Virus record (IMG/VR): IMGVR_UViG_3300050120_000077
Span: 1-61,866 of that record
DNA: 61,866 nt
Direction: 5' to 3' (one strand)
Source of the DNA: a virus
In this document: piece by piece, positions 1 to 61,866 of the stretch
Position numbering within the stretch: the first letter of the stretch is position 1
Layout of the letters: each line of letters opens with the position of its first letter
Made by a program: the position numbers and the translations under genes
The notes under the pieces: model-generated
Databases searched by the model: none
Told to the model about the DNA's origin: nothing
The model's input: only the letters and a program-made list of their open reading frames with translations

Positions 1-127
1 GAAGTTGAAGATGGCATCGTGAGGCCGGTCATAGGTCGCAATGTCGGAGGTGAACACGCTGGCGCCGTGCTCGCGCAGTACATCAGCGATCAGATGATTG
101 CCGGCGGCCGGCTCCCATATCGGCGTG
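1..127. repeat. terminal direct repeat, copy 1 (identical to 61740..61866)
   Basis: Base-by-base comparison: nt 1-127 equal the last 127 nt of the window. The repeat lies inside an ORF. Confidence 0.95.
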
Positions 128-231
128 CGATCACCAACCGGAAAATGCTTGAGCAGCGCCTCGGTTGCCCAAGGCTCCGTCTGATAAAGATCATTCTGTT
201 CACGGGCATAATTCGAAGCGACGACCGTCAT
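1..231 (-). CDS. DNA N6-adenine methyltransferase, N-terminal 77 codons (gene continues at 61739..61404 across the circular junction; 188 aa in total)
   Basis: ATG at 231 forms an ATGA overlap with the stop of 231..632. Translation is MTVVASNYAREQNDLYQTEPWATEALLKHFPVGDRTPIWEPAAGNHLIADVL..., with an EPAAG SAM-binding-like motif. It is in frame with ORF 61404..61796. Confidence 0.8.
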   Translation of the reverse strand, partial: MTVVASNYAREQNDLYQTEPWATEALLKHFPVGDRTPIWEPAAGNHLIADVLREHGASVFTSDIATYDRPHDAIFNF

Positions 232-632
232 CACGCACGTCCGGCTTCTTTGAACTCGTGACGGGACGCGACGATATCGGCTGCGCCGGTGAGGATGGAG
301 CCGATCTCCTCGGCGAGGCCTTGCAGCAGCCGGTTGGTGATCGCGAACATCTCGGTCTGGTCACCACCAGCGGTGGACATGATTTCGCCGGACAGGGCGG
401 CGGCGACCACCATCACCAGAGCGTTCATCATCTCGTTGGCATCGGTGCCGCGGTTCATTTCGTTGACGCGCCAGATGGTGAGGGCCGGCAGCGCCGCTAA
501 TTGGCCTCGGGCGACAACGCCCTCCAGGCCCGGTCTTTCAGTTTTGCCCCGCTCGCGGATGCGGAACTCCTCCATCGCGGCCTCAACCTCGGCAAGATCA
601 ATCATCTGGGGCACTTGTCCCTCCCGGTTCAT
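231..632 (-). CDS. hypothetical protein (133 aa)
   Basis: ORF is coupled to the downstream methyltransferase (ATGA at 231). An alternative ATG at 605 is preceded by GGGAGGG. No motif recognised. Confidence 0.55.
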   Translation of the reverse strand: MNREGQVPQMIDLAEVEAAMEEFRIRERGKTERPGLEGVVARGQLAALPALTIWRVNEMNRGTDANEMMNALVMVVAAALSGEIMSTAGGDQTEMFAITNRLLQGLAEEIGSILTGAADIVASRHEFKEAGRA

Positions 633-852
633 CGAAAAACGTCGCCGGACTGACGCCGGTCAACTCTTTGATTGCCTTCATGTTTATGCTGTTGGGTACG
701 CGACTGCCGTAACGCCATTTTTCGACGGTCCGCTTTGAAAATGTGTCTATTTTCAAATGGTTAGCCAGCATCACCGCGAATTTCGCGTCTGAAATGCGGT
801 TCTTCCAGAGATACTGACCGAAAGCGGTCAAGACCGTCTCCTTGTCTTTCAC
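598..852 (-). CDS. Cro/XRE-family helix-turn-helix regulator (84 aa)
   Basis: GTG start lies 7 nt after AGGAGG. HTH-like segment FSKRTVEKWRYGSRVPNSINMKAIKELTGVSPATFF. Divergent from the rightward operon. Confidence 0.7.
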   Translation of the reverse strand: MKDKETVLTAFGQYLWKNRISDAKFAVMLANHLKIDTFSKRTVEKWRYGSRVPNSINMKAIKELTGVSPATFFDEPGGTSAPDD

Positions 853-886
853 GTGAAACCCTCCTGTTGGGGTAAGATTTACCGCG

Positions 887-923
887 CTAGGAGGTTGACT
901 TCCCTCCTAGTGGGGTATATTTA
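887..923 (+). promoter_or_regulatory. candidate rightward early promoter with overlapping operator palindrome
   Basis: TTGACT (895-900), 17-nt spacer, TATTTA (918-923). A perfect 8-bp inverted repeat CTAGGAGG/CCTCCTAG (887-894 and 903-910) brackets the -35. Confidence 0.45.
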
Positions 924-991
924 TCGATTCGTCAAGCAGAACTTGACAGCGAAAAAACAGTGCCTCTCCCACGAAAATAGGAGTTCCGAAT

Positions 992-1543
992 ATGCAACCA
1001 GCCACGAAAACCGGCCGTCAGCAACCCTCTAGTGGGATTGGAACCTCCCCTTCGCAGGGTAGCCCGGTCATCCCTCACGTCATCTTTTCCCGCGTCGACC
1101 ATCGCCGCAGCCACTATTCCGGCTGCGAGTGCCAGCAGTGCACGCCGACGCTGTACGATATCGCTCTGGGCGATCCCGAGCTGGCCGCCGAGCTTGTTAA
1201 CGCCAGCAAGGGCGGCAACGTGCCCGGCATCACCGAAGATCATCGCTTCGAGTTGATGCGCGCGGTTGAGCTTGCCCGCGATCCTGATCCCATCGTGTCG
1301 CGGGACCGACTGTCGATCGACGACGACTACGGCACCGAGACCTACATCAAGACCATCTTCACGGAATCGCTGCTCGGCCTGCGCCGTGCGGTGCGCGAAC
1401 TCAACATGGGTTCGATCCCGATCTACAGCGATTACGACTGCACCGGCCTCGTGTGCGGTCAGTGGTGCAAGCTCATCAAGATCTACAAGACCGGCCGAGG
1501 CTTCACCGCCGTCGTCGAGATAACCGTGTCGAGGGATGTCTGA
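992..1543 (+). CDS. hypothetical Cys-rich protein (183 aa), first gene of rightward operon
   Basis: AGGAG lies about 8 nt upstream of the ATG. Third-position GC is high. Cys clusters CECQQC and CTGLVCGQWC. Confidence 0.6.
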   Translation: MQPATKTGRQQPSSGIGTSPSQGSPVIPHVIFSRVDHRRSHYSGCECQQCTPTLYDIALGDPELAAELVNASKGGNVPGITEDHRFELMRAVELARDPDPIVSRDRLSIDDDYGTETYIKTIFTESLLGLRRAVRELNMGSIPIYSDYDCTGLVCGQWCKLIKIYKTGRGFTAVVEITVSRDV

Positions 1544-1779
1544 TGAACACATCCCAGCAAGCCGCAGGCGCGCGCCATCTGGCACCCGCAGACCGAGCCT
1601 TCCCTTTCCGCGTCCTGATCTGGGAGTGCCGCTCGCTCCTCGATGTGTGGGTTCTCACCGAAGTCTTCGAGATGGCCACGTTCGCCGAGGCCGAGAACGA
1701 AGCGCTCGAAACCTGCACTGAGCCTTATGCCGATGGTGTGGTCGCGATGCATTACGTGATCGGGGAGGTGGCGCTGTGA
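1543..1779 (+). CDS. hypothetical protein (78 aa)
   Basis: ATG shares 1 nt with the upstream stop (TGATG). In frame with ORF 1453..1779. Confidence 0.55.
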   Translation: MNTSQQAAGARHLAPADRAFPFRVLIWECRSLLDVWVLTEVFEMATFAEAENEALETCTEPYADGVVAMHYVIGEVAL

Positions 1780-2045
1780 GCGAGCTTCCCGGTTACGACG
1801 CGTGGAAAGCGCACAATCCAGACGATGATCGCTGTGAGTTCTGCGGCGTGGCTCCGGGGGAATCTCGCGGAGGCTGGCAACCAGATGGCTGCACCGGAGA
1901 GTGTGGTCAAAGCTGGCGCGATCCTGACCAAGAATACGAAAAGGCACGCGACGACGACATGTTCGACGGCGACGAGCCCGAGGCCTTCGATCATCAGGCC
2001 GCGCGTTGGGATCATGCCCGAGATCACCGGAAGAACGCGTCATGA
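1776..2045 (+). CDS. hypothetical acidic protein (89 aa)
   Basis: GTG start overlaps the upstream stop (GTGA). GGGGAGG lies 8 nt upstream. Confidence 0.55.
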   Translation: MSELPGYDAWKAHNPDDDRCEFCGVAPGESRGGWQPDGCTGECGQSWRDPDQEYEKARDDDMFDGDEPEAFDHQAARWDHARDHRKNAS

Positions 2046-2155
2046 GATTTTTCAACATCAGCACCCGGCGCGTCGGCGGCCTTCGCTTCGTGAAGGTCGG
2101 TCGGCTCTGCTTCTCCTTCTGTGTCACCCGTCAATATCGGAGCCTCGCTCGATGA
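2042..2155 (+). CDS. hypothetical mini-protein (37 aa, MRFFNISTRRVGGLRFVKVGRLCFSFCVTRQYRSLAR)
   Basis: Not in the ORF track (under 60 aa). ATGA overlaps at both ends link it into the operon. Confidence 0.4.
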   Translation: MRFFNISTRRVGGLRFVKVGRLCFSFCVTRQYRSLAR

Positions 2156-2445
2156 TCGGACCAATCCGCACACCATCAACGGTCGCGCATGAACTGATCT
2201 ATTGCGGCACGCGCGACCTGACGGCGCAGGAGCGCGCCTACGTCACGACCTACCATCGCATCACCATGCGGACCGTGCGCGCCAAGACGCACGCATGGGA
2301 AATGTTCGGCAGAACGTCCAAGGCGGCTGCGGCCGCGATCTGGCTCGCTGAATGCGAGGAGAAGATCGATCTCCAGCGCGCGTTGATCGTGTTCGAGGAT
2401 GTTGACGGCCAGACCGACGTGGCGCGGAGGCTCGTGCTCGTATGA
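2152..2445 (+). CDS. hypothetical protein (97 aa)
   Basis: ATGA overlap with the upstream mini-ORF. In frame with ORF 1825..2445. Confidence 0.55.
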   Translation: MIGPIRTPSTVAHELIYCGTRDLTAQERAYVTTYHRITMRTVRAKTHAWEMFGRTSKAAAAAIWLAECEEKIDLQRALIVFEDVDGQTDVARRLVLV

Positions 2446-2633
2446 TGGTGTCTCACGCCTGCAAAACCTGCCCGACGATGCTGACGTATGACCGCAAGAC
2501 CGCGTGGCGGCTTCACTGCGAGCCCTGCCAGATCAAGCGTGATCGCGCGTCCAAGTACCGCTCGCTGAAACAGCGCCGCGAGCGTTTCGGCCGCTACTAC
2601 ACCCCCATGCTTCCAACGGAGAAACGGATATGA
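2442..2633 (+). CDS. small zinc-ribbon-like protein (63 aa)
   Basis: CKTC...CEPC Cys pairs. ATGA overlap upstream. Confidence 0.55.
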   Translation: MMVSHACKTCPTMLTYDRKTAWRLHCEPCQIKRDRASKYRSLKQRRERFGRYYTPMLPTEKRI

Positions 2634-3691
2634 GCTTTGACCGCTGGCGCGCGCGCCTCACTGGCGAGAAGGTCCCGACCTTCCTGCAACCCGACTTCGA
2701 CGACGAGGGCTACTATCGGAAGCCGATCACCGAGCCGAAGCTCGCCGCCAACGGCCAGCGCAACGGCCAGAAGAAGATCGTCGGCTGGGAGTCGGTTGCC
2801 TACTTCATCGACCGCGGCAAGCTCTGCGGCGTCATCGGTGACCGCGACATGGCGATCAACGAGGTGACCGACGAAAGCCTGTGGTCCTGGGTGGTCCGTC
2901 ACCCGATCAGCGAGGAGCTATATCGCGCCGTCGCCGAGCGCGGCGAGCCGTGGCCGGATCTGCATATTGATATCGCCTCGCGCGATGTGGTTCCCAACGA
3001 ACCCGCGGTGCCCGCCGCGAACCGTGATGTCGCCAAGACCGACAACAAGCCGCCCGAGGAGCTGCCGCCCGAGGTCGAGCACGCACAGGCGATCGATTCC
3101 GCCATCGGCGCCGCGCCGACCAAGATCACCAGCGAGGCCGAGGCGGCTGTGGCGCTGGGCTCCAAGAACCGTATCGCCGAGCTGCGGCTGGCCGCCGACA
3201 AGGCTGGCAAGGCCGTCTACGAGCCGATGTACCGCGAATATAAGAAGGTGCAGGCCGTGTGGTCGCCCATCGTGGCGCGCGCCGTCGCGGCCGAGGGCAA
3301 GATCCAGACTGCCGTCCTGACGTTCCGCGAATCCGAGCGCAAGCGGCTGGCGGCAATCGAAACCAAGCGCCTCGAAGCTATCCGGAATGCCGAAATCGAG
3401 AACGAGCGCATCGCGCAGCTCGCGATCGCCGCTGGCCGTCCCGAACCTGCGCCAGCACCGGCGCCCGAGCCTGCACCCGTCGCGCAGCCGGTGGCACTCG
3501 CGCCAACCTACGGCACCCGCAAGCTCAAGGAAGAACTGAAAAAGTTCGCCATCATCAACGATCACCTCGAGGTCTACCTGCACTTCAAAGACGACGCCGA
3601 TCTCAAGGCACTCCTCGAAAAACTCACCACCAACGCAATCCGGTCAGGGGCAACGGTGCCTGGGGCCACATTCAGGGAGGGACTTATCTAA
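2630..3691 (+). CDS. hypothetical protein with central coiled-coil and Pro/Ala linker (353 aa)
   Basis: Long ORF with good third-position GC. ATGA overlap upstream. No motif recognised. Confidence 0.7.
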   Translation: MSFDRWRARLTGEKVPTFLQPDFDDEGYYRKPITEPKLAANGQRNGQKKIVGWESVAYFIDRGKLCGVIGDRDMAINEVTDESLWSWVVRHPISEELYRAVAERGEPWPDLHIDIASRDVVPNEPAVPAANRDVAKTDNKPPEELPPEVEHAQAIDSAIGAAPTKITSEAEAAVALGSKNRIAELRLAADKAGKAVYEPMYREYKKVQAVWSPIVARAVAAEGKIQTAVLTFRESERKRLAAIETKRLEAIRNAEIENERIAQLAIAAGRPEPAPAPAPEPAPVAQPVALAPTYGTRKLKEELKKFAIINDHLEVYLHFKDDADLKALLEKLTTNAIRSGATVPGATFREGLI

Positions 3692-3906
3692 TGATCGCAC
3701 CAAAACTCTCGAAAAGCATGAGCGAAACGCAGGCGAAAGAAGGCCTGCAGAGCGCAATCAATAAGCTCGCCGAGATCTACACCATGATTGGCACGATCAC
3801 CATCGAGGAGGTCGATCGCCATCCGGTGCTTCAGCCCATCGTCGCGGAATATCGGAGCGGCCTCAAATATCTCGAAGCTCTCGCCGACGACAAAATCCCC
3901 TTCTGA
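3691..3906 (+). CDS. small protein ending in an SSB-tip-like DDKIPF (71 aa)
   Basis: TAATG overlap with the upstream stop. C-terminus is ...KYLEALADDKIPF. Confidence 0.55.
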   Translation: MIAPKLSKSMSETQAKEGLQSAINKLAEIYTMIGTITIEEVDRHPVLQPIVAEYRSGLKYLEALADDKIPF

Positions 3907-3941
3907 CGCCATCCATCATCCCACCAACCGAGGACTGTAAA

Positions 3942-4583
3942 ATGCCTTATATCGTGATCGACGTCGAAACGTCCGGTCTCTACATCTACAAGAACCCGGA
4001 CGGCACGCCGCACCCGGCCGATGCTCCCGATCAACCGCGGCTCGCCGAGCTGGCGATGATCCAGTGCGATGATGCCTTCAATGTCATCCGCGAACGCCAG
4101 TTCTACATCCAGCCGAGCGGCTGGGAAATGCACCCGGACGCGACCGCGATCAATGGCCTGACCACGGAGTTCCTGCTGGCCAACGGCGTTCCGGCCATCC
4201 AGGCGCTCGCCGCTTACCACGGGGCCATCGGCGTGGGTCATATCGTGCTAGCGCACAACGCACAGTTCGATTGCAAGTCGCTCCGTGGCGAGAGCCGCCG
4301 CCTTGGCGTCCCCGACCTGTTCGAGAAGACTTACAACGTCTGCACCATGCGCAGCGCGATGAAGGTCACGCCGAAGATCAAGAAACTGAACGGGAAGGGT
4401 GGCTTCCCCGGCTTGGTCGACGTCGCTGCATACTTCGGCATCCCGCATCCCGAGACACATTCGGCGCTCGACGATGCCCGCACCACGGTGATGGTCGCCA
4501 AAGCTCTCCATGAAGGAGGTTGGCTTCTGGCGCCCGATGTCCACCGCGCGAAACTGCACCCGAGCGAGGAGTTGGTCTCGTGA
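3942..4583 (+). CDS. DnaQ-like DEDDh 3'-5' exonuclease (213 aa)
   Basis: Exo motifs VIDVETSG (DxE), LAHNAQFDCKSL (NxxFD) and HSALDDARTT (HxxxD). GAGGA SD upstream. Confidence 0.85.
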   Translation: MPYIVIDVETSGLYIYKNPDGTPHPADAPDQPRLAELAMIQCDDAFNVIRERQFYIQPSGWEMHPDATAINGLTTEFLLANGVPAIQALAAYHGAIGVGHIVLAHNAQFDCKSLRGESRRLGVPDLFEKTYNVCTMRSAMKVTPKIKKLNGKGGFPGLVDVAAYFGIPHPETHSALDDARTTVMVAKALHEGGWLLAPDVHRAKLHPSEELVS

Positions 4584-5797
4584 ATGTGAATGTCCGCCCA
4601 TCGCGCGTGCCGTCGCCAACGCCGCAGCACGTCGTCACCCAGGCTATCGAGGACTCATCGTTCGATGAGGTCGAGCGGCCGAACAATTTGCCATCGCGCG
4701 CCGTCAACCGGCCTACGCTGGCGCAAATCCCCGATCGTCAGGAACCGGAGCAAGCGGCGCTCCCGGTTACGTCGTTCGGCAACCTTGCCGGTGCTATCGC
4801 TGCCATCATGGCTGAGATCACGCCGGTCGAGAAAAGCGGCTGGAACAAGTTTCAAAGCTACAGCTACGCCCGCATCCAAGACCTGATGGGCACGCTCACG
4901 CCGCTGATGGGCAAGCACGGCATCGTGGTGTTCCAGAATGAGGAGGGGCGCGAAATGTTCGACGATGGCAAGGCCATCGCCGTCCGCTACCGCTTCACCA
5001 TCGTCCATAAGTCGGGGGAGATTTGGCCGGAACGCATTTTGCAGACCGGATTGTCGAGCTGCCGCAACACAAAGGACGGCTTCGACGACAAGAGCCTCAA
5101 CAAGTGCCACACGGCGGCTCGGAAATACTTCCTTCTCTCGCTGTTTCAAATCCCAACGGAGGACGCGGAGGACGGAGACAATACCAGCCCGGTAAGGGTC
5201 AACGGCGGCAATCAACAGCGTCCGCAGGGGCGCCGGCCGGTACCGTCACCATCCGGCAAGATCGCGCCGCACACGATCCCGATCATTGACGGGGAAACCC
5301 CGCAAGCGTGGGCATCCCGGTTTGGCGCGTTCATCGCCAAGACGGAATCGGCAGCCGAGATCGACGAGTGGTACGCGGCCAATACCAACGCCTTCGATAA
5401 GCTCAAAGGCCGCTTCGATGACGTCTACAACGCGGCCATCGACTACATGGATGCACGGGTTGCCCAGCTTGGCGGCAACACCAAGACCGATCCGATCAGC
5501 AGCGGCAAAACCGCCAGTGACTTCCCCGGCGACAAAACGGCGAAGACTACCGCGCATCCGGAGACCAAGAGCGATCAGATACCGATTGCGCTTGATCGAA
5601 AGCTGACGGAGGGCGACCGCGATTGGTTGATATCGCTCAACGAGGCTTTCCAGCAGTGCAAAACGATCGAGGAGATCGGGTCCGAGCAGGACAGCCTCAT
5701 GATGCCTTCGCAGGGGAACGTTCAGCCGCATGCGTGGAATCGGGCCTGCGACATGCTCGATCAGCACGTCGAGCGCGTCCAGGCAGGAGCAAGCTGA
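4580..5797 (+). CDS. erf: ERF-family single-strand annealing protein (about 405 aa; start uncertain)
   Basis: LAGAIAAIMAEITPVEKSGWNKFQSYSYARIQDLMGTLTPLMGKHGIVVFQ matches the ERF signature as I recall it. GTG 4580 overlaps the exonuclease stop (GTGA). ATG 4520 is an alternative start. Confidence 0.75.
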   Translation: MNVNVRPSRVPSPTPQHVVTQAIEDSSFDEVERPNNLPSRAVNRPTLAQIPDRQEPEQAALPVTSFGNLAGAIAAIMAEITPVEKSGWNKFQSYSYARIQDLMGTLTPLMGKHGIVVFQNEEGREMFDDGKAIAVRYRFTIVHKSGEIWPERILQTGLSSCRNTKDGFDDKSLNKCHTAARKYFLLSLFQIPTEDAEDGDNTSPVRVNGGNQQRPQGRRPVPSPSGKIAPHTIPIIDGETPQAWASRFGAFIAKTESAAEIDEWYAANTNAFDKLKGRFDDVYNAAIDYMDARVAQLGGNTKTDPISSGKTASDFPGDKTAKTTAHPETKSDQIPIALDRKLTEGDRDWLISLNEAFQQCKTIEEIGSEQDSLMMPSQGNVQPHAWNRACDMLDQHVERVQAGAS

Positions 5798-6237
5798 TGC
5801 CGAAAGGGCTCTGGCGTCGTGTCGGTAATACCGCAGTGCCGGCCGACGCCCGGTCCCTTGCGTTCCTCCAGGCGCGCAAGGAGGGTGTCGCCTTCATCGC
5901 CGACACCAATGGTGCGCGAAACCCGAAGCAATTGGCGCTCTGGTGGTCGCTCTGCAATCTGGTGTGCGAGGCCGAGGATATCCCGACACCGGAAAAGGTC
6001 TCGCACGATCTCAAGATCGCGCTGGGGCACGTCGATACCCACGTCGACCGCATGGGCGACGTTCACCTGATTCCGAAATCGATAGCGTTCGAGTCGATGG
6101 GGCAGGAAGACTTCGACCAACTATTCAAAGCGGCGATTGGTGTGATCTCGGGCTGGCTCGCCGCGTCCCTGACGGACGTGATGGACCGTTTCAACCAAAT
6201 GACGGCAGACAAGCGATATGAAGGGATGCGGCGATGA
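5797..6237 (+). CDS. hypothetical protein (146 aa), weak NinB/DUF1367-like resemblance
   Basis: TGATG junction. The segment RNPKQLALWWSLCNLV resembles the NinB RSLDQNRKLWACL region. Unverified. Confidence 0.5.
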   Translation: MPKGLWRRVGNTAVPADARSLAFLQARKEGVAFIADTNGARNPKQLALWWSLCNLVCEAEDIPTPEKVSHDLKIALGHVDTHVDRMGDVHLIPKSIAFESMGQEDFDQLFKAAIGVISGWLAASLTDVMDRFNQMTADKRYEGMRR

Positions 6238-6461
6238 CTGAGAAACTAGAAAAAATTCCGTGCCCACATTGCGGGAAGCGCCTTCTCGGCCGATCTGGTG
6301 TTTACACACACATCAAGGTCAAGCACGGCGGCAAGGGAAAGGGCGCGTTCAAGCCAGTTAGAGACGACGACGATGAATCGTTTGCTGACCGGGCCGTTCA
6401 AGCCGAGATTGATCGCGCCTGCGGCATCCCGAATGACGATATCGATTGGCTTCTGCCGTGA
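6234..6461 (+). CDS. C2H2 zinc-finger-like small protein (75 aa)
   Basis: CPHCGKRLLGRSGVYTHIKVKH (C-x2-C-x12-H-x4-H). ATGA overlap upstream. Confidence 0.6.
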   Translation: MTEKLEKIPCPHCGKRLLGRSGVYTHIKVKHGGKGKGAFKPVRDDDDESFADRAVQAEIDRACGIPNDDIDWLLP

Positions 6462-6892
6462 GCCGGGCGCGGGGGCATATCTCGTTCAAGACCAAGCTCG
6501 TCGCCGCGCTCTGCCAGATGCGCCACGAGGTCGATGGTAGGCTGGAATTGATCTTGAATCACGACGAGGCCAAGGCGCTATCGGAGGATCAAATCCTATC
6601 GCTATTCCATTGGGACCATACCGTGACGCCGCACGCCGAGGAAGGCGCGGACGTTCACTGGAATCTCGCGCCGGAACTGATCGTCCCGCATCGGGTGAAG
6701 ACAGCTACGGTCGATGTCCCTGGCATTGCCAAGAGAAAGCGGGTCGCGACGTCCTATGTCGAGCATACGCGCACCATGGCCACACCACGGGATCAGCGGC
6801 CGGAAAGGAAATCGAAGTGGGCATCCCGCCCATTTCCGAAACGGAGGAAAAACGATGATACCACAGGAAGCCGCCGACACCCTCAACGGTAA
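6458..6892 (+). CDS. HNH-like nuclease candidate (144 aa)
   Basis: FHWDHTVTPHAEEGADVHWNLAPELIVPHRVKT has His/Asn spacing like HNH. GTG 6458 overlaps the upstream stop (GTGA). The ORF track start at 6446 is TTG. Confidence 0.45.
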   Translation: MSRARGHISFKTKLVAALCQMRHEVDGRLELILNHDEAKALSEDQILSLFHWDHTVTPHAEEGADVHWNLAPELIVPHRVKTATVDVPGIAKRKRVATSYVEHTRTMATPRDQRPERKSKWASRPFPKRRKNDDTTGSRRHPQR

Positions 6893-7274
6893 CGAATATC
6901 GGGAGGAGGGCTCCAACGATCTTTTCCAAGCCATGAAGCGCGCGGGTCTCGTTGCCGTGTTCGGCGCCAGCGATGACCTCATGCAGTTTCGTGGCGCGAT
7001 ATACGATGAGGTTGGCTGCAACAATGGTGGCGTCGCTTACGTCACCGAGAAAGGGATGCTTCGGAACGAATGCACCGATGATGATTGCCCATATTTTGCC
7101 AGACAGAAGCTGAAGGCGGCCGCGATCTTCGCCAAATGGGATGATGGTGGCTTTTCGTGGCGCTACGAGACCGATATTCCCCACGTCAAATTCATCATCA
7201 AGGAAGACGACGAAAACTATTGCGAGGGGATCGTGTTCGCTCTGGCTGATGTCAAGGGAGGCTCCCATGACTGA
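6855..7274 (+). CDS. hypothetical protein (139 aa)
   Basis: ATG 6855 is in frame with ORF 6714..7274. No motif recognised. Confidence 0.55.
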   Translation: MIPQEAADTLNGNEYREEGSNDLFQAMKRAGLVAVFGASDDLMQFRGAIYDEVGCNNGGVAYVTEKGMLRNECTDDDCPYFARQKLKAAAIFAKWDDGGFSWRYETDIPHVKFIIKEDDENYCEGIVFALADVKGGSHD

Positions 7275-7860
7275 AGCAATGGCGCTGGCGGACCGGCTGA
7301 AGAAGCGCGTGACCTGGGAGTTGTCTATCGATGACAAGGTGCTGATCCTAACTGCCCTCCGCTCCACCCCAACCCCCGCCCCTGCTGTCACCGTGCCGGC
7401 CGGTTGGAGGCTTGTCCCGGAACGTGCGACCGACGCACAGATGAATGCCGGGATATACCAATCTTCTGCAGACGCCACATCGGCCGATGTGTATTCGATC
7501 TATGCCGACATGATCGATGCCGCACCGTCAATCGACGACCATCCCAGCAAGGCGATCCCCGTTTCGATCTCACGCAAGCCCGCCCCTGCTGTCAGCGGAG
7601 ACACGACGGGGGATACGTTCAGGTTCTTTAGCCAGAACGTGGACGCTTGGGGCGCGCTGGAATGGTTTGACCGTCTTGCCAAAGCTGTCCGCCAGCAGAA
7701 CTCAGCGGTAGTTGCAGGAAATCTCCTAGAGATGGAGACGTGCCGAAACATCGCCGCGTCGAGCGCAATGCGACTTGTCCGTGATTACGAACGGGAAGTT
7801 CGCGCCGCCCTCCAGCAAGCGCCCGAAACGGATGCGGTCACAGCCTCCGAAACGCGATGA
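7267..7860 (+). CDS. hypothetical protein (197 aa), last gene of rightward operon
   Basis: ATG 7267 is in frame with ORF 7141..7860. Its end is convergent with the minus-strand lysis genes. Confidence 0.55.
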   Translation: MTEAMALADRLKKRVTWELSIDDKVLILTALRSTPTPAPAVTVPAGWRLVPERATDAQMNAGIYQSSADATSADVYSIYADMIDAAPSIDDHPSKAIPVSISRKPAPAVSGDTTGDTFRFFSQNVDAWGALEWFDRLAKAVRQQNSAVVAGNLLEMETCRNIAASSAMRLVRDYEREVRAALQQAPETDAVTASETR

Positions 7861-8182
7861 CGCCGCGCAAGGAACGCTCTCTGACTCGAACGGCGTTGCC
7901 GTCGTTTCCGGACCGCACGAGCCAGCCACCATGCGGACCTTGGCCCTCGATGCGACCGACGTGATGGGGCCAGACGACGATGACACCGGGCGCGGGGCCT
8001 CCCGCGTTGACGCCCTCATAGGCCCAGCGGCGCGCGAGGGCCAGGCCGGGCTTATGATCCCCCGTCAGGCTCATCATGTACAGGCCGCACCACGGTAGGC
8101 GTCCGTGGTGGTGATGGCGGTGACTGGCGTTCGCCGCGGAAACCGGGAAGAAAAGCACAAGCAAAAGCAACAACCGAAACAT
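7838..8182 (-). CDS. secreted CHAP/NlpC-P60-like (TIGR02594-like) peptidoglycan hydrolase (114 aa)
   Basis: Signal peptide MFRLLLLLVLFFPVSAANA. Cys motif LPWCGLYM and His motif VIVVWPHHVGRI, then SGNDGNAV. Third-position GC switches to this frame at about 8182. Confidence 0.6.
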   Translation of the reverse strand: MFRLLLLLVLFFPVSAANASHRHHHHGRLPWCGLYMMSLTGDHKPGLALARRWAYEGVNAGGPAPGVIVVWPHHVGRIEGQGPHGGWLVRSGNDGNAVRVRERSLRGVIAFRRL

Positions 8183-8573
8183 GCCACTCGCTCCAATGTA
8201 GGTGGTCGGACAGGTTGGCTTTTGCCCAGGCGACGGCGGCGCCGATCGCCAAAGCAATTAGCCAAAGTGCCCCCGCTACAACGAGGCTTGAGACAGCGAC
8301 GATGGGTCCCAGCTTCTTGCCTAGGAACATCTCCATCGTCTTAACCTTCGGTTCGATCTTAGCCATGCTGCTGGTCAGCGGCGTGATCGACTTCTCGGCG
8401 GCGTCTTGGCGCTGTTCAAGGTCGTCGAGCTGATCGCCGATAGCTTCGAAACGGCGTGTGCCGTGATCGAGCTGGCTTTTCATCGCGCCGATATCCTGAC
8501 GAACCGCACCAAGATGGTCGAGCACTTGGACCAGAAGCGCGGTGTTGGTGGCGCTGTCGCTCACAGCCTTCAC
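8052..8573 (-). CDS. coiled-coil plus single-TM membrane protein (173 aa), holin or lysis-regulator candidate
   Basis: GTG start overlaps the lipoprotein stop (GTGA). TM segment LGPIVAVSSLVVAGALWLIALAIGAAVAW. The last 43 codons overlap the next gene and have poor third-position GC. Confidence 0.55.
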   Translation of the reverse strand: MKAVSDSATNTALLVQVLDHLGAVRQDIGAMKSQLDHGTRRFEAIGDQLDDLEQRQDAAEKSITPLTSSMAKIEPKVKTMEMFLGKKLGPIVAVSSLVVAGALWLIALAIGAAVAWAKANLSDHLHWSEWHVSVVAFACAFLPGFRGERQSPPSPPRTPTVVRPVHDEPDGGS

Positions 8574-8860
8574 TTCGCCTTGGCGTAGTCGGCGATCACC
8601 TTGTCCTCGCAGCGGGTGCGCGAGGCGATGCCATCGTTCGCCTTCTTGAGCGCAGCCAGCGCCTCGGGCGAGAGGTCGCGATAGTCCGACGTCTCGCTGA
8701 TATCAGGTACCGGCTGCGCTTTTCCGAGCTTTTGGCACTCCTTTAGAGCGCCCAGATTTACGGACAGGCGTCCCGGCGATGACGCGCAGGCGGTCAACAT
8801 TATTGCCGACGTGAACAAGAGCGCTGCACGCATCGGTCGCGAGAACTGGTGTCTGTACAT
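8570..8860 (-). CDS. outer-membrane lipoprotein, o-spanin candidate (96 aa)
   Basis: AAGGAG lies 8 nt upstream of ATG 8860. Signal plus lipobox MYRHQFSRPMRAALLFTSAIMLTAC. The mature part has two more Cys. It starts out of frame inside 8703..9233. Confidence 0.6.
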   Translation of the reverse strand: MYRHQFSRPMRAALLFTSAIMLTACASSPGRLSVNLGALKECQKLGKAQPVPDISETSDYRDLSPEALAALKKANDGIASRTRCEDKVIADYAKAK

Positions 8861-9233
8861 CGTGAAACTCCTTGACGTCAGTATCGGTTGCTTTGTTGAG
8901 GGCGGTTTGGTCGGCGATATCGATCCAGACTTGATCGCGGGTATCCGTCTCGATCTGCTTGTCTCGCTCGTCCTGTTCAGCGTTGAACTGAGCCGTTCGT
9001 GCGGCAAACTCGGCTTCGTCGCTCCGCGAACGGTTGACGTCGGCAACAAAGAACGCAATCGAGGCCGCAAGGATCGCCGCGCCGATTCTCGTGGTGAAGA
9101 AGAAGGTGCCCAGCACCTTGAGCAGCCCCACTAGCACGGTGGGAGCGAGCCAGATCATTAGGGCGGTACCGATTAGCCCGAAGGTACCGATCGCCCACCA
9201 CACCCATGAAACACCTAAAAGCATCAGATCCAT
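8703..9233 (-). CDS. membrane protein with three N-terminal TM helices plus charged coiled-coil tail (176 aa); holin and/or i-spanin equivalent
   Basis: MDLMLLGVSWVWWAIGTFGLIGTALMIWLAPTVLVGLLKVLGTFFFTTRIGAAILAASIAFFVADV followed by an Asp/Glu/Arg-rich helix. Its 3' end is overlapped by the lipoprotein gene. Confidence 0.6.
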   Translation of the reverse strand: MDLMLLGVSWVWWAIGTFGLIGTALMIWLAPTVLVGLLKVLGTFFFTTRIGAAILAASIAFFVADVNRSRSDEAEFAARTAQFNAEQDERDKQIETDTRDQVWIDIADQTALNKATDTDVKEFHDVQTPVLATDACSALVHVGNNVDRLRVIAGTPVRKSGRSKGVPKARKSAAGT

Positions 9234-9234
9234 C

Positions 9235-10227
9235 TCACACCCCCTGGTCGCGTAGCTTGGCCCAACGCTGCCAGCCGACGTAGATGACGCCAACGACGGC
9301 AAGGATCGCGCAGGCGAGACCGATGCCCATCCAGATTTCGGGCATCAGGCCCATGACCGGCTTGACTGCGTGAACGACGGTGGTGACGTTCTGCGTGGTG
9401 CTCTGCACCGTCGCGACGGTATCGGAAGCGCTCTGGCTGACGTTCGCTACCTGAGCCAGCACAGTGCCGCCGACGGTGACGCCAGTTCCGATCGTGCCCT
9501 GCATGATCTTGGAATCGAGCAGCTTCTTCTCGCCGCTGTCGGAGCCACGCGGGGCCTGTGCCTGCGGCTCGATGTCGGGCAGGGCGTCTTCCCACTTTCG
9601 AACCCATACCGTGACCTCGGACAGGCCGTTGGTGCCGCCGTTGACCTTGCGTCGGACCAATGTGGTGTTGCGTGCCTTGGCCGGGCCGCCGCAGCCGAGA
9701 GCGACGAACTCAGCCACCGCGACCTCGAAGCTGATTTTCGGATCAAGAAGGTGGTTCGGATCGTCGAGGATCTCTGGGTGGCCGGTCATCTTGCCGATGC
9801 GCTCATAGGAACCGCGCCCGGTCAGTTGAAGGTCGCCGCCGCCGCGGAATTTGTAGCCGTCGCCCGGCTCGTGGTTTCCGAGCTCGTGCGCCAGCTTCGG
9901 CGAGTGGGGCAGATTGTAAACGCGGTCGAACAGCGCCTCTGGCTTGTGCTGGAGCGTTTGCGCCTCGGTGGCGCTGACGGCGGCCGAGGACTTACCCGAT
10001 CCGAAAATCTCAACGATCCGAATCGCAGAATAGTTGCCGCTCTCGCGAACAATGGTGCCGGCGCAGCACTCGTGGCTGATATTAGCCATCAATTGCGCGA
10101 GGACGTGCTGATCGTCGATGCCGTGCTCCTCGAACACCCGCGGCGCGATCTCGCAGATAGCGTCGATCTTGGCCTGTGGCGCCTTCGGCCAAAGCCGGCG
10201 CAGAGTCGTGACGTCAAGTGCAATCAT
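9235..10227 (-). CDS. GH19-type muramidase (endolysin) with C-terminal TM helix (330 aa)
   Basis: ISHECCAGTIVRESGNYS and FRGGGDLQLTGRGSYERIG match GH19 catalytic-region motifs. C-terminus is MGLMPEIWMGIGLACAILAVVGVIYVGW. ATG 10227 is preceded by GAGG; the ORF-track start at 10500 lies inside the giant gene. Confidence 0.75.
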   Translation of the reverse strand: MIALDVTTLRRLWPKAPQAKIDAICEIAPRVFEEHGIDDQHVLAQLMANISHECCAGTIVRESGNYSAIRIVEIFGSGKSSAAVSATEAQTLQHKPEALFDRVYNLPHSPKLAHELGNHEPGDGYKFRGGGDLQLTGRGSYERIGKMTGHPEILDDPNHLLDPKISFEVAVAEFVALGCGGPAKARNTTLVRRKVNGGTNGLSEVTVWVRKWEDALPDIEPQAQAPRGSDSGEKKLLDSKIMQGTIGTGVTVGGTVLAQVANVSQSASDTVATVQSTTQNVTTVVHAVKPVMGLMPEIWMGIGLACAILAVVGVIYVGWQRWAKLRDQGV

Positions 10228-10237
10228 GGTGATGCCT

Positions 10238-13200
10238 CTATCTGGTCCAGGGCTGTTTGGATTCTCGATCCCGCTCAAAGCGGCGCGACTTATCGGCCTG
10301 ATCGTAATCGGTGCCACGCACCACCCGAGCGAAGGGAATACGGCTCGGTTCTTTGTCCGGGGTGCCTTCGGCGGCGTTCGCCACAAACCCGGTGACGTTC
10401 CGGCCGAATCGCATGGCCGTGTCAAGGCCCGAGTAATAACTAAAAACTTCCCGCAAATCTTCTGGATACACGTCGAGCGCACCGGAATGTTTACGGTCAC
10501 CGCCGGTCACCTCGTTGATGCCCTTGGCCGCCCACTTCCATCCGTCGCCGGTGTTGACGCGGCCCGATTCCGACCGGGGCCCACGCTGGAACGCGGGGTC
10601 TTTGTGGATCGGAATGCCGTTCCAGTTTTCGTTGGTATAGGCATGAACCAGTGGTCGGGTCAGCTCCGGAGAGATTTGAGCGACCAAATTGTCCTCGGCG
10701 CCGAACGGCGTTAGCGCCTCAAGCCCCGATTTGAGCACCGCGCCGAGCGCCTTCCGGACACCGTGTGGGTCTTTCGTGAACACCATGGCAGCCGCAGCCT
10801 GCCCGATCATCAGCGGGAACGCCCAATTGTACGGCATCGGAATGTGGATCGGCTGCGGGCGGTCCTTTGCGTCCTTGTCGATCCCGAACGGATTCAACAG
10901 CGTGAAGGTCAGCGACTTTTCCCACCATGCCATCTTGTCGGCGAAGGGGATGCCGTCCTTGTCGTTGCCGCCGACGAGATAATTGAACATGCCGGACAGG
11001 AAGCCCGCGAGCACCGAGGAGCCGAACACCATCCGCATAATGCGAGACCGTGCGACTGCGCTGGTCATCCGGGCGCCGGTGTTGATGGCAACCCCGGAGA
11101 ACGGCGCGAACAGGCTCATGATGTTCTTCCAGCGTCCGGACTGCTGGAAATCAACCGTGGCATCACGCGCGACGATGGCGGCTTGCTCGGGTGTCTTGCC
11201 CTGCTTGCGGGCTGCGGCATAGGCCGCGAGCCGCAGCGCATTGTCGAGCGCGTTGGTCACGGTGTCCATCGCCTCGACGCCGGCCTGCCACTTGGCTTTG
11301 GCATCGCTCCACGTCGAATTGGTGAGCGAGTTCAGCTTCGATTCCATGTGCTCGCGGACCAAGCTGGTGTCGCGCATCTGGCGGAACATCATCGCGCCGC
11401 CGGCACGACGCATTTCATCCCAATAACGCTGTAGCTCGGCAATCGCCGCGTTATCGTGCGTGACCCCTTTGTTCGAAGCGAAGATCGCCTTCGAGGCGTT
11501 CCCGAGGAACGGCGTCGAATCCGCGATGTAGCGGCCAACGCTGTGATCGCCGCTCTCCTTCTGCTCGAACGAATTTAGCGTGCCTTCGATGGGATATCGG
11601 AACAGGAAATGCCGGAGCAAAAATTCTGGTGAGTAGTGCGTCCACGACGCCTTGAGCTTGTTCTGGATGTTGATGACAAACTGCAGCATGCCCAGCCCAT
11701 CGGCGTGCATGCGCTTGATGGCATCGGCGAGCTGCGAGTTGTCGAACAGAAGGTAATGCACGTTGCCGCCGCGCTTAAAGGCGACCGCACCGGGTTCGCT
11801 CCGGAAATTGCTGTCATCGACGGTCCGCACCAAGCCAGTGCGCTTGTCCAATTCCTTTTTCGGCCGACCGCGATCAAACCGAACAAAATTCTTCTGATCG
11901 TCCGGATCAAGCTCATGAAGCGCGTTATCGACGGTTTGCAGATATTCGTTCTTCTTGGCGCGCTCGATGGTGCGATAGGCCTGATCGATCAGGTTCGCCA
12001 GCGGATTGTCCGCCTTGGATTTGCGGCCGAAGGCGCTGCGGACTTCCGGGCCACGGACATTGAACTTCGGCGAGCGACCGGGCGGCGCTTCCTCCGGCGC
12101 ATCTTCCCAGCCCGACAACGGCGCGTAATGGTCGTATGTCTGGCGCCACCCGGCGACGGTGGTGGCCGATTCCAGCCCGCTATTCACCATCAGATTGTTG
12201 ATGTAGTCGCGGATCGCGTCTGCGCGCTGGTCAATCGCACGGACGACGGCGGGATCGTACCGGTTGAGGATTTCCTGCGCGGTGTCGTTCGACATACCGG
12301 AGCCACGACCGAGCACCATATCCGGCGCGCCGAACATACTGTCCATGTTGATCTTGTCCATTTCCCGGTTTCGCTCGGGAGCGTGGAGCGCGTAGAGGAT
12401 GTCGCCGGCCTGATCCTTGTCGATTTTGTTCGCCTTCAACAGGTCGATCATCGGATCGAGTAGGTTCTTGTTGAAGTCGTTGGCCTCGGCCGCGACCTTG
12501 CCGGGGAACAGCCGCTTCTTCTGGTAGAATGCCTGGCTGTCCGGAAGCTCGCCCGCCAGCCGCGCCTCGATGATGGTCTCCAGATTTTGCACTGGCCGGT
12601 TGAGGTTCTGGTAGCCCTCGATCAGCTTTTGCTTGGTGTTCGCCAACCGTTCGTCGATGGCGGCGCCGACGCTATCGCGCAGCGGGCCGTTGAACGGGTT
12701 TTGCACGGACGCCAGTGCGTCTTCCTGCTGCGGAAATGGTGTGCCGAGCAGCGGCGGCGTGCGATCAGCAAAGCCACCCTCGAATGCCTTGGCGAAAATG
12801 TCCTCTGCGGTCTGGAAGCCGAGACCATTGACGCCGTTGCGGATGCGGTTGGTCATGTCGGTGAGCCGGTGATACCAGCGGCGCACGCCGACGTGCAGGT
12901 TCTGCGCCTTTCCGAATTTCTCCCGCTGATGGCGATAGAGTTCGAACGCGACGGCGCGGACTTCGTATCCGGCCATACCCTCGATGGTCGCCTTGTCGAA
13001 CCCGATCAGCCCGTTGTCGATCGCCCGGCGCAACCGCGGCGTTTCCTTCGCCATCAAGGTTCGCTCGCGCGCCGTCTGCAACAGGTGCTCGATGGCGTGA
13101 TATGCCTCATGGAACGCCGTCGATACCGGGTTGCCGCTCTCCAGGGAAAGCTCGATGAGCTGCTTCGCTGGCCGGTAGAGCCCGACGACGCCCTTGTATT

Positions 13201-16200
13201 TAGCCGCTACGTCGCCCCAGCCGCCCTGGTCGATGTGGTCGATCCGGCCGGTGTGAAACTTGATCTGGATGTTCGGAACCATCTTGCGGACGGCCTCGGT
13301 CAACAGGCGCTCCAGCTCGGCGGCCTTGGCCGCTCCGCGCTCGGTCAGCGGCATCACCTGTGCCAACGCCTCGGGGCTGGGCGGCGGCAGCTCGGTGCTC
13401 GTTGCGGGCTCGTCCTTCTTGGCAAGCTGGGCTTCGAGGTCACGAACCTGCGAGGCGAGGGCGTCGATCTCGGGCTCGCCCTGAAAGCGCGCCTTCTCCT
13501 TGCCCTCGGATTCCCGCAGGAACTTCTCGGCGGTCGCGACGCGATCCTGCGCGTAGGCCAGATCGGCATCGAAACCGGACAGGATGCTCTCGATGGAGCG
13601 GGCCATGCCCAGCGCGGAGGTGCCGTGAACCGTGGTCTCGGCGTCGCCGGTCCGCTTGAGCATCAGGTCATTGCCGGCGGCCCCCTTGTTCTCGGTGAGG
13701 ATCTGGCGGACGTGTGCACGGAGCGGGAAGCCGGAAATCTCGCCGATGGTAAGGTGGCGGCCGATGTTGGCGGTGGTCGTTACCTTGTCGAGTTGGGTGA
13801 GCAGGGCTTCGCCGAAATCGACGCGCTTGTCATAGGTGGACTTGCCCACGGTCCCGACGAAGTTATCGCCGCTCAAATCCTTGCGCTGCTTGATATCCTG
13901 CTGGATATTGACTTCGCGCGCACCATAATAGTCGAGCGTCGAACGGGCTTCGGCCTGCCGACGTTTCAGCGCATAACGCTCGCTCTCGAAGGCGGACTTG
14001 CGGCGCTCGGAACGCTCAAGGTCTTGCTTCAACTCCGTCAGCCGCATCAGGCGCGGATCGTTGGTGGTCATCGCCTTGGCCTGCGCATACTGGCTGGCCT
14101 CGCCGAGGTCGTCCATTTCGCGCATCGAGGGATCGCCCTCGAAGAAGCCCTGAATAAACCGGGCCTTCTTCTCCATCAGGCCCCACATGGTGGAATCGTA
14201 GGTGCCCTTAGTCGAGTAATCGTTGATCTCGATCTCGGGGTTCCAGTTGCCCTGGCGCAAGCCGCGACCGTTGCGTTGCTCGTCGTCGGACGGATACCAG
14301 AGCGGGTCGAGGTTGTGGATCGCAGCGAGACGGCGCTGGGCGTTAACGCCGGTGCCCATCTTCGCCGTCGATCCGATCATCAACAGCACCTTGCCGCTGT
14401 TCATGTCGTTGAACAGTTTCTGCTTGGCGATGTGGGTCTTGTACTCGGAAATCAGCGCGATTTTGTCGCGCGGGATGCCGCGGCGGACCAGCTCGGCGCG
14501 GATATAGTCGTGAACCGGCAAGCCCCGTTTGGCGGAAATGCCGAGGTTCGAGAAGATCATCTGCGTGGCGGGGCCGACGTCAACCGGCGCCGACATATCG
14601 TAACCGCCCTCGCGCGGTTTGTAGAATTTGGTCCGAGCCGTCGCCTTCATGGTGTTGAAGACGTTATCGATCAGCAGTTCCAGCTTCGTCGGATAGTCCG
14701 GATCGACGTCGCCGCCAACGAGACGGATATCGATCGCGGCGTGTCGGCCGTCGCCAATCACGGTCAGCATGATGTCGTCGCCGGGCTTCGGCTTGCCGCC
14801 ACGGTTCTTGATGGCGACCATTCGCGCGGCGAGACCGTCCTGATATTCGATCAGCGCGGGCGACTTCTCGGCCAGATTCATCGAGCGTTTGCCGCCCTTG
14901 ATCTTCGGTCGCGTCACATACTGTTCGAGCTGGCGCGAGGTCACCACATCCATTACCTGACGGACCATCGCTGACAACTCGGCGACGTTGATGAACTTCG
15001 CGAACCGCGCGACGGGCTTGTAGCCGCCGGCCGCGTCCTGTTCGAGTTCGGAAACCTCCTCGCCGAAAGCACCGGCCCAGGCATCGAACGCCGATAGCTG
15101 CCGTTCGGCCAACTCGCCCGGCTGGAGATACCGGCTCACGGTGTAAAGCTCGGCCATGGTGTTGGTGACCGGCGTTCCAGAAGCGAGCACGAGGTTGCGG
15201 CCGGGATTGCGTTTTTCGAGGAGCTTGGTCTTGACGTACAGATCCCATGCTTTGCCCGAGCCCTCCGGCGTGATGCCCTTGAGGTTCGACATCTGCGTGG
15301 AGAAGTCGAGCTTGCGGAACTCCTGCGCCTCATCGACGAACAGGAAGTCAACTCCCATCTCGTCGAAATTGAACACGTTGTCGCGGCGTCGGTTGCTCTT
15401 GCCGGAAAGGCGCTGCTCAAGCCGCTCGATCTGCTTCTCGATGCGTGAACGCGTGATGCGGCTGTCCTGACCGCTTGGCATTTCCGCCAGCGCGTTCCGG
15501 TACCGATCCAGCTCAACGCCGATCATCTCGTCGGCGAACTCATCCGAAACCGGGATCATGCCGAAATTGGTGTGGGTGATGATGACGGCATCGAGGTCAT
15601 CGAGCGCGACGTTCGCCATGAACTGCTTGCGCCGCTCGGCATGGAAGTTCCGATCATCAGCCACGGCAATGCGGGCGGTCGGGTATTGCTCGTAAAACTC
15701 CTTGGTGAACTGCGCGAGCATGTGGTTCGGGATCGCGTACATCGGCTTTTTCACCAGCCCGAGGCGGCGCATTTCCATGCCGGAACCGATCATCGCCGAG
15801 GTTTTTCCAGCACCCACGGCATGCGCCATATAGGTGTTGCCCTCTTGGATGATGCGCGAAATCACCCGCGTCTGATGCGGACGCCATTTCCACCCCGAAG
15901 CGATGCCCGGCGTGGTGAGGTACGATCCATCATACTGCCGCACCACGAGATTGTTGTAATTCTCGTTGTAGTAAGCGGCGAGGGGATCGGCGCGGGCATC
16001 GTCGGCAAACACCCATCCCTTGAACTTCTCCTTGATGGTGGTGAGTTTGTCCTGGGCGTCCTGTGTCGCGGTGACATTGAGGATGCGCTTATCGTCAGCC
16101 TCATCGTAGATTTTCGGAGTGATGTGATTGAGGGCATCACTCATGAGCGCGGTCGCATTGCGCCGCGAGGTACCGAACGTGGTGATCGAGGCGACCGAAT

Positions 16201-19200
16201 CCGTGTCGCCGGAAACCGTCCATTGCGCCAGCACCGGGATGTACTTCGCCCGGAAGGTGGTCAGGCCGAGTTCTTCCTTGGCAAACTGCTCGACGATCTT
16301 CTCCGGAATCCACGGCATGCCGAGACCGGCATAGATTTGCGCGGGCGCCAGCGGCGCCGGCTGCGCGGCTTCCAGCGCCTCGACGTTGCGACGAAGGAGC
16401 GGATCGCGGGCGGCTTCGGCCTTCGCCAACGCCAGCTTCTTCCGGACGTTGCCGGAAAGGTAGGCTTCCTTGGTCTCCCATGTGTCCTTGGTGCCGGGCA
16501 CGCGGTAGATGCGGTCGCCCAGCGCCTCGATGGTCTCGCTCTTGCTCTTGTCGGCCAGAGCGCCGATGGCGTCGAGGTCGAGCCGTCCGCGCTGGTTGAG
16601 CACGTAGAGCGCAGCATCGTTGATCGAGTTGATCTTCGGCGGCGTCTCGCGGGTGATGACGTTCTGGCTGAACACCAGTCCCTTGGAGGCTTTGCCGCTG
16701 GCGTCGTCGTAGTGCTCGATGGCGCGCAGCCGGTAGGCTTCCTGATCGTCCATGAACGGCTCGATATTCGGCCGCTTATCGATGATGTTGTCCTTCATAT
16801 CCTCCGGATCGAAGGAGCCTTCGTCGAATTTGATACCGGCGGTCGCGGCGGCCTCGCGCGCCTCCTTGCGCGCGCGCGCGATCTCAGCCATCGGCCGGTT
16901 GGCGTCGAGCAGTTTGGTGGCATCAAAGGTGCCCTCGTTGAAATCCAGCCCCGAATAGCGGGCTTCCTCCCGCGCCTCGGCGCGCGCCGATTCCTGCTGC
17001 ACCACGCTCGGCCGGCGAAGCTGGATCTCGGCCTTGTTGATCGGGCCATATTTCCCGACAAAGGCGTCGTAGGTGACGTTGAGCTTCTTGCGGGCCTTGT
17101 CGCCAGCGTCTCGGTCGTCGTTGAGGTCGGCTGCGTATGTCTCGCGCAGAGCATCGCGGATCGGGATCAGCCCTCGGATGCGCTCGATTTGCTCGGCGCT
17201 CTTGCCGCCCTCGATGCCCTTGCCGCGGCGCGCAACGGCGACACCGGCGCCGGACTGGATCTGGCGCAGCGAGCCATCCTTGTCGACGTAATAGCTGCCC
17301 TGCTTCTTCTCGGTGTGATCGAAGTCAACCTCGGCGCGCTCGGTCGGCGTCTCTGGAGACTTCATCACATTGCGCGGCAGCTTGGCGACCGCGACCGCGA
17401 GCGCGTCTTTCAGGTCGAAGTTGTCCCACGCCTTGACGCTGTAGCGGCCCTCGTAGAGCTTGTCGGCGAAGTCACCTTTGCCCAGCACCATTTCCGGATG
17501 CTCGGCGAAGTAGCGGCTGATCTGGCCCTTGACTGGCTTGCCGTCAGGTCCAGGCAGGGACACTTCGGCGGTTTCAGTCCACGAGCGGTCAGCCGCCGTC
17601 TCGCCCGGCATCAGCTTGCGGAGCACCACGATGTCAGTGGTGACCTCGGTACCGGCGTTCTTCTTGAAGGCGTTGCCGGGGAGGCGGATGGCGCCGATGA
17701 ATTCAGCCCGGTCGGCGAGGTAGTTGCGCGCGCTGGGGTCGATCTTGTTCATCGTGCCAGCGCTGGTGACGAACATCAGCAAGCCGCCGGGGCGGACACC
17801 ATCGAGCGATTTGGCGAAGAAATAATCGTGCAGCAGGAAGCTGTGCTTCGCATACTTGCTGTCGGAGTGGATCGCGATGTCAGCGAACGGCGGGTTGCCG
17901 ATCGCCAGATCAAAGGCGTTCTCCGGAAGCGGCATGCGGGTGAAGTCGTCGCGGCGGATACCCCACTTCGGATAGAGCAGGCTGGCGATCCGGGCCGAGA
18001 CGTGATCGAGCTCGATCCCCTGGTAGGTCGATTTCTCGGCGACGTCCGGCGGCATCAGGCCGGGGAAATTGCCCACCCCCATGCCGGGCTCGAACACGCT
18101 GCCGCCCTCGAACCCGAGTTGCCGCGCGGCTTTCCACATGCCGTTGATGATGTCTTCGGAGGTATAGTGCGCGTACTGGATCGAGCGGCGCGCGGTGTCG
18201 TATTCTTCCGGCGTCAGTTCGGACTTAAGGCGGGCGCCGATGACCTCGAAGCCCTTACCGAACTCACCATCGGCATCCGGAAATGCGTTCTTGAGGCCGC
18301 CCCAGCCAACGTAGCGCGCGAGCTTCTGTTGTTCTTCGAGGGTAGCCGGTCGATCCAGTTTCTCGATGATGTTCGAGAGCGTGATGGCGTTGAGGTTGTC
18401 TTCGGCCTTGCGCTTTGGTCCACGATCCTCATCAAGCCCACCCGGATCGATGTGGAAGTTTTCGCCCTTTACTCGGCCGGCCGCTCGTTGGTCAGCGCGT
18501 TCGCTTCGTCCTGCCTCGGTGTCAGCATGTCGTCCGGAAACTCGAACATCATCGCTTTCACTTCCTCCTCCGCTTCCCTCGCTGCTTGCAAGGTCGGCTG
18601 GCCGTCCGGACCCTTCGGAGCGTCCTTCGTCAGTTCCAGAAACATCCGGTGCGCCTCGTTCGCCTTCAACTGGACGAACCGCTCCAGCTCCCCGGCCTTC
18701 TTCAAGGCTCGGTACATCTTCGGGTTCTGATCCTGCATCGCGACCAGATACGGATGACGAAATTCCATCGTTCGCCTCCTGGGCGGGTTTCAAATCTAAC
18801 AGGTCGGTCTGCTTGTGACCATCGCCAAAAAGGCCGTCATCGGCCGGTTGCTGCGCTGCGGTTGGCTTGAGCGGCTGGTCGGACTTGCGCTGGGCCAGCT
18901 CACCATCGCCGATTGCCTCGGTGCCGGGGATTGTGGACTGCGGCTTGGCGGCAGGATTGTGGAACGGGTCGCTTACCATCCTCATGAGATCGTGGCGTTG
19001 CTCGCCCGTGAGGTTGTCGTACTTCTGTTTGTTGAGCGGACCTCCGGTGATGCCGGCCATCAACTTGAATGCAAGATCGGTATCATGGGTGCGACCGTCC
19101 GCGTGCATCGGCAGCTTATGCAGCACTTCCGCCCACGTCGGCGCTTCCGCAATCTCATTGCGATGCTGCTGTTGCGCCGTGACGTAGCCCGGTTTCACCA

Positions 19201-22200
19201 TCTGCCGGATTTGCGCGTCGAACTGTTTCCAATATTCCGGCTCGGTCGCCTTTACATCGGCTGGTGTCTGCGCCAGCACCTTGCGCGCGGCACGGCCAGC
19301 AGCCAAGACGCCGTCACGGTCTCCGGCTTCAACTGCTTCCTCGATCTTATCGAGGGCGGCTTCCATCTTGCGGGAGGCGTCCTCTTTCCCCGGCGCTGGC
19401 GGCGGATTGGCTCGAATGAACTCCTTGATGAAGCCTTGTAGTACGGGATTCGGTATGTCCGACATGCCATAGCTAAGGCCGCTCTCTGTCGGGCTCGATG
19501 CACCGGAGATATAGACGACATCGCTATAAGCCGTCAGGTCGAGATATTGACCGCCGCGCTTGTTGCGAAGCTTCCACATCCAAGTGTCGCCGTTCGGCTC
19601 CGTCTCGAATTTCATGGCGCGTGGTTGGATCTGATCAACATGCGCGGCGAGAGACTGTTTGAACTTTTCAAACAGATCATCCGGCAGCTTCTTCGGATCG
19701 ATATTTTTCAGTGCATCGACCGCGCCAGCAGGCGAGCGTGGGATCGCGATGATGTCGCCACCCTGGTATCCACGCGCGCCTTTCTCGATCAGCGCGCTCA
19801 CCAGTTGATGTCGAGACCGACCTTCCGGAAATATCCCAAGGCCCTTCGCGTAGTGCTGGATGGTGTCTTCTTGGGCACCCTCGAACGATGCCTGCGGGTC
19901 CATGAAGCTATCGTAGAACTTTCGATCAGCTTCGGACCTATCGTCATCATCATCTAAACCGGCTTCTGCGCTCCCTTCACCGGCGGCAGTTTCAGGTTCG
20001 GCGCTACCAGCGGTTTCGCGTTCGGCGTCGGCGTCGGCGCGTCCGGTGTCGGACTGCTGATCGTCTTCGCGATCGACGGCGCCGGTATCCTCGGCATCTT
20101 CGCCAGTTTGGCTGCTGCTTGGAACGACGCGTGCTTGGCTGCCAGCACCGGACCGCTCCTGCTGAGATTCGGCGCGGCCTTCGTCAGCGCGTGGCTCGCT
20201 GCTATGTGCCCCTTCGCTTCCGGAGCCCAATATTTCTTTGACTTCGGGGCCATAGGCTTCCTCTGCTTGGGCGACGGTAAGGTCGCCCTGGTTGACGGCA
20301 TTCTCGATGACGGCGTACTGGAAGGCGATGCCGGGTGGCATTTCCGGGTACTCGGCGAGCAGCTCGGCCGCGCGCGCGATATCGACCGGCTTTACCTTGT
20401 CGGCCATCGGACCAAGCGCATCCTCGATGGCCTCGTGGTGCGCGGCGGTTACTTCTTCGGGTTCTTCGCGGCCTTGCGCGCCAGTATCCGGAACGCGGTC
20501 GCCATGGCTTTGCGCTTCTTCTTTTGCTCCGGCGTCCCGTTCACCTTCGCCTTGTCGTTCAGTGACGACGCCATTTCGAGGTGCTGGCTTGGCTTGAATT
20601 GCATCGGACACGTCCTTTCCGTAGGTGTCGCTCATCAGTTGCGGTGTGATGCCGTAGTCAGCGTCTTCGCTCACCATCCGCATGGCGGCTTGCTCGACGG
20701 CGTCGTCGAGCGGCAAGTTTTCGTCCGCCATGATCGCGGCGGCGCGGGTCTTCACGTCCTCGGCGAGGTGCTTGTAGTCTTCGTCCTTGTCGACGTCGGC
20801 GCGGTGATCGTCGATTGCTACCTGCCGGGCGTGCGCGCTCGATTCCTCATCGGCTTTGCGCTCGCGCTTGGTCGGGGTCGATTCCTCACCCTCGGCCTTC
20901 TTGGCGTTGCCGCGGTTGAACTCCTCGTCGATCGCATCGAGCAGATCGCGGGTTGTCGTGGTGGCGTGCTCGCTCCCGCGCAGGTATCCGGCTTCCTCGG
21001 CCGCCTCGCGCATGTCGTCCAGCTTCATGCCAGTGGGACGCACCACGCCGAAGAAGCCCTTGCGGCCGGGGATCTGCACGCGATGATCGCCGGCCAGATC
21101 GAGAGCCTTCAATTCCGGATGTGGCTCGATGCCGCCCTTGGAGGCGATGAACTGCATCAGCGTCATCGGCTCGGTGTTGGCGGCGCGGGGTTTCGCGGGC
21201 GCCTTGGCCGGCGCGGCCGCGGCTGGTTCGGCCTGGGCGATTTCGTTCGGTCCAGGCTGGCTGAAACGCTGGGTGTGATCGCCGGTAGCGAGCCAATTCT
21301 TGAACTCGTCGGGGCCGAGCGCGGTGACGGCGCCCATGCGCGGCGTGGCGTCGTCGGCATAGGAATCGCGGTAGGCGCGGACCGCCGCTTCCGGATGTTC
21401 GAAGCCGACCATGATCTTGTGCTCGTCGAAGCTATCGTTCGACGGATCGCGCTGGTCGATCATAAATACATGCGGGCTGGTCGGCTTCGGACCGATGAAG
21501 ACGTCGAGGTGGTCGCCGTCGGCGCCGACGGTCCCCTTGATCTTGCCGTAGGCGACCGGCATGCGGACTTCCCACGGCTTGCCGTCAGGATCGGTACCGC
21601 GCCGGATCTGGCCTACGCCGGTCTCGATGCTGATGCCGTTCTTGCCCGCAAGGTCGAGGTGCGGCAGCTCGAGATGTCCGTGCTGGTAATTCCCGGCCAC
21701 GGCCTGCGCCGGTGTCGGCTCCTTGACGATCTCTGACGCCTTGAGCACGTCATCGACGGTTTTTGCCACAACCGGAGCGTCGCGTTTTCCGGTCGCCGAC
21801 GGTTCCTCTGCAACCTTATCCGGAGAGGACGCTGTAGCGGTACCAGCAGTTTCGGTTGTGTCGTTGGATTCCGTCGCTTCGGCCAACCGCGACGCGCGCG
21901 CGCGCGGCGACATATCGGCGATCTCCTGTTCGGAGAATCCTGCATCGAGCAGGGTTTCGTGGTCTGTCTTGGGGGGAGTGGCGGCTTCGCCGGTGCCCGG
22001 CGGTGCGGGTGGCGGTTCATCCGGAGGCGGCGCGCGGCCGGTGTCCGGACCGGGAAGCCCGCGGTTGTCCGGCATGACTTCGCCGTCGATGGGCTCGGCA
22101 GCGGGGAGGGTGCGCTGGCGCGCTTCGCCGGCGCGGCGGATGAAATCGGCGATGTCGTCGGGCGAGGATATGTCGCTCGGCTTCGGCTTCGGGATGAAAT

Positions 22201-23413
22201 GCCCGGCCGCGCCGAGCACGCCGCCGGTGATGAGGTTGGCGATGATCCGCTTGGCGTCGGGCGAGTAGCCAGCGTCCTTGTCGTAATATTGCTGGGCGAC
22301 CTTCGTGAGCAGATATTCCTGCGCCTCGCCGACGGTCGCGAACGCCGCGCCGCCCTCGATGGCGTGTTGCGCGAGGATCGCAGCGCCCGAAGATCCGAGC
22401 TTTGCGCTGACGGCGGTGATCGGCCGCAGCACGGTACCGAGCGGCAGCGTGCCGAGCGCAGCACCGATAGCACCGCCCCAACCGGCCGCCTTCGCAGCAT
22501 CGTCGTCGGATGCGCCCTTGGCCTTGGCGGCCTCGAAGGTCGCACCTGCGGTCGACGTGCCCATGCCGGCGGCGCCGAGCGCGATAGCAGCTTCCGGACC
22601 GGCGAGCGCGCCAGCGGCGAGATATGTGGCGGCGGCACCGACACCGGATCCGATCTGGCCGCCAGCGCTCGTCTTCTCCTGATCCGTCATCGGGATCGCG
22701 TCGGCAGCCTGTTTGATGGTGGTGCCGGTCTGATACTTCGCCTGCTCTTGGATCGGCTTGGCCGCCTCGGCGTTCTGAGCCGAGAACTTGGCACGGAGCT
22801 GGTCGGATTCCGCCTGGGCGTCGCCGCCGCGCGCGATGCGCTGCAAGGCGGCATTGAAATCCATCTGCAAGCCGCGGTCGCCGATGGTTCGCATCGTCTG
22901 ACCCATCAGCTTCGCACGCTCGGATGCCGACATGGTTCCGGCGTTCGCAAGCTGGTCGATAAGCGCGGTGCCTTCCGGTGCTACGGGCTTCGTCGGAGAA
23001 AGCGCAGCGAGTCCTTGCACGCTGCTCCCGGCTTGCTCCAAGGGTGCTCGGAGCAAGCCCTTAGCACCGGCCATAATCTGGCCGCCCACGCCGAGCGGCG
23101 GCGCCGCCGGTGGCGGCACCGGCGTTCCAAAGCTGGACAGGTCATCCGTCGAGGGTTCGGGCTCGGGATCGACCGGCGTGCCGTACTTCGCCAGATCCGG
23201 CGCTTTCTCGGGTGCCTCGGGCGCTTCGGCCGGCGACGAGAAATCGACGGTCGGTACCGGCGGCGATGGTGCGATCGGTGTGAGCTTGCGCGCGAGGCGC
23301 TCGGTCAGAACACCAGCGTCATCGGAAAAATCCGGAGCATCCTGCTGGTACTGACGCAGGAGGCTATCGCGAAGTGCGGCGTTGCCATCGCCGAGCGCAT
23401 CATCGAGGGCCAT
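10238..23413 (-). CDS. giant polyvalent virion/ejection protein (4,391 aa): InPase-like + N6-adenine MTase + SF2 helicase (DarB-like) + zincin peptidase, flanked by hydrophobic segments
   Basis: Uninterrupted 13,176-nt ORF. Its ATG shares 1 nt with the upstream stop (TAATG). Motifs are listed in the sub-features. Confidence 0.9.
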   Translation of the reverse strand: MALDDALGDGNAALRDSLLRQYQQDAPDFSDDAGVLTERLARKLTPIAPSPPVPTVDFSSPAEAPEAPEKAPDLAKYGTPVDPEPEPSTDDLSSFGTPVPPPAAPPLGVGGQIMAGAKGLLRAPLEQAGSSVQGLAALSPTKPVAPEGTALIDQLANAGTMSASERAKLMGQTMRTIGDRGLQMDFNAALQRIARGGDAQAESDQLRAKFSAQNAEAAKPIQEQAKYQTGTTIKQAADAIPMTDQEKTSAGGQIGSGVGAAATYLAAGALAGPEAAIALGAAGMGTSTAGATFEAAKAKGASDDDAAKAAGWGGAIGAALGTLPLGTVLRPITAVSAKLGSSGAAILAQHAIEGGAAFATVGEAQEYLLTKVAQQYYDKDAGYSPDAKRIIANLITGGVLGAAGHFIPKPKPSDISSPDDIADFIRRAGEARQRTLPAAEPIDGEVMPDNRGLPGPDTGRAPPPDEPPPAPPGTGEAATPPKTDHETLLDAGFSEQEIADMSPRARASRLAEATESNDTTETAGTATASSPDKVAEEPSATGKRDAPVVAKTVDDVLKASEIVKEPTPAQAVAGNYQHGHLELPHLDLAGKNGISIETGVGQIRRGTDPDGKPWEVRMPVAYGKIKGTVGADGDHLDVFIGPKPTSPHVFMIDQRDPSNDSFDEHKIMVGFEHPEAAVRAYRDSYADDATPRMGAVTALGPDEFKNWLATGDHTQRFSQPGPNEIAQAEPAAAAPAKAPAKPRAANTEPMTLMQFIASKGGIEPHPELKALDLAGDHRVQIPGRKGFFGVVRPTGMKLDDMREAAEEAGYLRGSEHATTTTRDLLDAIDEEFNRGNAKKAEGEESTPTKRERKADEESSAHARQVAIDDHRADVDKDEDYKHLAEDVKTRAAAIMADENLPLDDAVEQAAMRMVSEDADYGITPQLMSDTYGKDVSDAIQAKPAPRNGVVTERQGEGERDAGAKEEAQSHGDRVPDTGAQGREEPEEVTAAHHEAIEDALGPMADKVKPVDIARAAELLAEYPEMPPGIAFQYAVIENAVNQGDLTVAQAEEAYGPEVKEILGSGSEGAHSSEPRADEGRAESQQERSGAGSQARVVPSSSQTGEDAEDTGAVDREDDQQSDTGRADADAERETAGSAEPETAAGEGSAEAGLDDDDDRSEADRKFYDSFMDPQASFEGAQEDTIQHYAKGLGIFPEGRSRHQLVSALIEKGARGYQGGDIIAIPRSPAGAVDALKNIDPKKLPDDLFEKFKQSLAAHVDQIQPRAMKFETEPNGDTWMWKLRNKRGGQYLDLTAYSDVVYISGASSPTESGLSYGMSDIPNPVLQGFIKEFIRANPPPAPGKEDASRKMEAALDKIEEAVEAGDRDGVLAAGRAARKVLAQTPADVKATEPEYWKQFDAQIRQMVKPGYVTAQQQHRNEIAEAPTWAEVLHKLPMHADGRTHDTDLAFKLMAGITGGPLNKQKYDNLTGEQRHDLMRMVSDPFHNPAAKPQSTIPGTEAIGDGELAQRKSDQPLKPTAAQQPADDGLFGDGHKQTDLLDLKPAQEANDGISSSVSGRDAGSEPEDVPSLEEGRGAGAVRPVEGERGAPDVSGTDEGRSEGSGRPADLASSEGSGGGSESDDVRVSGRHADTEAGRSERADQRAAGRVKGENFHIDPGGLDEDRGPKRKAEDNLNAITLSNIIEKLDRPATLEEQQKLARYVGWGGLKNAFPDADGEFGKGFEVIGARLKSELTPEEYDTARRSIQYAHYTSEDIINGMWKAARQLGFEGGSVFEPGMGVGNFPGLMPPDVAEKSTYQGIELDHVSARIASLLYPKWGIRRDDFTRMPLPENAFDLAIGNPPFADIAIHSDSKYAKHSFLLHDYFFAKSLDGVRPGGLLMFVTSAGTMNKIDPSARNYLADRAEFIGAIRLPGNAFKKNAGTEVTTDIVVLRKLMPGETAADRSWTETAEVSLPGPDGKPVKGQISRYFAEHPEMVLGKGDFADKLYEGRYSVKAWDNFDLKDALAVAVAKLPRNVMKSPETPTERAEVDFDHTEKKQGSYYVDKDGSLRQIQSGAGVAVARRGKGIEGGKSAEQIERIRGLIPIRDALRETYAADLNDDRDAGDKARKKLNVTYDAFVGKYGPINKAEIQLRRPSVVQQESARAEAREEARYSGLDFNEGTFDATKLLDANRPMAEIARARKEAREAAATAGIKFDEGSFDPEDMKDNIIDKRPNIEPFMDDQEAYRLRAIEHYDDASGKASKGLVFSQNVITRETPPKINSINDAALYVLNQRGRLDLDAIGALADKSKSETIEALGDRIYRVPGTKDTWETKEAYLSGNVRKKLALAKAEAARDPLLRRNVEALEAAQPAPLAPAQIYAGLGMPWIPEKIVEQFAKEELGLTTFRAKYIPVLAQWTVSGDTDSVASITTFGTSRRNATALMSDALNHITPKIYDEADDKRILNVTATQDAQDKLTTIKEKFKGWVFADDARADPLAAYYNENYNNLVVRQYDGSYLTTPGIASGWKWRPHQTRVISRIIQEGNTYMAHAVGAGKTSAMIGSGMEMRRLGLVKKPMYAIPNHMLAQFTKEFYEQYPTARIAVADDRNFHAERRKQFMANVALDDLDAVIITHTNFGMIPVSDEFADEMIGVELDRYRNALAEMPSGQDSRITRSRIEKQIERLEQRLSGKSNRRRDNVFNFDEMGVDFLFVDEAQEFRKLDFSTQMSNLKGITPEGSGKAWDLYVKTKLLEKRNPGRNLVLASGTPVTNTMAELYTVSRYLQPGELAERQLSAFDAWAGAFGEEVSELEQDAAGGYKPVARFAKFINVAELSAMVRQVMDVVTSRQLEQYVTRPKIKGGKRSMNLAEKSPALIEYQDGLAARMVAIKNRGGKPKPGDDIMLTVIGDGRHAAIDIRLVGGDVDPDYPTKLELLIDNVFNTMKATARTKFYKPREGGYDMSAPVDVGPATQMIFSNLGISAKRGLPVHDYIRAELVRRGIPRDKIALISEYKTHIAKQKLFNDMNSGKVLLMIGSTAKMGTGVNAQRRLAAIHNLDPLWYPSDDEQRNGRGLRQGNWNPEIEINDYSTKGTYDSTMWGLMEKKARFIQGFFEGDPSMREMDDLGEASQYAQAKAMTTNDPRLMRLTELKQDLERSERRKSAFESERYALKRRQAEARSTLDYYGAREVNIQQDIKQRKDLSGDNFVGTVGKSTYDKRVDFGEALLTQLDKVTTTANIGRHLTIGEISGFPLRAHVRQILTENKGAAGNDLMLKRTGDAETTVHGTSALGMARSIESILSGFDADLAYAQDRVATAEKFLRESEGKEKARFQGEPEIDALASQVRDLEAQLAKKDEPATSTELPPPSPEALAQVMPLTERGAAKAAELERLLTEAVRKMVPNIQIKFHTGRIDHIDQGGWGDVAAKYKGVVGLYRPAKQLIELSLESGNPVSTAFHEAYHAIEHLLQTARERTLMAKETPRLRRAIDNGLIGFDKATIEGMAGYEVRAVAFELYRHQREKFGKAQNLHVGVRRWYHRLTDMTNRIRNGVNGLGFQTAEDIFAKAFEGGFADRTPPLLGTPFPQQEDALASVQNPFNGPLRDSVGAAIDERLANTKQKLIEGYQNLNRPVQNLETIIEARLAGELPDSQAFYQKKRLFPGKVAAEANDFNKNLLDPMIDLLKANKIDKDQAGDILYALHAPERNREMDKINMDSMFGAPDMVLGRGSGMSNDTAQEILNRYDPAVVRAIDQRADAIRDYINNLMVNSGLESATTVAGWRQTYDHYAPLSGWEDAPEEAPPGRSPKFNVRGPEVRSAFGRKSKADNPLANLIDQAYRTIERAKKNEYLQTVDNALHELDPDDQKNFVRFDRGRPKKELDKRTGLVRTVDDSNFRSEPGAVAFKRGGNVHYLLFDNSQLADAIKRMHADGLGMLQFVINIQNKLKASWTHYSPEFLLRHFLFRYPIEGTLNSFEQKESGDHSVGRYIADSTPFLGNASKAIFASNKGVTHDNAAIAELQRYWDEMRRAGGAMMFRQMRDTSLVREHMESKLNSLTNSTWSDAKAKWQAGVEAMDTVTNALDNALRLAAYAAARKQGKTPEQAAIVARDATVDFQQSGRWKNIMSLFAPFSGVAINTGARMTSAVARSRIMRMVFGSSVLAGFLSGMFNYLVGGNDKDGIPFADKMAWWEKSLTFTLLNPFGIDKDAKDRPQPIHIPMPYNWAFPLMIGQAAAAMVFTKDPHGVRKALGAVLKSGLEALTPFGAEDNLVAQISPELTRPLVHAYTNENWNGIPIHKDPAFQRGPRSESGRVNTGDGWKWAAKGINEVTGGDRKHSGALDVYPEDLREVFSYYSGLDTAMRFGRNVTGFVANAAEGTPDKEPSRIPFARVVRGTDYDQADKSRRFERDRESKQPWTR
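10778..11119 (-). other. C-terminal hydrophobic/TM region, aa 4099-4212
   Basis: MSLFAPFSGVAINTGARMTSAV, IMRMVFGSSVLAGFLSGMFNYLVGG, NWAFPLMIGQAAAAMVF. Confidence 0.6.
12914..13261 (-). other. zincin-like metallopeptidase module, aa about 3385-3500
   Basis: HExxH motif STAFHEAYHAIEHLL (HEAYH = aa 3435-3439, nt 13097..13111). Confidence 0.6.
14234..15883 (-). other. SF2 (SNF2/DEAD-like) helicase module, aa about 2511-3060
   Basis: AHAVGAGKTS (aa 2534), FLFVDEAQEF (aa 2694), LASGTPVTN, STAKMGTGVN, QRNGRGLRQGN (aa 3046). Confidence 0.8.
17612..18463 (-). other. N6-adenine DNA methyltransferase module, aa about 1651-1934
   Basis: Motif I VFEPGMGVGNF. Motif IV LAIGNPPFADI (NPPF = aa 1840-1843, nt 17885..17896). 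Confidence 0.8.
21350..21694 (-). other. inorganic-pyrophosphatase-like (InPase) module, aa 574-688
   Basis: GNYQHGHLELPHLDLAGKNGISIETGVGQIRRGTDPDGKPWEVRMPVAYGKIKGTVGADGDHLDVFIGP. Recognised from memory as the module described in polyvalent proteins. Confidence 0.55.
22193..22666 (-). other. Gly/Ala-rich hydrophobic (glycine-zipper-like) region, aa about 250-407
   Basis: GGQIGSGVGAAATYLAAGALAGPEAAIALGAAGMG...AAGWGGAIGAALGTLPLG...ITGGVLGAAGHF. Confidence 0.6.
23117..23197 (-). other. two DL[SA]x[FY]GTPV motifs at the N-terminus of the giant protein (aa 73-81 and 91-99)
   Basis: PDLAKYGTPVDPEPEPSTDDLSSFGTPVPPP. Confidence 0.9.
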
Positions 23414-24771
23414 TAATCGTCCTCGGCGCTGGCGCTCGCTGGCACCTTATCCGGCTTCATCGGATCGGCCGGTTCGGGCTTGCTCACTGATGGTGTGGCG
23501 GACGACGACTTCGATGCTGAACCCTTGTACTGGTAGACCTTCCCGTCAGCGGGGTTGGTGTAATACTGGCCGGGCTGGAGCTTCTTGCCGATGTTCGATG
23601 ATGTGATGCCGGCCTTGCCAGCATTGACCGGATTGGCCTGCGTCATGCCGGGTTGCTTGGCGACCTCGGCCGCGGTCTGCGGATGCAAGCCAACGCCTGC
23701 AAGATGCGCGGACTGACGCTCTTGCACCGTCTGTTCATAGGCCGCCTTCGCCTTCTGCACTTCCGGATCGTTGGGGCCGTTGCCGGTTTTGAGGGCGGAC
23801 TGATACGCCGTCATCGCGCCCTTCACCAACGGATCAGCGGCAACGTTGCGCTGTGCCGCGAGATAAAGCTGCGTCGGTGAATCGTTCTTGTTCGCTACCG
23901 TCGCGTCCTTGCTGGCGGCGGCGGCCTGCTCGGATTTCAGCTTGGCAGCAAGATACGCGGTGTAGTTGGTCTTGTAGGTCGCGTCGTCACCGGCCCTCTT
24001 CGCGTTGATCGCGGCGGTGAGATACGTCTGCGCGTCCTTGGTGTCGGCATGACGCTCTTTGTTGGCGCCTTCGAGCGTGGCACCGGCGCCGGAAGTCAAT
24101 GCCTGGAATGGTGACTTGCCCTTGCTATTACCAGCCGCGGTCAGGCCGGCGCCGAGGCCGCCCAGCGTCTCATTGACGACACTGCTTTTCGGATCGATGC
24201 CGAGTGCGCGGCCGAGCGCGGTTTGGTCGCCGAGTTTGTAAGCACCGCCCGGCGCTGCTGCGCCCGGCGCCCCATCCGGAGGCGCAAAGGCGTGACCGCC
24301 GGTCGATTCATACGAATTGACCACCTTGTTCGCATCGCCAACTGAAAGCGGTCCGCCGCCTGCAGGCAGCGAGAACTTGTTGAAGCGATCCGCAGCCGTG
24401 AACGTGCCGGGAGGTGAGATCGATGTCGGCGGCGGCAGCGGTGGTGCAGCGGCGCCCGATGGCGGCTGGCCAGGCATTGGCGGCGGCAAGCCGGGGCCGT
24501 TCGGCGGCGAGCCGCCGGCTGCCATCGGATCTGTGCCTTGCGGCATCGGTGGATCGGGTGGCCCGGCGGCCGGTGTCGGATCTGGCGTTGGCGTGGTGGC
24601 AGCCGGAGTAGGTGAAGGCGGCAGCGGCGGACCATCGGCGCCGGTCTGCTGCACCGGCGGCGGTGTCATCGACGGCTGCCCTGGCATTCCGGTGTTCGGG
24701 GGTTCGCCACCGATATCGGCGGTCCCCATGTTTCCAAGGGAACCGTCCGTCAGCCAATCAAGCAGCCCCAT
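23413..24771 (-). CDS. Pro-rich virion/internal protein candidate (452 aa)
   Basis: Long ORF immediately upstream of, and coupled to, the giant gene. The N-terminal 130 aa is Pro/Gly-rich. No motif recognised. Confidence 0.65.
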   Translation of the reverse strand: MGLLDWLTDGSLGNMGTADIGGEPPNTGMPGQPSMTPPPVQQTGADGPPLPPSPTPAATTPTPDPTPAAGPPDPPMPQGTDPMAAGGSPPNGPGLPPPMPGQPPSGAAAPPLPPPTSISPPGTFTAADRFNKFSLPAGGGPLSVGDANKVVNSYESTGGHAFAPPDGAPGAAAPGGAYKLGDQTALGRALGIDPKSSVVNETLGGLGAGLTAAGNSKGKSPFQALTSGAGATLEGANKERHADTKDAQTYLTAAINAKRAGDDATYKTNYTAYLAAKLKSEQAAAASKDATVANKNDSPTQLYLAAQRNVAADPLVKGAMTAYQSALKTGNGPNDPEVQKAKAAYEQTVQERQSAHLAGVGLHPQTAAEVAKQPGMTQANPVNAGKAGITSSNIGKKLQPGQYYTNPADGKVYQYKGSASKSSSATPSVSKPEPADPMKPDKVPASASAEDD

Positions 24772-24774
24772 CGA

Positions 24775-25911
24775 TCAAGCTCCCATCGCGCGCGCGAGTG
24801 CAGTAGCGGCGCCATAGTCGACGGCCATATAGCCGCTTGGGAGCTTGTGAACGGCAGAGGGGGTGCGCTTCCGCACCTCCTGCGCCATCAGGCCGATATG
24901 TTGTCGCTGATTTGGGTCGCCCTTGTAAACAAAGCTGTAGACGTTACTCCCATCATTCAGCTCGCCGATCTTGGCGATGTCCTTCTTCGCGCGCCGATCA
25001 GAGAGGGCCAGCTTGCCCGCAGTCCCGATCGCGGAGCCCAATAGCGCATAGCCCGAGTTGTCCGGCGCGGTGGTGACGCCGGTAGTCGTGGCAGGCATCG
25101 CGGCCGCGCCGGCTGCAACGGTCTGGTTTGCCGAACCCTGCGCTGCAATCTGGCTCTGCTGCGCCTGGAGCCAATTGTTGTACTGCGCGGTGAGGTCGGC
25201 CTGACTTTGCGCGGTGTCCTGCTGAGTGAGGCTATTCGCCGTGGTCTGAGCGCCGAGCTGCTGGGTCTGGAGCGCCTGATCCGCAGTCGCGCCGCCGAGC
25301 GACCGATTAAGGGCCGTCTCATTAAAATTCGCGTTCGCAAGTTGGGTCGAGTTCTGGTTGGCGACGTCCTGGGCGCCGGCGCCGATGGCGGTGTTGAACG
25401 CCGAATTATAGGCGTTGCCGATCACGCCCTCGCGCTGGACGTTCTGATTGAAGGCGTCGTTTGAGGCCTGAATGCCCGCACGCGCGTCGCCGAAGGCTCC
25501 CGATCCGGTCGCCTGTGCATTGGTCGCAGCATTGGTCGCGGCATTCGACATGTCCATCTGCTGAAGCTGCGGAGCCAGCGCGTTCATGACGTACTGGTTC
25601 ATGTACGGCGACATTTGCGAGGCGATGGTGTTCGTGCTCACGTTCTGAGCCGGTGCGCCCGCGTAATTGTTGATGAGGCCCTGCGCGGTCGCGCCGGTGC
25701 CGTTGTTGGCAATGCCCGTCGCGGCGTCGATGGTGCCTTGCTGGTTCGGCGAGATCGCAGCCGTCAGCGGTCCCTGATATTCCTGCCCAGCGGTCGAATT
25801 GTTCAGCGTGTTCTGCGCCGTTCCGAGATTGCTAGTCGCCGCCGCCGCGACCGCCGGATTGGCGGCCGAGCTATTGGTCTGCGTCGAAGTGGTCTGATTG
25901 CCGAAGCACAT
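24775..25911 (-). CDS. fibre/spike protein with C-terminal intramolecular chaperone (peptidase S74-like) domain (378 aa)
   Basis: LSDRRAKKDIAKIGELNDGSNVYSFVYKGDPNQRQHIGLMAQEV at the C-terminus. The N-terminal 260 aa is Asn/Gln/Ala-rich and fibrous. Confidence 0.7.
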   Translation of the reverse strand: MCFGNQTTSTQTNSSAANPAVAAAATSNLGTAQNTLNNSTAGQEYQGPLTAAISPNQQGTIDAATGIANNGTGATAQGLINNYAGAPAQNVSTNTIASQMSPYMNQYVMNALAPQLQQMDMSNAATNAATNAQATGSGAFGDARAGIQASNDAFNQNVQREGVIGNAYNSAFNTAIGAGAQDVANQNSTQLANANFNETALNRSLGGATADQALQTQQLGAQTTANSLTQQDTAQSQADLTAQYNNWLQAQQSQIAAQGSANQTVAAGAAAMPATTTGVTTAPDNSGYALLGSAIGTAGKLALSDRRAKKDIAKIGELNDGSNVYSFVYKGDPNQRQHIGLMAQEVRKRTPSAVHKLPSGYMAVDYGAATALARAMGA

Positions 25912-25914
25912 CTT

Positions 25915-26463
25915 TTAGGCCCTCTGCTTGTCGATGGTGTCTTGTTCGCTGCGGGTCGAGCGCGGAAAAATCATCAACCGCTTATTGCTGCCGCGTTTCT
26001 CGCGGATCGGACCCTGCTCGATGAACTCGATTCCGGCCGCGTCCGCGATGCTATCGGCCTCCGCGATCAGCATCCGGTTGACGACGCCGTTCCGAAACTG
26101 CGGCAACACAAAATGCCAGCGGTCCACCATGAAAGAGGTCTTTGGCGCGTACCACCACGGCACATGAATAAGGCCGAGCGTACCGATCAATCGGCCGGCG
26201 CATTCCGCCATGATCGCGATCTCGAACTTGGTCACGCGGATGATCTCAAGCAGGCTATCGATCGGATCGACTGGCGCGCGCATTTGCGGCTGCGCCACGA
26301 TCAGCAAGAACTGATGGATCGCGCACACGTCCTCGTCGGTCTTGGCGTAGCGGATGGTGATCTTTTCCGCGTCAGTTTGTTCGGTTTGCTCCACCAGCTT
26401 TAAGGTCGGCGAGGAGGGTGGCGACGACGGCGACGACGTTGGCGAGGGTGGGACTTGTGACAT
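25915..26463 (-). CDS. GNAT-like acetyltransferase candidate (182 aa from ATG 26463; GTG 26394 is an alternative start)
   Basis: IGTLGLIHV...VLPQFRNGVVNRMLIAEADSIA resembles the GNAT acetyl-CoA loop. The 5' end overlaps 26372..26623 out of frame. Confidence 0.35.
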   Translation of the reverse strand: MSQVPPSPTSSPSSPPSSPTLKLVEQTEQTDAEKITIRYAKTDEDVCAIHQFLLIVAQPQMRAPVDPIDSLLEIIRVTKFEIAIMAECAGRLIGTLGLIHVPWWYAPKTSFMVDRWHFVLPQFRNGVVNRMLIAEADSIADAAGIEFIEQGPIREKRGSNKRLMIFPRSTRSEQDTIDKQRA

Positions 26464-26623
26464 TGAGTATCCTTGTGGGAGTTGGGGCTGCGCCGATCAG
26501 CGTGTAACCGCCGCCGATATCGGTGATGTCGCCCGATTGACTGGCTTCGACGATCTGATTGAACATGGCTTGGAGGGTCGGCTCGATGCCGGGCGGCATC
26601 GGCTGCTTGTAGAGTTTCCTCAA
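26372..26623 (-). CDS. hypothetical protein (83 aa)
   Basis: ATGA-type coupling with 26620..28410. No motif recognised. Confidence 0.5.
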   Translation of the reverse strand: MRKLYKQPMPPGIEPTLQAMFNQIVEASQSGDITDIGGGYTLIGAAPTPTRILNVTSPTLANVVAVVATLLADLKAGGANRTN

Positions 26624-28410
26624 CTGCGGTCTCCCATGGTTTTCACAAAGGCGATCGGGAGCCCGAGGCGGACATACGAGCCGAGCGAACTGGCGCCCAT
26701 CATCCAGCCGATGTATCGGCCACCGATCCGCATATCGACGGTGCCGCTGTCGATGGCGGTAATGATCTCGGTCTCGCTCTCAAGAGCGGCGGAATCGTTG
26801 AGGCGATCCCATGCGGTCATGGTGCTGGTGATGTCGCCGACCTGATCGAAGAAGTCGGGCACGATATATTCAACGTCGTAGTTGTACTTTCCGCCCTTGC
26901 TCAAGGCGTAAGGCGCAAGCGTCATCGAATACGGAAGCACCTCACCGTCAGCGTCATTGGTGTTCTCGTGCCGATAGATCAGGTCCGTAACGGCGTCGCC
27001 CATGAATGGCGTGGTGTCGCCCTGGGTGAAGTGAGAACCGCCACAACGGCCCCAATAAAGAGGAGCCCAGCATTGTTGCGAAATCGAATAGATCACGCCA
27101 AGCGTCGGGTTGGTCTGCCCTTGGATGGTGACGAAGAACCAGACTTCGTTGAACTTCGGGTTATAGATCGCGATACAGGTGTACCCGAAACTGATGTCGA
27201 TCTGATCGAACAGCCACTTGCGGATGTCCTCGACATTCATCATCGGCGTAACGGTGCCGTTATACGTCCAGAATGTATCTTGGCCTTGCCAGTAGGCGAT
27301 GCCGCCAACGGTCACAGCCGCATTCGGACCGATCAAACCGCAGTCTTTGGCGATCATGCTGGAATTGTAGACGAAGGTCGCGCCGGTATATTGGAACAGG
27401 TAAACCGCCGCATCCGTCCACACCAAGCTCACGAAATCTGCGAGCACGCGGCCCGCCACAAGCTTGGTGCCTTCTGTCAACGTGCGGATGTTCGCGGTGT
27501 TGCTGACGCTCGGCGTCCAGTCGGAGAGCGTGCCTTGCGATGGCCACGCGACCTGCATTCCGGCGAGGAGCGCGAATGGAAACCGTTCTGGTGTAACAAA
27601 CAGAGCGCGACAATTGGTTGGAGCTGAGGCGTCTACAATCGTGGCCCGTCCCCACGGCTGCACCTCGGTCGGATCGAATGAATAGACGCCGCCACCATTA
27701 TAGGTCGCAACCAGCAATTGGCCGAAGTGATCGAGAGACCAGACGCGGGGTTCTATCAATATCGTCGATGATGATCGCGCTGTGCCGTAAGTCCCGAGAC
27801 CGTACCCGCCGACACCGTAGCCATATCCGAAGGTGCCAATTTCGACGCCGGCTGGGATTTCATATTGGAACGTGACCGCACTTCCGCCGCCGGTCGCTCC
27901 GGATGTGGCCGGCGAGGTGAAAGCAAAAATATAATGGTTGGCATCGGTCACGGCCAACACGGTAAATGTGCCGTTCGGTGTGATGCCGCCAACTGCGGTC
28001 GATCCCGCAAGGTGAATGATATCGGTCGGGTTGAGGCCGTGCGAGGTCTGCGCTACCGAGACGTTTGGTGATCCGGTCGTAGTCGTGAATGGATCGGTGC
28101 CGAGCGTGCCTGATGAAGCCAGCGGCGTGATGTCATTCTGCACCAAGCTCGTGTCGTAGACATAGAGCTTGATGTAGGTTCCGGCCGCCAGATATTGATT
28201 GAAGTCGTTATCCCGCCAAGCGTGCAGGGTGCGCGGCGTCCCAAATGTCGCGGTGACAAAGCCTTTTATCCAGCCGCCGATCTTCTGTGGAAGGCGCTGG
28301 ACGAAGCGCATGTTGATGATCTCGGTCCACCGTCCCTCAATCACGCGCTCGCTGTCGGTCTTGACGACGCCGGGCGGCGGCGCAATCGGGACTTCATTCA
28401 GCTCAGACAT
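26620..28410 (-). CDS. tail structural protein (596 aa)
   Basis: Large ORF in the tail module. The N-terminus RWTEIINMRFVQRLPQKIGGW resembles N-termini of podophage tail proteins I recall. Unverified. Confidence 0.6.
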   Translation of the reverse strand: MSELNEVPIAPPPGVVKTDSERVIEGRWTEIINMRFVQRLPQKIGGWIKGFVTATFGTPRTLHAWRDNDFNQYLAAGTYIKLYVYDTSLVQNDITPLASSGTLGTDPFTTTTGSPNVSVAQTSHGLNPTDIIHLAGSTAVGGITPNGTFTVLAVTDANHYIFAFTSPATSGATGGGSAVTFQYEIPAGVEIGTFGYGYGVGGYGLGTYGTARSSSTILIEPRVWSLDHFGQLLVATYNGGGVYSFDPTEVQPWGRATIVDASAPTNCRALFVTPERFPFALLAGMQVAWPSQGTLSDWTPSVSNTANIRTLTEGTKLVAGRVLADFVSLVWTDAAVYLFQYTGATFVYNSSMIAKDCGLIGPNAAVTVGGIAYWQGQDTFWTYNGTVTPMMNVEDIRKWLFDQIDISFGYTCIAIYNPKFNEVWFFVTIQGQTNPTLGVIYSISQQCWAPLYWGRCGGSHFTQGDTTPFMGDAVTDLIYRHENTNDADGEVLPYSMTLAPYALSKGGKYNYDVEYIVPDFFDQVGDITSTMTAWDRLNDSAALESETEIITAIDSGTVDMRIGGRYIGWMMGASSLGSYVRLGLPIAFVKTMGDRS

Positions 28411-28428
28411 GGATGCTTTCGAGGGTCA

Positions 28429-28467
28429 CTGCGCCGCTGCTCGACATAGTGGCAAGCAGCGGCGCAG
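28429..28467 (-). promoter_or_regulatory. 13-bp perfect GC-rich stem-loop without U-tract
   Basis: CTGCGCCGCTGCT (28429-28441) pairs with AGCAGCGGCGCAG (28455-28467), leaving a 13-nt loop. It lies between the fibre gene and the next tail gene. Confidence 0.5.
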
Positions 28468-28505
28468 ATCGCCGCGGCGGGTTGGACGCCGTCGCGGTTG
28501 GCATA

Positions 28506-29888
28506 TCAGCGCTTGATCAGAACGTTGCGGACGCGAGTGGGCTGGACGTTGTTGTGCGCACCTCCGGTACCGGCACTCGCGTTGTTGATCGTGATGCCCG
28601 TGGTGGCGGGCGAGGCGGTGCCAAAGGAAGATGTTAATGAACCACTCCCCCATGAACCAGCCGCAGCGGGATTGCCTTGGTCTCTTGCGTTGGTCTGATG
28701 GCCGTGCCCCGGATCGGTCAGCGAATTCGCGTGCACATGCGCTGGGATTTGGGACGTCGTTAGTGTGACATTCTGCGCCCCGGAATTTTGCGTGTTGAGC
28801 TGCAGGCCGTTGACGCCAGATCCGGCCGTCGTCAGATTTGTAAGCGCCGTGCCGCCCATGTTGGTGCGGCCCGCAGCTACGGTGCCGCGCGCATCCGGAA
28901 GCGTGAAGGTAGTCGAGCCGTCGCCATTCCCAAATGGGAAGGCGGTCACCAGCCCGCCGGCCGCAGTGTTGGTTGCCGAAATCGACATCGTGATTTGCGA
29001 CGCGCTGTCCACCGAAACGATGGCGGCTCCCGTCGCCATGCCAATGCCTTCGAGGACCGACCCTTCAAGGCCAAGATTACGCAAATCGTGGGTGACGTTA
29101 GTCAATGTCACGGTGCCGTGGGTGTCGGCATTGAAGCCTGCGGTGATCGCCGCCATCAGGTTGGCGTCGGTGGACCGCGCAACGGTCTGTCCGAACTCAA
29201 AATACCAGCCTGTCGGGGCGATGATCGCAGCGCTGTTGACTTCGGTTCCCGGCGGCACAATCGGAACGTTGCCGGCAGTGATCGAAAGCCCGGTCGCGAT
29301 ATTGACGCCCGTCGCGGAGAACGTCGCAATATCGACACCGCCGATGGTCAACGCGGCCACTCCGGCGGATACCCAACGCAATCCGGTCGAGGGCTCGGCC
29401 GCGAACGAAACCCCAGGCAGCGCGATAGTCCCGCTGGCGCCGAGCCACTGCACATCGCGCAGCGATGTCGAGAGGCCGACGAATATGTTGTTCGCGCCAT
29501 CGCAATAAACCAGCGCGGTACCGCCTTGAGGGATCACGGCCCCAGCAGTGCCACTCGTGGTCTTGAATTTCAGCGCAAACGCGCCAGTGCAATCGTTGGC
29601 GACGAGCCATAGTTTCGAGACGTCTGGCACCGTAACGGTCTGATCTGACGCGAGCGTTCCGGCGAGTACCACAACGGCCTGCGGCAGCGGATGTGGCCCG
29701 GCCGGCGGGACCACTTCATCCATCGCCAGATTGCCACCGGTCAGAGCATCGTTGGAATAGACGCCAGCGATCGAGGTGTCGAGCAGTTGCAGCGCGCCCT
29801 CATTGAGGTTGAGACCCCAAGCATTGTTGTTGTTGCCGGTGCCTTGAAGAATGGCACCGAGGCTGGTGGAAAAGGTATCGGCGGCCAT
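28506..29888 (-). CDS. tail fibre with C-terminal phage tail-collar domain (460 aa)
   Basis: GDGSTTFTLPDARGTVAAGRTNMGG and GGAHNNVQPTRVRNVLIKR. Confidence 0.75.
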   Translation of the reverse strand: MAADTFSTSLGAILQGTGNNNNAWGLNLNEGALQLLDTSIAGVYSNDALTGGNLAMDEVVPPAGPHPLPQAVVVLAGTLASDQTVTVPDVSKLWLVANDCTGAFALKFKTTSGTAGAVIPQGGTALVYCDGANNIFVGLSTSLRDVQWLGASGTIALPGVSFAAEPSTGLRWVSAGVAALTIGGVDIATFSATGVNIATGLSITAGNVPIVPPGTEVNSAAIIAPTGWYFEFGQTVARSTDANLMAAITAGFNADTHGTVTLTNVTHDLRNLGLEGSVLEGIGMATGAAIVSVDSASQITMSISATNTAAGGLVTAFPFGNGDGSTTFTLPDARGTVAAGRTNMGGTALTNLTTAGSGVNGLQLNTQNSGAQNVTLTTSQIPAHVHANSLTDPGHGHQTNARDQGNPAAAGSWGSGSLTSSFGTASPATTGITINNASAGTGGAHNNVQPTRVRNVLIKR

Positions 29889-30796
29889 TAGTAGTGTCCC
29901 CCTGGCGTCTCGGTGTAGAGATCAGCGCCGCGATACCCGAGATCGGATTCCGCCTGGATGCTCTGGATCATTTGCTGCATCGCTGTGACGTGCTTGGTGT
30001 ACTCGTTGTCGTCTTTCATGAAGGCGGCAGCGGAGGCCATGCCCGCGACTCGAACGAGTTGCGGATAGCGAGTGGTGAGGAAATTGGTCGGATTTCTCAC
30101 TGAGAGCAGCGGCGGCGACTTGTAGATCATCAACCGAAATTGCGTCGCGGTACCGAACGCGCCGTCAAATTGCAGGTGCTCGTCCCACACTGCCCATTGC
30201 AGCGGTTGACCCGAGATCAGGTTGTTGGCCGTGTAGGTGGCCGCCGATCCGCCGCCGGTGATGCCGCCGGCTGTGGCTTCCCCATCGGTCACGGTAAACT
30301 GGAACGTGTCGGCGTCGATAACGTTCGTCACCAGAGACGTGCCGTTGATCGTCACGCCATCGACGTCTGCGGCCCCTGCAATTGTGATATCGGAGCTTTG
30401 GTTGAGGCCATGGTTCACCTCAATGGCGGTGATGATGCCGGAGCCTTGCGCGCCGGTGGTGAATGGATCGGTTCCGAACGATCCGGATATCGAATCGTCG
30501 AACGTGCGCCCGTCAGTGACGGTCGATTCCGTACGCTGATAGTATCGATTGCCGAGATTGTCCCTCAGATCCCCGATGGGATCGAGGTAGCGGGCGGGCA
30601 GGGCGATCTTGGCGTTGCCAACCGGGAGCCCGAATACCCACTGGAAGCGCATCTCGCGCACCCGCAGCATCGAGTAAATCAGGGATTGCAGCTCGTCTAC
30701 GACGGAGCCGACGTCAACTTTTGAATACCCGACCCAATTCAAAAGTGAGCCCGCCGTCCCTTTCGGGGCGACGAGCGTGGTGTAGTTCATTGCCAT
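29888..30796 (-). CDS. tail/adaptor structural protein (302 aa)
   Basis: ATG 30796 (or 30790) lies just after the upstream stop at 30807. Position in the tail module. No motif recognised. Confidence 0.6.
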   Translation of the reverse strand: MAMNYTTLVAPKGTAGSLLNWVGYSKVDVGSVVDELQSLIYSMLRVREMRFQWVFGLPVGNAKIALPARYLDPIGDLRDNLGNRYYQRTESTVTDGRTFDDSISGSFGTDPFTTGAQGSGIITAIEVNHGLNQSSDITIAGAADVDGVTINGTSLVTNVIDADTFQFTVTDGEATAGGITGGGSAATYTANNLISGQPLQWAVWDEHLQFDGAFGTATQFRLMIYKSPPLLSVRNPTNFLTTRYPQLVRVAGMASAAAFMKDDNEYTKHVTAMQQMIQSIQAESDLGYRGADLYTETPGGHY

Positions 30797-30806
30797 GATG
30801 GTGCGG

Positions 30807-31316
30807 TTAGGCCGCGACGCCGATAAGCTGCTTGAACGGAAGCGCAAGCTGATCTTCCGGAACCACCTTCTCGTCGAGCGCGAGAAGCTCGATGGCGCCC
30901 TTTTGATCTTTCACGACTTGGCCGAACCGCTTTTTGATCGCAGCCCGAACCTCGCCAAAGATGTACTGCGCTTCGCCGCGCGCCCAGGCTTCGAGGTTCA
31001 CATCATCGCCTTGACCGGCGCCGCCTTTGGCGCCGGCCTTAGCGAGTTCTTCGTCGAGCGCTTCCGCGTCCGCATCGGCTGGCAGGGCCTGACCTTCCAA
31101 CTTCCTCAATCGCCGTTCGGCTAGCGCGCGGATCTTGCCGTCCGGATCGCTGGAATCATCCAGAAATCCGTCGAGGTAAAAGCCTTGCGCGTCGAACGGG
31201 AGCCCATCTTGATAGAAATGCACGCGCGCATGACGATCGTCAGGCGTGCGTTCACCGTGGATGGTCGAAAAATCTTTCGACCGATCCATTCGCAGACGTG
31301 TGGCACTCAACGTCAT
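30807..31316 (-). CDS. hypothetical virion-module protein (169 aa)
   Basis: ORF with good third-position GC in the structural block. Confidence 0.6.
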   Translation of the reverse strand: MTLSATRLRMDRSKDFSTIHGERTPDDRHARVHFYQDGLPFDAQGFYLDGFLDDSSDPDGKIRALAERRLRKLEGQALPADADAEALDEELAKAGAKGGAGQGDDVNLEAWARGEAQYIFGEVRAAIKKRFGQVVKDQKGAIELLALDEKVVPEDQLALPFKQLIGVAA

Positions 31317-31319
31317 AGC

Positions 31320-31592
31320 TTAGCTCCTCCGCTGATGCTTGACGGAGCCCGCCGCACCGGGGCCATCCTGCACGGCGCTCGTGCCGGTCAGGGAATGGCT
31401 CAGATTGGTGGGGCTGCCGCGGAACGAGCCGCCCTTGGTGTCAGGCAGGCTGACACCATGAACGTTGTCCTGCGGGTAGGCAGACTTGATGCTCTGCCCG
31501 TCGCCGATGCTTTTGGTGACGATGCCCGCGGACGCACCATCACCCAGCGGGTTTTTGGTGAAGACGGAATCAGACTTGCTACCGCTAGCCAT
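31320..31592 (-). CDS. hypothetical virion-module protein (90 aa)
   Basis: ORF in the structural block, closely spaced with its neighbours. Confidence 0.55.
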   Translation of the reverse strand: MASGSKSDSVFTKNPLGDGASAGIVTKSIGDGQSIKSAYPQDNVHGVSLPDTKGGSFRGSPTNLSHSLTGTSAVQDGPGAAGSVKHQRRS

Positions 31593-31595
31593 GAC

Positions 31596-31820
31596 TTATT
31601 GCTCCTGATCTTGGTTGGGACCCCAATAGTCAGGGGTGCCACCGGTGGGTGGACGCTCGCCGGTGATCCGGTTCGCGCGCGAGAGAACCGAGTAACCATC
31701 GAGCCCGGCGTCTCCGCAGTCCGCCCGCTTTGCATTGGGCGGCAGAGGATTCGCTGGCTTGAGGTCAACCGGCTGGTTGCGTTTGGCTTCCCCGAAGGGA
31801 AACCCCATGAAGAAAGCCAT
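31596..31820 (-). CDS. hypothetical protein (74 aa)
   Basis: First ORF after the capsid-unit terminator. Confidence 0.5.
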   Translation of the reverse strand: MAFFMGFPFGEAKRNQPVDLKPANPLPPNAKRADCGDAGLDGYSVLSRANRITGERPPTGGTPDYWGPNQDQEQ

Positions 31821-31848
31821 CGGCTTTGCCTCTTGGTTCGAGAACGAA

Positions 31849-31874
31849 AATGCCCGGCGTCTAAGCCGGGCATT
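31849..31874 (-). terminator. rho-independent terminator after the capsid unit
   Basis: AATGCCCGGC / GCCGGGCATT 10-bp stem with a 6-nt loop. On the minus strand it is followed by TTTTCGTTCTC. Confidence 0.7.
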
Positions 31875-31895
31875 GGTGGTCTTGTGGTGCTGCGA

Positions 31896-32357
31896 TCAGA
31901 ACCAGTCGATCGAGACTTCGTAGCGCCCGGTACCGTCGGGAGTGCCGCCAACGCCAGCCTTGCCGGTGATGAAAAACGGCGTGTCGGCGGGAAGCCGAAC
32001 CGTCTCCAACTGGATGTGACCGGCATAGTCGTTGAGCGCGCGCGGTACGCCGCCGGTGTTGCCGGGAGCCGAGGCGACCAGCGAAGCGGCGTTGTACGGC
32101 GTGCCTGCGGCGGTGTTGCCAGCGATCGCCGTGCTCCCGAGACGGAAGCGCGCATAGGTGGCGTCACCCGATGCGGTACCGACGTCGATTTCGGGAACGG
32201 TGGTGGTGCCCACCATGTCGGCCGAAATCTCGGCCTCGATGTTGCGCACGTAGCCCACCTTGCCGGGCGGACCCTTGAAGGCCGTGGCTACCGTCGTCGC
32301 GCCAAAGGCGGACGACGCCATCTCGTAGACACGTTTTTCCGGAGTGTCGTAGCTCAT
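31896..32357 (-). CDS. capsid-associated protein (153 aa), possible decoration protein
   Basis: Immediately downstream of the major capsid gene and inside the same terminator-bracketed unit. Function inferred from position only. Confidence 0.5.
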   Translation of the reverse strand: MSYDTPEKRVYEMASSAFGATTVATAFKGPPGKVGYVRNIEAEISADMVGTTTVPEIDVGTASGDATYARFRLGSTAIAGNTAAGTPYNAASLVASAPGNTGGVPRALNDYAGHIQLETVRLPADTPFFITGKAGVGGTPDGTGRYEVSIDWF

Positions 32358-32386
32358 GTTTGCTGCTCTCTTTCTGCGCCTGACGA

Positions 32387-33379
32387 TCAGGTCGCGCTAT
32401 CCCACTTGGCGACACGCGCGTTCAGCGCATCGGGGTGGACCAGACCGAAACCGCCGAGGTAGTACCAAGCCATGCCGCGCGAACGACCGTAGTCGCCGGG
32501 CAGCTTGGCGCGGATTTCCTCGGGCACGCACACCGCTTCCGTCACGGTGTCACCGCCCATCATGAACGCCCACGATGAGAGTGCATTGGTCCAAGGAGAG
32601 GCGGTGCCGCTCCACGGATCGTAGGTGGTGGAGTTCGCCGCGCCGCCCTTGGGGATTGCGGTCTGCTCGATGAACCGGAACGACTCGTAGCGTCCGATTT
32701 CACCGTTGAAGATGTGCGCCAGACCGGTCTCGGTGTACTGGTGCAGGGTCTCCAGGGTGTTCTTGAACCCGCGAAACGTGGTCGGGTGCGAGATCGAAAC
32801 GTAGTCGTCCATGATGTAGGGCGGGATATTCCGCTCCTTCATCGCGTCGCCGATCGCCTTGACGTGTCCGGTGCCGAACGCGAGGTTGTTGGTGACGGAC
32901 GCAACACCATTAACGTCGAGGTTGATTGCAGTCGCCGACGCACCACCGGCCGGCTCGAACCGGAGTGGCGTGTTGTTGAACTGCAAGAACGCTTCGATGT
33001 CGAAGTATTTGCGCGCGTCGTCCTTCAACGTCTTGTCGATGATATCGACAAGCTTTTGCTTCGCGAGGTCCGTCAGCTTGCCGGTGTAGGGCACGGAGTT
33101 ACCCGCTTCGAACACAGTCAACTGATGCTGCTGGACCGTGAAGCCAGTCTCAGGCATCGACTTGGTTTCGTCGAGGCGACGGCCCTGAGTGCCCACATTG
33201 CTGTAGACGTCCCAATTGTACTTGTCGCCGCGATTGAGCCCCTTTTCCGAACCGTCCTGCGCGTCGCAGAGCTGGCGGAATTTGGTGAGTGGCTGGACTT
33301 GCTGCCGCAGCGTATCCGACAATTCGTCGGAATACATGTAGCCGCCTTCTGCCGCCACAGACCAGATTTGACCGACCAT
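32387..33379 (-). CDS. major capsid protein (330 aa)
   Basis: SD GAAGGAG. The N-terminus GGYMYSDELSDTLRQQVQPLTKFRQLCD resembles HK97-fold capsid families I recall. It is preceded by a scaffold-like gene and bracketed by hairpin terminators. Confidence 0.75.
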   Translation of the reverse strand: MVGQIWSVAAEGGYMYSDELSDTLRQQVQPLTKFRQLCDAQDGSEKGLNRGDKYNWDVYSNVGTQGRRLDETKSMPETGFTVQQHQLTVFEAGNSVPYTGKLTDLAKQKLVDIIDKTLKDDARKYFDIEAFLQFNNTPLRFEPAGGASATAINLDVNGVASVTNNLAFGTGHVKAIGDAMKERNIPPYIMDDYVSISHPTTFRGFKNTLETLHQYTETGLAHIFNGEIGRYESFRFIEQTAIPKGGAANSTTYDPWSGTASPWTNALSSWAFMMGGDTVTEAVCVPEEIRAKLPGDYGRSRGMAWYYLGGFGLVHPDALNARVAKWDSAT

Positions 33380-33406
33380 GGTGTAGTTCTCCTTCTTTCA
33401 ACGAAA

Positions 33407-33428
33407 AGGCCGCCTCGAAGGGCGGCCT
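33407..33428 (-). terminator. hairpin terminator/attenuator between scaffold and capsid genes
   Basis: AGGCCGCC / GGCGGCCT stem. On the minus strand it is followed by TTTCGTTG, then the capsid SD. Confidence 0.55.
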
Positions 33429-33457
33429 GTTTTCGATCTGATGATGATGTTCGGCTG

Positions 33458-34759
33458 TTAGCCGACCACCTGTCCGCGCTGCTTCCGCATGTTCATGACG
33501 ACGTCCGACCGGCTCCGTGTAGTGGGGGCCTGCCGAGTGGCATCAGGACGTGGCGCAACAGCGCGAGTGGGTTGGCTTTGGATGTTTTCACGGCGAGCGG
33601 TGCGATCGACGTCCACTTCAATGCGTGGCCGCTGACGCTGCTGCTGTGCAGGCTGTTTCGGTGTGACACCACGGAACTTGTCGAACCGCGACTTGGCCTC
33701 GCTCAAGGCTTCGGTCGTGTTTCGAACAGGCTTCCCGTTGACGCGATAGAACCGATGCCAGTTGGCGAGTTCGTTGTTGTCTTTCGGGATTAACGTGGGA
33801 TCGACGCCCAGCTTGGTGATGTCCTCGCGGTAGATGCGATACATGTAAGTTTCAAGCATCGCATTCGCGTCTTCATCTTTCGCCAAGTCAGGGTTTTGAC
33901 CCATGAACTCCCTGAGCGCTTTCTGGGAGGCGGTGTGATCGTTATTGATCAGCCGGTCCAGTTGGCGCTTGTCGGCGCTCTCGTCGGATGCCTGGGTAAT
34001 TACCTTGCGGATTTTCGCCGCGGCATCCTTGGGGTCACCGAACTGAATTTCCTCGATCGCCTGCTCAAGCTCGTCGGGGTGTTGACGCTCCTGGCCTCGG
34101 TCGTTGTTCAGTTCGTCGTCTTGCGCTCCTGTTTGGTCCTCGGGGTGTTGAGGGTCCTGGCCGGTACGCCTGGCCGAATTTCGGATATCGCGGGCTTCCG
34201 TCATGAGAGCTTTGCTCTCTTCGAGGTAGGTATCGGCGGCTTCCACCATCGACGCCCGCGCGAGGATTTCAGCATCCGTCAGCCAGACTTCGCGGCCTCG
34301 AATGATGAGCTTCTTCTTCTGCGGCTGCTGTTCTTGCCGCTGCTCGATGATCTCAGGTTCGGCACGGTCGCCGACGATGGTGGCGCCCGGTTCGGGTTCG
34401 GCGTCGTCAGGGCGACCGAACTTGCCGTACTTCATTTCCGGATCGTTCGGATCGCCGTTGTAGGGAACGTCGCCCTCGCCATCGGCGTTGCGGCGGAAGC
34501 GCTTCGCCATTTCGGCCCGCTTGATGTCACCCGGCGAGCGGCGGTCTACCGGCTCCTCCCGCTCTTGGTCCTCGGCGCGGGGGCGCTCGGTGAGCTGCCG
34601 CGCCGGATCGGGATCATTACCGGTGCCGTCGTTGATGCGATCCTGATACGGATCGGAACCGATGTTGTTGCCAGCATCGTCTACGATCTGCTGGCTGCGG
34701 TTGCGGGCTTCGGATTCCTGCTCGATCTGGAAGGGCGTGCGAGTGTCGTTTGGTGCCAT
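33458..34759 (-). CDS. scaffolding protein candidate (433 aa)
   Basis: Highly charged, acidic, helix-prone sequence immediately upstream of the capsid gene. Confidence 0.55.
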   Translation of the reverse strand: MAPNDTRTPFQIEQESEARNRSQQIVDDAGNNIGSDPYQDRINDGTGNDPDPARQLTERPRAEDQEREEPVDRRSPGDIKRAEMAKRFRRNADGEGDVPYNGDPNDPEMKYGKFGRPDDAEPEPGATIVGDRAEPEIIEQRQEQQPQKKKLIIRGREVWLTDAEILARASMVEAADTYLEESKALMTEARDIRNSARRTGQDPQHPEDQTGAQDDELNNDRGQERQHPDELEQAIEEIQFGDPKDAAAKIRKVITQASDESADKRQLDRLINNDHTASQKALREFMGQNPDLAKDEDANAMLETYMYRIYREDITKLGVDPTLIPKDNNELANWHRFYRVNGKPVRNTTEALSEAKSRFDKFRGVTPKQPAQQQRQRPRIEVDVDRTARRENIQSQPTRAVAPRPDATRQAPTTRSRSDVVMNMRKQRGQVVG

Positions 34760-34761
34760 GG

Positions 34762-35148
34762 TCAGATGTCCTGTGCTGTTTCACCGATGGCGCGGCGTTC
34801 ATCCGCTACCTCGGGGTTGTTGAAAATGTCGTCGAGTTCGTCTCGCTCCATCTGATCGAGACGCCGATCAGCTTCCTTGCCGGCGACGATCAGCTTTTGC
34901 GTCCAGTCCACCAGATCGTCGTAGCGGCGGACCTCGTTCTGAAACTCACGCACCTGCTTGGTGTCGTTCGGGTCCACCATCACGAGGCCACGCATCGCGA
35001 TCGCGGCTTGCTCTCGGGCAATAGCCAGAATGACAACCATCGGTTGGAGCTTCGCGTTCTTGTCGAGCTGCACTTCCAGCTCGGCGGATATTTCGACGGC
35101 GCGGTTCAGCGCCAGCCGCTCAATAGCGTCTCTGTTCATGCCCATCAC
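34762..35148 (-). CDS. hypothetical helical protein (128 aa)
   Basis: ORF adjacent to the scaffold gene (3-nt gap). Confidence 0.55.
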   Translation of the reverse strand: MMGMNRDAIERLALNRAVEISAELEVQLDKNAKLQPMVVILAIAREQAAIAMRGLVMVDPNDTKQVREFQNEVRRYDDLVDWTQKLIVAGKEADRRLDQMERDELDDIFNNPEVADERRAIGETAQDI

Positions 35149-35160
35149 TTTCGGTTTGGA

Positions 35161-36120
35161 TCAGTCGAGCAGCGCGAGAACGTCGGCGATATCGGCCATG
35201 TCTTGCTCGTCGTAGTCTTGCTCGTTCAGCCGGTGCATGACGTCGGAGACGTCGTGTGCATCCATGATCTGACGGGCAATGCCGGGCATCGCCTGGGCGA
35301 GCTCGGGAAAGGTTTCATCGATCGGCAGCGCATCCGGCGCGATCGAAGGGGACCGCCGCATCCAATCGGGCGGCAGCGGAATCGGCTTCGGCGCCGGCGG
35401 CTTTGCCGGTGGCACCTTGGCGATCGGTTCAAGGCCGGTGCGCCGCTTGCGCCGCGGACGGTCGCCGTCGCCAGCGGAAGCGCCATTGCCGCCACCGCCG
35501 GAAATCGAGACAGTGATCGTTCCGGCGACGCCGATGCCGATGGCGCCGGTGAAGTTGCCGCCGGGATTGACACCGATGGTTCCGGCAAGGCCGATGCCGC
35601 GCGTGCCTTGAAAGAACGCCTGTACCCACCCGATAAACTGCCCGGCAACACCAACGCTGGCTGCACCGTGGATGCCGACCGTATCAACCAGCGCCAGCGA
35701 TCCAGCACGGCCGATACCGGCAACTCCGACCAGAAGTGCGGCGGGGTTCGCGGTGATCCCGTGAGCGACACCGATGCCGGCAACGCCGACCAACCCGGTG
35801 GTGCCGGTGCGGCCGATCGAGCCAGCGATGCCGATGCCGGCGGTACCGACCAGATAGGCGCCAACGCCTGCGGTGATCGGTCCGGCAATACCGATGCCGA
35901 CCGCGCGGCCGATGCCAGCGGAATCACTGGCAACGAACGATCCGGCAATGCCGGTGCCCGCCACACCGATGATAAGGGCCGCGGGATTTGCGGTGATGTG
36001 CCCGGCGACACCGATGCCGGCGGCGCCCGTGAAGTGTCCGGACCCATCGGTTGCCTGGGTGTACGGGAGAAGCTTGCGCTTTGGGCGCCGAACTACCGGC
36101 CTGCGAAAGACGTAGGCCAT
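35161..36120 (-). CDS. 20-residue GIGxAG tandem-repeat protein (319 aa)
   Basis: Nine to ten units ending in G-I-G-x-A-G. Basic N-terminus, RPRRKRR patch, Pro-rich linker and acidic C-terminus. Confidence 0.7.
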   Translation of the reverse strand: MAYVFRRPVVRRPKRKLLPYTQATDGSGHFTGAAGIGVAGHITANPAALIIGVAGTGIAGSFVASDSAGIGRAVGIGIAGPITAGVGAYLVGTAGIGIAGSIGRTGTTGLVGVAGIGVAHGITANPAALLVGVAGIGRAGSLALVDTVGIHGAASVGVAGQFIGWVQAFFQGTRGIGLAGTIGVNPGGNFTGAIGIGVAGTITVSISGGGGNGASAGDGDRPRRKRRTGLEPIAKVPPAKPPAPKPIPLPPDWMRRSPSIAPDALPIDETFPELAQAMPGIARQIMDAHDVSDVMHRLNEQDYDEQDMADIADVLALLD

Positions 36121-36125
36121 TTAGA

Positions 36126-36599
36126 CTACGGTACTTCGCGCCACGCGATCGAACCGGAGACCACCGTCGAGGCTGGCGCAGCCGCCACGTCGATGATGAA
36201 GGCCTCGCCCGCCTGAATCACTTCGCGATCTTCCGGCGCCGGCAGGTATTGCCACGGCAGCAACACGTTCCACTGATGCGCCTGCAAGGTTTTCATCGTG
36301 CCGGTGCTCGTGGTCTGCGTCGTGATGTCGTTGGCGCGCGCCGTGGCGGTCGCCGTTTTGGTATCGCCGCTGTCTGACGGCGAGATGGTTGGCGCGGTAC
36401 CGCCAGTGCCTTGCGTCACCGTGGCCGGAGCCACCTTGATGCGAAGCCGGATCTCGGCCGGCGCGGTGACGCCGCCTGCGGACAAGTCGATCTGGTGAAT
36501 TTCCAGACCGTTCGCCTCGCCCGCCTTGAGCGAGAAAATATCCTGCAGCGCCGCGATGGTGACGTTTTCGAAGAACGTTTTATAGACCCGCTGGCCCAT
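36126..36599 (-). CDS. hypothetical protein (157 aa)
   Basis: ORF with good third-position GC. Thr/Ala-rich centre. Confidence 0.6.
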   Translation of the reverse strand: MGQRVYKTFFENVTIAALQDIFSLKAGEANGLEIHQIDLSAGGVTAPAEIRLRIKVAPATVTQGTGGTAPTISPSDSGDTKTATATARANDITTQTTSTGTMKTLQAHQWNVLLPWQYLPAPEDREVIQAGEAFIIDVAAAPASTVVSGSIAWREVP

Positions 36600-36603
36600 G
36601 GGC

Positions 36604-37704
36604 CTATCTCCTCAAATAATGACGTTGCCGAAACCACACCAACGATATCGGCGTGAACGAAAGAAAGAGGACGCCAGAACCGCCGACGCCGCCCAATGTG
36701 CTTGTAGAACCGGTCCAGCCGCCGCCGCCACCGCCACCGCCTAAGTTGGCTGCGCCTGCACCGCCGCCTAAGCCACCGGCCCCACCGCCGCCTAAGCCCC
36801 CTGCGGCAGAACCTGCGCCGCCGCGCGCATCTGGTGCGCCGCCGCCGCCGCCGGCGTAGTTGACCGGAGCGCCTGAGATCGATGAAGAATTTCCATCGCC
36901 ACCCGCGCCAGGGCTTGTGCCAGCGTTCACACCGGGATTTTTCCAGCCGCCGCCACCGCCGCCTACGGAGTATGCGCCGCCGGGCTCGGTACCAATGCCG
37001 CCTTGGTTACCTTGGCCCGCTGGCGATGCTGGGCCACCGCCTGTACCGTCGTAGCCGCCGCCGCCAGACCCTCCGGCGATACCCGGGACGCTTCCGCTTC
37101 CGCCAGCGCCGCCGCCAGTAGACGTTAGACTGCCAAACGTTGAAGGCGATCCGTTACCAGCAACGCCCAAGCGATTATTTGCGAAACCGCCGCCGCCGAT
37201 TACAACCGTTTGCGATCCGACGACTGGCAATTTGGTTGCGGTCCGGACGCCACCGGCCCCACCGCCGCCGCCAGCGCCGCCGGCACCGCCGGCCACCAAG
37301 AGGTAATCGACTTGAGTAACCAGTGTCGGCGGCGTCCACGATGTGGTGCCAACGCTGGTAAACGAAACCACCGTTGCGAACTCGTACACCAGCGGCAGTT
37401 CATCAAGCCCTGGATACCAAGGCATATCGCACAGCGCCGCGATATCGCGCGGGATCGGATCGCCGTCGATCTGGTGACGCATGAGCGCCAGCAGGAAGAC
37501 GTCATAGGCATCCGGATCGTGGAAGATGCCTACCCACTTGATGAACCCGTCATGCAGCCGCGCCCGCGCGTAATAGTGGGTCTGGCTTCCGGCTCCCTGC
37601 GAGGAGTGCCGGTGATGCTGCGCGGTGCCGTACAGCCGCGGGAGGATGATTCCCTTGTGCGGTGACGGCGGGACGATCAGCCCGTCATAGGGCTGGAAGC
37701 CCAT
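36604..37704 (-). CDS. glycine-rich-domain fibre-like protein (366 aa)
   Basis: TSWTPPTLVTQVDYLLVAGGAGGAGGGGGAGG lead-in, followed by about 230 aa of Gly runs (GGGGGGGGW). Confidence 0.7.
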   Translation of the reverse strand: MGFQPYDGLIVPPSPHKGIILPRLYGTAQHHRHSSQGAGSQTHYYARARLHDGFIKWVGIFHDPDAYDVFLLALMRHQIDGDPIPRDIAALCDMPWYPGLDELPLVYEFATVVSFTSVGTTSWTPPTLVTQVDYLLVAGGAGGAGGGGGAGGVRTATKLPVVGSQTVVIGGGGFANNRLGVAGNGSPSTFGSLTSTGGGAGGSGSVPGIAGGSGGGGYDGTGGGPASPAGQGNQGGIGTEPGGAYSVGGGGGGWKNPGVNAGTSPGAGGDGNSSSISGAPVNYAGGGGGAPDARGGAGSAAGGLGGGGAGGLGGGAGAANLGGGGGGGGWTGSTSTLGGVGGSGVLFLSFTPISLVWFRQRHYLRR

Positions 37705-38357
37705 TAGGTGATCTGCAACACGGCGGTACCGACCGCTGCCACCGGCATGATCGCGGTGAAGGTGCCGCTCGATACCGTCTGCGTTCCGCCGAAGTCATAG
37801 ACCGAGGTGCCGGGGTTCACGACGGGGCCGTTCTGCATGAAGTTGTAGAGCATGCACCCGATCGTCGAGAACGAAGCCGACGTCCAGGTCGGGTTGGGCG
37901 AGAACGAGGTGTAAGCCGATGGGCTCACGGCCACCGGATCGACATTGCCCATCGTCAGACCGCCAACGGTGTATCCGGTACCGCTGGTCTCGTCGGAATT
38001 CCCTGTCATATCGGAATAGCTGGTCGATGCCGCGCCATAGGTGCCGGCGATACCGACCTTGAACAGCGCGATCTTGAAGGTGTCGCCGGTCACGGTCACG
38101 GTGCCGATAGCGCCGGTCGTGGCTTCTGAAATCCTGATCGAGGCCGCGGACAGGATGCGCGCAACGACCGTATTGGCGGCAAAGTTTGTTCCGCTCAATT
38201 GATTGCCGACATAGACGCCGACCAGCGAAGAAACGGCGGTCAGGGTTTGCGTCGATGTGCCGGTCGCGGTGAAGGTGCGCGTTTGGCTGTGGCCATGAGC
38301 GCCGTTGAACAAGTCGCGCTTGTAGGAAGCGAGCATGGCGGTGGTGATCGAGCCCAT
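37704..38357 (-). CDS. hypothetical Thr/Ser/Gly-rich structural protein (217 aa)
   Basis: ORF whose stop shares 1 nt with the start codon of 36604..37704. Confidence 0.6.
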   Translation of the reverse strand: MGSITTAMLASYKRDLFNGAHGHSQTRTFTATGTSTQTLTAVSSLVGVYVGNQLSGTNFAANTVVARILSAASIRISEATTGAIGTVTVTGDTFKIALFKVGIAGTYGAASTSYSDMTGNSDETSGTGYTVGGLTMGNVDPVAVSPSAYTSFSPNPTWTSASFSTIGCMLYNFMQNGPVVNPGTSVYDFGGTQTVSSGTFTAIMPVAAVGTAVLQIT

Positions 38358-38360
38358 CGG

Positions 38361-38825
38361 TTAAGCTCCCTTCGCCGCAACAGCGCGGTCATGGTGATAT
38401 CGCCGCTCGATGTGCATCACGTCGGCGGTGTGCTGGGCGATGATCGCAACGAGGTGCGCCTGCACGTCCGGCTTGGCGAAATGCGCCGCGTAGGGCGTTG
38501 CCGCCAGTGCCGCGTTCACCTTGACCATAGTGGGGGTGACGTCCTCCATCGGGTCGATCGGCTTTTCGACGCGGGCGGTCGCGGCTTTCATGCTCGCCGG
38601 CGCCTCGGCGCGTTCGGCATCCTGCACCGTGGTATGGTGCGCGTTGAAGATCGCGAACAAGATTGGCTGCAAGTCACGCTTGGCCTGCCGCGCGGCGAGG
38701 GCTTCCGGAGACACCGAATCGTCCTTGACCACGATCAGGTTGACGATCGTGCTGGCCGTCAGGTCGGCCCACTTGTCGGCCGGATGCGGGCCGCCATTGG
38801 TGACCATGAAAGACGTAATCTGCAT
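38361..38825 (-). CDS. hypothetical protein (154 aa)
   Basis: ORF directly downstream of the portal gene. Confidence 0.6.
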   Translation of the reverse strand: MQITSFMVTNGGPHPADKWADLTASTIVNLIVVKDDSVSPEALAARQAKRDLQPILFAIFNAHHTTVQDAERAEAPASMKAATARVEKPIDPMEDVTPTMVKVNAALAATPYAAHFAKPDVQAHLVAIIAQHTADVMHIERRYHHDRAVAAKGA

Positions 38826-38828
38826 CTG

Positions 38829-41333
38829 TTAGTGCTCCTGAATGTGAAATTCTGAGGCGCGGCCATCGGGACCGCGCTTGGCGATCGTGACGGTGCGGGA
38901 CTTCGGCTTGGTCGCCTTTTCGAGATTGGCCTGCTCGGCGGCACGATCGACCGCCTCTTGTTGGCCAGCATCACCTGCAGGAACGGTGTGATCGCCGATG
39001 TCGCCTGGGGCGACGCCTGCGTTGCCGTTGCCAGCGTTCGATGGCGGCTGAACCATTCCGTCACCGGGAGCCCCGGCGTCGTCACCGCCGCCGCTTCCGT
39101 CATCCATGCCGGGCTGAACCAGCGGCGAGCCGTCCGGATTGACACCGCGCGCCGCGTTCTGGCGGGCCATATGTGCGTCGGCGTGCTTGTGTCCCATTTC
39201 AGCCGCGCGGCCGAGCTGATCCATGTGACTTACGCTGTTCGCGAACTGCGAGTTCGTCCACGCGTCTTCCAGTTCCTTTTGACCGAGGCCCACCTTGGCC
39301 GCTGCTGCGAGCGCGGTCAGCACCAAAGCCTTGGCGCGCGATTTGTCGAGTTGGGTCTTTGCCTGCAACGCATCGAGTTGCGGCTGCTGCATCGGATTCT
39401 GAGAGGCAGGCCCCTTGATGATGAATCGCTTGCCGCCGTCGCGGTAACCGACCGCGCCGTACACTTCGTCCATGACCGCGACCGGATCGATCTGCATTTC
39501 GCCACTCTGGAACTGCTTGGACTTTTCGAGCAGCGGCATCGCGACGTTGGTCGCATCCTGAAACTTCGCGAGCCGCTGGCTCGGATCGCCCGAGCCGAGC
39601 CCGACGTTCACCCGCAGCGTGACCTCGTTTTCGAGCAGCTCGTTGGTGATCTGGTTGACGCCGTACTTCTCCATCAACTGCGCGCGGTCGCCGCAGATTC
39701 CGAGAATGATGGGGTCCGATTCGTAGAACTGGATGGCGCGCACGAGCTGGGAAAGCACCGGCTCGCACCACGTCTCAATCCAGATCCGGATATCGAACTC
39801 TTGAACCGCGTTCGCGGCGCCGGCCGCCAGCTTCAATCCGCCGAGGGTCTTGGACAGGTTGTTGTTGGAATCGACCGTGCCGTAATTCTGCTGACCGGCG
39901 ATATCGTCGAACTCGATATCGAGGTTTTGCTTCATTAGGATGGCCGCCTGGGGCACATCCGGCGGCCGATCCCATGTGACGTCGGTAGCCGCCGTCACCA
40001 TGATCGAGGAGCCTTGACCGCGGCGCTTCAAGGCGTCGAGGTCAACCTGTCGGCCGCGCACAACCTTCGTGACCGGGAGAACGTTCTGTTTCACGGCATC
40101 GAGCGTGAGGTTGCGGAGGTCATTAACCTCCATCTGCAACATCTGCCAGCTTTCCGCCGACGACATCGGGAACAGCCGGAACGCTTCCAGCGCGCCGATG
40201 CCGAATACCAAAGGTCGCTCTCCGAACTGTTCCGGATAGACCTCGCGAACCGGTCTCGGGTCGGTCAGCATGCACTTGTCGCCAACCGAGAGGAACGTCC
40301 AGTCGTCGCCAGCGCAACGCATGTAGGTCTCGTAGACCCAAATGATATCGAAGCTCTGGCCGTTATTGGCATCGTCCATGCGGTCGATGCCTTGCTCACG
40401 TGCACGGCGGATCGCAGCCATATCGAACTTGGCGCTATCGCCGGTACCGCGGAGCTGGCTTTCGGTCAGATCGCGCCACGGATTGCGCGGGTCTTTCTGC
40501 TTGGCTCGGATTTCGTCAATCCGCATCGGCCACTTGATGATGATGTAGGCCGCGTCCTGCGCCGGGTTGGTCCAGTCAGCCGCCGGATCGATGGTGATGT
40601 TTTCCGGCGGGATGCCCTGGCTATCGGGTCGATCGATGAACGGTTTCCAGACGGCCCGCTTCTGGCCGGTCGATTCCCCGTCATCGTCCTTAACGTCTTC
40701 GTCGCCGGTCTTTCGCAGCTCCAGCTTCCACGATTGCTTGGACATGCAGATGCCGGTGAGCACCGCGGTCTGCCGCATGCCGAGCGCCGTCAGGAACCAC
40801 GGCATTGACGCCTTTCCGGAGGTCCGGCTGGTTCGATAGTTCAGAAGCTCCTGCACCACCGCGGCCGAAGCTTTCTGCCCCTGATCGGATTCATTGCCCG
40901 GCGTGCAGCTTATCGCGTCGATGGTGCCGAACAGCGAGGCGGCGACCGCCGCTAGATCCTTGCGAACCGCCGAGCGCGTCTTCGGGACGAACAGCTTGGA
41001 ACGGTTTTTGAAGTCGTCGCTTGTATATTTCGAGCCGACGAAATGCTCTTGGTGGAAAGCCCGGTAAACCCGCGACCACGATTTGCGGTTGACCTGATTG
41101 ATATAGAGCTGCGCCTGACTCTCGGCCTCGCGCACCAACTGCAAGAACTCCTGTTCCGTTGGCTGCTCGGAATATTCGTCGTCGTCGCCACCTTCGGCGG
41201 GGTTGGCGCCGTCCGTCCCTTGCGCCTCTGCGCGCGCATAGAGGTCATCGTCCTTGTTGTCGTCGGCAATTGAGAACTGCCGCGTTCGGGCATTCGTAAC
41301 GGTATCCTCGCCGACCGGCGTGGAGCGCAGCAT
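38829..41333 (-). CDS. portal protein (834 aa)
   Basis: Largest gene downstream of terL; the call rests on size and position. No motif verified. Confidence 0.7.
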   Translation of the reverse strand: MLRSTPVGEDTVTNARTRQFSIADDNKDDDLYARAEAQGTDGANPAEGGDDDEYSEQPTEQEFLQLVREAESQAQLYINQVNRKSWSRVYRAFHQEHFVGSKYTSDDFKNRSKLFVPKTRSAVRKDLAAVAASLFGTIDAISCTPGNESDQGQKASAAVVQELLNYRTSRTSGKASMPWFLTALGMRQTAVLTGICMSKQSWKLELRKTGDEDVKDDDGESTGQKRAVWKPFIDRPDSQGIPPENITIDPAADWTNPAQDAAYIIIKWPMRIDEIRAKQKDPRNPWRDLTESQLRGTGDSAKFDMAAIRRAREQGIDRMDDANNGQSFDIIWVYETYMRCAGDDWTFLSVGDKCMLTDPRPVREVYPEQFGERPLVFGIGALEAFRLFPMSSAESWQMLQMEVNDLRNLTLDAVKQNVLPVTKVVRGRQVDLDALKRRGQGSSIMVTAATDVTWDRPPDVPQAAILMKQNLDIEFDDIAGQQNYGTVDSNNNLSKTLGGLKLAAGAANAVQEFDIRIWIETWCEPVLSQLVRAIQFYESDPIILGICGDRAQLMEKYGVNQITNELLENEVTLRVNVGLGSGDPSQRLAKFQDATNVAMPLLEKSKQFQSGEMQIDPVAVMDEVYGAVGYRDGGKRFIIKGPASQNPMQQPQLDALQAKTQLDKSRAKALVLTALAAAAKVGLGQKELEDAWTNSQFANSVSHMDQLGRAAEMGHKHADAHMARQNAARGVNPDGSPLVQPGMDDGSGGGDDAGAPGDGMVQPPSNAGNGNAGVAPGDIGDHTVPAGDAGQQEAVDRAAEQANLEKATKPKSRTVTIAKRGPDGRASEFHIQEH

Positions 41334-41773
41334 TACTGACGCCTCTTAAAGTCGATCTGCGCCAGATGCTTGTTGTCGCGTGCGTGCAGGAACGAGGAGA
41401 CCTCGAAGCCGCGGCGCGGCAGATTGAACCGCTCCAGCAGTTCTCCACCGCCGTCGATCACCAGCTTCGGCGAAAGATCATCCCACTCGCCGAGCCGGAT
41501 CAGCCATTTCAGCGTCGGTCCCATCAGCACCGGAATGCCGAAATACACAACGCCCTGGCTGGCGTCGGCGTTCGATTGCCACGGATAGCCGGGATAGTGG
41601 TGCGTCAAAATCTCGTTGACGCGGTTCGCCACGAACATATCGAAATCGCGGTGCATGTCCGGCGTGCCGTCCAGCGGTGCCTTGTACATCTGCACATTGA
41701 GCATCTGGCGGTCGCCGACACGATCAGGCGCGTCGGCGCGCACCAACTGCGGCACGTCGATATTCATGTTCAC
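41333..41773 (-). CDS. hypothetical protein (146 aa)
   Basis: ORF between terL and portal, coupled at both ends. Confidence 0.6.
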   Translation of the reverse strand: MNMNIDVPQLVRADAPDRVGDRQMLNVQMYKAPLDGTPDMHRDFDMFVANRVNEILTHHYPGYPWQSNADASQGVVYFGIPVLMGPTLKWLIRLGEWDDLSPKLVIDGGGELLERFNLPRRGFEVSSFLHARDNKHLAQIDFKRRQ

Positions 41774-41952
41774 GACTCGTAGGCTCCGGAGGTGGCGTTG
41801 TTGCCGTAGAAGGTGTGCCCGGTGAACTCGTAGAACGGTTCACGACGGGTCTGCCGCTCGAAGTCGGGATCGGCACGCACCACAAGGGTCTTGAACGGCA
41901 CCACTAACGTGGTGACCTTCGTGCGTGGCTTGTAGCGAGTATCGGCGGGCAT
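41770..41952 (-). CDS. hypothetical protein (60 aa)
   Basis: ATGA-type coupling with its downstream neighbour. Confidence 0.45.
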   Translation of the reverse strand: MPADTRYKPRTKVTTLVVPFKTLVVRADPDFERQTRREPFYEFTGHTFYGNNATSGAYES

Positions 41953-41953
41953 G

Positions 41954-42181
41954 TTACTTGACCTGTCCAGGGTGAGAGACGAGTGCCGCCGGTGCGATGT
42001 CCTCGACCTTCTTGCAGGTCGGGCATTTCACCGGAACGGTATTGTTGGCGAGATCGCCGTCTGAAATTGTGCCGTCCGAGAGACCAAAGAGAAAAATTTC
42101 TCCGCAGTCGCATTCGATCGGCGTGCATTCGTTGTGCCCGCGACCTTTGAGTTGGTGCGGGATAGCGTCGAGGACTTTCAC
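41954..42181 (-). CDS. zinc-ribbon-like small protein (75 aa)
   Basis: CTPIECDC ... CPTC. Confidence 0.5.
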   Translation of the reverse strand: MKVLDAIPHQLKGRGHNECTPIECDCGEIFLFGLSDGTISDGDLANNTVPVKCPTCKKVEDIAPAALVSHPGQVK

Positions 42182-42191
42182 GATGATGGTC

Positions 42192-43994
42192 CTAGCTGTC
42201 CAAGTGGATGGTGGGTTCGGCCTTCATGGTCTCGAACTGCACCGGAGCCTTCGGCTCCATGTCGTAAATGCGGCTTACCGCATCGATCAGATCGTCATGC
42301 GGCGCGAACGGATGCAGCCGCATTTCTTCCATGAACGCGCGGGTCAGGTCGTACATGTCGCCGCGCTCGTCGCGCCGTCGCAATGCAGTCACCACGCGAT
42401 GGTTTTGGAACGTGGCGGCGCAGTAGCGCTGCAACTTGGTTGGCCCGATCATCGGACGGTAGACGATGGTGTCCACTGCCGGGTTTTCTTTCATGCCGGC
42501 CTCGGCCGCCATGTTGTGGTCTTTCTCGGTCCACACGTCCCACAGCGCGGCGGTATTATAGCTGGGCTCACCAGCGACGGTTCTGCCGAAGTCCGGATGG
42601 TAAACCACGGCCGGGATGTAGAGCATCCCGCGGTTCATATCCGGCTCCAACCGCTCGATGCGGTCGTTCTTGGCGTTCTTGCCCGAGCCGTCCTTCGAGG
42701 AGTTCACCTCCTCGATCAGGAAGTAGTTGCCCTCGCGCTGCATGTTCTCGTTGAGAACCTCGATGTCGGACTGCATGCCATACTGCTCGTAGCCGATCCG
42801 CACCATCTGCACGCCGGGATGGTTGCGCCACTTCGACTCGTACTGCTTGATGAGCTGCCAGCGTTCGGACAGCTTCATCCGATGGCAGACACCATCGAGG
42901 AGATACTTATTGCCGCCGACGTCCACGCCCATGACGGCGATCGCGGTTCGGTCCGATCGCGGGCCGCGCCCCTTTGACGGGTCGCAGAGGATGTAGACGT
43001 TGAGCACCGAGGGCACCACGTCGTAGTGGCGCAGCATTCGGGTGCGGAAGGTGCTCTCGGTCCCGGCCAGCGGGTTGAGGAGCATCTGCGCGTTGACGGT
43101 AGATTGCTGCGCCAGCTTGACCTGATCCCACTTCTCCTGCGTCAGGAAGACTGGCGTGCCTTTCACGGTGCCATCATCCGTCGCCGGATAGCGCCGCTCC
43201 TTCAAAGCGCGCCGATCGAGCAGGATGCCGTAGGTGTCAGCGAACGAATATCGCGTGCCTTGGTGCCACTTCCGCGTCACCTTGGCGGTGCCGAGATTGT
43301 CCGAAAGCTCCCATGCGATGGTGACCTTCTTAATCATGTCCGGATTTCCGACCAGGGTGTCGGTGACCAGATCATCGTAATTTAGAAGATCAAAATGGCT
43401 TCCGACCGGCATGCCGTCGATCAAACCGTAGGCACTCATGGTAGGCTCGCGCGGGTTACCGCGGCGCTTGACTACAATGCCTTCCTTCTCGGACCATTTC
43501 GGAGATTCATTCTCCGGATCATCATAGAACACATCGGAATGGATGCGCTTCAGGTCCTCGTTGCGCTCCAGCTCGTTCTTGATCTGGACCAGAAACGGAC
43601 GAGCCACATCATTCTTGCACGACAGGATGGCGATCTTGATCTCCGGATCAATGATCGTCTCCTGAATACAGCCGGCGAAGGTGCATATCGAAGACTTGTA
43701 GTGATATCGCGCCCATAGATCGAGGTAGCCATCGGGCTTGCTCTCGACCTCACGGCAGCGATCGAAGATCCATTCGTGCCACGCATCGACGCGTTTGCAC
43801 GTCACCGTGAGCAGGTAGTACCGATCATTGGCGTTCATCAAGGCTTTCGCCTTGTCGTCCAGCGCGGTCTCAACGTGCTGGTAGAACTCCATGGTCTGCC
43901 AGAAATCAAGGAACGGCAGCTCGGTAACGATGAAGTTCGATAGCTCCTCGTTGTCGGCGGTTAGATACCGACTGGCTTTAAGCTCGCGGGCCAT
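42192..43994 (-). CDS. terL: terminase large subunit (600 aa)
   Basis: Deviant Walker-A-like LWARYHYKSS. Nuclease acidic motifs VYILCDPSKG, DRTAIAVMGVD and PHDDLIDAVSRIYD. Confidence 0.8.
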   Translation of the reverse strand: MARELKASRYLTADNEELSNFIVTELPFLDFWQTMEFYQHVETALDDKAKALMNANDRYYLLTVTCKRVDAWHEWIFDRCREVESKPDGYLDLWARYHYKSSICTFAGCIQETIIDPEIKIAILSCKNDVARPFLVQIKNELERNEDLKRIHSDVFYDDPENESPKWSEKEGIVVKRRGNPREPTMSAYGLIDGMPVGSHFDLLNYDDLVTDTLVGNPDMIKKVTIAWELSDNLGTAKVTRKWHQGTRYSFADTYGILLDRRALKERRYPATDDGTVKGTPVFLTQEKWDQVKLAQQSTVNAQMLLNPLAGTESTFRTRMLRHYDVVPSVLNVYILCDPSKGRGPRSDRTAIAVMGVDVGGNKYLLDGVCHRMKLSERWQLIKQYESKWRNHPGVQMVRIGYEQYGMQSDIEVLNENMQREGNYFLIEEVNSSKDGSGKNAKNDRIERLEPDMNRGMLYIPAVVYHPDFGRTVAGEPSYNTAALWDVWTEKDHNMAAEAGMKENPAVDTIVYRPMIGPTKLQRYCAATFQNHRVVTALRRRDERGDMYDLTRAFMEEMRLHPFAPHDDLIDAVSRIYDMEPKAPVQFETMKAEPTIHLDS

Positions 43995-44211
43995 GCCCGA
44001 AGAATCGCAACACGCTGAAACCGAACTGGCCGCAGCGAGCTTTGAGCATCATCGCCGGCCGGTGCCAGCCGACCAAATCAAGATCAGGCGCACCGTGCTG
44101 CGGCGTGCTCACGGCCACCGGCGACGGCGGCATCAGCGCGCAGATCACATAGTCCCCGGGCGCATCCCGGTTCGGCAACAGCGCGTGCTTGCACCACTGA
44201 CAACGCTTCAT
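43978..44211 (-). CDS. hypothetical Cys-containing protein (77 aa)
   Basis: High third-position GC. ATGA overlap with the upstream gene and a 17-nt overlap with terL. Confidence 0.45.
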   Translation of the reverse strand: MKRCQWCKHALLPNRDAPGDYVICALMPPSPVAVSTPQHGAPDLDLVGWHRPAMMLKARCGQFGFSVLRFFGHGPRA

Positions 44212-44879
44212 GCTGCGACACTCCCACGCTTGGCTCGAAAGTCTGCGATCGCCTGCGCCGATGGCGACAGACGCCGCGGCTCGTTGACGTCGTGCTCGAC
44301 AACCTTGGCGCCGTCGCCCGCGTCAGGCATCGGCGGGGCGACCATTGGCACAAGGCCGGTACCGAGCGCGGAATAGAGCTTGGCGGCCTTGTCGGGCGCT
44401 AGCATCATCAGCTTGGTGTGCTGCGCCAGATCCTCGGCGAGAAGATAACGTGCGACCTTCACCAGCTTGCTGGTCTGATTTTCAAGCTCCTGATCGTCCA
44501 TGCTGACCAGCGCCTGCACGCGATCCTTTGCGCCCGGCGGCAGGTTCCGGATGGCTTCGAGCAACGCATCGGCAACCGCTGCGGCCGGCGCATCCGGCGG
44601 CGCTACGGCCTTCACCTGCTTGATGGCGATAGCCTCCGGAGAGGTCGTCTCTGCCGTTTCACGCGCGACGCGCGCCTCCGACTTCCTGCCTTGATTCTGA
44701 GTAAGGCGAGGTTTGAAGCCGCTATTCTTCACGCGCATGATCGTCGATGCCGAAATATCCCAGCCGGCAGCGCGCATCGAAGCTTCGAGGCTACGCTGCG
44801 TCGGCTTCTCCGCGGCATTCCACGCGGCCTCGATGTCGCGCTCAGTTGGCCTACCGAGGCTTCCCGGTTCGATACTCAT
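44208..44879 (-). CDS. terminase small subunit candidate (223 aa)
   Basis: Position upstream of terL. HTH-like N-terminus KPTQRSLEASMRAAGWDISASTIMRV. Confidence 0.45.
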   Translation of the reverse strand: MSIEPGSLGRPTERDIEAAWNAAEKPTQRSLEASMRAAGWDISASTIMRVKNSGFKPRLTQNQGRKSEARVARETAETTSPEAIAIKQVKAVAPPDAPAAAVADALLEAIRNLPPGAKDRVQALVSMDDQELENQTSKLVKVARYLLAEDLAQHTKLMMLAPDKAAKLYSALGTGLVPMVAPPMPDAGDGAKVVEHDVNEPRRLSPSAQAIADFRAKRGSVAA

Positions 44880-45610
44880 GCAACAGGTGTCCCAAATTGT
44901 GCGAGGTCCGGCGGCGCTGATGCTGCGGCCTGGGCGGACGGTTGAGGTTGTTCGACGGGCGTGCCGAACGATGAAAGGTCGGGGGCAGTCGGAGGAGACT
45001 GCAAGGATGCTACGGGCATGCTCGAAGCATCCTCGGGGGATGCTACTGGCGTGCCGTAAGCTGAAAGGTCGGCCGGTTCGGCGGTGGCCGAAACTCCCGT
45101 TGCCGGGGTCGAAACGTCACCGCCGAACCGTGCCATGCGCTTCCCAATGTCCCCCATCACAGTTTCATTGAGGTTGCCGATCGTTCCGGCTCGCGCGAAA
45201 TGAGGGTTTAAGCTCATTTCCTGCTGGGTGAAGATCGCATCGACCGGAGTCGATGGGTCCATCTTCAACGTCCGCGCAGCTCGTGTGGCCCCGAAATGGT
45301 GGCCTAAATATGCTTCCTGATCGGTCGGATCGCGACCGAGCACCGATCGCATGCTCGAGCGTATGTCGGGCAGGGACCGCATCCAGCCCGCGGCCTGATC
45401 AGCAGGGTCGTCGCTCTCGCCAACGCCGTACTTGGCGCGCAGATCTCCGCGCATCTGGTAGATACCTTTGATGGTCTTGCTGGCGCGGGCCTGCGGATCG
45501 AACTTGGCATTCTCGCGTTCGGCTACCGCCATCGCGAAAGCCGGATCTTCACCGGCGTCGCGGGCCGCCTTGACGATGGCGTCCCTGACAGCCTGGGTGT
45601 CGCGGGCCAT
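44876..45610 (-). CDS. lytic transglycosylase (SLT)-domain protein with three C-terminal DL[SA]x[FY]GTPV motifs (244 aa)
   Basis: AVAERENAKFDPQARASKTIKGIYQM resembles the SLT catalytic-Glu region. The C-terminus carries DLSAYGTPV, DLSSFGTPV and DLAQFGTPVA. Confidence 0.6.
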   Translation of the reverse strand: MARDTQAVRDAIVKAARDAGEDPAFAMAVAERENAKFDPQARASKTIKGIYQMRGDLRAKYGVGESDDPADQAAGWMRSLPDIRSSMRSVLGRDPTDQEAYLGHHFGATRAARTLKMDPSTPVDAIFTQQEMSLNPHFARAGTIGNLNETVMGDIGKRMARFGGDVSTPATGVSATAEPADLSAYGTPVASPEDASSMPVASLQSPPTAPDLSSFGTPVEQPQPSAQAAASAPPDLAQFGTPVA

Positions 45611-45702
45611 CAGCGGTAGTCGAAATAGATGGCGACCGCGAGGATAGCAATAACGCCACAGACGGCATACCAGCCGAGGACGGCGTAATCATGCGGCGTC
45701 AC
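45610..45702 (-). CDS. single-pass membrane mini-protein (30 aa, VTPHDYAVLGWYAVCGVIAILAVAIYFDYR)
   Basis: GTGA overlap upstream and ATGA overlap downstream. Below the ORF-track length cut-off. Confidence 0.45.
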   Translation of the reverse strand: MTPHDYAVLGWYAVCGVIAILAVAIYFDYR

Positions 45703-45959
45703 GGGGTCGGCAATCCTGCCGAGGCGCGGACCAGCCATTGCCGAGCAAGCTCAAGCTGGATGATCGGGTCGTAGGCGCCGGTGTCCACGCCCCAGGCGAA
45801 GACGGTCGGATATTCCCGCTCGTGCGGCATGACGGCGAACAGGCCATCGACTTCGCCGTATTCACCGGCCTCAATGCGATCCGCGAGCGCGCGGAGCTGG
45901 GCTGGGATCTCGGCGAGGCTGGGGCCCTCGAAAATAGGAACGACCTTGAGGTCGGTCAT
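45699..45959 (-). CDS. hypothetical protein (86 aa)
   Basis: ORF coupled at both ends. Confidence 0.55.
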   Translation of the reverse strand: MTDLKVVPIFEGPSLAEIPAQLRALADRIEAGEYGEVDGLFAVMPHEREYPTVFAWGVDTGAYDPIIQLELARQWLVRASAGLPTP

Positions 45960-46489
45960 CAGTCGATGCCGAGATCATTGGAAAACTGTCCGACGTCGGA
46001 CAGGATGTCGTCGCCAGAAGCGTGGATCTTGTCGCCGAGCTTGCTGACGGCTTGGATGCCGGCGATCTCCTTGTCCATGCCGGACTGCACGTTCGCAATG
46101 CTGTCGTCGAGCAGCTTCGCCACCTTGGCGCGGTGATCGGCCATCATCTGCTTGAGGCGCTGGCCGACATTGCCTGTTCCTGTGACGCTCACGGGTGCGG
46201 TCTCCTTGGCTGGGGCTGCCGCGGCTACGGGCGCGGTCGGCGCCGCCGGCATCGGGGTTTCGATCTGCGCCGGTGCTGCTGGCGCTGCGGTGGCGGGCGC
46301 CGAGAGAGCGAGGCGGATGGCCGTCTCGATCTCGGTGTCGCCGGAGAAGGGGTCGAGGCCGATGGTCCGACCGTCGATTCCGAACACCATCCGGCCACCA
46401 ACGATCGCAACGGACAGTTGGTCGATGCCAGCGATGTCGGCGAGACGCGCCTTGATCGCATGGAGGTGGTCGGGATCGGCGGGAGCCAC
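45959..46489 (-). CDS. hypothetical protein (176 aa) with Ala/Pro linker
   Basis: ORF with good third-position GC. Confidence 0.6.
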   Translation of the reverse strand: MAPADPDHLHAIKARLADIAGIDQLSVAIVGGRMVFGIDGRTIGLDPFSGDTEIETAIRLALSAPATAAPAAPAQIETPMPAAPTAPVAAAAPAKETAPVSVTGTGNVGQRLKQMMADHRAKVAKLLDDSIANVQSGMDKEIAGIQAVSKLGDKIHASGDDILSDVGQFSNDLGID

Positions 46490-46492
46490 GGT

Positions 46493-46636
46493 CTACTTGA
46501 CCTTTTTCAGGTTCGGATTGGCCTTCTTCGCGGCCGGGCTGGCGTCGCGGCTCGACTTCGCGAGGATCGCGCCGGCTTCCTTTTTCGGGATGCCTTCGGA
46601 CTTGGCGATCTTACCTTCGACCTTCTTGAACGACAT
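46493..46636 (-). CDS. small Lys-rich protein (47 aa, MSFKKVEGKIAKSEG...)
   Basis: AGGAGG lies 7 nt upstream of ATG 46636. The ORF-track extension to 46708 runs into the tRNA and was trimmed. Confidence 0.5.
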   Translation of the reverse strand: MSFKKVEGKIAKSEGIPKKEAGAILAKSSRDASPAAKKANPNLKKVK

Positions 46637-46658
46637 TGTAGCCTCCTGTTGTGATGGG

Positions 46659-46733
46659 TGGAGCGGCCTGTCGGATTCGAACCGACGACATCCGGCTTGG
46701 AAGACCAACGCTCTACCTCTGAGCTAAGGCCGC
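46659..46733 (-). tRNA. tRNA-Gly (anticodon UCC), CCA encoded
   Basis: Hand-folded cloverleaf. Acceptor GCGGCCT/AGGCCGC, D arm GCTC-AGAGGTA-GAGC, anticodon loop CTTCCAA, T arm GTCGG-TTCGAAT-CCGAC, discriminator U, then CCA. The Gly identity pairs G1:C72, C2:G71 and G3:C70 are present. The anticodon stem has three G-U pairs. Confidence 0.8.
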
Positions 46734-46806
46734 GAACCGCTCCGTTTGATCGGCGTCCCGACCGGACGCGGGCCCGGTGGAGCGGAATTGGGGTGCAGAA
46801 ACGCGA

Positions 46807-46841
46807 AAGCCCGAGACCTGTACATCCGAGGTCTCGGGCTT
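46807..46841 (-). terminator. 12-bp stem hairpin, candidate terminator of the upstream small-gene block
   Basis: AAGCCCGAGACC / GGTCTCGGGCTT. On the minus strand it is followed by TCGCGTTTCTG. Confidence 0.5.
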
Positions 46842-46891
46842 CATGCGCTGGGTTATTCGGTGAGGTTCGAACGGTTTCTACTTGGCACCTC

Positions 46892-46912
46892 AGATAGGTT
46901 GTAACCCTATCT
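46892..46912. promoter_or_regulatory. AT-rich 7-bp perfect palindrome
   Basis: AGATAGG ttgtaac CCTATCT. Confidence 0.3.
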
Positions 46913-47013
46913 ATTAAGCCTCCGACCCGCTCGACGATTGGTGCCGGGCTTTGGTTCCGGCGGGAAGCATGTTGGCCTCCGAAGTAAGGGGGGAAACGAA
47001 TCACTCCCTTGTG

Positions 47014-47042
47014 AATAATTTGACACTACGGGCGAGAGTCAA
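47014..47042 (-). promoter_or_regulatory. weak candidate promoter for the tRNA and late block
   Basis: Minus strand: TTGACT (47042..47037), 17-nt spacer, ATTATT (47019..47014). The -10 is poor. Confidence 0.25.
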
Positions 47043-47069
47043 CAGGGGTCAAGTCCCTGCGCCGCAATA

Positions 47070-47417
47070 TCAACTGGCTGATTCAGCCGGTGACGCAGTT
47101 TGTGGAGCACTCCGAATCGGGAAAGCCAGCATCAGTTCGGCGTACCGCGCCGGGTGGGCGATGATGCGCCCTTGGATCCGGAATATCGCAGGCACTTTCC
47201 GAAACTCGCCGCCGAACCGCTTCATCAGCTTCTTGCGGACGCGCTTCGAGCGATGACGTGACGTCGGGAACAATCGCTCGGTCGTCTCAGCGAGTGCGTT
47301 GTGGTCCTTGATAATCCGCACGCCATCGAAGGGTAGCGGGTAGATCGGGCCGGACTTGGCTTCGATATCTCGTACCAATCGAGACGCCGCCATCAAGGAA
47401 TCGATCGTGAGGACCAT
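47070..47417 (-). CDS. hypothetical protein (115 aa)
   Basis: ORF with good third-position GC. Basic patch RHRSKRVRKKLMKR. Confidence 0.55.
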   Translation of the reverse strand: MVLTIDSLMAASRLVRDIEAKSGPIYPLPFDGVRIIKDHNALAETTERLFPTSRHRSKRVRKKLMKRFGGEFRKVPAIFRIQGRIIAHPARYAELMLAFPIRSAPQTASPAESAS

Positions 47418-47627
47418 TTACTTCTCCCTCGCGTGAGGCTGCCACACCCACGTCTTATCGTCAAAAACGTAGTCGCCACCCTTGGTGCCAGCCTGGGCGC
47501 CGGGGATCGCCTTCTTTGTTGCCGGGTCGATCATAACCGAAAAGACGGCCCTGGCATCGGCAAGGTGCTTCTGATGCCAAGGGCCGCCTTCGCAGAGGCC
47601 GTAGTAGATGCGCGGCCGATCGGTCAC
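47418..47627 (-). CDS. hypothetical protein (69 aa)
   Basis: ORF abutting its neighbours. Confidence 0.55.
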   Translation of the reverse strand: MTDRPRIYYGLCEGGPWHQKHLADARAVFSVMIDPATKKAIPGAQAGTKGGDYVFDDKTWVWQPHAREK

Positions 47628-47941
47628 GCGGTCGGCTTGGTCGGGTCAACGTCGGCACCGGTTTGCGCCGCCGGATCGAGAGCCGGTGCAGCTTTGGCGG
47701 CAGCAACCACATCGTCATGAGCGGCCTTCTCGCCCTTGACGTCGGCGAGCAGCTGCTTGCCTTCGGCGGTAGCGGCGTCCCAAAGGCGCTGACCGTCCGA
47801 TACCAACAGGACCTCGAAGTGGTGGAAATACGATAAGCCGCGGGCGAGCGGGCTGGACAGGTTCGGATGGGGCAGGGCAGCCGGAATGATGTGAGCGGGA
47901 ACGGCTGGCACAGATCCAGCGCCGGTAACTACTTCGGTCAT
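47624..47941 (-). CDS. hypothetical protein (105 aa)
   Basis: ATGA-type coupling downstream. Confidence 0.55.
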   Translation of the reverse strand: MTEVVTGAGSVPAVPAHIIPAALPHPNLSSPLARGLSYFHHFEVLLVSDGQRLWDAATAEGKQLLADVKGEKAAHDDVVAAAKAAPALDPAAQTGADVDPTKPTA

Positions 47942-47953
47942 GGGTGGTGGTCC

Positions 47954-48172
47954 TCAGGTTGCGGGTGCGTCGGCGACGCCCCAGGTGATAGTGATCTCGA
48001 AGCCAGAGTGGGCGCCATCAGCGCCGAGCACTCCGGTGGTGACGCTGCCGACATAGGTGAGGGCAGCAGGATCAACGCCTAGCTTCTCGGCAGCCGGCGC
48101 ACGACTGGCATCGATGCAAGCTCCGCCGACCGTCGGGTCGGTGAAGGTGGTGGTGATGGTCGTGGTGGGCAT
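47954..48172 (-). CDS. hypothetical Thr/Gly-rich protein (72 aa)
   Basis: Internal ATG 48172 was chosen because the upstream part of ORF 47954..48328 overlaps two other genes. Confidence 0.5.
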   Translation of the reverse strand: MPTTTITTTFTDPTVGGACIDASRAPAAEKLGVDPAALTYVGSVTTGVLGADGAHSGFEITITWGVADAPAT

Positions 48173-48174
48173 GA

Positions 48175-48276
48175 CTATCGGTCCTTCTTGGTTGCGGCAT
48201 AGATCGCGGTTGCGATAATCAGCACCACGGCGCCGAGCACCATGAGGGCGATGGCAACGTCGAACTCGCCCCTCAT
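48175..48276 (-). CDS. single-pass membrane mini-protein (33 aa, MRGEFDVAIALMVLGAVVLIIATAIYAATKKDR)
   Basis: ATGA overlap with the upstream stop. Below the ORF-track cut-off. Confidence 0.45.
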   Translation of the reverse strand: MRGEFDVAIALMVLGAVVLIIATAIYAATKKDR

Positions 48277-48686
48277 GGCTGACGTCCTTCCGGCTTGATG
48301 AACGCCGGCAGCGGGACAGGGCCGCCAAACACCAGGGCGCGCATGTCCTGCAAGTGATTGTTCATCGCTGCGACTTGCTCGGTAGTCTCAAGACGCCAGT
48401 TCTTTGGGCGCAGGCCGGCCGCCCAGGCTGCATCGAGCGCGCTTTGCAGGAAGGAGAGACCTTCCGGTCCCGAGATCGTCGGCTGGAGACAATGGGCCTC
48501 GAACTCCTCTGGCGGTTTCTTGAAGAACACTATCGGTTCGGCGACCGAGACAATCCGATCGCCATGGTCGAGCATGCAGATCAGCACATCCTGACCGCGC
48601 CGATAGAGCGTTTGATTGGTCAGGATCGTGAGACGGTCGCGGATGACGTCGCCGCTCGGTGCGACTGAGAAGGATGGATCAGTCAT
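48273..48686 (-). CDS. hypothetical protein (137 aa)
   Basis: ORF coupled at both ends. Confidence 0.55.
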   Translation of the reverse strand: MTDPSFSVAPSGDVIRDRLTILTNQTLYRRGQDVLICMLDHGDRIVSVAEPIVFFKKPPEEFEAHCLQPTISGPEGLSFLQSALDAAWAAGLRPKNWRLETTEQVAAMNNHLQDMRALVFGGPVPLPAFIKPEGRQP

Positions 48687-49036
48687 CGCAATTCTCCGGT
48701 CGAGCGCAGATGCGCTTCATCGCTGATGTTCTTCTGGCGGCGATACCAGCCGTGGCGCATCAGCATCTTCTCGGTGATCGGGATCGATCCGATGCTGCGA
48801 AGATTGTTGGCGCCACGAAAGCGCTTGAAGCTGAAGGACGAGCCCTGCGTCGCTGCCCGGTGCGCATCGCGCTTCTCGCACGAGCCGATCAACTGTCGGC
48901 GGCGCCGACCATACTTCCAGCCCTTGGTCGCATGCAGTTCGAAGGTCTCCTCGATGCCGAACGCCCGGTAGCCAAGGTCCGGATCACTGTGACGCTGGAC
49001 GGTGATGAACCGCTCAGTCTTGATGCCAACGATCAT
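48683..49036 (-). CDS. hypothetical basic protein (117 aa)
   Basis: ATGA overlap upstream. Confidence 0.55.
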   Translation of the reverse strand: MIVGIKTERFITVQRHSDPDLGYRAFGIEETFELHATKGWKYGRRRRQLIGSCEKRDAHRAATQGSSFSFKRFRGANNLRSIGSIPITEKMLMRHGWYRRQKNISDEAHLRSTGELR

Positions 49037-49203
49037 TTCTTCTTCCCCTTCTTCGCCCCGTGGATGGTGAAATTGGTGCCCGGCACGGTGCGGTCTTTGC
49101 CGGCGTACGGGATCAGCTTGCGCGGGCCTTTGGCCTTGCGCTCGCGCTCCTCGCGAAGCTCGCGCAGGCGCAGCTCATGAGGCCCGATTTTCTCGTGGCT
49201 CAT
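49033..49203 (-). CDS. hypothetical basic protein (56 aa)
   Basis: ATG 49203 is the first gene after the AT-rich integrase-proximal spacer. Confidence 0.45.
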   Translation of the reverse strand: MSHEKIGPHELRLRELREERERKAKGPRKLIPYAGKDRTVPGTNFTIHGAKKGKKK

Positions 49204-49257
49204 GGTGCGCACCGCGCTATAATAAAGGGTGGGACGAGGGGTGAACGCGCGATGAAC

Positions 49258-49279
49258 CAACGTCCAATGCAACGTCCAA
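49258..49279. repeat. direct repeat CAACGTCCAA x2 (third partial copy ACGTCCAACG at 49447..49456)
   Basis: Read directly in the AT-rich spacer next to int. A TTGACCT pair also occurs at 49402..49408 and 49416..49422. Confidence 0.6.
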
Positions 49280-49478
49280 CTCCGACCAAGTTCCGAAGGA
49301 GGATTTCATTGATTTTGCTGGGGAATTTCCGTCCGTATTGGATATATGGATCGGTCAATGAGAGCGCCGTGACCGGTAAAATAGTCTTGTAAATACAGGC
49401 TTTGACCTGTTCTAATTGACCTTTTCCGACTGCACGCTGCATTTTTACGTCCAACGAATCGTTCAACACTGGATTATA

Positions 49479-50789
49479 ATGACCGATCATTTGACAAAGC
49501 GAAATGGCGTTTGGCAGTTCGCGCGCCGAGTTCCCATTGAATTTTCGCATCTTGATACCCGTGGTGTGGTGAAGCACTCCACCAAGGTGAAGGTGAGCAA
49601 GGATATCCGCGGCGCGCGGGCAGCCCGTGTAGCCGAAGGCATGAACCGAGATCTGGAGGCTTACTGGCGTGGCCTCGTCGAAGGTAAAGCCCAGGAGGCG
49701 TCCGATCGCTACGATGAGGCGCGGCGTCGCGCGCGAGCGCTGGGGTTCGACTACACACAAACGCAGGAACTCGCCAGCCGTTCCACGCTCGAAGTGCTGG
49801 AGCGGCTTGAGAAGCTGGTGGCGAAGGGTGTGGTTGATGACAGGGGAGCGGCCGTGGCGCTCACGGGTGCCGAGAAGCGGCCGGTGGTGAAGCTGTCCGA
49901 GGTCTTCTCTCTCTTTGAGAAGCAGACCAAGAACGAGGTCAAGGACATGTCGCCGAACCAGCTCCATCGCTGGAAGAACGCCTACATGCTGGCGGTGACG
50001 GGCTTCATCTCCGTGGTCGGCGATAAGGGACTCGGCGAGCTGTCGCACACCGATGTGCTCGATTACGTGGACTGGCTCGGCGGTCGCGTCAACGAGGAGG
50101 AGATCGTCGCCAAGTCGGCCAACAAATACATCGGCCACGTCAGCAAGATGATTAAGGAGATCAACCGGAAGCTTCGGCTCGGGCTGCCGGACTTCTTTTC
50201 CGGCATGCTCCTGCAAGGCGTCGTGCACGAGTCCCGGCCACCATTCCCAATCGAGTTCGTGCAGAACCGTATCCTCGCCGATGGCGCTCTGATGGGTTTG
50301 AACGCCGAGGCCAGGGGCGCCGTGTTCGTGATCGCTGATACCGGTCTGCGGCTGTCGGAGACGCTCAACCTCAATGAGACCACCATCCACCTTGACTGCG
50401 ATATCCCGCACGTTGAGGTGTTGCCGGATGGTCGCCGCGTCAAAACCAAAGATTCGATCAGGGCGATTCCCTTGGTGGGCACCGCGCTGGCGGCTATGAG
50501 GATGTTCCCGAAGGGCTTCCCGCGGTACCTCGACAAAGCGTCCTCGTTCTCTGGCTACGTGAACGGCTATCTGCTCGACAATGATCTGCGGCCAACGCGC
50601 AAGCACAGCCTCTACTCGCTGCGGCACACATTCAAGGACCGGCTGATCGCGGCGAAGTGCCAAGATTCCATGATCGAGGCCCTGATGGGCCACAGCGATG
50701 ACCATCCCAAATACGGGAGCGGGCCTGCGCTCGATCTGAAATTCGAGGTGCTTCATGCGATTGCCTTCACGCCACCGGCGGTCCTGTAG
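49479..50789 (+). CDS. int: tyrosine recombinase / phage integrase (436 aa)
   Basis: Catalytic signature ADTGLRLSE (Arg), YSLRHTFKDRL (HxxR-type box II) and MGHSDDHPKYGSG (His...Tyr). It is the only plus-strand gene between 7.9 and 61.8 kb. Confidence 0.85.
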   Translation: MTDHLTKRNGVWQFARRVPIEFSHLDTRGVVKHSTKVKVSKDIRGARAARVAEGMNRDLEAYWRGLVEGKAQEASDRYDEARRRARALGFDYTQTQELASRSTLEVLERLEKLVAKGVVDDRGAAVALTGAEKRPVVKLSEVFSLFEKQTKNEVKDMSPNQLHRWKNAYMLAVTGFISVVGDKGLGELSHTDVLDYVDWLGGRVNEEEIVAKSANKYIGHVSKMIKEINRKLRLGLPDFFSGMLLQGVVHESRPPFPIEFVQNRILADGALMGLNAEARGAVFVIADTGLRLSETLNLNETTIHLDCDIPHVEVLPDGRRVKTKDSIRAIPLVGTALAAMRMFPKGFPRYLDKASSFSGYVNGYLLDNDLRPTRKHSLYSLRHTFKDRLIAAKCQDSMIEALMGHSDDHPKYGSGPALDLKFEVLHAIAFTPPAVL

Positions 50790-50971
50790 GCATCGAGCAG
50801 CTTCCGCGCCCGGCCTGCCGCGTCCTGGCTGGAGCGCATAGCCTCGGCCTCGCGCTCCAGCTTCTCGAAGATCGGGGCAAGATCCAGCCCGTGCCGCTCC
50901 ATGAGGTACGCAGTGACGACAAGTCCTCGCTCTATACGCTGGAGCGTTACAGGCTGGTGATCGGCCACCAT
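50753..50971 (-). CDS. hypothetical protein (72 aa), convergent with int
   Basis: ATG 50971 shares 1 nt with the upstream stop (TGATG). Confidence 0.45.
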   Translation of the reverse strand: MVADHQPVTLQRIERGLVVTAYLMERHGLDLAPIFEKLEREAEAMRSSQDAAGRARKLLDAYRTAGGVKAIA

Positions 50972-51150
50972 CAGACAGCCACCGGCAATTGTCCGGCGAG
51001 CGGCAGAACGCGCCACAGTAGCTCGGCTTGGTCCTCAGTTATGGCGTGCGTTTCCGTGCCCACCGTGAAGGTCACGCCGTCTTTCGACATTGAAACGCGA
51101 AGCGGGCGACGTCCGCTGCACGCCAGATCGACGATTTCCTGATCGGTCAC
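50971..51150 (-). CDS. hypothetical protein (59 aa, VTDQEIVDLACSGRRPLRVSMSKDGVTFTVGTETHAITEDQAELLWRV...)
   Basis: GTGA overlap upstream and TGATG overlap downstream. Below the ORF-track cut-off. Confidence 0.4.
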   Translation of the reverse strand: MTDQEIVDLACSGRRPLRVSMSKDGVTFTVGTETHAITEDQAELLWRVLPLAGQLPVAV

Positions 51151-51752
51151 CGTTTCCCCCTCCGGTTCGAGCGCGGAGCCTCGGTCACACCGAAGCCCTT
51201 GGCGACCATGCGGAGCACCACGGCGACGTTATCGCGGGTGGCAGCCGGCGGCTCGATGTCCGAGCAGCACAGGTCATCGAGGAGCGACTTGGCCTGCGAG
51301 CCGTAAGGCCCGAGGATCTTCATCAGCTTCTCGTATTCCTTCTTGGCGTGGCGGGCGGCATCCTCGTAGTCGTCGGTGGTGCCGTTGATCTCGTGGCGCT
51401 CCAACTCCTGATCGGTGCCGAAGGCGCGCTCGTAGCTCGGGCTCTTGGTGTTGCGCCGGGTGGTGGTGCAGAACTTTTCGAACCGGGCGAGGATCATGGC
51501 GTAGCGGCGGCCGGCCTCGAACTCCAGATCGGTCAGATGCGTCATGATCCGCATGCGCCCGAGCGCCGAGTTGGTTTCCTTGGCGATGATGCCGAGCTTC
51601 ACGAGATCGTCACCGTGATGCTGTATAGCTTTCCATATCTGGCGCCCGCGCGCCTTGGCGAGGTTTCGCTTCGTCTTGGCGCGCGGGTATTTGGTCACAG
51701 CAGACACGGATTTGATTTGTTCGTTCACTACGGTAGCCCCTGTGGTGTGCAT
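51147..51752 (-). CDS. hypothetical protein (201 aa)
   Basis: ATG 51752 was chosen as the first start after the upstream stop at 51784. Confidence 0.55.
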   Translation of the reverse strand: MHTTGATVVNEQIKSVSAVTKYPRAKTKRNLAKARGRQIWKAIQHHGDDLVKLGIIAKETNSALGRMRIMTHLTDLEFEAGRRYAMILARFEKFCTTTRRNTKSPSYERAFGTDQELERHEINGTTDDYEDAARHAKKEYEKLMKILGPYGSQAKSLLDDLCCSDIEPPAATRDNVAVVLRMVAKGFGVTEAPRSNRRGKR

Positions 51753-51783
51753 GTTGATTGGTCTGCCTTGGTGGTGGTGGTGG

Positions 51784-52476
51784 TTAGCGATTGACTGGAT
51801 CGCGGAAACCCTTGGCGTGGTAGCCAGCGGCATTGAGGGCATCGACGATCTTGCAGACGGTGAAGGAATTGAGGTTCCACACCTCGTCCGGTGCCAGCCC
51901 TCCGCGGCCCTGCTGCATCGCCATTTCGACCTCAGCGATGAAGCCGCAGACGATCTTTTGGTTGGTGACGCGGAGGTGCTCGCGGCGCTGGCGGCTGGTG
52001 GCCTCAAGCAAACCCCGCTGTTCCTCCATCCGGCCCGCGTGGACGGCCTCCCGCAGAACGCGCTCGACGTCGCCGCCGGTCTTCTTTCGAGCCTCGACCA
52101 TCAGCACGCGGGCAGTGACAGCCAAGCTATCGACGGGCGCCGATACGAGGTTCGCGCCATCCGCATCGGATGCACCGATCGCGGTGGTGGACCGCATCGG
52201 CTGCGCGTTGTCGGCGTACAGCGCCCTGTTGTGTGCCAAGTCTGCGACTTGCTCAGAACGGCGTGAGGTCTGCACCGGTGAAGTCCGCGCCTTGGCTGCC
52301 TTCCGGATAGGCGTCGTCGATCCATGAGCCTTCCGCTTCACCTTTCGAGATACCGACCGATTCCGCTTCTCGACCAGCGCCTGCGCTTTCTTCTCCCGCC
52401 GGGTCGCCCACGCCTTCTCCAGCACTGACGGGTCCCGCTTCCGTCCCCGTAGCTTCTCTCCGGTCTTGGTCGTCAT
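51784..52476 (-). CDS. hypothetical basic protein (230 aa)
   Basis: High third-position GC from ATG 52476. Lys/Arg-rich N-terminus. Confidence 0.6.
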   Translation of the reverse strand: MTTKTGEKLRGRKRDPSVLEKAWATRREKKAQALVEKRNRSVSRKVKRKAHGSTTPIRKAAKARTSPVQTSRRSEQVADLAHNRALYADNAQPMRSTTAIGASDADGANLVSAPVDSLAVTARVLMVEARKKTGGDVERVLREAVHAGRMEEQRGLLEATSRQRREHLRVTNQKIVCGFIAEVEMAMQQGRGGLAPDEVWNLNSFTVCKIVDALNAAGYHAKGFRDPVNR

Positions 52477-52678
52477 GGTCAGTCTCCGTGTTGTGCTCGA
52501 CCACCGTGGCCGGCAGATTCCGTTTCAAATAAATTTCGAGCCACTCGCTGCACGTCAGGCCGCAGCCCATCATCCGCGCACCAGGGCCACCACGCGCGCG
52601 CTCGGCGCGGTCCTTCTGCTCGCGTTCGTCGATGAAACGCTTGGCTTCGGCGGTGGCGGCGATGCGCGCGTAGCTCAT
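52253..52678 (-). CDS. hypothetical protein with acidic tail ending ADLTPF (141 aa)
   Basis: ATGA overlap upstream. The last 224 nt overlap 51784..52476 out of frame. Confidence 0.45.
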   Translation of the reverse strand: MSYARIAATAEAKRFIDEREQKDRAERARGGPGARMMGCGLTCSEWLEIYLKRNLPATVVEHNTETDHDDQDRREATGTEAGPVSAGEGVGDPAGEESAGAGREAESVGISKGEAEGSWIDDAYPEGSQGADFTGADLTPF

Positions 52679-52788
52679 CGAGCAGCCACCAAGACGCGCC
52701 ACACAGCCTCATTGACGTACACGCCGGGCGCGATGGCGATCATCGTCGCGCCATCCGTCGATCGGATGTAGGGCTCGGTGCTGTTCAT
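52675..52788 (-). CDS. hypothetical mini-protein (37 aa)
   Basis: ATGA overlaps at both ends. Confidence 0.4.
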   Translation of the reverse strand: MNSTEPYIRSTDGATMIAIAPGVYVNEAVWRVLVAAR

Positions 52789-53039
52789 GCCGCTACCAGG
52801 GCGAGCGTCGCCAACTCGACGATGATCTTGCGATTGCGGAATCGTTCGGCCGCGTGCCGCGTATCGAAGCGCCAGAACGGCATGCTTTCCCCATCCGCCG
52901 CTGATGGAATGTTCGTGACACCGCCGTCCGGCATGCAAAACACGAAAAACTCACCGCGATGGTCGATGAGTCTCCAATTTTTGATTGCGTTCGTAAGCTC
53001 GTCGGCGGTCTGGACGATCTGCGCGTGGGTCAACTTCAC
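52785..53039 (-). CDS. hypothetical protein (84 aa)
   Basis: GTG 53039 overlaps the upstream stop (GTGA). Confidence 0.5.
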   Translation of the reverse strand: MKLTHAQIVQTADELTNAIKNWRLIDHRGEFFVFCMPDGGVTNIPSAADGESMPFWRFDTRHAAERFRNRKIIVELATLALVAA

Positions 53040-54007
53040 GATACGGGCTCCTTCGATGGTGCGGCCACAAGGCCGGTTTGGGGATTGATGTTGTGCTTGG
53101 TGAGGAAGATGTTCGGGCACTTGCAGCCGGGCTGGCCGGGCTCGGGGCCAAGCGATTTGTAGGACCATGAGCTGCCGCCCTTCGCCCACAGCTTGCAGGC
53201 GCGATCCCAATTCTCGGGCGTTGGTTGGTTGTTCACTTCGACGCGCGGCGCTATCAGCTTCGGCTTAGCTGCCTCGCGCTCCTTCCAGCGTGCGCACCAC
53301 ATCTGCCACGTCGCAGACCAGTTCTTCGAGAACGTGCCGTGCTGGGCGTTGTAGGCGTGGAAGGTCAGCACCTCGGCGCGCAGGTCGTCGTCGTTCATGC
53401 CGTAGACCGATGCCGTGGCCTGATCGGTAGCCTCGGGGATCCAGCTCTCGGGCAAGGTGGTGCCCAACGGGTTGAAACTTACTTCCTTCGAAACCTCGAT
53501 AGCCTTCGGAGGGTCGTCGTCGTGCTTCGGCGCCTCGCGCGTAACAACTCTCTCGTTAGAGAGAGTTGTTTGTAGATGTAGTTGTAGATGTGTTGGCTCG
53601 GGGCTCACTGGCTTGGCGCGCGGCGCACGCTTCGGGGGCGCGTCCGGTTTGCTTGGGGCTTGCTCGGAGCTGCGCTTATTAGCCTTAGCGAGCGCAGCGT
53701 GGCGGGCGCGGTCGCTGCTCTTGGTGTGCTTCTCGTGGCGCTCGGCGATCTCGGCTTCGATGCGGTCATGCCGCCATACATCGCCATCGGCTTTGAAGAA
53801 CGGCTCCAGCGCCACGCGGGCTATCAGCCATCGATCGAGAGGCAATCTGGCGGTCCCAGCCAGCGCGCGATCGTAGCCCGGTAAGGGCTTCTCGGTGCGG
53901 TAGTAGGTCAGCATCAGCAGGAGGTACGCACCATGCTCCTCGGTGGTGAGATGCATCGTGTTGCCGAGATAGTCGTCGGTGTAGAAAGAGAACCATGGGA
54001 GGCTCAT
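53036..54007 (-). CDS. DUF1376 (YdaU-like) replication-associated protein (323 aa)
   Basis: MSLPWFSFYTDDYLGNTMHLTTEEHGAYLLLMLTYYRTEKPLP matches the DUF1376 N-terminal signature as I recall it. Confidence 0.65.
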   Translation of the reverse strand: MSLPWFSFYTDDYLGNTMHLTTEEHGAYLLLMLTYYRTEKPLPGYDRALAGTARLPLDRWLIARVALEPFFKADGDVWRHDRIEAEIAERHEKHTKSSDRARHAALAKANKRSSEQAPSKPDAPPKRAPRAKPVSPEPTHLQLHLQTTLSNERVVTREAPKHDDDPPKAIEVSKEVSFNPLGTTLPESWIPEATDQATASVYGMNDDDLRAEVLTFHAYNAQHGTFSKNWSATWQMWCARWKEREAAKPKLIAPRVEVNNQPTPENWDRACKLWAKGGSSWSYKSLGPEPGQPGCKCPNIFLTKHNINPQTGLVAAPSKEPVS

Positions 54008-54351
54008 CGAAAGATACTCCCCATGATGTCGGCCAGCCGTGATGACCAATCCGGAACGTAGTCAGCCCGCAAATCCTCCTGGGGATCAGCCGAATTGCAC
54101 GGCTTGCAGAGCGGCTGGAGATTCCCGATGCAGTCGCAACCGCCGGCGTGCAGGGAAATGATGTGATCTTTGGCGAGCACGGCATCGGCGGCGCCGCATT
54201 TGACGCAACACCCGATCATTGATGAAAGGATATTCCACTCAAGCGCGGTGTGAGTGCCCATCTTGCGAGCGGCAGCCAATCGCACTGCGCGGGTTTCGAC
54301 ATAACGTTGGCGCGTGTCGTACGCTTCCCTCGTCGTCCACATCTGGCGCAT
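54004..54351 (-). CDS. HNH endonuclease (115 aa)
   Basis: CVKCGA...DHIISLHAGGCDCIGNLQPLCKPCN. Confidence 0.75.
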   Translation of the reverse strand: MRQMWTTREAYDTRQRYVETRAVRLAAARKMGTHTALEWNILSSMIGCCVKCGAADAVLAKDHIISLHAGGCDCIGNLQPLCKPCNSADPQEDLRADYVPDWSSRLADIMGSIFR

Positions 54352-54354
54352 CTA

Positions 54355-54735
54355 TCAGCCCTTCACGATCTGGAGGAGGTCGGAGAGCGACTGGCGCATC
54401 GCGAGGATCTCGGCAGGCGCGATGGTGCGGCGGCGACCATCTTCCAGAGCGACCTCGGCGGCTTTGATAATGCTCTCCAGCAGCGCGCGGGAGCCGCGCA
54501 GCTTGTTGCCAAGCTCGACCTGTAGGCCGGCGATCTCCAGGCAATCGGCACCACCGCGGCTGGCGATCGGGGCCGACACCACATCGGCGGGGTCGAAGCT
54601 CTTGACGAGTTCGAGCTTGAACCGGACCTGATCGGCCGGGCTCGCGAAGATGATGCGGACCTCGGGAATCTCTTGGCAGTGGGCGGCGCGGGCGATACCG
54701 CGCACGATCAGCATCGCGTCGTCTAAAACGGTCAT
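54355..54735 (-). CDS. hypothetical protein (126 aa)
   Basis: ATG 54735 overlaps the upstream stop (ATGA). Confidence 0.55.
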   Translation of the reverse strand: MTVLDDAMLIVRGIARAAHCQEIPEVRIIFASPADQVRFKLELVKSFDPADVVSAPIASRGGADCLEIAGLQVELGNKLRGSRALLESIIKAAEVALEDGRRRTIAPAEILAMRQSLSDLLQIVKG

Positions 54736-55118
54736 GTGGTTTCCTCGCAAAAGAGATCGGAGACGGCCCGCTGGGCATGCCTGCGGGCCTTGATGCCGGC
54801 GGCGCGCACCGGCGCGTCATATCGGTTGTGGCAGCCCTGGCAGAGGTGCAGCAGGTTCTCGTCCGCGCAGTTCTCGGGCTGGTGATCAAGGTGGGCGACG
54901 GTGAGGACGATCTGCGGTCCTTCGATGTCGTCGATGGGCATGCCGTTCCATTGACCGCAGCGATTGCCAAGTGCAGCCCCATCAAAGGGGACGCCGTGCA
55001 TCCTGCCGCATTGCCCCGTGCATTCGCAGCGGTTGCCGGAGCGCGCACGAATGCGCGGCACCACGACGGTTTTCCAATCGCGGGGGTAGCGGGCTTTGTT
55101 CTCGGGGCGGATGGGCAC
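54732..55118 (-). CDS. HNH endonuclease (about 128 aa)
   Basis: YPRDWKTVVVPRIRARSGNRCECTGQCG...VAHLDHQPENCADENLLHLCQGCHNRYD. GTG 55118 is preceded by GAGG. Confidence 0.7.
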   Translation of the reverse strand: MPIRPENKARYPRDWKTVVVPRIRARSGNRCECTGQCGRMHGVPFDGAALGNRCGQWNGMPIDDIEGPQIVLTVAHLDHQPENCADENLLHLCQGCHNRYDAPVRAAGIKARRHAQRAVSDLFCEETT

Positions 55119-55143
55119 TGGTGACCTCGGTGATGGCGAGGGC

Positions 55144-55165
55144 GGCCGGTGAGGGTTCACCGGCC
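55144..55165. promoter_or_regulatory. 9-bp stem, 4-nt loop hairpin
   Basis: GGCCGGTGA gggt TCACCGGCC, just downstream of the stop at 55184. No U-tract. Confidence 0.35.
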
Positions 55166-55183
55166 GTAGTGTCGCAGCGATGG

Positions 55184-56029
55184 TTAGGAGGCGGTCCCGT
55201 AGACGGTGGTCAGGTGATCGGTGTCGGTCTCGATCCGCTGCACGATCTCTTGGAAGCGGTTCTGACGGACGTTCTCGGGGCGCAGGAGCTTGTACCAAAG
55301 GGTAAGCTGGCCTTCGGAGCCGATGCGACGACGCAGCATCGCGCGGATCTCCACGTTGTCGTCGCCGAAGTAGACCGGGATCGAGAGGCCGATCTGCAAC
55401 GGGAGCGCCACCTTGCCCTTGGTCTGCGCGCCGCTCTCCTTGGTGAACTCCATGTTGTCGACGGAGCCGGCGCGGATGGTCGATCCCCACTTCACGTTGC
55501 GGGTGCCTTCAAGGTCGCGGACGAGTTCGAGCAGGCCGGCGCCATCGGGATCAACCACGTCGGGCGCGTTGTCTTCGAGGAAGCTCACGAAATCGAGCTG
55601 GGACATTTCCTCTTCGTCGTTCTTGATCCACGTCTGCCATTCGATCGAGCGCGGCAGCGTCAGGACGGCGCGATGCTGAACGAGGTCGGCCTTCACATCG
55701 AACTTCGCGTCGGGGTCGGCCTCGTGGTGGTAGTCAATCATGCCGACGATGGTGTCGCGGGTGATGTCGGCGAAGATCACGCTGTCCGGGTTCTTGAAGC
55801 GGTTGAGATAAGCGGTCAGCGACATTTCGTTCTGGAGGCTGACGGTCTGCTTCGTCCACTGCATGCGGGGCGGCGCAACGTCCTGGGCGAGCTGCGGGAC
55901 TTCCTTGGCGATATAGCCGGGCGGGTGAAGGATGAACTCGCGACCGCCGCTCATCGCAACGGTGGACGGCGTGCCGCTCGCCAACACGGCAAGCTCGGCA
56001 ATCTTCGCAGCACTGTTCTCGGTAGTCAT
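55184..56029 (-). CDS. DUF2303 (YfdQ-like) protein (281 aa)
   Basis: AGGAG lies before ATG 56029. Family assigned from memory of overall sequence character only. Confidence 0.45.
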   Translation of the reverse strand: MTTENSAAKIAELAVLASGTPSTVAMSGGREFILHPPGYIAKEVPQLAQDVAPPRMQWTKQTVSLQNEMSLTAYLNRFKNPDSVIFADITRDTIVGMIDYHHEADPDAKFDVKADLVQHRAVLTLPRSIEWQTWIKNDEEEMSQLDFVSFLEDNAPDVVDPDGAGLLELVRDLEGTRNVKWGSTIRAGSVDNMEFTKESGAQTKGKVALPLQIGLSIPVYFGDDNVEIRAMLRRRIGSEGQLTLWYKLLRPENVRQNRFQEIVQRIETDTDHLTTVYGTAS

Positions 56030-56148
56030 GGTGACGATCTCCTGATGTGTGTGAATGTGAATGTTTGAACGCAAAGCTACGCCGTTGACGGAAATGACTT
56101 CCGCGCGATCGATTGTGGTGAGTTACGTCAGTAGGTTAGGCAGCGACG

Positions 56149-56508
56149 TTAGATGTCGTTGCCGGTCGCCCCGTTGAAGCGGCGGGATGCGATGTCGATG
56201 GTCTTGCCGTCGCTGTTGATGGTGCCGTCCAAAGTGAGCTGGCGCGGATCATCGCGGACCAGTTCGCCGTCCTTCGGATAGAAGATGCCCTTGGGAATGG
56301 ACTCGACCGGGATCGAGTTCGTGATGCTGATGTCAACATCCAACTCGGTATCGCCGCCCTTCAACGGAGCGATCGTCATTTTGATGGTGATCGACCCCTT
56401 CTTCCCGGTGGCCTCGACGGCCTCGACTACCTTCCTGAGTGCGGCGTCTGCTGTTCGAGCTGCCGCACCGCCGCGCATAGTGCAAATGACGTCTGTGGTA
56501 TGACCCAT
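56149..56508 (-). CDS. hypothetical protein (119 aa), first gene after a control region
   Basis: ATG 56508 is preceded by AGAGGGAA. The ORF-track start at 56514 is TTG. Confidence 0.55.
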   Translation of the reverse strand: MGHTTDVICTMRGGAAARTADAALRKVVEAVEATGKKGSITIKMTIAPLKGGDTELDVDISITNSIPVESIPKGIFYPKDGELVRDDPRQLTLDGTINSDGKTIDIASRRFNGATGNDI

Positions 56509-56551
56509 CGCCAAGTTCCCTCTGTAGAGACAAAATTAATGATTGACCGAC

Positions 56552-56571
56552 CGAATCATAGCACTGATTCG
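56552..56571 (-). promoter_or_regulatory. palindrome overlapping an extended -10 promoter candidate
   Basis: CGAATCA tagcac TGATTCG. The minus strand reads TGCTATGAT (56563..56555), a TGn-extended -10. Confidence 0.4.
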
Positions 56572-56582
56572 CCGACTTTACG

Positions 56583-56613
56583 CCATGGTGAGGTTCAAAT
56601 ACACTCACCATGG
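56583..56613. promoter_or_regulatory. 10-bp perfect palindrome (terminator hairpin or operator)
   Basis: CCATGGTGAG gttcaaataca CTCACCATGG. The plus strand also reads TTCAAA (56594-56599), 16-nt spacer, TATAAT (56616-56621). Confidence 0.4.
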
Positions 56614-56621
56614 GATATAAT

Positions 56622-56828
56622 TTATGGGGGATAAGCGGGACGGTTGTCGTTGACGGGTCGGTACTGGAGGGCGCCGGATCGATTGCCGTCGCAAAAGATA
56701 TCGAAAACTTCGCGCCACCCCATGATTACCAGCGGGTGCAGACCGGACGCATTGCAGTATTCCCGCATCGCAAAACATCGAGCGTGGAAGAAGTGGCGCT
56801 GCTCGGCGGCGAATGACGGGGTGTTCAC
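56622..56828 (-). CDS. hypothetical Cys-containing protein (68 aa)
   Basis: GTG 56828 overlaps the upstream stop (GTGA). My hand count over 56641-56815 gives codon-position GC of about 62/44/72 percent for this frame. Confidence 0.5.
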   Translation of the reverse strand: MNTPSFAAEQRHFFHARCFAMREYCNASGLHPLVIMGWREVFDIFCDGNRSGALQYRPVNDNRPAYPP

Positions 56829-57091
56829 GGCTTGCCGGCCTTGCCGCAGTAGCCGACACGCTCGGTTGGACCGGTGCCATGTTCGGTGGCGTCTCCAAAG
56901 AGGCGAGCCTCCTTGTCGCGCCAGCCACGCCAGCGCCACGCCATGCAGGCGGCGCCGATGCAGTGCGATGGTGACGAATAGGCGGCGCGCGCCATCGGCA
57001 TTGCCATAGCCGACTGCATGCTCGACACGAACCCATCGCCGAAGCTCTCCTGGCACCGCTTGGTCTTGGCTTCTTCCTCGGTGACGATCAT
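56825..57091 (-). CDS. hypothetical Cys-rich protein (88 aa)
   Basis: MIVTEEEAKTKRCQESFG...HCIGAACMAWRW. ATGA overlap upstream. Confidence 0.55.
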   Translation of the reverse strand: MIVTEEEAKTKRCQESFGDGFVSSMQSAMAMPMARAAYSSPSHCIGAACMAWRWRGWRDKEARLFGDATEHGTGPTERVGYCGKAGKP

Positions 57092-57201
57092 CGGATGCTC
57101 TCCACGATGATGTGGCTCGCGCTCATGTCCGGATAAGCGAGCAGGTACCAGACGATGAGGATGACGGCGATGACGACGGTAGATGTGATGGCGCGGCTCA
57201 C
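57088..57201 (-). CDS. single-pass membrane mini-protein (37 aa, VSRAITSTVVIAVILIVWYLLAYPDMSASHIIVESIR)
   Basis: GTGA overlap upstream and ATGA overlap downstream. Confidence 0.45.
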   Translation of the reverse strand: MSRAITSTVVIAVILIVWYLLAYPDMSASHIIVESIR

Positions 57202-57818
57202 AGGCCTTCTCCTTCGGTGATGTCGGGGATATGGATGCAGGCGAGGCGGTGCGAGGAGCACTCGTCGGCATCGGCGAGGGCTTTGGTGCCGTAGACCTTG
57301 CCGAGCGGCAGGCCATAGTTCTCGTGCTCGTCGTACACGTTCACCCATCCACCCTTGATGGTGCGCTTGGCCTCGGCGCTCGTGTTGAGCGGTTCGGGGA
57401 ACGTGTACCGCCGCAGGAAGCCCTCGACGATCTTGAGGCGATCATGGAGAGCGTTGATCGCTTCCTCGACGGGCGTGGCCGGCCGGTCGGTTGGTGTCAG
57501 GCCCAGCGCCGCCGGCATCTGACACTCAAGCGCAGAGACCCGGGATTCCATCGTCGGCTCGGGCCGAGCGTTCATCATCTTGTTGATGTCAGCCTGGGCG
57601 CCGTGGCCGTCTTCGATGGCTCCGGGCATGAGGTCGTGCTCGTGGTCGCCATCAGCGTAAGCTCGATAGCGGCCTTGGGCTGTCCACCATTGGTTTCCGG
57701 TGAGCCGGTCGAACATGCCGCCGAGCGGATAGTTGCTGCGCTCTTTAATCTCGCGGATCTTCACGAACCATCCCTGGCGCGTGCGATATGTCTTGCCGGC
57801 TTCGAACGTCATCGTCAC
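57198..57818 (-). CDS. hypothetical protein (206 aa)
   Basis: GTG start overlaps the upstream stop. Good third-position GC. Confidence 0.6.
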   Translation of the reverse strand: MTMTFEAGKTYRTRQGWFVKIREIKERSNYPLGGMFDRLTGNQWWTAQGRYRAYADGDHEHDLMPGAIEDGHGAQADINKMMNARPEPTMESRVSALECQMPAALGLTPTDRPATPVEEAINALHDRLKIVEGFLRRYTFPEPLNTSAEAKRTIKGGWVNVYDEHENYGLPLGKVYGTKALADADECSSHRLACIHIPDITEGEGL

Positions 57819-57970
57819 ATCCCTATGGTTTCAAAGATCCAGACTTGATTATCTAAGTCTCGCGGCGGGATCGTCGCAAGCAGCCTGCCCAGGCGCGTAG
57901 TGAGCGGGACGACGACTGCGTAAGAAGGCCAATCAGTCCAGCCGGGCTTGCGCACCATGCAGACGATCAT
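57815..57970 (-). CDS. hypothetical protein (51 aa)
   Basis: ATGA overlap upstream and GTGA overlap downstream. Below the ORF-track cut-off. Confidence 0.4.
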   Translation of the reverse strand: MIVCMVRKPGWTDWPSYAVVVPLTTRLGRLLATIPPRDLDNQVWIFETIGM

Positions 57971-58158
57971 GAGCGATCCACCTTTGCCGTGATGGTCCTA
58001 CGCTTGCTGTCGCTCGGCGAGCACACGATGCACACGTCCTGGGTGGGCTCGGGATCATGGTCTCCGACGACAACCATACGTCGATAGGTGCTATTGTTGT
58101 CGGTCACGTCGCATGTCTGGCGCTGTCCGTTCGCTCGTTGGCCGCTCCGCAGGGTCAT
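57967..58158 (-). CDS. hypothetical protein (63 aa)
   Basis: ATGA overlap upstream. Confidence 0.5.
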   Translation of the reverse strand: MTLRSGQRANGQRQTCDVTDNNSTYRRMVVVGDHDPEPTQDVCIVCSPSDSKRRTITAKVDRS

Positions 58159-58433
58159 GACAGTTTCCCTTCCGGTCGCCCAGCGACGACGGTGCTGTAA
58201 TCTTGAAACCAGATCGGGAGCGGATCTGATGCGGGATCAGCGGCGACATGGGCATGCGTGTCGCATTTGGTGATCCCGGCGGCAGCCCAGGCGGTGTGCA
58301 TGCGGTGGAGAGCGCGCCCGGTGTGGGCGCCATCGGCGTAGGGATCGAGCATTTCCCAATCATCAGCGAGGCGAGTTGCGATGTCGCAGGCGATCGCGGC
58401 CGATTCCTGATCGGTGAACAGGCCGCAGCCCAT
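58155..58433 (-). CDS. hypothetical protein (92 aa)
   Basis: Third-position GC is about 78 percent in this frame over 58365-58431, versus about 50 percent for the overlapping frame. Confidence 0.5.
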   Translation of the reverse strand: MGCGLFTDQESAAIACDIATRLADDWEMLDPYADGAHTGRALHRMHTAWAAAGITKCDTHAHVAADPASDPLPIWFQDYSTVVAGRPEGKLS

Positions 58434-58824
58434 GCCAGAAGGGCAGGTGCGTGATGGTGTGCAGCGTGTCGAAGGTGCGGGGCCCGCAGATGAAGAAGTC
58501 CATCTTGCAGATGCCCCACGGTCCACGGACGATGCCGAACACGCACGCCATCTCGCTCGATGGCGACTTCACAGCGTAGCGGGCGAAGCTCCAGCCGCGG
58601 CGGAAGGTCTCGCGCTGCATGAAGCTCCAGCTCGCCCAATCGAGCGCAGGCGGCTCGCGCTCGGGTGCCAGCGGGTGCTGTGGCTGCGGTTTGCAGTCGC
58701 CTCGACAATGCGGATAGACGCACGCATCGAGCGGGATCGGCATCCCAGGGTCATCGGTACGCAATACTGGTTCAACCGATGCCTTGGAGGGACGAAAGCG
58801 GGAGAGGAAGGCGGGGATTCTCAT
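58363..58824 (-). CDS. hypothetical Cys/Trp-rich protein (153 aa)
   Basis: ATG 58824 overlaps the upstream stop (ATGA). The last 71 nt overlap the next gene. Confidence 0.5.
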   Translation of the reverse strand: MRIPAFLSRFRPSKASVEPVLRTDDPGMPIPLDACVYPHCRGDCKPQPQHPLAPEREPPALDWASWSFMQRETFRRGWSFARYAVKSPSSEMACVFGIVRGPWGICKMDFFICGPRTFDTLHTITHLPFWHGLRPVHRSGIGRDRLRHRNSPR

Positions 58825-59078
58825 GGTGCAGCGGTCCCACTTTTGATGTAGCTCTCGATTGCACGAACGCCGTGCGCTGCCGCCTCGATGTCGCGGGCGG
58901 CTTTCTCCCAACCGGGAAACACACAGGTGGTCTTTCTGAATGGCGGCCAGATAGCGCGCGTCGTGAAGGTGCCCTCGGCCCTGATCCTGGCTGCGCTGGT
59001 TTCCCAGTTCGTCGCCAACTCGTCGCATATGCGAGCGCACCGATCGCGCTCGGCTTGGACTTCCGGTGCGATGCTCAT
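58821..59078 (-). CDS. hypothetical protein (85 aa)
   Basis: ATG 59078 overlaps the upstream stop (ATGA). Confidence 0.5.
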   Translation of the reverse strand: MSIAPEVQAERDRCARICDELATNWETSAARIRAEGTFTTRAIWPPFRKTTCVFPGWEKAARDIEAAAHGVRAIESYIKSGTAAP

Positions 59079-59431
59079 GGCTTGCTCCGGGCATGCTCGG
59101 AGTAGAACTTGAGCAGCGGCCGGATGGCTTCCCAATTCTCACCGCACCGCGCCTCGATCGCAGCGTCTGTATCAGCGCGCAGGCGATCATACCCAGCCAT
59201 CAGATCATCGTAGAGGGATTGCAGTCGGTCGGCCCGCTCCAGCGCGTCAGCGGCCTCGCCGGCGAGCTTCGAGAGCGGCTCGGCCCAATCGCTCAGCTCG
59301 TAGCCGGTGGCGGCTCCTGGCTGCCGCAGACACTCGGGCATCGGTTCGCCGAGCTTCGCTGATTCAATCTGACGCAGCTTCTGAATCAACGACACGCGTG
59401 CGTCCTCGCCCACTTGTGATGGGTTCTTCAT
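59075..59431 (-). CDS. hypothetical helical protein (118 aa), first gene after a promoter region
   Basis: GGAG lies upstream of ATG 59431. Confidence 0.55.
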   Translation of the reverse strand: MKNPSQVGEDARVSLIQKLRQIESAKLGEPMPECLRQPGAATGYELSDWAEPLSKLAGEAADALERADRLQSLYDDLMAGYDRLRADTDAAIEARCGENWEAIRPLLKFYSEHARSKP

Positions 59432-59484
59432 GCTTTTGCTCCGTGATGGGAGATGTGGAGAGACCGGAACCGCCGGTGGTCCAA

Positions 59485-59523
59485 AATATCCGCTTCATGA
59501 CTCATCGCGTCAAATGAATTTGA
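59485..59523 (-). promoter_or_regulatory. sigma70-like promoter with a palindrome over the -35
   Basis: Minus strand: TTGACG (59513..59508), 17-nt spacer, GATATT (59490..59485). The palindrome TCAAAT ga ATTTGA (59510..59523) overlaps the -35. Confidence 0.5.
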
Positions 59524-59597
59524 GTCGGGCGGCGGACATGTACACACCCGACCTTGGTCTATCCGGGGTTGTCCGGCGTGTTTCAAATTGGGTCGCA

Positions 59598-60125
59598 TTA
59601 CTTCGGCTCCTCTGATCGCTCGACCTCGATGAAGTGCGTGAAGCTGAACCGTCCATTAGCTTTCGGCTCACATTGCTGAAGGAGCCACGGGACAAGGATC
59701 GTTGCCCAATCGGTGTAGGCGATCCAGCCACCTGAGTTCATGGCGTTGATGTCGAAGATGCCGGCGGTGCGATGCACTTGATCGAGCATCGAGGCGTGGA
59801 GCGGGTTTTTGATCCCGATCCAGTGGGTATGACGGTAGGCAACGCGCGGTGGGACGCCGGGCGCGGTCCATGGCCCTTCCCATTGCACCCGGATCAGGCC
59901 GTGGGTGGGGACGCCGGCGACGGTCCACCAATTGGCGCCGCTGCGCTTCAAGCACTCGAACATCAGCGTCGGGTTCGTGTAGCGTTTCTTCTCGAATTCG
60001 CCCATCAGCGGGCGGATTTCGTCTAGGGTGCGACCGGTGACCGCGGCAAGGGCGCTGGGACCGCAGTTGCAGCCCCATTCATCGCTGGCCCGCTCGGCGT
60101 CGGCGAGGGTGAAGCGCAGGCTCAC
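59598..60125 (-). CDS. papain-like (C39-like) cysteine peptidase candidate (175 aa)
   Basis: Ordered Cys, His, Asp: DEWGCNCGPSALAAV, YRHTHWIGI, GIFDINAMN. GTG 60125 overlaps the upstream stop. Confidence 0.4.
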   Translation of the reverse strand: MSLRFTLADAERASDEWGCNCGPSALAAVTGRTLDEIRPLMGEFEKKRYTNPTLMFECLKRSGANWWTVAGVPTHGLIRVQWEGPWTAPGVPPRVAYRHTHWIGIKNPLHASMLDQVHRTAGIFDINAMNSGGWIAYTDWATILVPWLLQQCEPKANGRFSFTHFIEVERSEEPK

Positions 60126-60217
60126 GGGCGTCTCCTCCGGTGCTGGATCTCGCAATAGGCGATCACCGGGGTGCAGAGCAGCAGCACGGCGATGACGGGG
60201 TAGAGCTCGATGCTCAT
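60122..60217 (-). CDS. single-pass membrane mini-protein (31 aa, MSIELYPVIAVLLLCTPVIAYCEIQHRRRRP)
   Basis: ATGA overlap upstream and GTGA overlap downstream. Confidence 0.45.
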   Translation of the reverse strand: MSIELYPVIAVLLLCTPVIAYCEIQHRRRRP

Positions 60218-60399
60218 CGGACACCGGCATGCTTGGGGCAGCCGTGTATCCAGTCGTTGCCAACCTGATGCGCCATCCAGCCCTCGCGATCGAGGCAGGC
60301 CTTGGCCGCGGTCCACTCGCTGGGCGAGGCGTCTGTTTCGAGCACTGCGTCACAGCTATCGCACTCGAACACGAGCTTGCCACCTTGAACGTCCTTCAC
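60214..60399 (-). CDS. small Cys/His protein (61 aa)
   Basis: ECDSCD...HGCPKH. Confidence 0.5.
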   Translation of the reverse strand: MKDVQGGKLVFECDSCDAVLETDASPSEWTAAKACLDREGWMAHQVGNDWIHGCPKHAGVR

Positions 60400-60713
60400 T
60401 TGGAACCTCCCATATCAATAACCTCGACATCGGCGAGCGCGCCGATCACGCATTTCCTGCGGTGGCCCCTGGATTTGCCATAGAGGACTGCGCGCCAGCC
60501 GTTTGCCATACGAACCTCCTGCACCAGCCAGATCGGGGTGGCGTCCTTGACGCGGACATAGCGACCGATCAGCAACTGACGGATCAGGCCAGCCTCGGTC
60601 TCGGCTCGGTTCTGATGATCCTTGATCGCCTTCTGAGCCATCAAGGCCAGCGTGTAGGGCGTTACCTCGGGCTTGCTCGTGGCATGCTCCGAGGATGCTA
60701 CGGCGGTGCTCAT
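60396..60713 (-). CDS. hypothetical protein (105 aa)
   Basis: ATG 60713 overlaps the upstream stop (ATGA). Confidence 0.5.
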   Translation of the reverse strand: MSTAVASSEHATSKPEVTPYTLALMAQKAIKDHQNRAETEAGLIRQLLIGRYVRVKDATPIWLVQEVRMANGWRAVLYGKSRGHRRKCVIGALADVEVIDMGGSK

Positions 60714-61222
60714 CGTTTTCCCCTGTTCGGAAACCACGGCGCTTGCCATTCGACGAGCGGCGCGTCGTAGCCGATCATCAGCGGATGCTTCGGGTGTCCG
60801 TCGTCATTGACGCCGAGGCAATAGAGCTTCTTATCGAAGCCATCAGCCATCCGAACGATATCGATCCAGCGCTTGCGGAGGGTCTCGGGCAACTTTGCCA
60901 GTGCGCCCCAGCCAACCACGAGCACGTCGCCGGCGGCGATGATCTCGGCCAGATGCACGTCGTTGTGTGGGCCAACCGGGTTACCGTGCTCGCGCAGCAC
61001 CTTGATATCCTTGCCAACGCGAGCGAACAGGTTGCCGACGATGAACCGGCGCCATCCCAGCGCCTTGCCGAATCCGACCAGCTTCGTGACGGTGTGATCG
61101 TTCTCGGTCTCGCCGGCATCGGAGCCATTCACCATGATGATGCTGGCAACGATGCCCTCGGGCTGGACTTCGCGCTCCAGGCGATAGCGGTGCTTGCGGT
61201 CGGCGTCGAAGATCGCGGTCAT
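60710..61222 (-). CDS. DUF1643 family protein (170 aa)
   Basis: DRKHRYRLEREV...IIMVNGSDAGETENDHTVTKLVGFGKALGW...VGNLFARV...VVGWGA...GHPKHPL follows the DUF1643 pattern as I recall it. Confidence 0.65.
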   Translation of the reverse strand: MTAIFDADRKHRYRLEREVQPEGIVASIIMVNGSDAGETENDHTVTKLVGFGKALGWRRFIVGNLFARVGKDIKVLREHGNPVGPHNDVHLAEIIAAGDVLVVGWGALAKLPETLRKRWIDIVRMADGFDKKLYCLGVNDDGHPKHPLMIGYDAPLVEWQAPWFPNRGKR

Positions 61223-61407
61223 CGTTTCCCCCTGATCTCGGTTTTGATCTGTGCGGTGCGGGCATCGACGAGAGCCTTGGAGAACTCGCGCCGTCGCACG
61301 CTGTCGGGTCGCTCGTTCTTGATGCAGGCGATCAGGTAAGCGCACTGGTCGCCTGGGCTCATTTTCATCAGCCGGTGGCTGATGCGGAATATCGGTTCGC
61401 GTCTCAA
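61219..61407 (-). CDS. hypothetical basic protein (62 aa)
   Basis: ATGA overlaps at both ends. Confidence 0.5.
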   Translation of the reverse strand: MRREPIFRISHRLMKMSPGDQCAYLIACIKNERPDSVRRREFSKALVDARTAQIKTEIRGKR

Positions 61408-61866
61408 GGTCTGCCTTCGTAGATGATGCGAAGGGGCTCGACTGGAGCATCAACGCGACGCCACACGTACCAAGCGTGATCCTCGGTCCCCGATTTCTCG
61501 CCGGGAAACCACTGCACGCGGTCGATCAGTGCAATCTTGGCGCAGAAGCGCGGGTTGTCGCGGAACAGATCAGCGCGCGTTTTGCCGAAGTCGAACTTGG
61601 CCGTCAGCAGCAATGCGACATAGCCGGTGGTGCGGGCGAGCGCCGCACGGGCGAACTTCACGGCGCTGAGATTGTGAAGCCCGTAAGGTGGATTCGTCGC
61701 GATCCAATGCGCGCCGGGCTCGATCAGCGCACCATCGAGGAAGTTGAAGATGGCATCGTGAGGCCGGTCATAGGTCGCAATGTCGGAGGTGAACACGCTG
61801 GCGCCGTGCTCGCGCAGTACATCAGCGATCAGATGATTGCCGGCGGCCGGCTCCCATATCGGCGTG
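61404..61866 (-). CDS. DNA N6-adenine methyltransferase, C-terminal part (runs off the window end; N-terminus at 231..128)
   Basis: Motif IV HWIATNPPYG. In frame with 1..231 through the 127-nt overlap. Confidence 0.8.
   Translation of the reverse strand, partial: TPIWEPAAGNHLIADVLREHGASVFTSDIATYDRPHDAIFNFLDGALIEPGAHWIATNPPYGLHNLSAVKFARAALARTTGYVALLLTAKFDFGKTRADLFRDNPRFCAKIALIDRVQWFPGEKSGTEDHAWYVWRRVDAPVEPLRIIYEGRP
61740..61866. repeat. terminal direct repeat, copy 2 (identical to 1..127)
   Basis: Base-by-base comparison. Confidence 0.95.

What the first reader, a model, noticed from the sequence alone, without database searches (positions are those of the whole stretch)
10238..23413. 4,391-aa polyvalent protein occupying about a fifth of the genome: DarB-like MTase-helicase fused to pyrophosphatase-like and zincin modules between two hydrophobic blocks
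A single uninterrupted 13,176-nt ORF lies between the tail/fibre genes and the lysis cassette. These motifs were read directly:
- two DL[SA]x[FY]GTPV motifs (aa 73-99)
- a Gly/Ala hydrophobic block (aa about 250-407)
- GNYQHGH...DGDHLDVFIG (aa 574-688), which I recognise as the inorganic-pyrophosphatase-like module of polyvalent proteins
- MTase motif I FEPGMGVGNF and motif IV GNPPF (aa 1840)
- helicase motifs GAGKTS (2534), DEAQ (2694), SGTP and QRNGRGLRQGN (3046)
- zincin HEAYH (3435)
- hydrophobic helices at aa 4099-4212

The MTase-then-helicase order is that of the phage P1 anti-restriction protein DarB. The fusion of many enzymatic modules fits the polyvalent-protein concept described for phages and conjugative elements. 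Giant virion proteins of similar size exist in Burkholderia Bcep22-type podophages; this last point is from memory and unverified. Roughly half of the protein (aa 690-1650, 1935-2510, 3060-3380, 3500-4090) carries no motif I can name and could hide further effector domains. The hydrophobic flanks suggest it also forms or traverses the ejection channel.
Basis: partly seen in the sequence, partly recalled or inferred. Interest (0 to 1): 0.8.

Follow-up and report, generated by a model that had tools for sequence, protein, structure and literature searches.

The report
Giant DarB-like polyvalent phage protein
One 4,391-residue gene, a fifth of an uncultivated short-tailed-type phage genome, is a new but recognisable member of the known giant "DarB-like" multi-enzyme proteins that related phages carry in the virion and probably inject with their DNA to blunt host defences.

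Summary
ORF 10238..23413 (minus strand) is one uninterrupted 4,391-aa gene. The identical protein occurs on three independent assemblies.

Supported modules:
- InPase: Pfam E 7e-41.
- N6-adenine MTase then SF2 helicase: PHROG "DarB-like antirestriction", 1,764 bits; about 41% identical to Burkholderia phage Bcep22 gp75; collinear with P1 DarB.
- LPD38 at the C-terminus.
- The HEAYH zincin rests only on a conserved HExxHxxE motif.

The gene closes the virion operon. Tail-fibre genes lie upstream and an endolysin starts 10 nt downstream. Homologues in Bcep22 and JC1 are virion proteins by mass spectrometry, according to the literature.

Verdict: a new member of a known kind, the phage-type polyvalent proteins. 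The phage backbone is PTXU04-like, not Bcep22-like, and the N-terminal third is almost orphan.

Extras:
- Two confidently folded domains (aa 755-915, 985-1065) have no PDB match.
- The protein has no cysteine, like Bcep22 gp75, PTXU04 gp25 and N4 vRNAP.
- The N-terminal DL[SA]x[FY]GTPV motif recurs three times in the tail of a separate lytic transglycosylase (44876..45610). That domain is fused to the giant protein in Bcep22.

Interest is moderate.

The parts
10238..23413 (-). Giant polyvalent protein gene, 4,391 aa, no cysteine
   Evidence: ORF list and translation. One coherent coding frame. Identical product on three independent contigs. Cys 0/4391 against 1.1% in the other ORFs.
23117..23197 (-). 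Two copies of the short linear motif [PD]DL[SA]x[FY]GTPV (aa 73-81 and 91-99) in a Pro-rich N-terminal tail. Looser D[FL]S motifs lie at aa 28-30 and 57-59.
   Evidence: Five copies in the whole six-frame translation against 0 in 200 shuffles. Relatives carry two tandem lineage-specific copies at the same place.
22184..23086 (-). N-terminal conserved domain containing the Gly/Ala-rich, moderately hydrophobic block (aa about 110-410)
   Evidence: Only 4 homologues among 5.8 billion clustered proteins. Invariant Gly/Ala/Pro/Tyr positions. Hydropathy and Gly+Ala content.
21290..21709 (-). Type-I inorganic-pyrophosphatase-like domain (InPase), aa 569-708; the Asp-rich DGDHLD stretch is present
   Evidence: Pfam PF18823, E 7.4e-41, full-length match. 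Matches the C-terminal domain of the PDB 9b41 'gp19 Portal' chain, E 2e-17.
20669..21151 (-). Uncharacterised folded domain A (aa 755-915)
   Evidence: AlphaFold pLDDT above 90. About 60-70 homologues in an exhaustive search of 1.84 billion representatives. No PDB fold match. The only BFVD match at E <= 0.001 is named 'Large polyvalent protein associated domain-containing protein'.
20219..20461 (-). Uncharacterised helical domain B (aa 985-1065)
   Evidence: pLDDT above 90. About 15-30 homologues. No PDB fold match.
18794..18949 (-). Conserved linear motif of about 50 aa in the linker before the MTase (aa 1489-1540: ..IPGTEAIGDGELAQRKSDQPLKPTAAQQPADDGLFGDGHKQTDLLD)
   Evidence: 39 proteins match it, including stand-alone proteins of 68-312 aa, at 50-68% identity. 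Function unknown.
17549..18196 (-). N6-adenine DNA methyltransferase domain, motif I FEPGMGVGNF then motif IV GNPPF (aa about 1740-1955)
   Evidence: BLASTP to P1 DarB 91-299, 31% identity, E 2e-22. PADLOC mad2 1.7e-8. Pfam Eco57I 9e-5, below its cut-off. 41% identical to Bcep22 gp75.
13931..16054 (-). Superfamily-2 helicase/translocase, motifs GAGKTS, DEAQ, SGTP and QRNGRGLRQGN (aa about 2454-3161)
   Evidence: BLASTP to P1 DarB helicase lobes, E 3e-15 and 1e-11. 41% identical to Bcep22 gp75. Weak Pfam DEAD, Helicase_C and ResIII matches. Precomputed Pfam WH_1, DUF8437 and Helicase_dom.
12719..13336 (-). Putative zincin-like metallopeptidase, HEAYHAIE at aa 3435-3442 (region aa about 3360-3565)
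   Evidence: HExxHxxE, plus an upstream Gly and Tyr, is invariant in 7 sequences (the window plus 6 homologues down to 25% identity). No Pfam, PDB-profile or Foldseek support. A weak hhalign match places the same motif layout on P1 DdrB 850-881.
10241..12607 (-). Conserved, mostly alpha-helical C-terminal module (aa 3603-4391) with motifs LYALHAxERN, GSGMS, YVPLxG, AFGRxSKAxNP and WTHYSPxF
   Evidence: 25% identical to Bcep22 gp75 3718-4457. 26% to large proteins of Stx2 phages and to Ruegeria phage 45A6. phrog_14770, 616 and 10691. 13-17 metagenomic homologues carrying different N-terminal effectors. AlphaFold mean pLDDT 64, no PDB match.
10973..11041 (-). Most hydrophobic helix (aa 4125-4147), immediately before LPD38
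   Evidence: A helix sits directly before LPD38 in Bcep22 gp75 (4260-4278) and PTXU04 gp25 (1882-1900). Atu_ph08 gp21, which ends in LPD39, has one at a similar distance from the C-terminus (4588-4618).
10328..10936 (-). LPD38 domain (aa 4160-4362)
   Evidence: Pfam PF18857, E 6.8e-20.
44876..45610 (-). Separate 244-aa lytic-transglycosylase-like protein. Its C-terminal tail carries three copies of the motif found at the giant protein's N-terminus (aa 181-189, 211-219, 235-243).
   Evidence: phrog_4067 transglycosylase, 1.8e-11. tblastn to 'lytic transglycosylase' and 'putative internal virion protein'. Motif copies. Tail motif kept in homologues at 52-65% identity.
23413..24771 (-). 452-aa upstream gene of unknown function; its stop overlaps the giant gene's start (TAATG), which suggests translational coupling
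   Evidence: No Pfam or PHROG match.
24775..25911 (-). Tail fibre or spike with a Peptidase_S74 intramolecular chaperone
   Evidence: Pfam PF13884, 1.6e-9.
9235..10227 (-). Endolysin (GH19-like), starting 10 nt after the giant gene's stop
   Evidence: phrog_181 endolysin, 6.6e-42. Weak Glyco_hydro_19 match. Junction sequence.

Best explanation
The gene encodes a virion-packaged, host-injected polyvalent protein of the DarB-like kind.

Shown here: it is one real ORF at the end of the late virion operon. From N- to C-terminus it contains:
- a Pro-rich tail with two short docking-type motifs
- a Gly/Ala-rich domain
- an inorganic-pyrophosphatase-like domain
- at least two uncharacterised folded domains, separated by acidic linkers
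- an N6-adenine DNA methyltransferase followed by an SF2 helicase, homologous to P1 DarB and Bcep22 gp75
- a putative HExxH peptidase
- a conserved helical C-terminal module of about 800 aa that ends in a hydrophobic helix plus LPD38

Inferred mechanism:
1. A few copies are built into the capsid, with the C-terminal module and/or the N-terminal motifs as address.
2. The cysteine-free chain is threaded through the tail with the DNA at infection.
3. Inside the cell the MTase-helicase acts in cis on the entering genome to evade type I-like restriction, as P1 DarB does.
4. The pyrophosphatase-like domain removes PPi or a nucleotide signal.
5. The peptidase may cut the chain into separate effectors.
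6. A separate lytic transglycosylase carrying the same motif probably travels with it to open the peptidoglycan. In Bcep22 gp75 that function is fused to the giant protein itself.
For: - Real, intact ORF.
- Domain matches: InPase E 7e-41 and LPD38 E 7e-20; phrog_10089 'DarB-like antirestriction' at 1,763.6 bits; 41% identity to Bcep22 gp75 over about 1,600 aa and 25% over the C-terminal module; collinear homology to P1 DarB.
- Homologues JC1 gp69 (51 unique peptides) and Bcep22 gp75 were found in purified virions, and such genes sit before the lysis module (paper PMC9144972).
- Same placement here: adaptor, fibre genes, the 452-aa gene, the giant gene, then the endolysin. The start overlaps the upstream stop and there is a 10-nt gap to the endolysin.
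- PTXU04, whose capsid protein is 49% identical, has at the same position a 2,197-aa protein that also ends in a hydrophobic helix plus LPD38.
- Cysteine counts: 0/4391 here against 1.1% in the other ORFs of the window; 0/4602 in Bcep22 gp75, 0/2197 in PTXU04 gp25, 1/4877 in Atu_ph08 gp21 and 0/3500 in N4 vRNAP. That N4 vRNAP is injected comes from the literature.
- The polyvalent-protein framework and its predicted roles for InPase and the metallopeptidase come from PMC5512222.
- The N-terminal motif is shared with a separate transglycosylase. Bcep22 gp75 carries a fused SLT domain.
Against: - No experimental data exist for this phage. Packaging, injection, methylation, helicase activity and proteolysis are all inferred from homologues.
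- The Pfam matches for the MTase and helicase are below the curated cut-offs. The assignment rests on PHROG and pairwise homology plus motifs.
- The zincin has no significant profile or structure match.
- No DarA, DdrA, DdrB or Ulx homologue is present, although P1 needs such partners to package DarB.
- How P1 DarB itself protects DNA is not settled (my own knowledge).
- The hydrophobic segments are too weakly hydrophobic to be called transmembrane helices.
Confidence: 0.65

Rival explanations
1. Its main role is mechanical. It would be the phage's ejectosome or internal core protein: the N-terminal Gly/Ala block and the C-terminal hydrophobic helices build or line the trans-envelope conduit for DNA, as T7 gp14-16 do, and the enzymatic domains are secondary cargo. 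This overlaps with the best explanation and does not exclude it.
For: - No other obvious large internal virion or ejection protein was recognised in the late operon.
- A hydrophobic helix sits directly before LPD38 in Bcep22 gp75 and PTXU04 gp25, and Atu_ph08 gp21 has one at a similar distance from its C-terminus. PTXU04 gp25 gave no Pfam match other than LPD38.
- Absence of cysteine fits passage through the periplasm.
- A lytic transglycosylase is fused in Bcep22 gp75 and tagged with the same motif here. T7 gp16 likewise has an N-terminal transglycosylase (my own knowledge).
Against: - Hydropathy maxima of 1.3-1.5 are below what is usual for membrane-spanning helices.
- Foldseek found no similarity to solved ejection proteins. 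Phage DEV gp72 appears only at E 9.6.
- There is no homology to the N4 vRNAP terminal regions beyond the HExxH motif.
Confidence: 0.2
2. It is not packaged. It would be a late cytoplasmic enzyme that methylates and remodels progeny DNA before packaging, or that serves replication or recombination.
For: The MTase and helicase domains could act on replicating DNA. The authors of the Atu_ph08 paper raised a replication role for its homologue.
Against: - Homologues are detected in purified virions.
- The gene is the last gene of the structural operon, with its start overlapping the stop of the upstream gene, which has no known function.
- According to Iyer et al., InPase and LPD38 occur in phage-type polyvalent proteins likely to be packaged.
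- A cytoplasmic enzyme would have no evident reason to lack all cysteine.
Confidence: 0.1
3. The single ORF is an artefact. Several adjacent genes would have been fused by assembly or sequencing error, as the fragmented gene calls in related contigs might suggest.
For: In related contigs L002 and L003 the homologous region is called as 10-15 short genes.
Against: - In L002 and L003 the matches are collinear along the whole protein and hop between the three frames. That is the signature of indel errors in those assemblies, not of separate genes.
- Three independent assemblies give the identical 4,391-aa product here.
- Codon-position GC is coherent throughout.
- Isolated phages have intact homologues of 4,515-4,877 aa.
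Confidence: 0.03

Closest known systems
Burkholderia phage Bcep22 gp75 and JC1 gp69 ('DarB-like antirestriction protein', PHROG 10089)
   Same: - Size: 4,602 and 4,515 aa against 4,391 aa here.
- About a fifth of a 60-kb-class podophage genome, last gene of the virion module, ahead of the lysis genes.
- MTase-helicase core 41% identical; C-terminal module with LPD38 25% identical.
- Cysteine-free.
- An HExxH motif after the helicase.
   Different: - gp75 has an N-terminal SLT transglycosylase and an LPD3 domain. This protein has neither.
- This protein instead has an InPase domain and an N-terminal 1,630 aa with no detectable similarity to gp75.
- The surrounding genes and the capsid, portal and terminase genes are unrelated.
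- Here the endolysin follows directly. In Bcep22 two reverse-strand genes come first.
Phage P1 DarB (2,255 aa)
   Same: Same order of N6-adenine MTase then SF2 helicase, with three collinear BLASTP matches, E 2e-22 to 1e-11.
   Different: - P1 DarB is half the size and has 9 cysteines.
- It lacks InPase, the zincin and the LPD38 module.
- Its packaging depends on DarA, Hdf, DdrA, DdrB and Ulx. Homologues of DarA, DdrA, DdrB and Ulx are absent here; Hdf was not tested.
- P1 is a myovirus.
Agrobacterium phage Atu_ph08 gp21 and the PBC5-like phages (4,877 aa, 'DarB-like')
   Same: One giant ORF with InPase, then MTase, then helicase: 42%, 38.5% and 35% identity respectively. Nearly cysteine-free. 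The host is alphaproteobacterial, as the window's host may be.
   Different: - gp21 has fused Hydrolase_2 and Peptidase_M15 cell-wall domains, PBECR1 and LPD39.
- It shows no similarity to the window protein's N-terminal, middle or C-terminal modules.
E. coli phage PTXU04 gp25 (2,197 aa, unannotated)
   Same: - Same position in a phage whose capsid (49%) and portal (28%) are homologous to the window's.
- Ends in a hydrophobic helix plus LPD38.
- Cysteine-free.
- N-terminus carries five [ILVF]D[LF]S repeats.
   Different: No Pfam match for an MTase, helicase or InPase domain, and no BLASTP or phmmer similarity to the window protein.
Coliphage N4 virion RNA polymerase gp50
   Same: - A giant (3,500 aa), cysteine-free protein that is encapsidated and injected.
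- Layout of an N-terminal injection region, a central enzyme, and a C-terminal region with an HExxH peptidase-like domain needed for encapsidation.
   Different: The central enzyme is an RNA polymerase. hhalign found no homology beyond 16 columns around HExxH, probability 2%.
Polyvalent proteins of phages and conjugative elements (Iyer, Burroughs, Anand, de Souza, Aravind 2017)
   Same: Several unrelated catalytic domains in one polypeptide. InPase, adenine MTase, SWI2/SNF2-type ATPase, zincin-like peptidase and LPD domains are all parts of their catalogue.
   Different: - The N-terminal domain (aa 1-410) matches no Pfam LPD model and has only 4 homologues in the database searched.
- Domains A and B and the linear motif at aa 1489-1540 also match no Pfam LPD model, but have 15-70 homologues each.

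Membership tests
P1 DarB-type MTase-helicase antirestriction proteins | N6-adenine DNA methyltransferase domain with the SAM-binding motif I followed by catalytic motif IV (NPPF/Y) | tested here: met
   FEPGMGVGNF at 1774 and GNPPF at 1839. 31% identical to P1 DarB 91-299, E 2e-22. PADLOC mad2 1.7e-8. Pfam Eco57I is only 9e-5, below its cut-off.
P1 DarB-type MTase-helicase antirestriction proteins | SF2 helicase with motifs I, II, III and VI, C-terminal to the MTase and collinear with P1 DarB | tested here: met
   GAGKTS, DEAQ, SGTP and QRNGRGLRQGN. BLASTP 2454-2856 against P1 778-1217, E 3e-15, and 2991-3161 against 1445-1608, E 1e-11.
P1 DarB-type MTase-helicase antirestriction proteins | Packaged into the capsid and delivered with the DNA | not testable with these tools
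   Only indirect: homologues JC1 gp69 and Bcep22 gp75 are virion proteins by mass spectrometry, and the gene lies in the late structural operon.
P1 DarB-type MTase-helicase antirestriction proteins | Accessory Dar system (DarA, Hdf, DdrA, DdrB, Ulx) encoded by the phage | tested here: not met
   tblastn of P1 DarA, DdrA, DdrB and Ulx against the window gave only chance-level short matches, E >= 0.56. Hdf was not tested. The literature reports the same absence for the Bcep22-like phages.
P1 DarB-type MTase-helicase antirestriction proteins | Protects the infecting DNA from type I restriction in cis | not testable with these tools
   Needs plating on restriction-proficient and restriction-deficient hosts.
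Bcep22 gp75-type giant virion proteins (PHROG 10089) | Strong profile match to the family and extensive pairwise identity | tested here: met
   phrog_10089 at 1,763.6 bits. 41% identity over 1,650 aligned columns in two BLASTP segments.
Bcep22 gp75-type giant virion proteins (PHROG 10089) | Single ORF above 3,500 aa, about a fifth of a podophage genome of roughly 60 kb, closing the virion module ahead of the lysis genes | tested here: met
Bcep22 gp75-type giant virion proteins (PHROG 10089) | N-terminal lytic transglycosylase (SLT) domain within the giant protein | tested here: not met
   No SLT match in the window protein, against SLT at 74-165 in gp75. A separate SLT-like ORF lies at 44876..45610.
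Bcep22 gp75-type giant virion proteins (PHROG 10089) | C-terminal LPD38-containing module | tested here: met
   PF18857, E 7e-20 here and 5.5e-36 in gp75. 25% identity over 3603-4329.
Bcep22 gp75-type giant virion proteins (PHROG 10089) | Belongs to a Bcep22-like (Lessievirus) genome | tested here: not met
   No Bcep22 neighbour (the 12 CDS between gp66 and gp80 that were tested) has a tblastn match in the window. The capsid and portal match PTXU04 instead, and the terminase is nearly orphan.
Phage-type polyvalent proteins (Iyer et al. 2017) | Two or more unrelated catalytic domains in one polypeptide | tested here: met
   InPase, MTase and helicase are supported.
Phage-type polyvalent proteins (Iyer et al. 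2017) | Marker domains restricted to phage-type members (InPase, LPD38) | tested here: met
   Both pass the Pfam cut-offs. The restriction to phages is stated in PMC5512222.
Phage-type polyvalent proteins (Iyer et al. 2017) | Encoded among late or packaging genes | tested here: met
   Terminase, portal, capsid, adaptor, fibres, the giant gene and the endolysin all lie on the minus strand.
Phage-type polyvalent proteins (Iyer et al. 2017) | Zincin-like metallopeptidase for self-processing | tested here: inconclusive
   HExxHxxE is invariant in 7 homologues, and the predicted helix, strands, HExxH helix and Glu-bearing helix fit a zincin core. Against this, there is no Pfam match, no PDB profile match and no Foldseek match. 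hhalign to P1 DdrB is weak, probability 3%.
N4 vRNAP-type injected giant proteins | Sequence homology of the terminal injection and encapsidation regions | tested here: not met
   BLASTP found nothing. hhalign aligned only 16 columns around HExxH.

The most novel reading that the evidence does not exclude
The short motif [PD]D[LF][SA]x[FY]G(TPV) may be a virion-incorporation or ejection address tag. It occurs twice at the giant protein's N-terminus and two or three times at the extreme C-terminus of a separate lytic transglycosylase. It would couple the two proteins non-covalently to one docking site, for example the portal or the inner capsid.

That would rebuild in trans the transglycosylase-giant fusion seen in Bcep22 gp75 (and in T7 gp16). 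The cysteine-free giant protein would then be an all-in-one ejectosome that its own peptidase releases as effectors after entry.
Probability: 0.3. Interest if true: 0.6.

Novelty: new member of a known kind. Interest (0 to 1): 0.35.

Why it matters
It adds a well-resolved, apparently complete example of a giant injected polyvalent protein from an uncultivated phage lineage whose capsid resembles that of PTXU04. The MTase-helicase core and the LPD38 end module therefore move between unrelated podophage backbones, while the N-terminal third is replaced wholesale.

For anyone studying anti-restriction or protein ejection it gives concrete targets:
- two confidently folded domains with no structural relatives
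- a conserved 50-residue linker motif
- complete absence of cysteine, shared with N4 vRNAP
- a short motif shared with a separate transglycosylase, which could be the first handle on how such giants are addressed to the virion

None of this changes the known picture of what these proteins are.

Tried and rejected
1. Nucleotide search of the gene against 50,697 phage records found no match. The similarity is at protein level only.
2. The NCBIfam scan gave only sub-threshold matches.
3. Foldseek of the C-terminal 1,061 aa (model pLDDT 64) and of aa 755-1160 (pLDDT above 90 in two domains) against PDB found nothing at E <= 0.001. No function could be assigned to these parts.
4. A profile of the zincin region against PDB sequences gave only spurious coiled-coil matches.
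5. Homology to the N4 vRNAP C-terminal encapsidation region is not supported.
6. The idea that the phage is Bcep22-like is rejected on terminase, capsid and neighbouring genes.
7. A second homology search with an alignment of the C-terminal module added only three proteins.
8. Proteins of about 1,000 aa that carry domain A have no Pfam domains at all.
9. A covariation test of the shared motif failed. IMG/VR holds no relative of the N-terminal domain. The metagenome and IMG/VR loci for the transglycosylase are too short to reach the giant gene. Only conservation of the tail motif could be shown.
10. I considered reading the N-terminal motif as a beta-clamp-binding motif and dropped it. The position usually occupied by Leu is Ser, Lys or Gln (from memory of the QL[SD]LF consensus; not tested).
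11. A first genome-contig scan found nothing. The alignment-based scan gave one Xanthobacteraceae MAG, which is only a weak hint about the host.

Full report

Yes. ORF 10238..23413 lies on the minus strand, begins with ATG and encodes 4,391 residues.

- The window has a 127-bp terminal direct repeat, so it is a circularly closed assembly of 61,739 bp. The gene is 21% of it.
- GC at the third codon position is 0.7-0.87 along the folded parts. It falls only in two Asp/Glu/Gly/Ala-rich linker stretches (aa 901-1200, 1501-1650). This fits one frame throughout.
- The start has a GAGGA ribosome-binding site and overlaps the stop of the upstream gene (TAATG). The stop is followed after 10 nt by the next ATG.
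- The identical 4,391-aa product is called on three independent contigs, including a Logan assembly of SRR35930614 and a JGI metagenome.
- Two diverged relatives (L002, L003) have the region called as many small genes. The matches there are collinear along the whole protein and hop between frames. That points to indel-ridden assemblies, not to separate genes.
- The hydrophobic blocks are real but only moderately hydrophobic.

**2. What the parts are**

| Region (aa) | Assignment | Evidence |
|---|---|---|
| 569-708 | InPase, PF18823 | E 7e-41; also matches the C-terminal domain of a solved phage portal chain, 9b41 |
| 1539-3394 | DarB-like MTase-helicase core | phrog_10089 "DarB-like antirestriction", 1,763.6 bits |
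| 1633-2125, 2211-3330 | Same core | 41% identical to Bcep22 gp75 |
| 1749-1954, 2454-2856, 2991-3161 | MTase and two helicase lobes | collinear BLASTP to P1 DarB, E 2e-22, 3e-15, 1e-11 |
| 3435-3442 | HEAYHAIE, putative zincin | see below |
| 3603-4391 | Conserved C-terminal module | see below |
| 4160-4362 | LPD38, PF18857 | E 7e-20 |

- The Pfam matches to Eco57I, DEAD, Helicase_C and ResIII are all below their cut-offs. The MTase and helicase calls therefore rest on motifs plus family and pairwise homology. Precomputed annotation of the identical protein lists the newer families WH_1, DUF8437 and Helicase_dom.
- The HEAYH motif sits in a segment whose HExxHxxE, together with an upstream Gly and Tyr, is invariant in seven homologues down to 25% identity.
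- The AlphaFold model places the motif in a helix that follows two strands and precedes a Glu-bearing helix. Bcep22 gp75 has an HEAFH at a comparable place.
- No Pfam, PDB-profile or Foldseek match supports a zincin fold. hhalign to the peptidase-like region of P1 DdrB is weak. I treat the peptidase as plausible, not shown.

**3. The 'unnamed half'**

- Aa 1935-2510 and 3060-3330 are part of the core conserved with gp75.
- Aa 3603-4391 is a conserved, mostly helical module.
  - It is 25% identical to gp75 and about 26% identical to large proteins of Stx2-converting phages and Ruegeria phage 45A6.
  - It occurs in metagenomic proteins behind quite different effectors: InPase alone, a Strawberry-notch-type helicase, or SLT.
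  - Strongly conserved motifs are LYALHAxERN, GSGMS, YVPLxG, AFGRxSKAxNP and WTHYSPxF.
  - Its model (mean pLDDT 64) has no PDB neighbour.
- An exhaustive search with aa 755-1530 found 103 proteins in 1.84 billion representatives and resolved sub-modules.
  - Aa 755-915 and 985-1065 fold with pLDDT above 90.
  - Neither has a PDB match. The only BFVD match at E <= 0.001 is named 'Large polyvalent protein associated domain-containing protein'.
- A linear motif of about 50 residues at aa 1489-1540 is shared with 39 proteins, including stand-alone ones of 68-312 aa.
- The N-terminal 410 residues have only four homologues among 5.8 billion clusters and none in 50,697 GenBank phages.
- Further effector-like domains probably exist, but none could be named.

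**4. Context**

The whole late operon is on the minus strand, in this order:

- terminase, 42192..43994
- portal, 38829..41333
- capsid, 32387..33379
- SU10-type adaptor, 29888..30847
- fibre genes with Collar and Peptidase_S74 domains
- a 452-aa unknown gene
- the giant gene
- a GH19-like endolysin, 9235..10227, phrog_181 E 7e-42
- a spanin-like ORF

The phage is nevertheless not a Bcep22-type virus.

- Its capsid is 49% and its portal 28% identical to E. coli phage PTXU04. Its terminase is almost orphan. None of Bcep22's neighbouring genes has a match.
- PTXU04 has, at the same position, a 2,197-aa protein with no sequence similarity to this one. It nevertheless ends in a hydrophobic helix plus LPD38.
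- Atu_ph08 gp21 (4,877 aa) shares InPase, MTase and helicase but has different ends.
- The modules are therefore shuffled between podophage lineages, as the polyvalent-protein paper describes.
- The only relative found in genomes is in a Xanthobacteraceae MAG next to chromosomal genes. This is a weak hint of an alphaproteobacterial host.

**5. How it most likely works**

- Shown: the ORF, its domains, its homologies and its position.
- From the literature: homologues are in the virion, P1 DarB is packaged and protects entering DNA from EcoB and EcoK, and N4 vRNAP is injected.
- Inferred: this protein is packaged and then ejected with the DNA. The MTase-helicase then acts in cis against restriction. 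The InPase clears PPi or a nucleotide signal. The peptidase may release the modules.
- Circumstantial support for translocation comes from cysteine counts. Cysteine is absent here (0/4391 against 1.1% in the other ORFs, so about 48 would be expected). It is also absent from Bcep22 gp75, PTXU04 gp25 and N4 vRNAP, and nearly so from Atu_ph08 gp21. In the MAG relative the two polyvalent ORFs have one cysteine each, while the 418-aa gene between them has seven.
- A mainly structural, channel-forming role is the chief rival. It is not exclusive of the above.

**6. A lead found on the way**

- The N-terminal motif [PD]DL[SA]x[FY]GTPV occurs five times in the six-frame translation of the window, against none in 200 shuffles. 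Two copies are in the giant protein. Three are in the C-terminal tail of a 244-aa protein (44876..45610) upstream of the terminase, and the last copy ends that protein.
- The copies differ at synonymous sites, so selection acts on the peptide.
- The 244-aa protein is a lytic transglycosylase-like enzyme.
- Its homologues at 52-65% identity keep two or three copies of PD[LF][SA]x[FY]G, again with one at the very C-terminus, while the linkers between them diverge.
- Relatives of the giant protein's N-terminus carry two tandem copies of lineage-specific variants: LDFSAQA, DF[KG]SFGRE and LTFDDLIP. PTXU04 gp25 starts with five [ILVF]D[LF]S repeats. Bcep22 gp75 starts with NDLSRLSLPSFPGTP.
- In Bcep22 gp75 the transglycosylase is fused to the giant protein. 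The shared motif may therefore be a common docking or address signal that links the two proteins here. I could not test covariation, because the loci I could retrieve are too short.

**7. Verdict**

- It is a new member of a known kind, the DarB-like giant polyvalent virion proteins, in a phage backbone where this core had not been seen among isolates, and with a nearly orphan N-terminal third.
- Interest is moderate (0.35). The shared motif and the cysteine-free signature are the parts most worth following up.

Noticed in passing
window 44876..45610 (-) and 23117..23197 (-): The 9-residue motif [PD]DL[SA]x[FY]GTPV occurs three times in the C-terminal tail of a separate lytic-transglycosylase-like protein and twice at the giant protein's N-terminus. 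There are 0 copies in 200 shuffles, and the copies differ at synonymous sites. Transglycosylase homologues at 52-65% identity keep the tail motif (L010, L013, L014).
   Followed up: partly
window 10238..23413 (-); L001 7375-21180; L008 22690-29283; L009 10524-21026: Cysteine is completely absent from the giant protein (0/4391). It is also absent from Bcep22 gp75 (0/4602), PTXU04 gp25 (0/2197) and N4 vRNAP (0/3500). Other ORFs of the window have 1.1% Cys and P1 DarB has 9.
   Followed up: partly
window 1..127 and 61740..61866: A 127-bp exact terminal direct repeat. The window is a circularly closed assembly, so it is probably a complete phage genome of 61,739 bp.
   Followed up: yes
window 18794..18949 (-): A linear motif of about 50 residues (..IPGTE.IG.GELAQR....PLKP...Q.P.D.GLFGD..KQTDL.D) is shared with 39 proteins, including stand-alone proteins of 68-312 aa. 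It lies in the disordered linker before the MTase. Function unknown.
   Followed up: partly
L002 10001-21954 and L003 316-9637: Related metagenomic phages carry a collinear homologue with nearly the same module order at 30-50% identity. Their genes are broken across all three frames, which most likely reflects indel errors in those assemblies. L003 has an extra DdrB-ParB domain.
   Followed up: partly
L012 (MAG Xanthobacteraceae SPRUCE 263, JBEKGX010000017.1) 4..12925: A relative in which InPase is a separate ORF. The zincin plus C-terminal module (47% identical) follows a Strawberry-notch-type helicase (AAA_34 and Helicase_C_4) in a 2,718-aa protein. Chromosomal genes (GMC oxidoreductase, MFS transporter) lie downstream, which suggests a prophage or a remnant of one.
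   Followed up: partly
L010 and L011 (JGI Ga0209489_100006, 475,698 bp): Two identical 20.6-kb loci lie 62,956 bp apart on one 476-kb contig. The spacing is about one phage-genome length, which suggests a concatemeric assembly or tandem prophages of a related phage.
   Followed up: no
window 46659..46733 (-): A single tRNA-Gly (anticodon TCC).
   Followed up: no
window 8570..9070 (-) and 8703..9233 (-): Two overlapping minus-strand ORFs lie in different frames just after the endolysin, and one has a weak Rz-like spanin match. They may be an embedded spanin pair. No holin was identified.
   Followed up: no
window 15572..18730 (+), 12587..14974 (+), 20108..21736 (+): Long ORFs of 542-1,052 aa lie antisense to the giant gene. 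They are probably stop-poor shadows of a high-GC coding region rather than genes. They were not examined individually.
   Followed up: no
window 4520..5797 (+) and 53036..54049 (-): An Erf-like single-strand annealing protein and a primosomal-protein homologue. No integrase was seen in the limited set of ORFs that was scanned.
   Followed up: no

Follow-up and report, generated by a model that had tools for sequence, protein, structure and literature searches.

A short linear motif common to a lytic transglycosylase and the N-terminus of a giant polyvalent protein in a temperate, short-tailed phage: a candidate docking peptide

The gp16 protein of phage T7 joins a lytic transglycosylase (SLT) domain to an extended 'tape' and to a membrane/cytoplasmic part, and DarB of phage P1 combines a methylase with a helicase. 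Encapsulin cargo-loading peptides are short, conserved and terminal, follow flexible linkers on unrelated cargo enzymes, and address the inside of an HK97-fold shell. In gp16, the SLT domain (residues 1-156) is followed by the extended 'molecular tape' (residues 157-228), which binds gp15 in the periplasmic tunnel, or ejection channel (PMC8954989). DarB is found inside the virion as a protein of 250 kDa, and its first 30 residues are sufficient to deliver a reporter to the capsid; the N-termini of the P1 Dar proteins have no consensus among them, and a capsid targeting sequence is carried by T4 IPIII (PMC9024508). The DarB signal provides a precedent for packaging a methylase/helicase giant by way of its N-terminus.

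The window, that is, the whole stretch of 61,866 nucleotides analyzed (IMG/VR record IMGVR_UViG_3300050120_000077), comes from a short-tailed, temperate phage. Scanned in six frames with a regular expression, it contains the nine-residue core DL[SA]x[FY]GTPV five times, twice in the giant protein (aa 73-99) and three times in the tail of an SLT protein, with the last copy at the C-terminus:

10238..23413, minus strand: giant polyvalent protein, 4391 aa (open reading frame and translation), last gene of the structural module
23108..23413, minus strand: giant leader, aa 1-102 (alignment of giant N-termini; AlphaFold2)
22199..23101, minus strand: giant N-terminal helical domain, aa 105-405 (AlphaFold2, pLDDT mostly 75-95)
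23171..23197, minus strand: motif copy G1, DLAKYGTPV, core at giant aa 73-81 (with the preceding P, PDLAKYGTPV, aa 72-81)
23117..23143, minus strand: motif copy G2, DLSSFGTPV, core at giant aa 91-99 (with the preceding D, DDLSSFGTPV, aa 90-99)
44876..45610, minus strand: SLT protein, 244 aa (open reading frame), 21 kb from the giant's motif copies
45116..45610, minus strand: SLT domain, aa 1-165 (AlphaFold2 pLDDT 83-98; Foldseek; PHROG)
44879..45115, minus strand: SLT tail, aa 166-244, Pro/Ala/Glu-rich with three motif copies (low AlphaFold2 confidence)
45044..45070, minus strand: motif copy S1, DLSAYGTPV, SLT aa 181-189 (with the preceding A, ADLSAYGTPV)
44954..44980, minus strand: motif copy S2, DLSSFGTPV, SLT aa 211-219 (with the preceding P, PDLSSFGTPV)
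44882..44908, minus strand: motif copy S3, DLAQFGTPV, SLT aa 235-243 (PDLAQFGTPVA), followed by A and the stop codon

Positions and peptides of all five copies agree with a preliminary description of this DNA, which had located the motif in no other open reading frame of the window; the scan returned the same five, and even the loose pattern [DE][LIVM]xx[FYW]G[TS]P added none in six frames over the whole window. The five copies are not chance, as a degenerate DNA pattern for the motif matched 5 times in the window, whereas 100 dinucleotide-preserving shuffles of it averaged 0.00 matches and never exceeded 0. The consensus in this phage is [AP]-[PD]-D-L-[SA]-x-[FY]-G-T-P-V, present in 2 or 3 copies per protein, and the copies sit, as had been described, in Pro/Ala/Glu linkers where AlphaFold2 confidence is low, consistent with disorder. 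The codon strings quoted earlier for the two DLSSFGTPV copies (G2 and S2) are also correct, the same codon being used at just 2 of 9 positions. Where residues are identical, the codons agree in 42% of cases, just as codon usage predicts (42%); there has therefore been no gene conversion, and the earlier view that conservation acts on the peptide and does not stem from a recent DNA duplication is borne out.

The best Foldseek matches of the SLT domain are phiKZ gp144 (3bkh, E = 4e-5), MltE, Slt and MltF, with gp144 found again by a PDB profile search (7e-6); the protein matches a PHROG transglycosylase, and its homologues bear PF01464. Its tail is modeled at pLDDT 48, 61, 50, 58, 62, 53, 72 and 66 per 10-residue block, with slight rises at the motif blocks (61, 62, 72) relative to the linkers (48-58). 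A role as endolysin or lysis enzyme was considered for the SLT protein and rejected, since a separate lysis cassette is present, in which a TM protein and an Rz-like spanin (8570..9070; PHROG 456, 2e-5) come after the endolysin:

9235..10227, minus strand: endolysin with a C-terminal membrane anchor (PHROG 181 endolysin, 6.6e-42)

Judged by its sequence, the giant contains an InPase domain, an Eco57I-type N6-adenine methylase, a helicase C domain and an LPD38 domain; the Pfam matches to InPase (7e-41) and LPD38 (7e-20) are strong, and those to Eco57I (E 9e-5) and Helicase_C (E 0.007) are weaker and lie below Pfam's own cut-off. In the source annotation the protein is named 'N12 class adenine-specific DNA methylase'. 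Its leader consists of a conserved N-terminal segment (MALDD...RLARKL) and a Pro/Ala/Glu linker holding G1 and G2, and is modeled at pLDDT 30-44 throughout, consistent with disorder. The helical domain that follows, with a pLDDT dip to about 45 near aa 331-348, is Gly/Ala-rich, has hydrophobic helices and an invariant GE-Q within VGEAQE, and gave nothing below E = 0.08 in Foldseek against the PDB and no match in a sequence search.

Both protein families keep the motif in their orthologues. Among 120 SLT homologues, which hold 315 motif instances, the terminal copy is kept in 119 (down to 46% identity), where its G lies 3-7 residues short of the C-terminal end. The linkers are unalignable, and the contrast argues for purifying selection on the peptide. 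Of 150 giant cluster representatives at 50% identity, which are mutually divergent, about 22 have 1-3 copies (mostly two) inside the first ~120 aa. No third protein family with at least 2 copies was found in about 210 related loci, and when the first 139 of them were screened more loosely for single copies, one stray match came up. The motif is not common elsewhere either: 14 stretches match it in all of IMG/VR, and outside this family most are chance matches in non-coding frames. It is a conserved short linear motif, confined to the SLT and giant families. An unrelated domain of ~125 aa also travels with the tag, sitting between motif copies in some SLT tails and existing as a standalone, non-SLT homologue (P0280) that ends in EVDLSQFGLKQ. 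In other giants, unrelated doubled motifs occupy the same place (DDWEDVP, PPWEMFG, GLPxGFxLD), and in one relative (L226), whose giant is split into smaller proteins, no tag in common was found.

The strongest result of the analysis is co-variation of the two carriers within genomes. The variants are an FG type (DLSxFGTPV), a DF-FG type (DFxx[FY]G), LDF[ST]xQ[AV], PSSYGEPV and LD[LF]SxFE[PE]V, and the SLT tail and giant N-terminus of one contig carry the same variant in 11 of the 12 contigs where both proteins could be read. This match was reached in 0 of 100000 shuffles, and in 2 of 720 permutations with one genome per lineage. In the discordant contig (3300017766_002535), the SLT protein ends in PDFSQFGVPA and the giant carries PDFSAQAIEP. 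Copies may not be equivalent to one another, because in class E genomes an internal SLT copy matches the giant and the terminal one remains FG-type. Co-variation of this kind is the signature that would be expected of two ligands of one partner, and both carriers very probably engage a common one.

The leader and motif track the MCP, portal, TerL, the SLT protein and a 452-aa protein, leader similarity correlating with that of backbone genes at r 0.57-0.87, against r 0.15 for the domain that comes after it in the giant. Partial correlations with motif similarity are 0.40 for the MCP, 0.54 for p169, 0.48 for p128, 0.36 for the portal and 0.40 for TerL, against 0.03 for the giant's N-domain and 0.16 for InPase, neither of them significant. 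Domain types of the giant N-terminus cut across motif classes, and the N-domain is 67-75% identical between different classes. The first ~100 aa of the giant are thus inherited with the phage backbone, the remainder recombining freely. Since every backbone gene tracks motif class about equally well, co-inheritance singles out no partner; by position, a candidate partner, and candidate middle ejection protein, is the 452-aa protein, which lies between a predicted ejection protein and the giant, the three genes following one another after the tail genes with the giant last:

24775..25911, minus strand: 378-aa protein, 'DNA ejection protein' (PHROG 4287, 2e-26; Pfam PF13884)
23413..24771, minus strand: 452-aa protein, directly upstream of the giant (translation)

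The 378-aa protein has a C-terminal Peptidase_S74 chaperone domain. The 452-aa protein is conserved at its N-terminus (MGLLDWLTD) and over its C-terminal half, and also has a long Pro-rich region; Pfam, PHROG and PDB searches gave no match, and similarity to gp15 was not detectable. Its C-terminal half correlates with the leader at r = 0.87, partly because the two adjoin, and with the motif at a partial r of 0.31.

Some relatives (giants P0200, P0211, P0259, P0261 and P0209) have an SLT domain fused at the N-terminus of the giant, with the lineage's own motif on both sides of it. These fusions may be read as natural Rosetta-stone cases in an arrangement like that of T7 gp16, and because the motifs persist in them, the motif would not merely tether the SLT protein to the giant but address something else. 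We therefore favor, at a probability of about 0.5, the reading that the motif is a short linear docking peptide through which the lone lytic transglycosylase and the N-terminus of the gp16-like giant would bind the same phage-encoded partner, a component of the internal-protein or ejection machinery in the particle or the DNA-delivery channel. Together the two proteins would form a split version of T7 gp16, and tandem copies could clamp both to neighboring subunits of an oligomeric partner. The likeliest candidates are the 452-aa protein, as a gp15-like middle ejection protein, and a portal-proximal core component. In that case the wall-cutting enzyme would be incorporated along with the leading end of the giant, and the two would leave and assemble at the envelope as a pair. 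Protein binding, a phage-encoded partner, the partner's identity and the virion location of both proteins are what we infer here; the docking-peptide reading already proposed in the preliminary description is supported in part, by peptide-level selection, confinement to two families, conservation in their orthologues and within-genome co-variation, while the portal, core or scaffold as partner and encapsidation as purpose are putative elements of it.

It is unlikely that the motif is purely a capsid-targeting signal in the manner of the T4 CTS, the P1 DarB signal or encapsulin cargo-loading peptides, one that attaches to the portal, the scaffold or the inside of the capsid in procapsid assembly only and has no post-ejection role. 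Such a signal would fit copies that lie near a terminus beyond flexible linkers and are common to different cargoes, as well as the positive partial correlations with most head and packaging genes and none that is significant with the giant's domains, and has a precedent in the 30-residue DarB signal (PMC9024508); however, the MCP is 80-88% identical across motif classes, leaving little room for large motif changes, neither a prohead protease nor a recognisable scaffold protein was identified, and the constant flanking of fused SLT domains by the tag is left unexplained. Capsid targeting overlaps with, and does not exclude, a docking tag. Decidedly unlikely is mimicry of a host partner, in which the tails would bind a periplasmic or envelope protein after ejection and anchor the SLT protein and the giant's leading end. 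Colicin translocation domains, with their Tol- and porin-binding epitopes, offer a parallel, both carriers are expected to work at the envelope or pass through it, and the motifs are multivalent and lie in low-confidence regions; the FG type also occurs in a 54% GC lineage as well as in this 62% GC one, which a widely conserved host target would predict. Nevertheless, at least five motif classes are in use among closely related phages (p596 60-79% identical, MCP 76-96%), and both the unrelated doubled motifs of other giants and the inheritance of leader and motif with the phage backbone speak against a host target.

That the SLT domain is itself the receptor is very unlikely. The giant's motifs would in that case recruit free SLT molecules, and the tail of the SLT protein would bind either in cis, giving autoinhibition inside the capsid, or in trans, giving chains or a condensate. 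The modeled rises at the motif blocks of the SLT tail, set against ~40 for the same motifs in the giant chain, which is without the SLT domain, would agree with this, but they are small and the alignment depths differ (44 sequences for the SLT protein, 9 for the giant). Fused SLT domains are always flanked by motifs, yet the tag is also found on the non-SLT P0280; SLT-domain similarity follows motif class (partial r = 0.45), but so, similarly, does every backbone gene. Highly improbable, finally, is a processing site for a maturation protease, or a functionless relic of an ancestral SLT-giant fission in a repeat array. Since fused as well as split architectures occur, fission or fusion has taken place; a copy 3-4 residues from the C-terminus would nevertheless make a poor cleavage site and no protease was found, and a relic would not remain conserved to 46% identity while linkers randomise, nor would it show parallel changes in two genes that lie 21 kb apart and have undergone no gene conversion.

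The docking-peptide reading can be set beside the described systems. The giant resembles the phage-type polyvalent proteins of Iyer et al. (2017; PMC5512222), a paper whose searched passages mention no N-terminal repeated motif, leader or link to a separate SLT protein. Like DarB, it is a predicted adenine methylase and helicase with a backbone-linked N-terminal leader, packaging of the giant being putative; unlike the P1 Dar proteins, two different proteins here have one clear consensus, and in contrast to DarB and T4 IPIII one carrier is tagged at its C-terminus, the copies are repeated, and no cleavage or protease is evident. With encapsulin cargo the two carriers have in common a short conserved peptide at a terminus, beyond a flexible linker, on unrelated proteins, capsid binding being putative here, but the consensus is another one and the shell is a DNA-filled phage capsid. 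The likeness to T7 gp16 extends to an SLT domain of ~160 aa followed by an extended stretch of ~75 aa without predicted fold (165 + 79 aa here), to relatives in which the SLT domain and motif region form the N-terminus of the largest ejection-type protein, and to the order of the 378-aa protein, the 452-aa protein and the giant, which mirrors gp14/15/16, the giant being last of the three after the tail genes. The differences are that here the SLT-tape unit has a gene of its own, 21 kb away, for a 244-aa protein, that the tape consists of repeats of a defined 9-residue motif repeated on the giant too, and that sequence similarity to gp16 does not go beyond the SLT superfamily. With binding to a gp15-like protein putative, the gp16 tape is an equally good or better analogy than capsid targeting.

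At 61.9 kb and 61.8% G+C, the window is a complete JGI/IMG contig, and its phage is temperate, a podovirus with portal and adaptor of the SU10 type. Apart from the genes listed below, ERF recombinase, DUF2303, TerL, portal, major capsid protein (MCP), SU10-type adaptor and tail proteins were identified, and past the tail genes lie three consecutive genes encoding a 378-aa 'DNA ejection protein', a 452-aa protein without a family and the giant polyvalent protein (hereafter the giant). A tRNA-Gly(TCC), which may mark the attachment site, and the integrase are placed between the early genes and the region with the terminase genes and the lytic transglycosylase (SLT protein), and the cassette downstream of the giant, with endolysin and spanin, also encodes a transmembrane protein.

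Features of the window (positions, strand where assigned, description)
8570..9070, Rz-like spanin, downstream of the giant in the endolysin cassette
9235..10227, endolysin with membrane anchor (PHROG 181, 7e-42), directly downstream of the giant
10238..23413, minus strand, giant, 4391 aa, with PDLAKYGTPV (aa 72-81) and DDLSSFGTPV (aa 90-99)
44876..45610, minus strand, SLT protein, 244 aa, with ADLSAYGTPV, PDLSSFGTPV and, as its final residues, PDLAQFGTPVA
46659..46733, minus strand, tRNA-Gly(TCC)
49416..50789, plus strand, 457-aa tyrosine-type integrase

GenBank phages gave no near-DNA match to window positions 23000..45700 and none to the giant's N-terminus; for SLT and portal, all matches among them were distant. 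The relatives of the phage are metagenomic contigs of ~63 kb, with complete genomes of this size present in Logan, ENA and JGI, and prophages, one of which resides in Bradyrhizobium sp. JR1.7; a host search of genome contigs returned one mis-binned MAG contig, the exception being the protein of that prophage. When the 452-aa protein alone was used to search IMG/VR for related loci none were found, and these were instead collected via alignments of SLT, giant N-terminus, TerL and p596.

The preliminary description had reported that the giant and the SLT protein share the motif DL[SA]x[FY]GTPV, and translation of the two genes bears this out in every detail. A six-frame scan of the window yielded the same five copies and none further with a much looser pattern, in agreement with the claim that no other ORF carries the motif, and the degenerate DNA pattern matched 5 times, where 100 dinucleotide-preserving shuffles give an expectation of 0.00. 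The codon strings quoted for the two DLSSFGTPV copies are correct, with 2 of 9 codons common to both. Over all within-genome comparisons, identical codons occur at 42% of identical residues, exactly the 42% predicted from the giant gene's codon usage for the consensus DLSSFGTPV, which upholds the earlier view of conservation at the peptide level rather than a recent DNA duplication and argues for parallel change of the motif rather than gene conversion.

Conservation extends well beyond the window. The 120 best-matching SLT homologues, with identities from 88% to 46%, contain 315 motif instances separated by unalignable linkers; in all but one (119/120) the motif glycine is 3-7 residues short of the C-terminus, and the C-terminal consensus is [AP]-P-D-[LF]-S-x-F-G-[TVE]-[PA]-[VA]-(x)-COOH. 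Giant homologues were gathered by an exhaustive profile-free search with aa 1-1200 as query, giving 150 representatives of 50%-identity clusters. In ~22 of these the first ~120 residues hold D[LF][SA]x[FYL]G one to three times, most often twice. Their common N-terminal layout has a conserved stretch of ~50 aa, next a Pro/Ala/Glu linker bearing two motif copies, and then a helical domain of ~300 aa rich in Gly and Ala. No third protein family with at least two copies was found in ~210 related loci, and a less strict screen for single copies in the first 139 loci turned up only one stray match, located on the opposite strand. The strict motif DNA occurs in only 14 stretches of the whole of IMG/VR: six belong to the window phage's family, one (L220) reveals a new giant of 54% G+C with a doublet at aa 11-42, in whose flank no informative annotation was found, and the others are mostly chance matches in non-coding frames. 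The two findings that the preliminary description had named as fatal, similar frequency in unrelated proteins and absence from the orthologues, are thus both contradicted.

Conservation of the kind known for short linear motifs is evident, as D, [LF], S, [FY], G and P/V are kept, the linkers are unalignable and the tails have low AlphaFold2 pLDDT; a motif of this type would bind a pocket of a partner protein, with co-variation between its two carriers as indirect support. The giant's leader, aa 1-102, also holds two motif-like but degenerate elements, APDFSDDAGV (aa 26-35) and TVDFSSPAEAP (aa 55-65) (window 23218..23338, minus strand, for aa 26-65), and a [VI]DF element (VDFNVAPDEP, VDFDKVLQKP, IDFTPPKPQ) precedes the first full copy by 10-15 residues in other leaders of motif class A.

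Co-variation was followed by pairing SLT and giant loci by contig name, which allowed both proteins to be read in 12 contigs; 3300012944_000054, a near-duplicate of 3300015245_000006, was left out of the count. The same variant, of five or more overall, is present in both proteins of 11 of the 12 contigs.

Motif variant carried by both proteins of a contig
FG type (DLSxFGTPV): window, UViG_2936028420_000001, Ga0209489_100006, ERR11671141_13620
DF...[FY]G: 3300036827_000193
LDF[ST]xQ[AV]: 3300015245_000006, 3300031616_000004
PSSYGEPV: 3300044833_000023
LD[LF]SxFE[PE]V: 3300020577_002141, 3300033068_001264, 3300020577_001858
Mixed (the one discordant contig of 12): 3300017766_002535

Scored as giant copy against best SLT copy, the agreement reaches 27.9 versus 17.1 ± 2.3 under shuffled genome labels, a value attained by 0 of 100000 shuffles and, with one genome per lineage, by 2 of 720 permutations. 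Such parallel change is what selection keeping two ligands matched to something would produce. The copies may not be functionally equivalent within the SLT protein, as in class E genomes it is the internal copy and not the terminal one that matches the giant. In L152, L153 and L154 of class E (LDFSQFGEV-COOH) and in 3300017766_002535 (L143; PDFSQFGVPA-COOH) the C-terminal copy is still of the FG form, the derived variant sitting in the internal copy or the giant in these four.

The giant contains InPase and LPD38 and, by weaker Pfam matches, an Eco57I-type adenine methylase and helicase C. Phage-type polyvalent proteins are characterized by many effector domains in one chain, phage-specific InPase/LPD38 and a gene encoded with virion genes (PMC5512222), and the giant has many such domains including InPase and LPD38, with its gene placed after the tail and ejection genes. 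AlphaFold2 predicts aa 1-102 with pLDDT 30-44 and no rise over the motifs, followed by a helical domain (aa 105-400, mostly 75-95) for which fold and sequence searches gave no significant match and no PDB relative. Docking of the motif in cis on this N-domain is unsupported, as pLDDT does not rise in the prediction, which was made from a shallow alignment.

Leader and body of the giant have different histories. For the 70 residues ahead of the first motif, r is 0.87 with the 452-aa protein, 0.79 with TerL and the backbone gene p169, 0.71 with portal, 0.63 with MCP and 0.57 with SLT, versus 0.15 with the giant's own N-domain and 0.34 with its InPase. The leader tracks the backbone and hardly the giant's own domains, which places a recombination boundary directly after the motifs. 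The types of N-domain (aa 105-405) cut across motif classes (identity A vs B 70%, B vs C 74-75%, A vs B-like 68%). From these alignments, leader and motif read as part of the phage backbone, with the giant body being exchanged.

Unrelated doubled motifs occupy the same position in related giants (ADDWEDVP twice, PPWEMAKQK, GLPxGFxLD, MFEDLIP/LFDDLIP), as read in L029/L051 (9800..9907), L056, L099 (18160..), L047, P0158, P0183, P0209 and P0261, and the principle of a doubled N-terminal motif seems to be general while its sequence is lineage-specific. Individual pairs include DDWRDIQP/DDWHDIAP, MFEDLIPSA/LFDDLIPAS, FDLSGLKPLD/FDVSGLKPYD and GLPEGFVLD/GLPPGFELD, and PPWEMFG or PPWEMAKQK occurs in three copies; the overall N-terminal layout of these giants is the same. 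The 475,698-bp contig Ga0209489_100006 carries the giant N-terminus twice, 63 kb apart (L040 and L041, contig positions 154135 and 217091), which suggests two tandem prophage copies or an assembly repeat. Separate proteins take the giant's place in L226 (Ga0642623_02403, 58 kb; 6484..11975), one of 1171 aa having a cell-wall hydrolase domain (Hydrolase_2), a second being the small-domain protein P0279 (157 aa, beginning EPVDHDPF/LPIDHDPF) and a third, of 369 aa, carrying InPase; a common tag was searched for among these split cargo proteins and none was found.

Residues 1-165 of the SLT protein are predicted to be folded (AlphaFold2 pLDDT 83-98), with phiKZ gp144, MltE, Slt and MltF as the best Foldseek matches, and the 244-aa protein is by its fold a lytic transglycosylase. 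Its Glu E33 aligns with the family's conserved E-S, a pair typical of family-1 lytic transglycosylases and present in >90% of SLT homologues, and N34 replaces the serine (AERENAKF against the consensus AERESxFNP; residue 34 at 45509..45511, minus strand). Because its gene lies immediately ahead of the terminase genes, the SLT protein was considered as an endolysin, an idea that was rejected because the endolysin and spanin cassette sits downstream of the giant; transmembrane segments were sought by reading the sequences of the SLT gene's neighbours and none were seen. An N-terminal extension beginning with MDDxKFRRSKN[IV]EDRR is found on SLT in eight relatives (P0005, P0018, P0035, P0039, P0048, P0079, P0081, P0088), is encoded in L001 (9720..10004) by a gene of its own (94 aa) that shares 4 bases with the start of the SLT gene, and is replaced at that place in the window by a different 86-aa gene (45699..45959).

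Natural fusions connect the two carriers. In the giants P0200, P0211, P0259, P0261 and P0209 the N-terminal region includes an SLT domain with the lineage's motif on both sides, in the order PLDFSSFGTPVD, SLT domain, ALDFSQFGTPVG, PLDFTQQAVKP in P0211 and PPWQMFG, SLT domain, PPWEMFGGTPV, KPWEMFGGAPV in P0261. These fusions link SLT and giant functionally, and since the motif is kept within the fused giants it is not simply a tether between the two. Some SLT tails (P0009, P0013, P0060, P0111) hold an extra domain of ~125 aa between motif copies. Free-standing versions of this domain occur as well, and one of them ends in EVDLSQFGLKQ-COOH, the terminal motif of SLTs in a related lineage.

Other termini in the region are also conserved. 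The 452-aa protein (23413..24771, minus strand), for which fold and sequence searches gave nothing significant, begins with MGLLDWLTD (first 9 residues), and the start MGLLD[WLIT][LIF] is common to its homologues in other contigs (L074, L084), to a 582-aa protein in the equivalent place of L226 (4739..6487) and to standalone ~125-aa-domain proteins (P0287 MGLLDLFNPP, P0289 MGLLDIFSP); this start may be a second shared terminal tag. The 378-aa protein (24775..25911, minus strand) and its positional counterpart in L226, of 343 aa, begin with MCFGNQ, a conserved Cys-2 N-terminus.

What the motif binds can be narrowed only partly, as partial-Mantel analysis shows most backbone genes following motif class and picks out no single partner gene. 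The partner may instead be a host envelope protein. The SLT domain itself could conceivably be the receptor: AlphaFold2 gives the SLT tail (aa 166-244) a pLDDT of ~48-72 without regular secondary structure, and by 10-residue block (48, 61, 50, 58, 62, 53, 72, 66) there are small rises over the three motifs, a weak hint when set against the giant leader, where no rise is seen. The low-confidence tails are consistent with motifs that become ordered only upon a partner. Much less likely are a role of the motif in processing and its survival as a relic without function.

The motif is real, conserved and co-evolving; it is under selection, multivalent, common to two putative cargo proteins and passed on with the structural backbone, and a docking role as a peptide ligand is proposed for it. 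It would dock the SLT protein and the giant onto one phage-encoded oligomeric partner in the internal core or ejection channel, with two or three copies, 9-30 residues apart, bridging neighbouring partner subunits, and the same contacts could also bring both proteins into the procapsid core, as first suggested in the preliminary description. That the giant's first ~100 residues and the matching SLT tail form a lineage-specific address by which arbitrary cargo is loaded into the podovirus core or ejection channel is a tentative reading, to which we give a probability of about 0.3. If it is true, an address that stays with the backbone while the giant body swaps would be an adaptor for the horizontal movement of multi-enzyme anti-defence cassettes, and a portable tag for the delivery of foreign proteins into bacteria.

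To our knowledge, the recruitment of giant polyvalent or ejection proteins into phage heads and the order of their ejection are largely unknown, and no description of the motif or of the leader/cargo boundary was found in the literature searched. The tag separates cleanly from the giant's exchangeable body and alters in step in both proteins, and the unrelated doublets at the same position in other giants suggest a general rule. Being defined by sequence, it makes the recruitment of giants a directly testable question and is a possible handle for engineered protein delivery by phages.

Among known systems, the closest worked example for the proposed docking is T7 gp16, of which residues 1-156 are a transglycosylase, residues 157-228 an extended 'molecular tape' cementing gp15 subunits into the periplasmic tunnel, and the remainder enters membrane and cytoplasm (PMC8954989). 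The window SLT protein (165 + 79 aa) resembles a free-standing gp16-N, an SLT fold followed by a ~70-aa extended segment, the giant a gp16-C enlarged with effector domains, and the fused relatives a complete gp16. Unlike in T7, the SLT protein and the giant are encoded by separate genes 21 kb apart, a single chain being formed only in the five fused giants, and a PDB profile search with the SLT domain returned gp144, MltC and Slt and no gp16. The 452-aa protein is a candidate gp15 analogue by position only, without a PDB sequence match. T4-type capsid targeting sequences are extreme N-terminal and removed by a protease, whereas here the SLT copies are C-terminal, the giant copies begin at aa 72 and no prohead protease was detected in the window's head module. 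Encapsulin cargo-loading peptides are similar in being terminal tags after a flexible linker, as on SLT, the giant and the standalone ~125-aa protein of one lineage; they bind the interior of an HK97-fold shell, and such binding here is mildly disfavoured by an MCP that keeps 80-88% identity from one motif class to another. In phage P1, an N-terminal signal can drive packaging of the 250-kDa internal virion protein DarB, as with the N30 reporter fusion, yet no consensus common to the Dar proteins could be identified (PMC9024508); the present tag differs in being defined by sequence and common to two, in some lineages three, different putative cargo proteins. The motif would belong with the targeting or tape peptides known from internal proteins of phages, and its definition by sequence is unusually clear.
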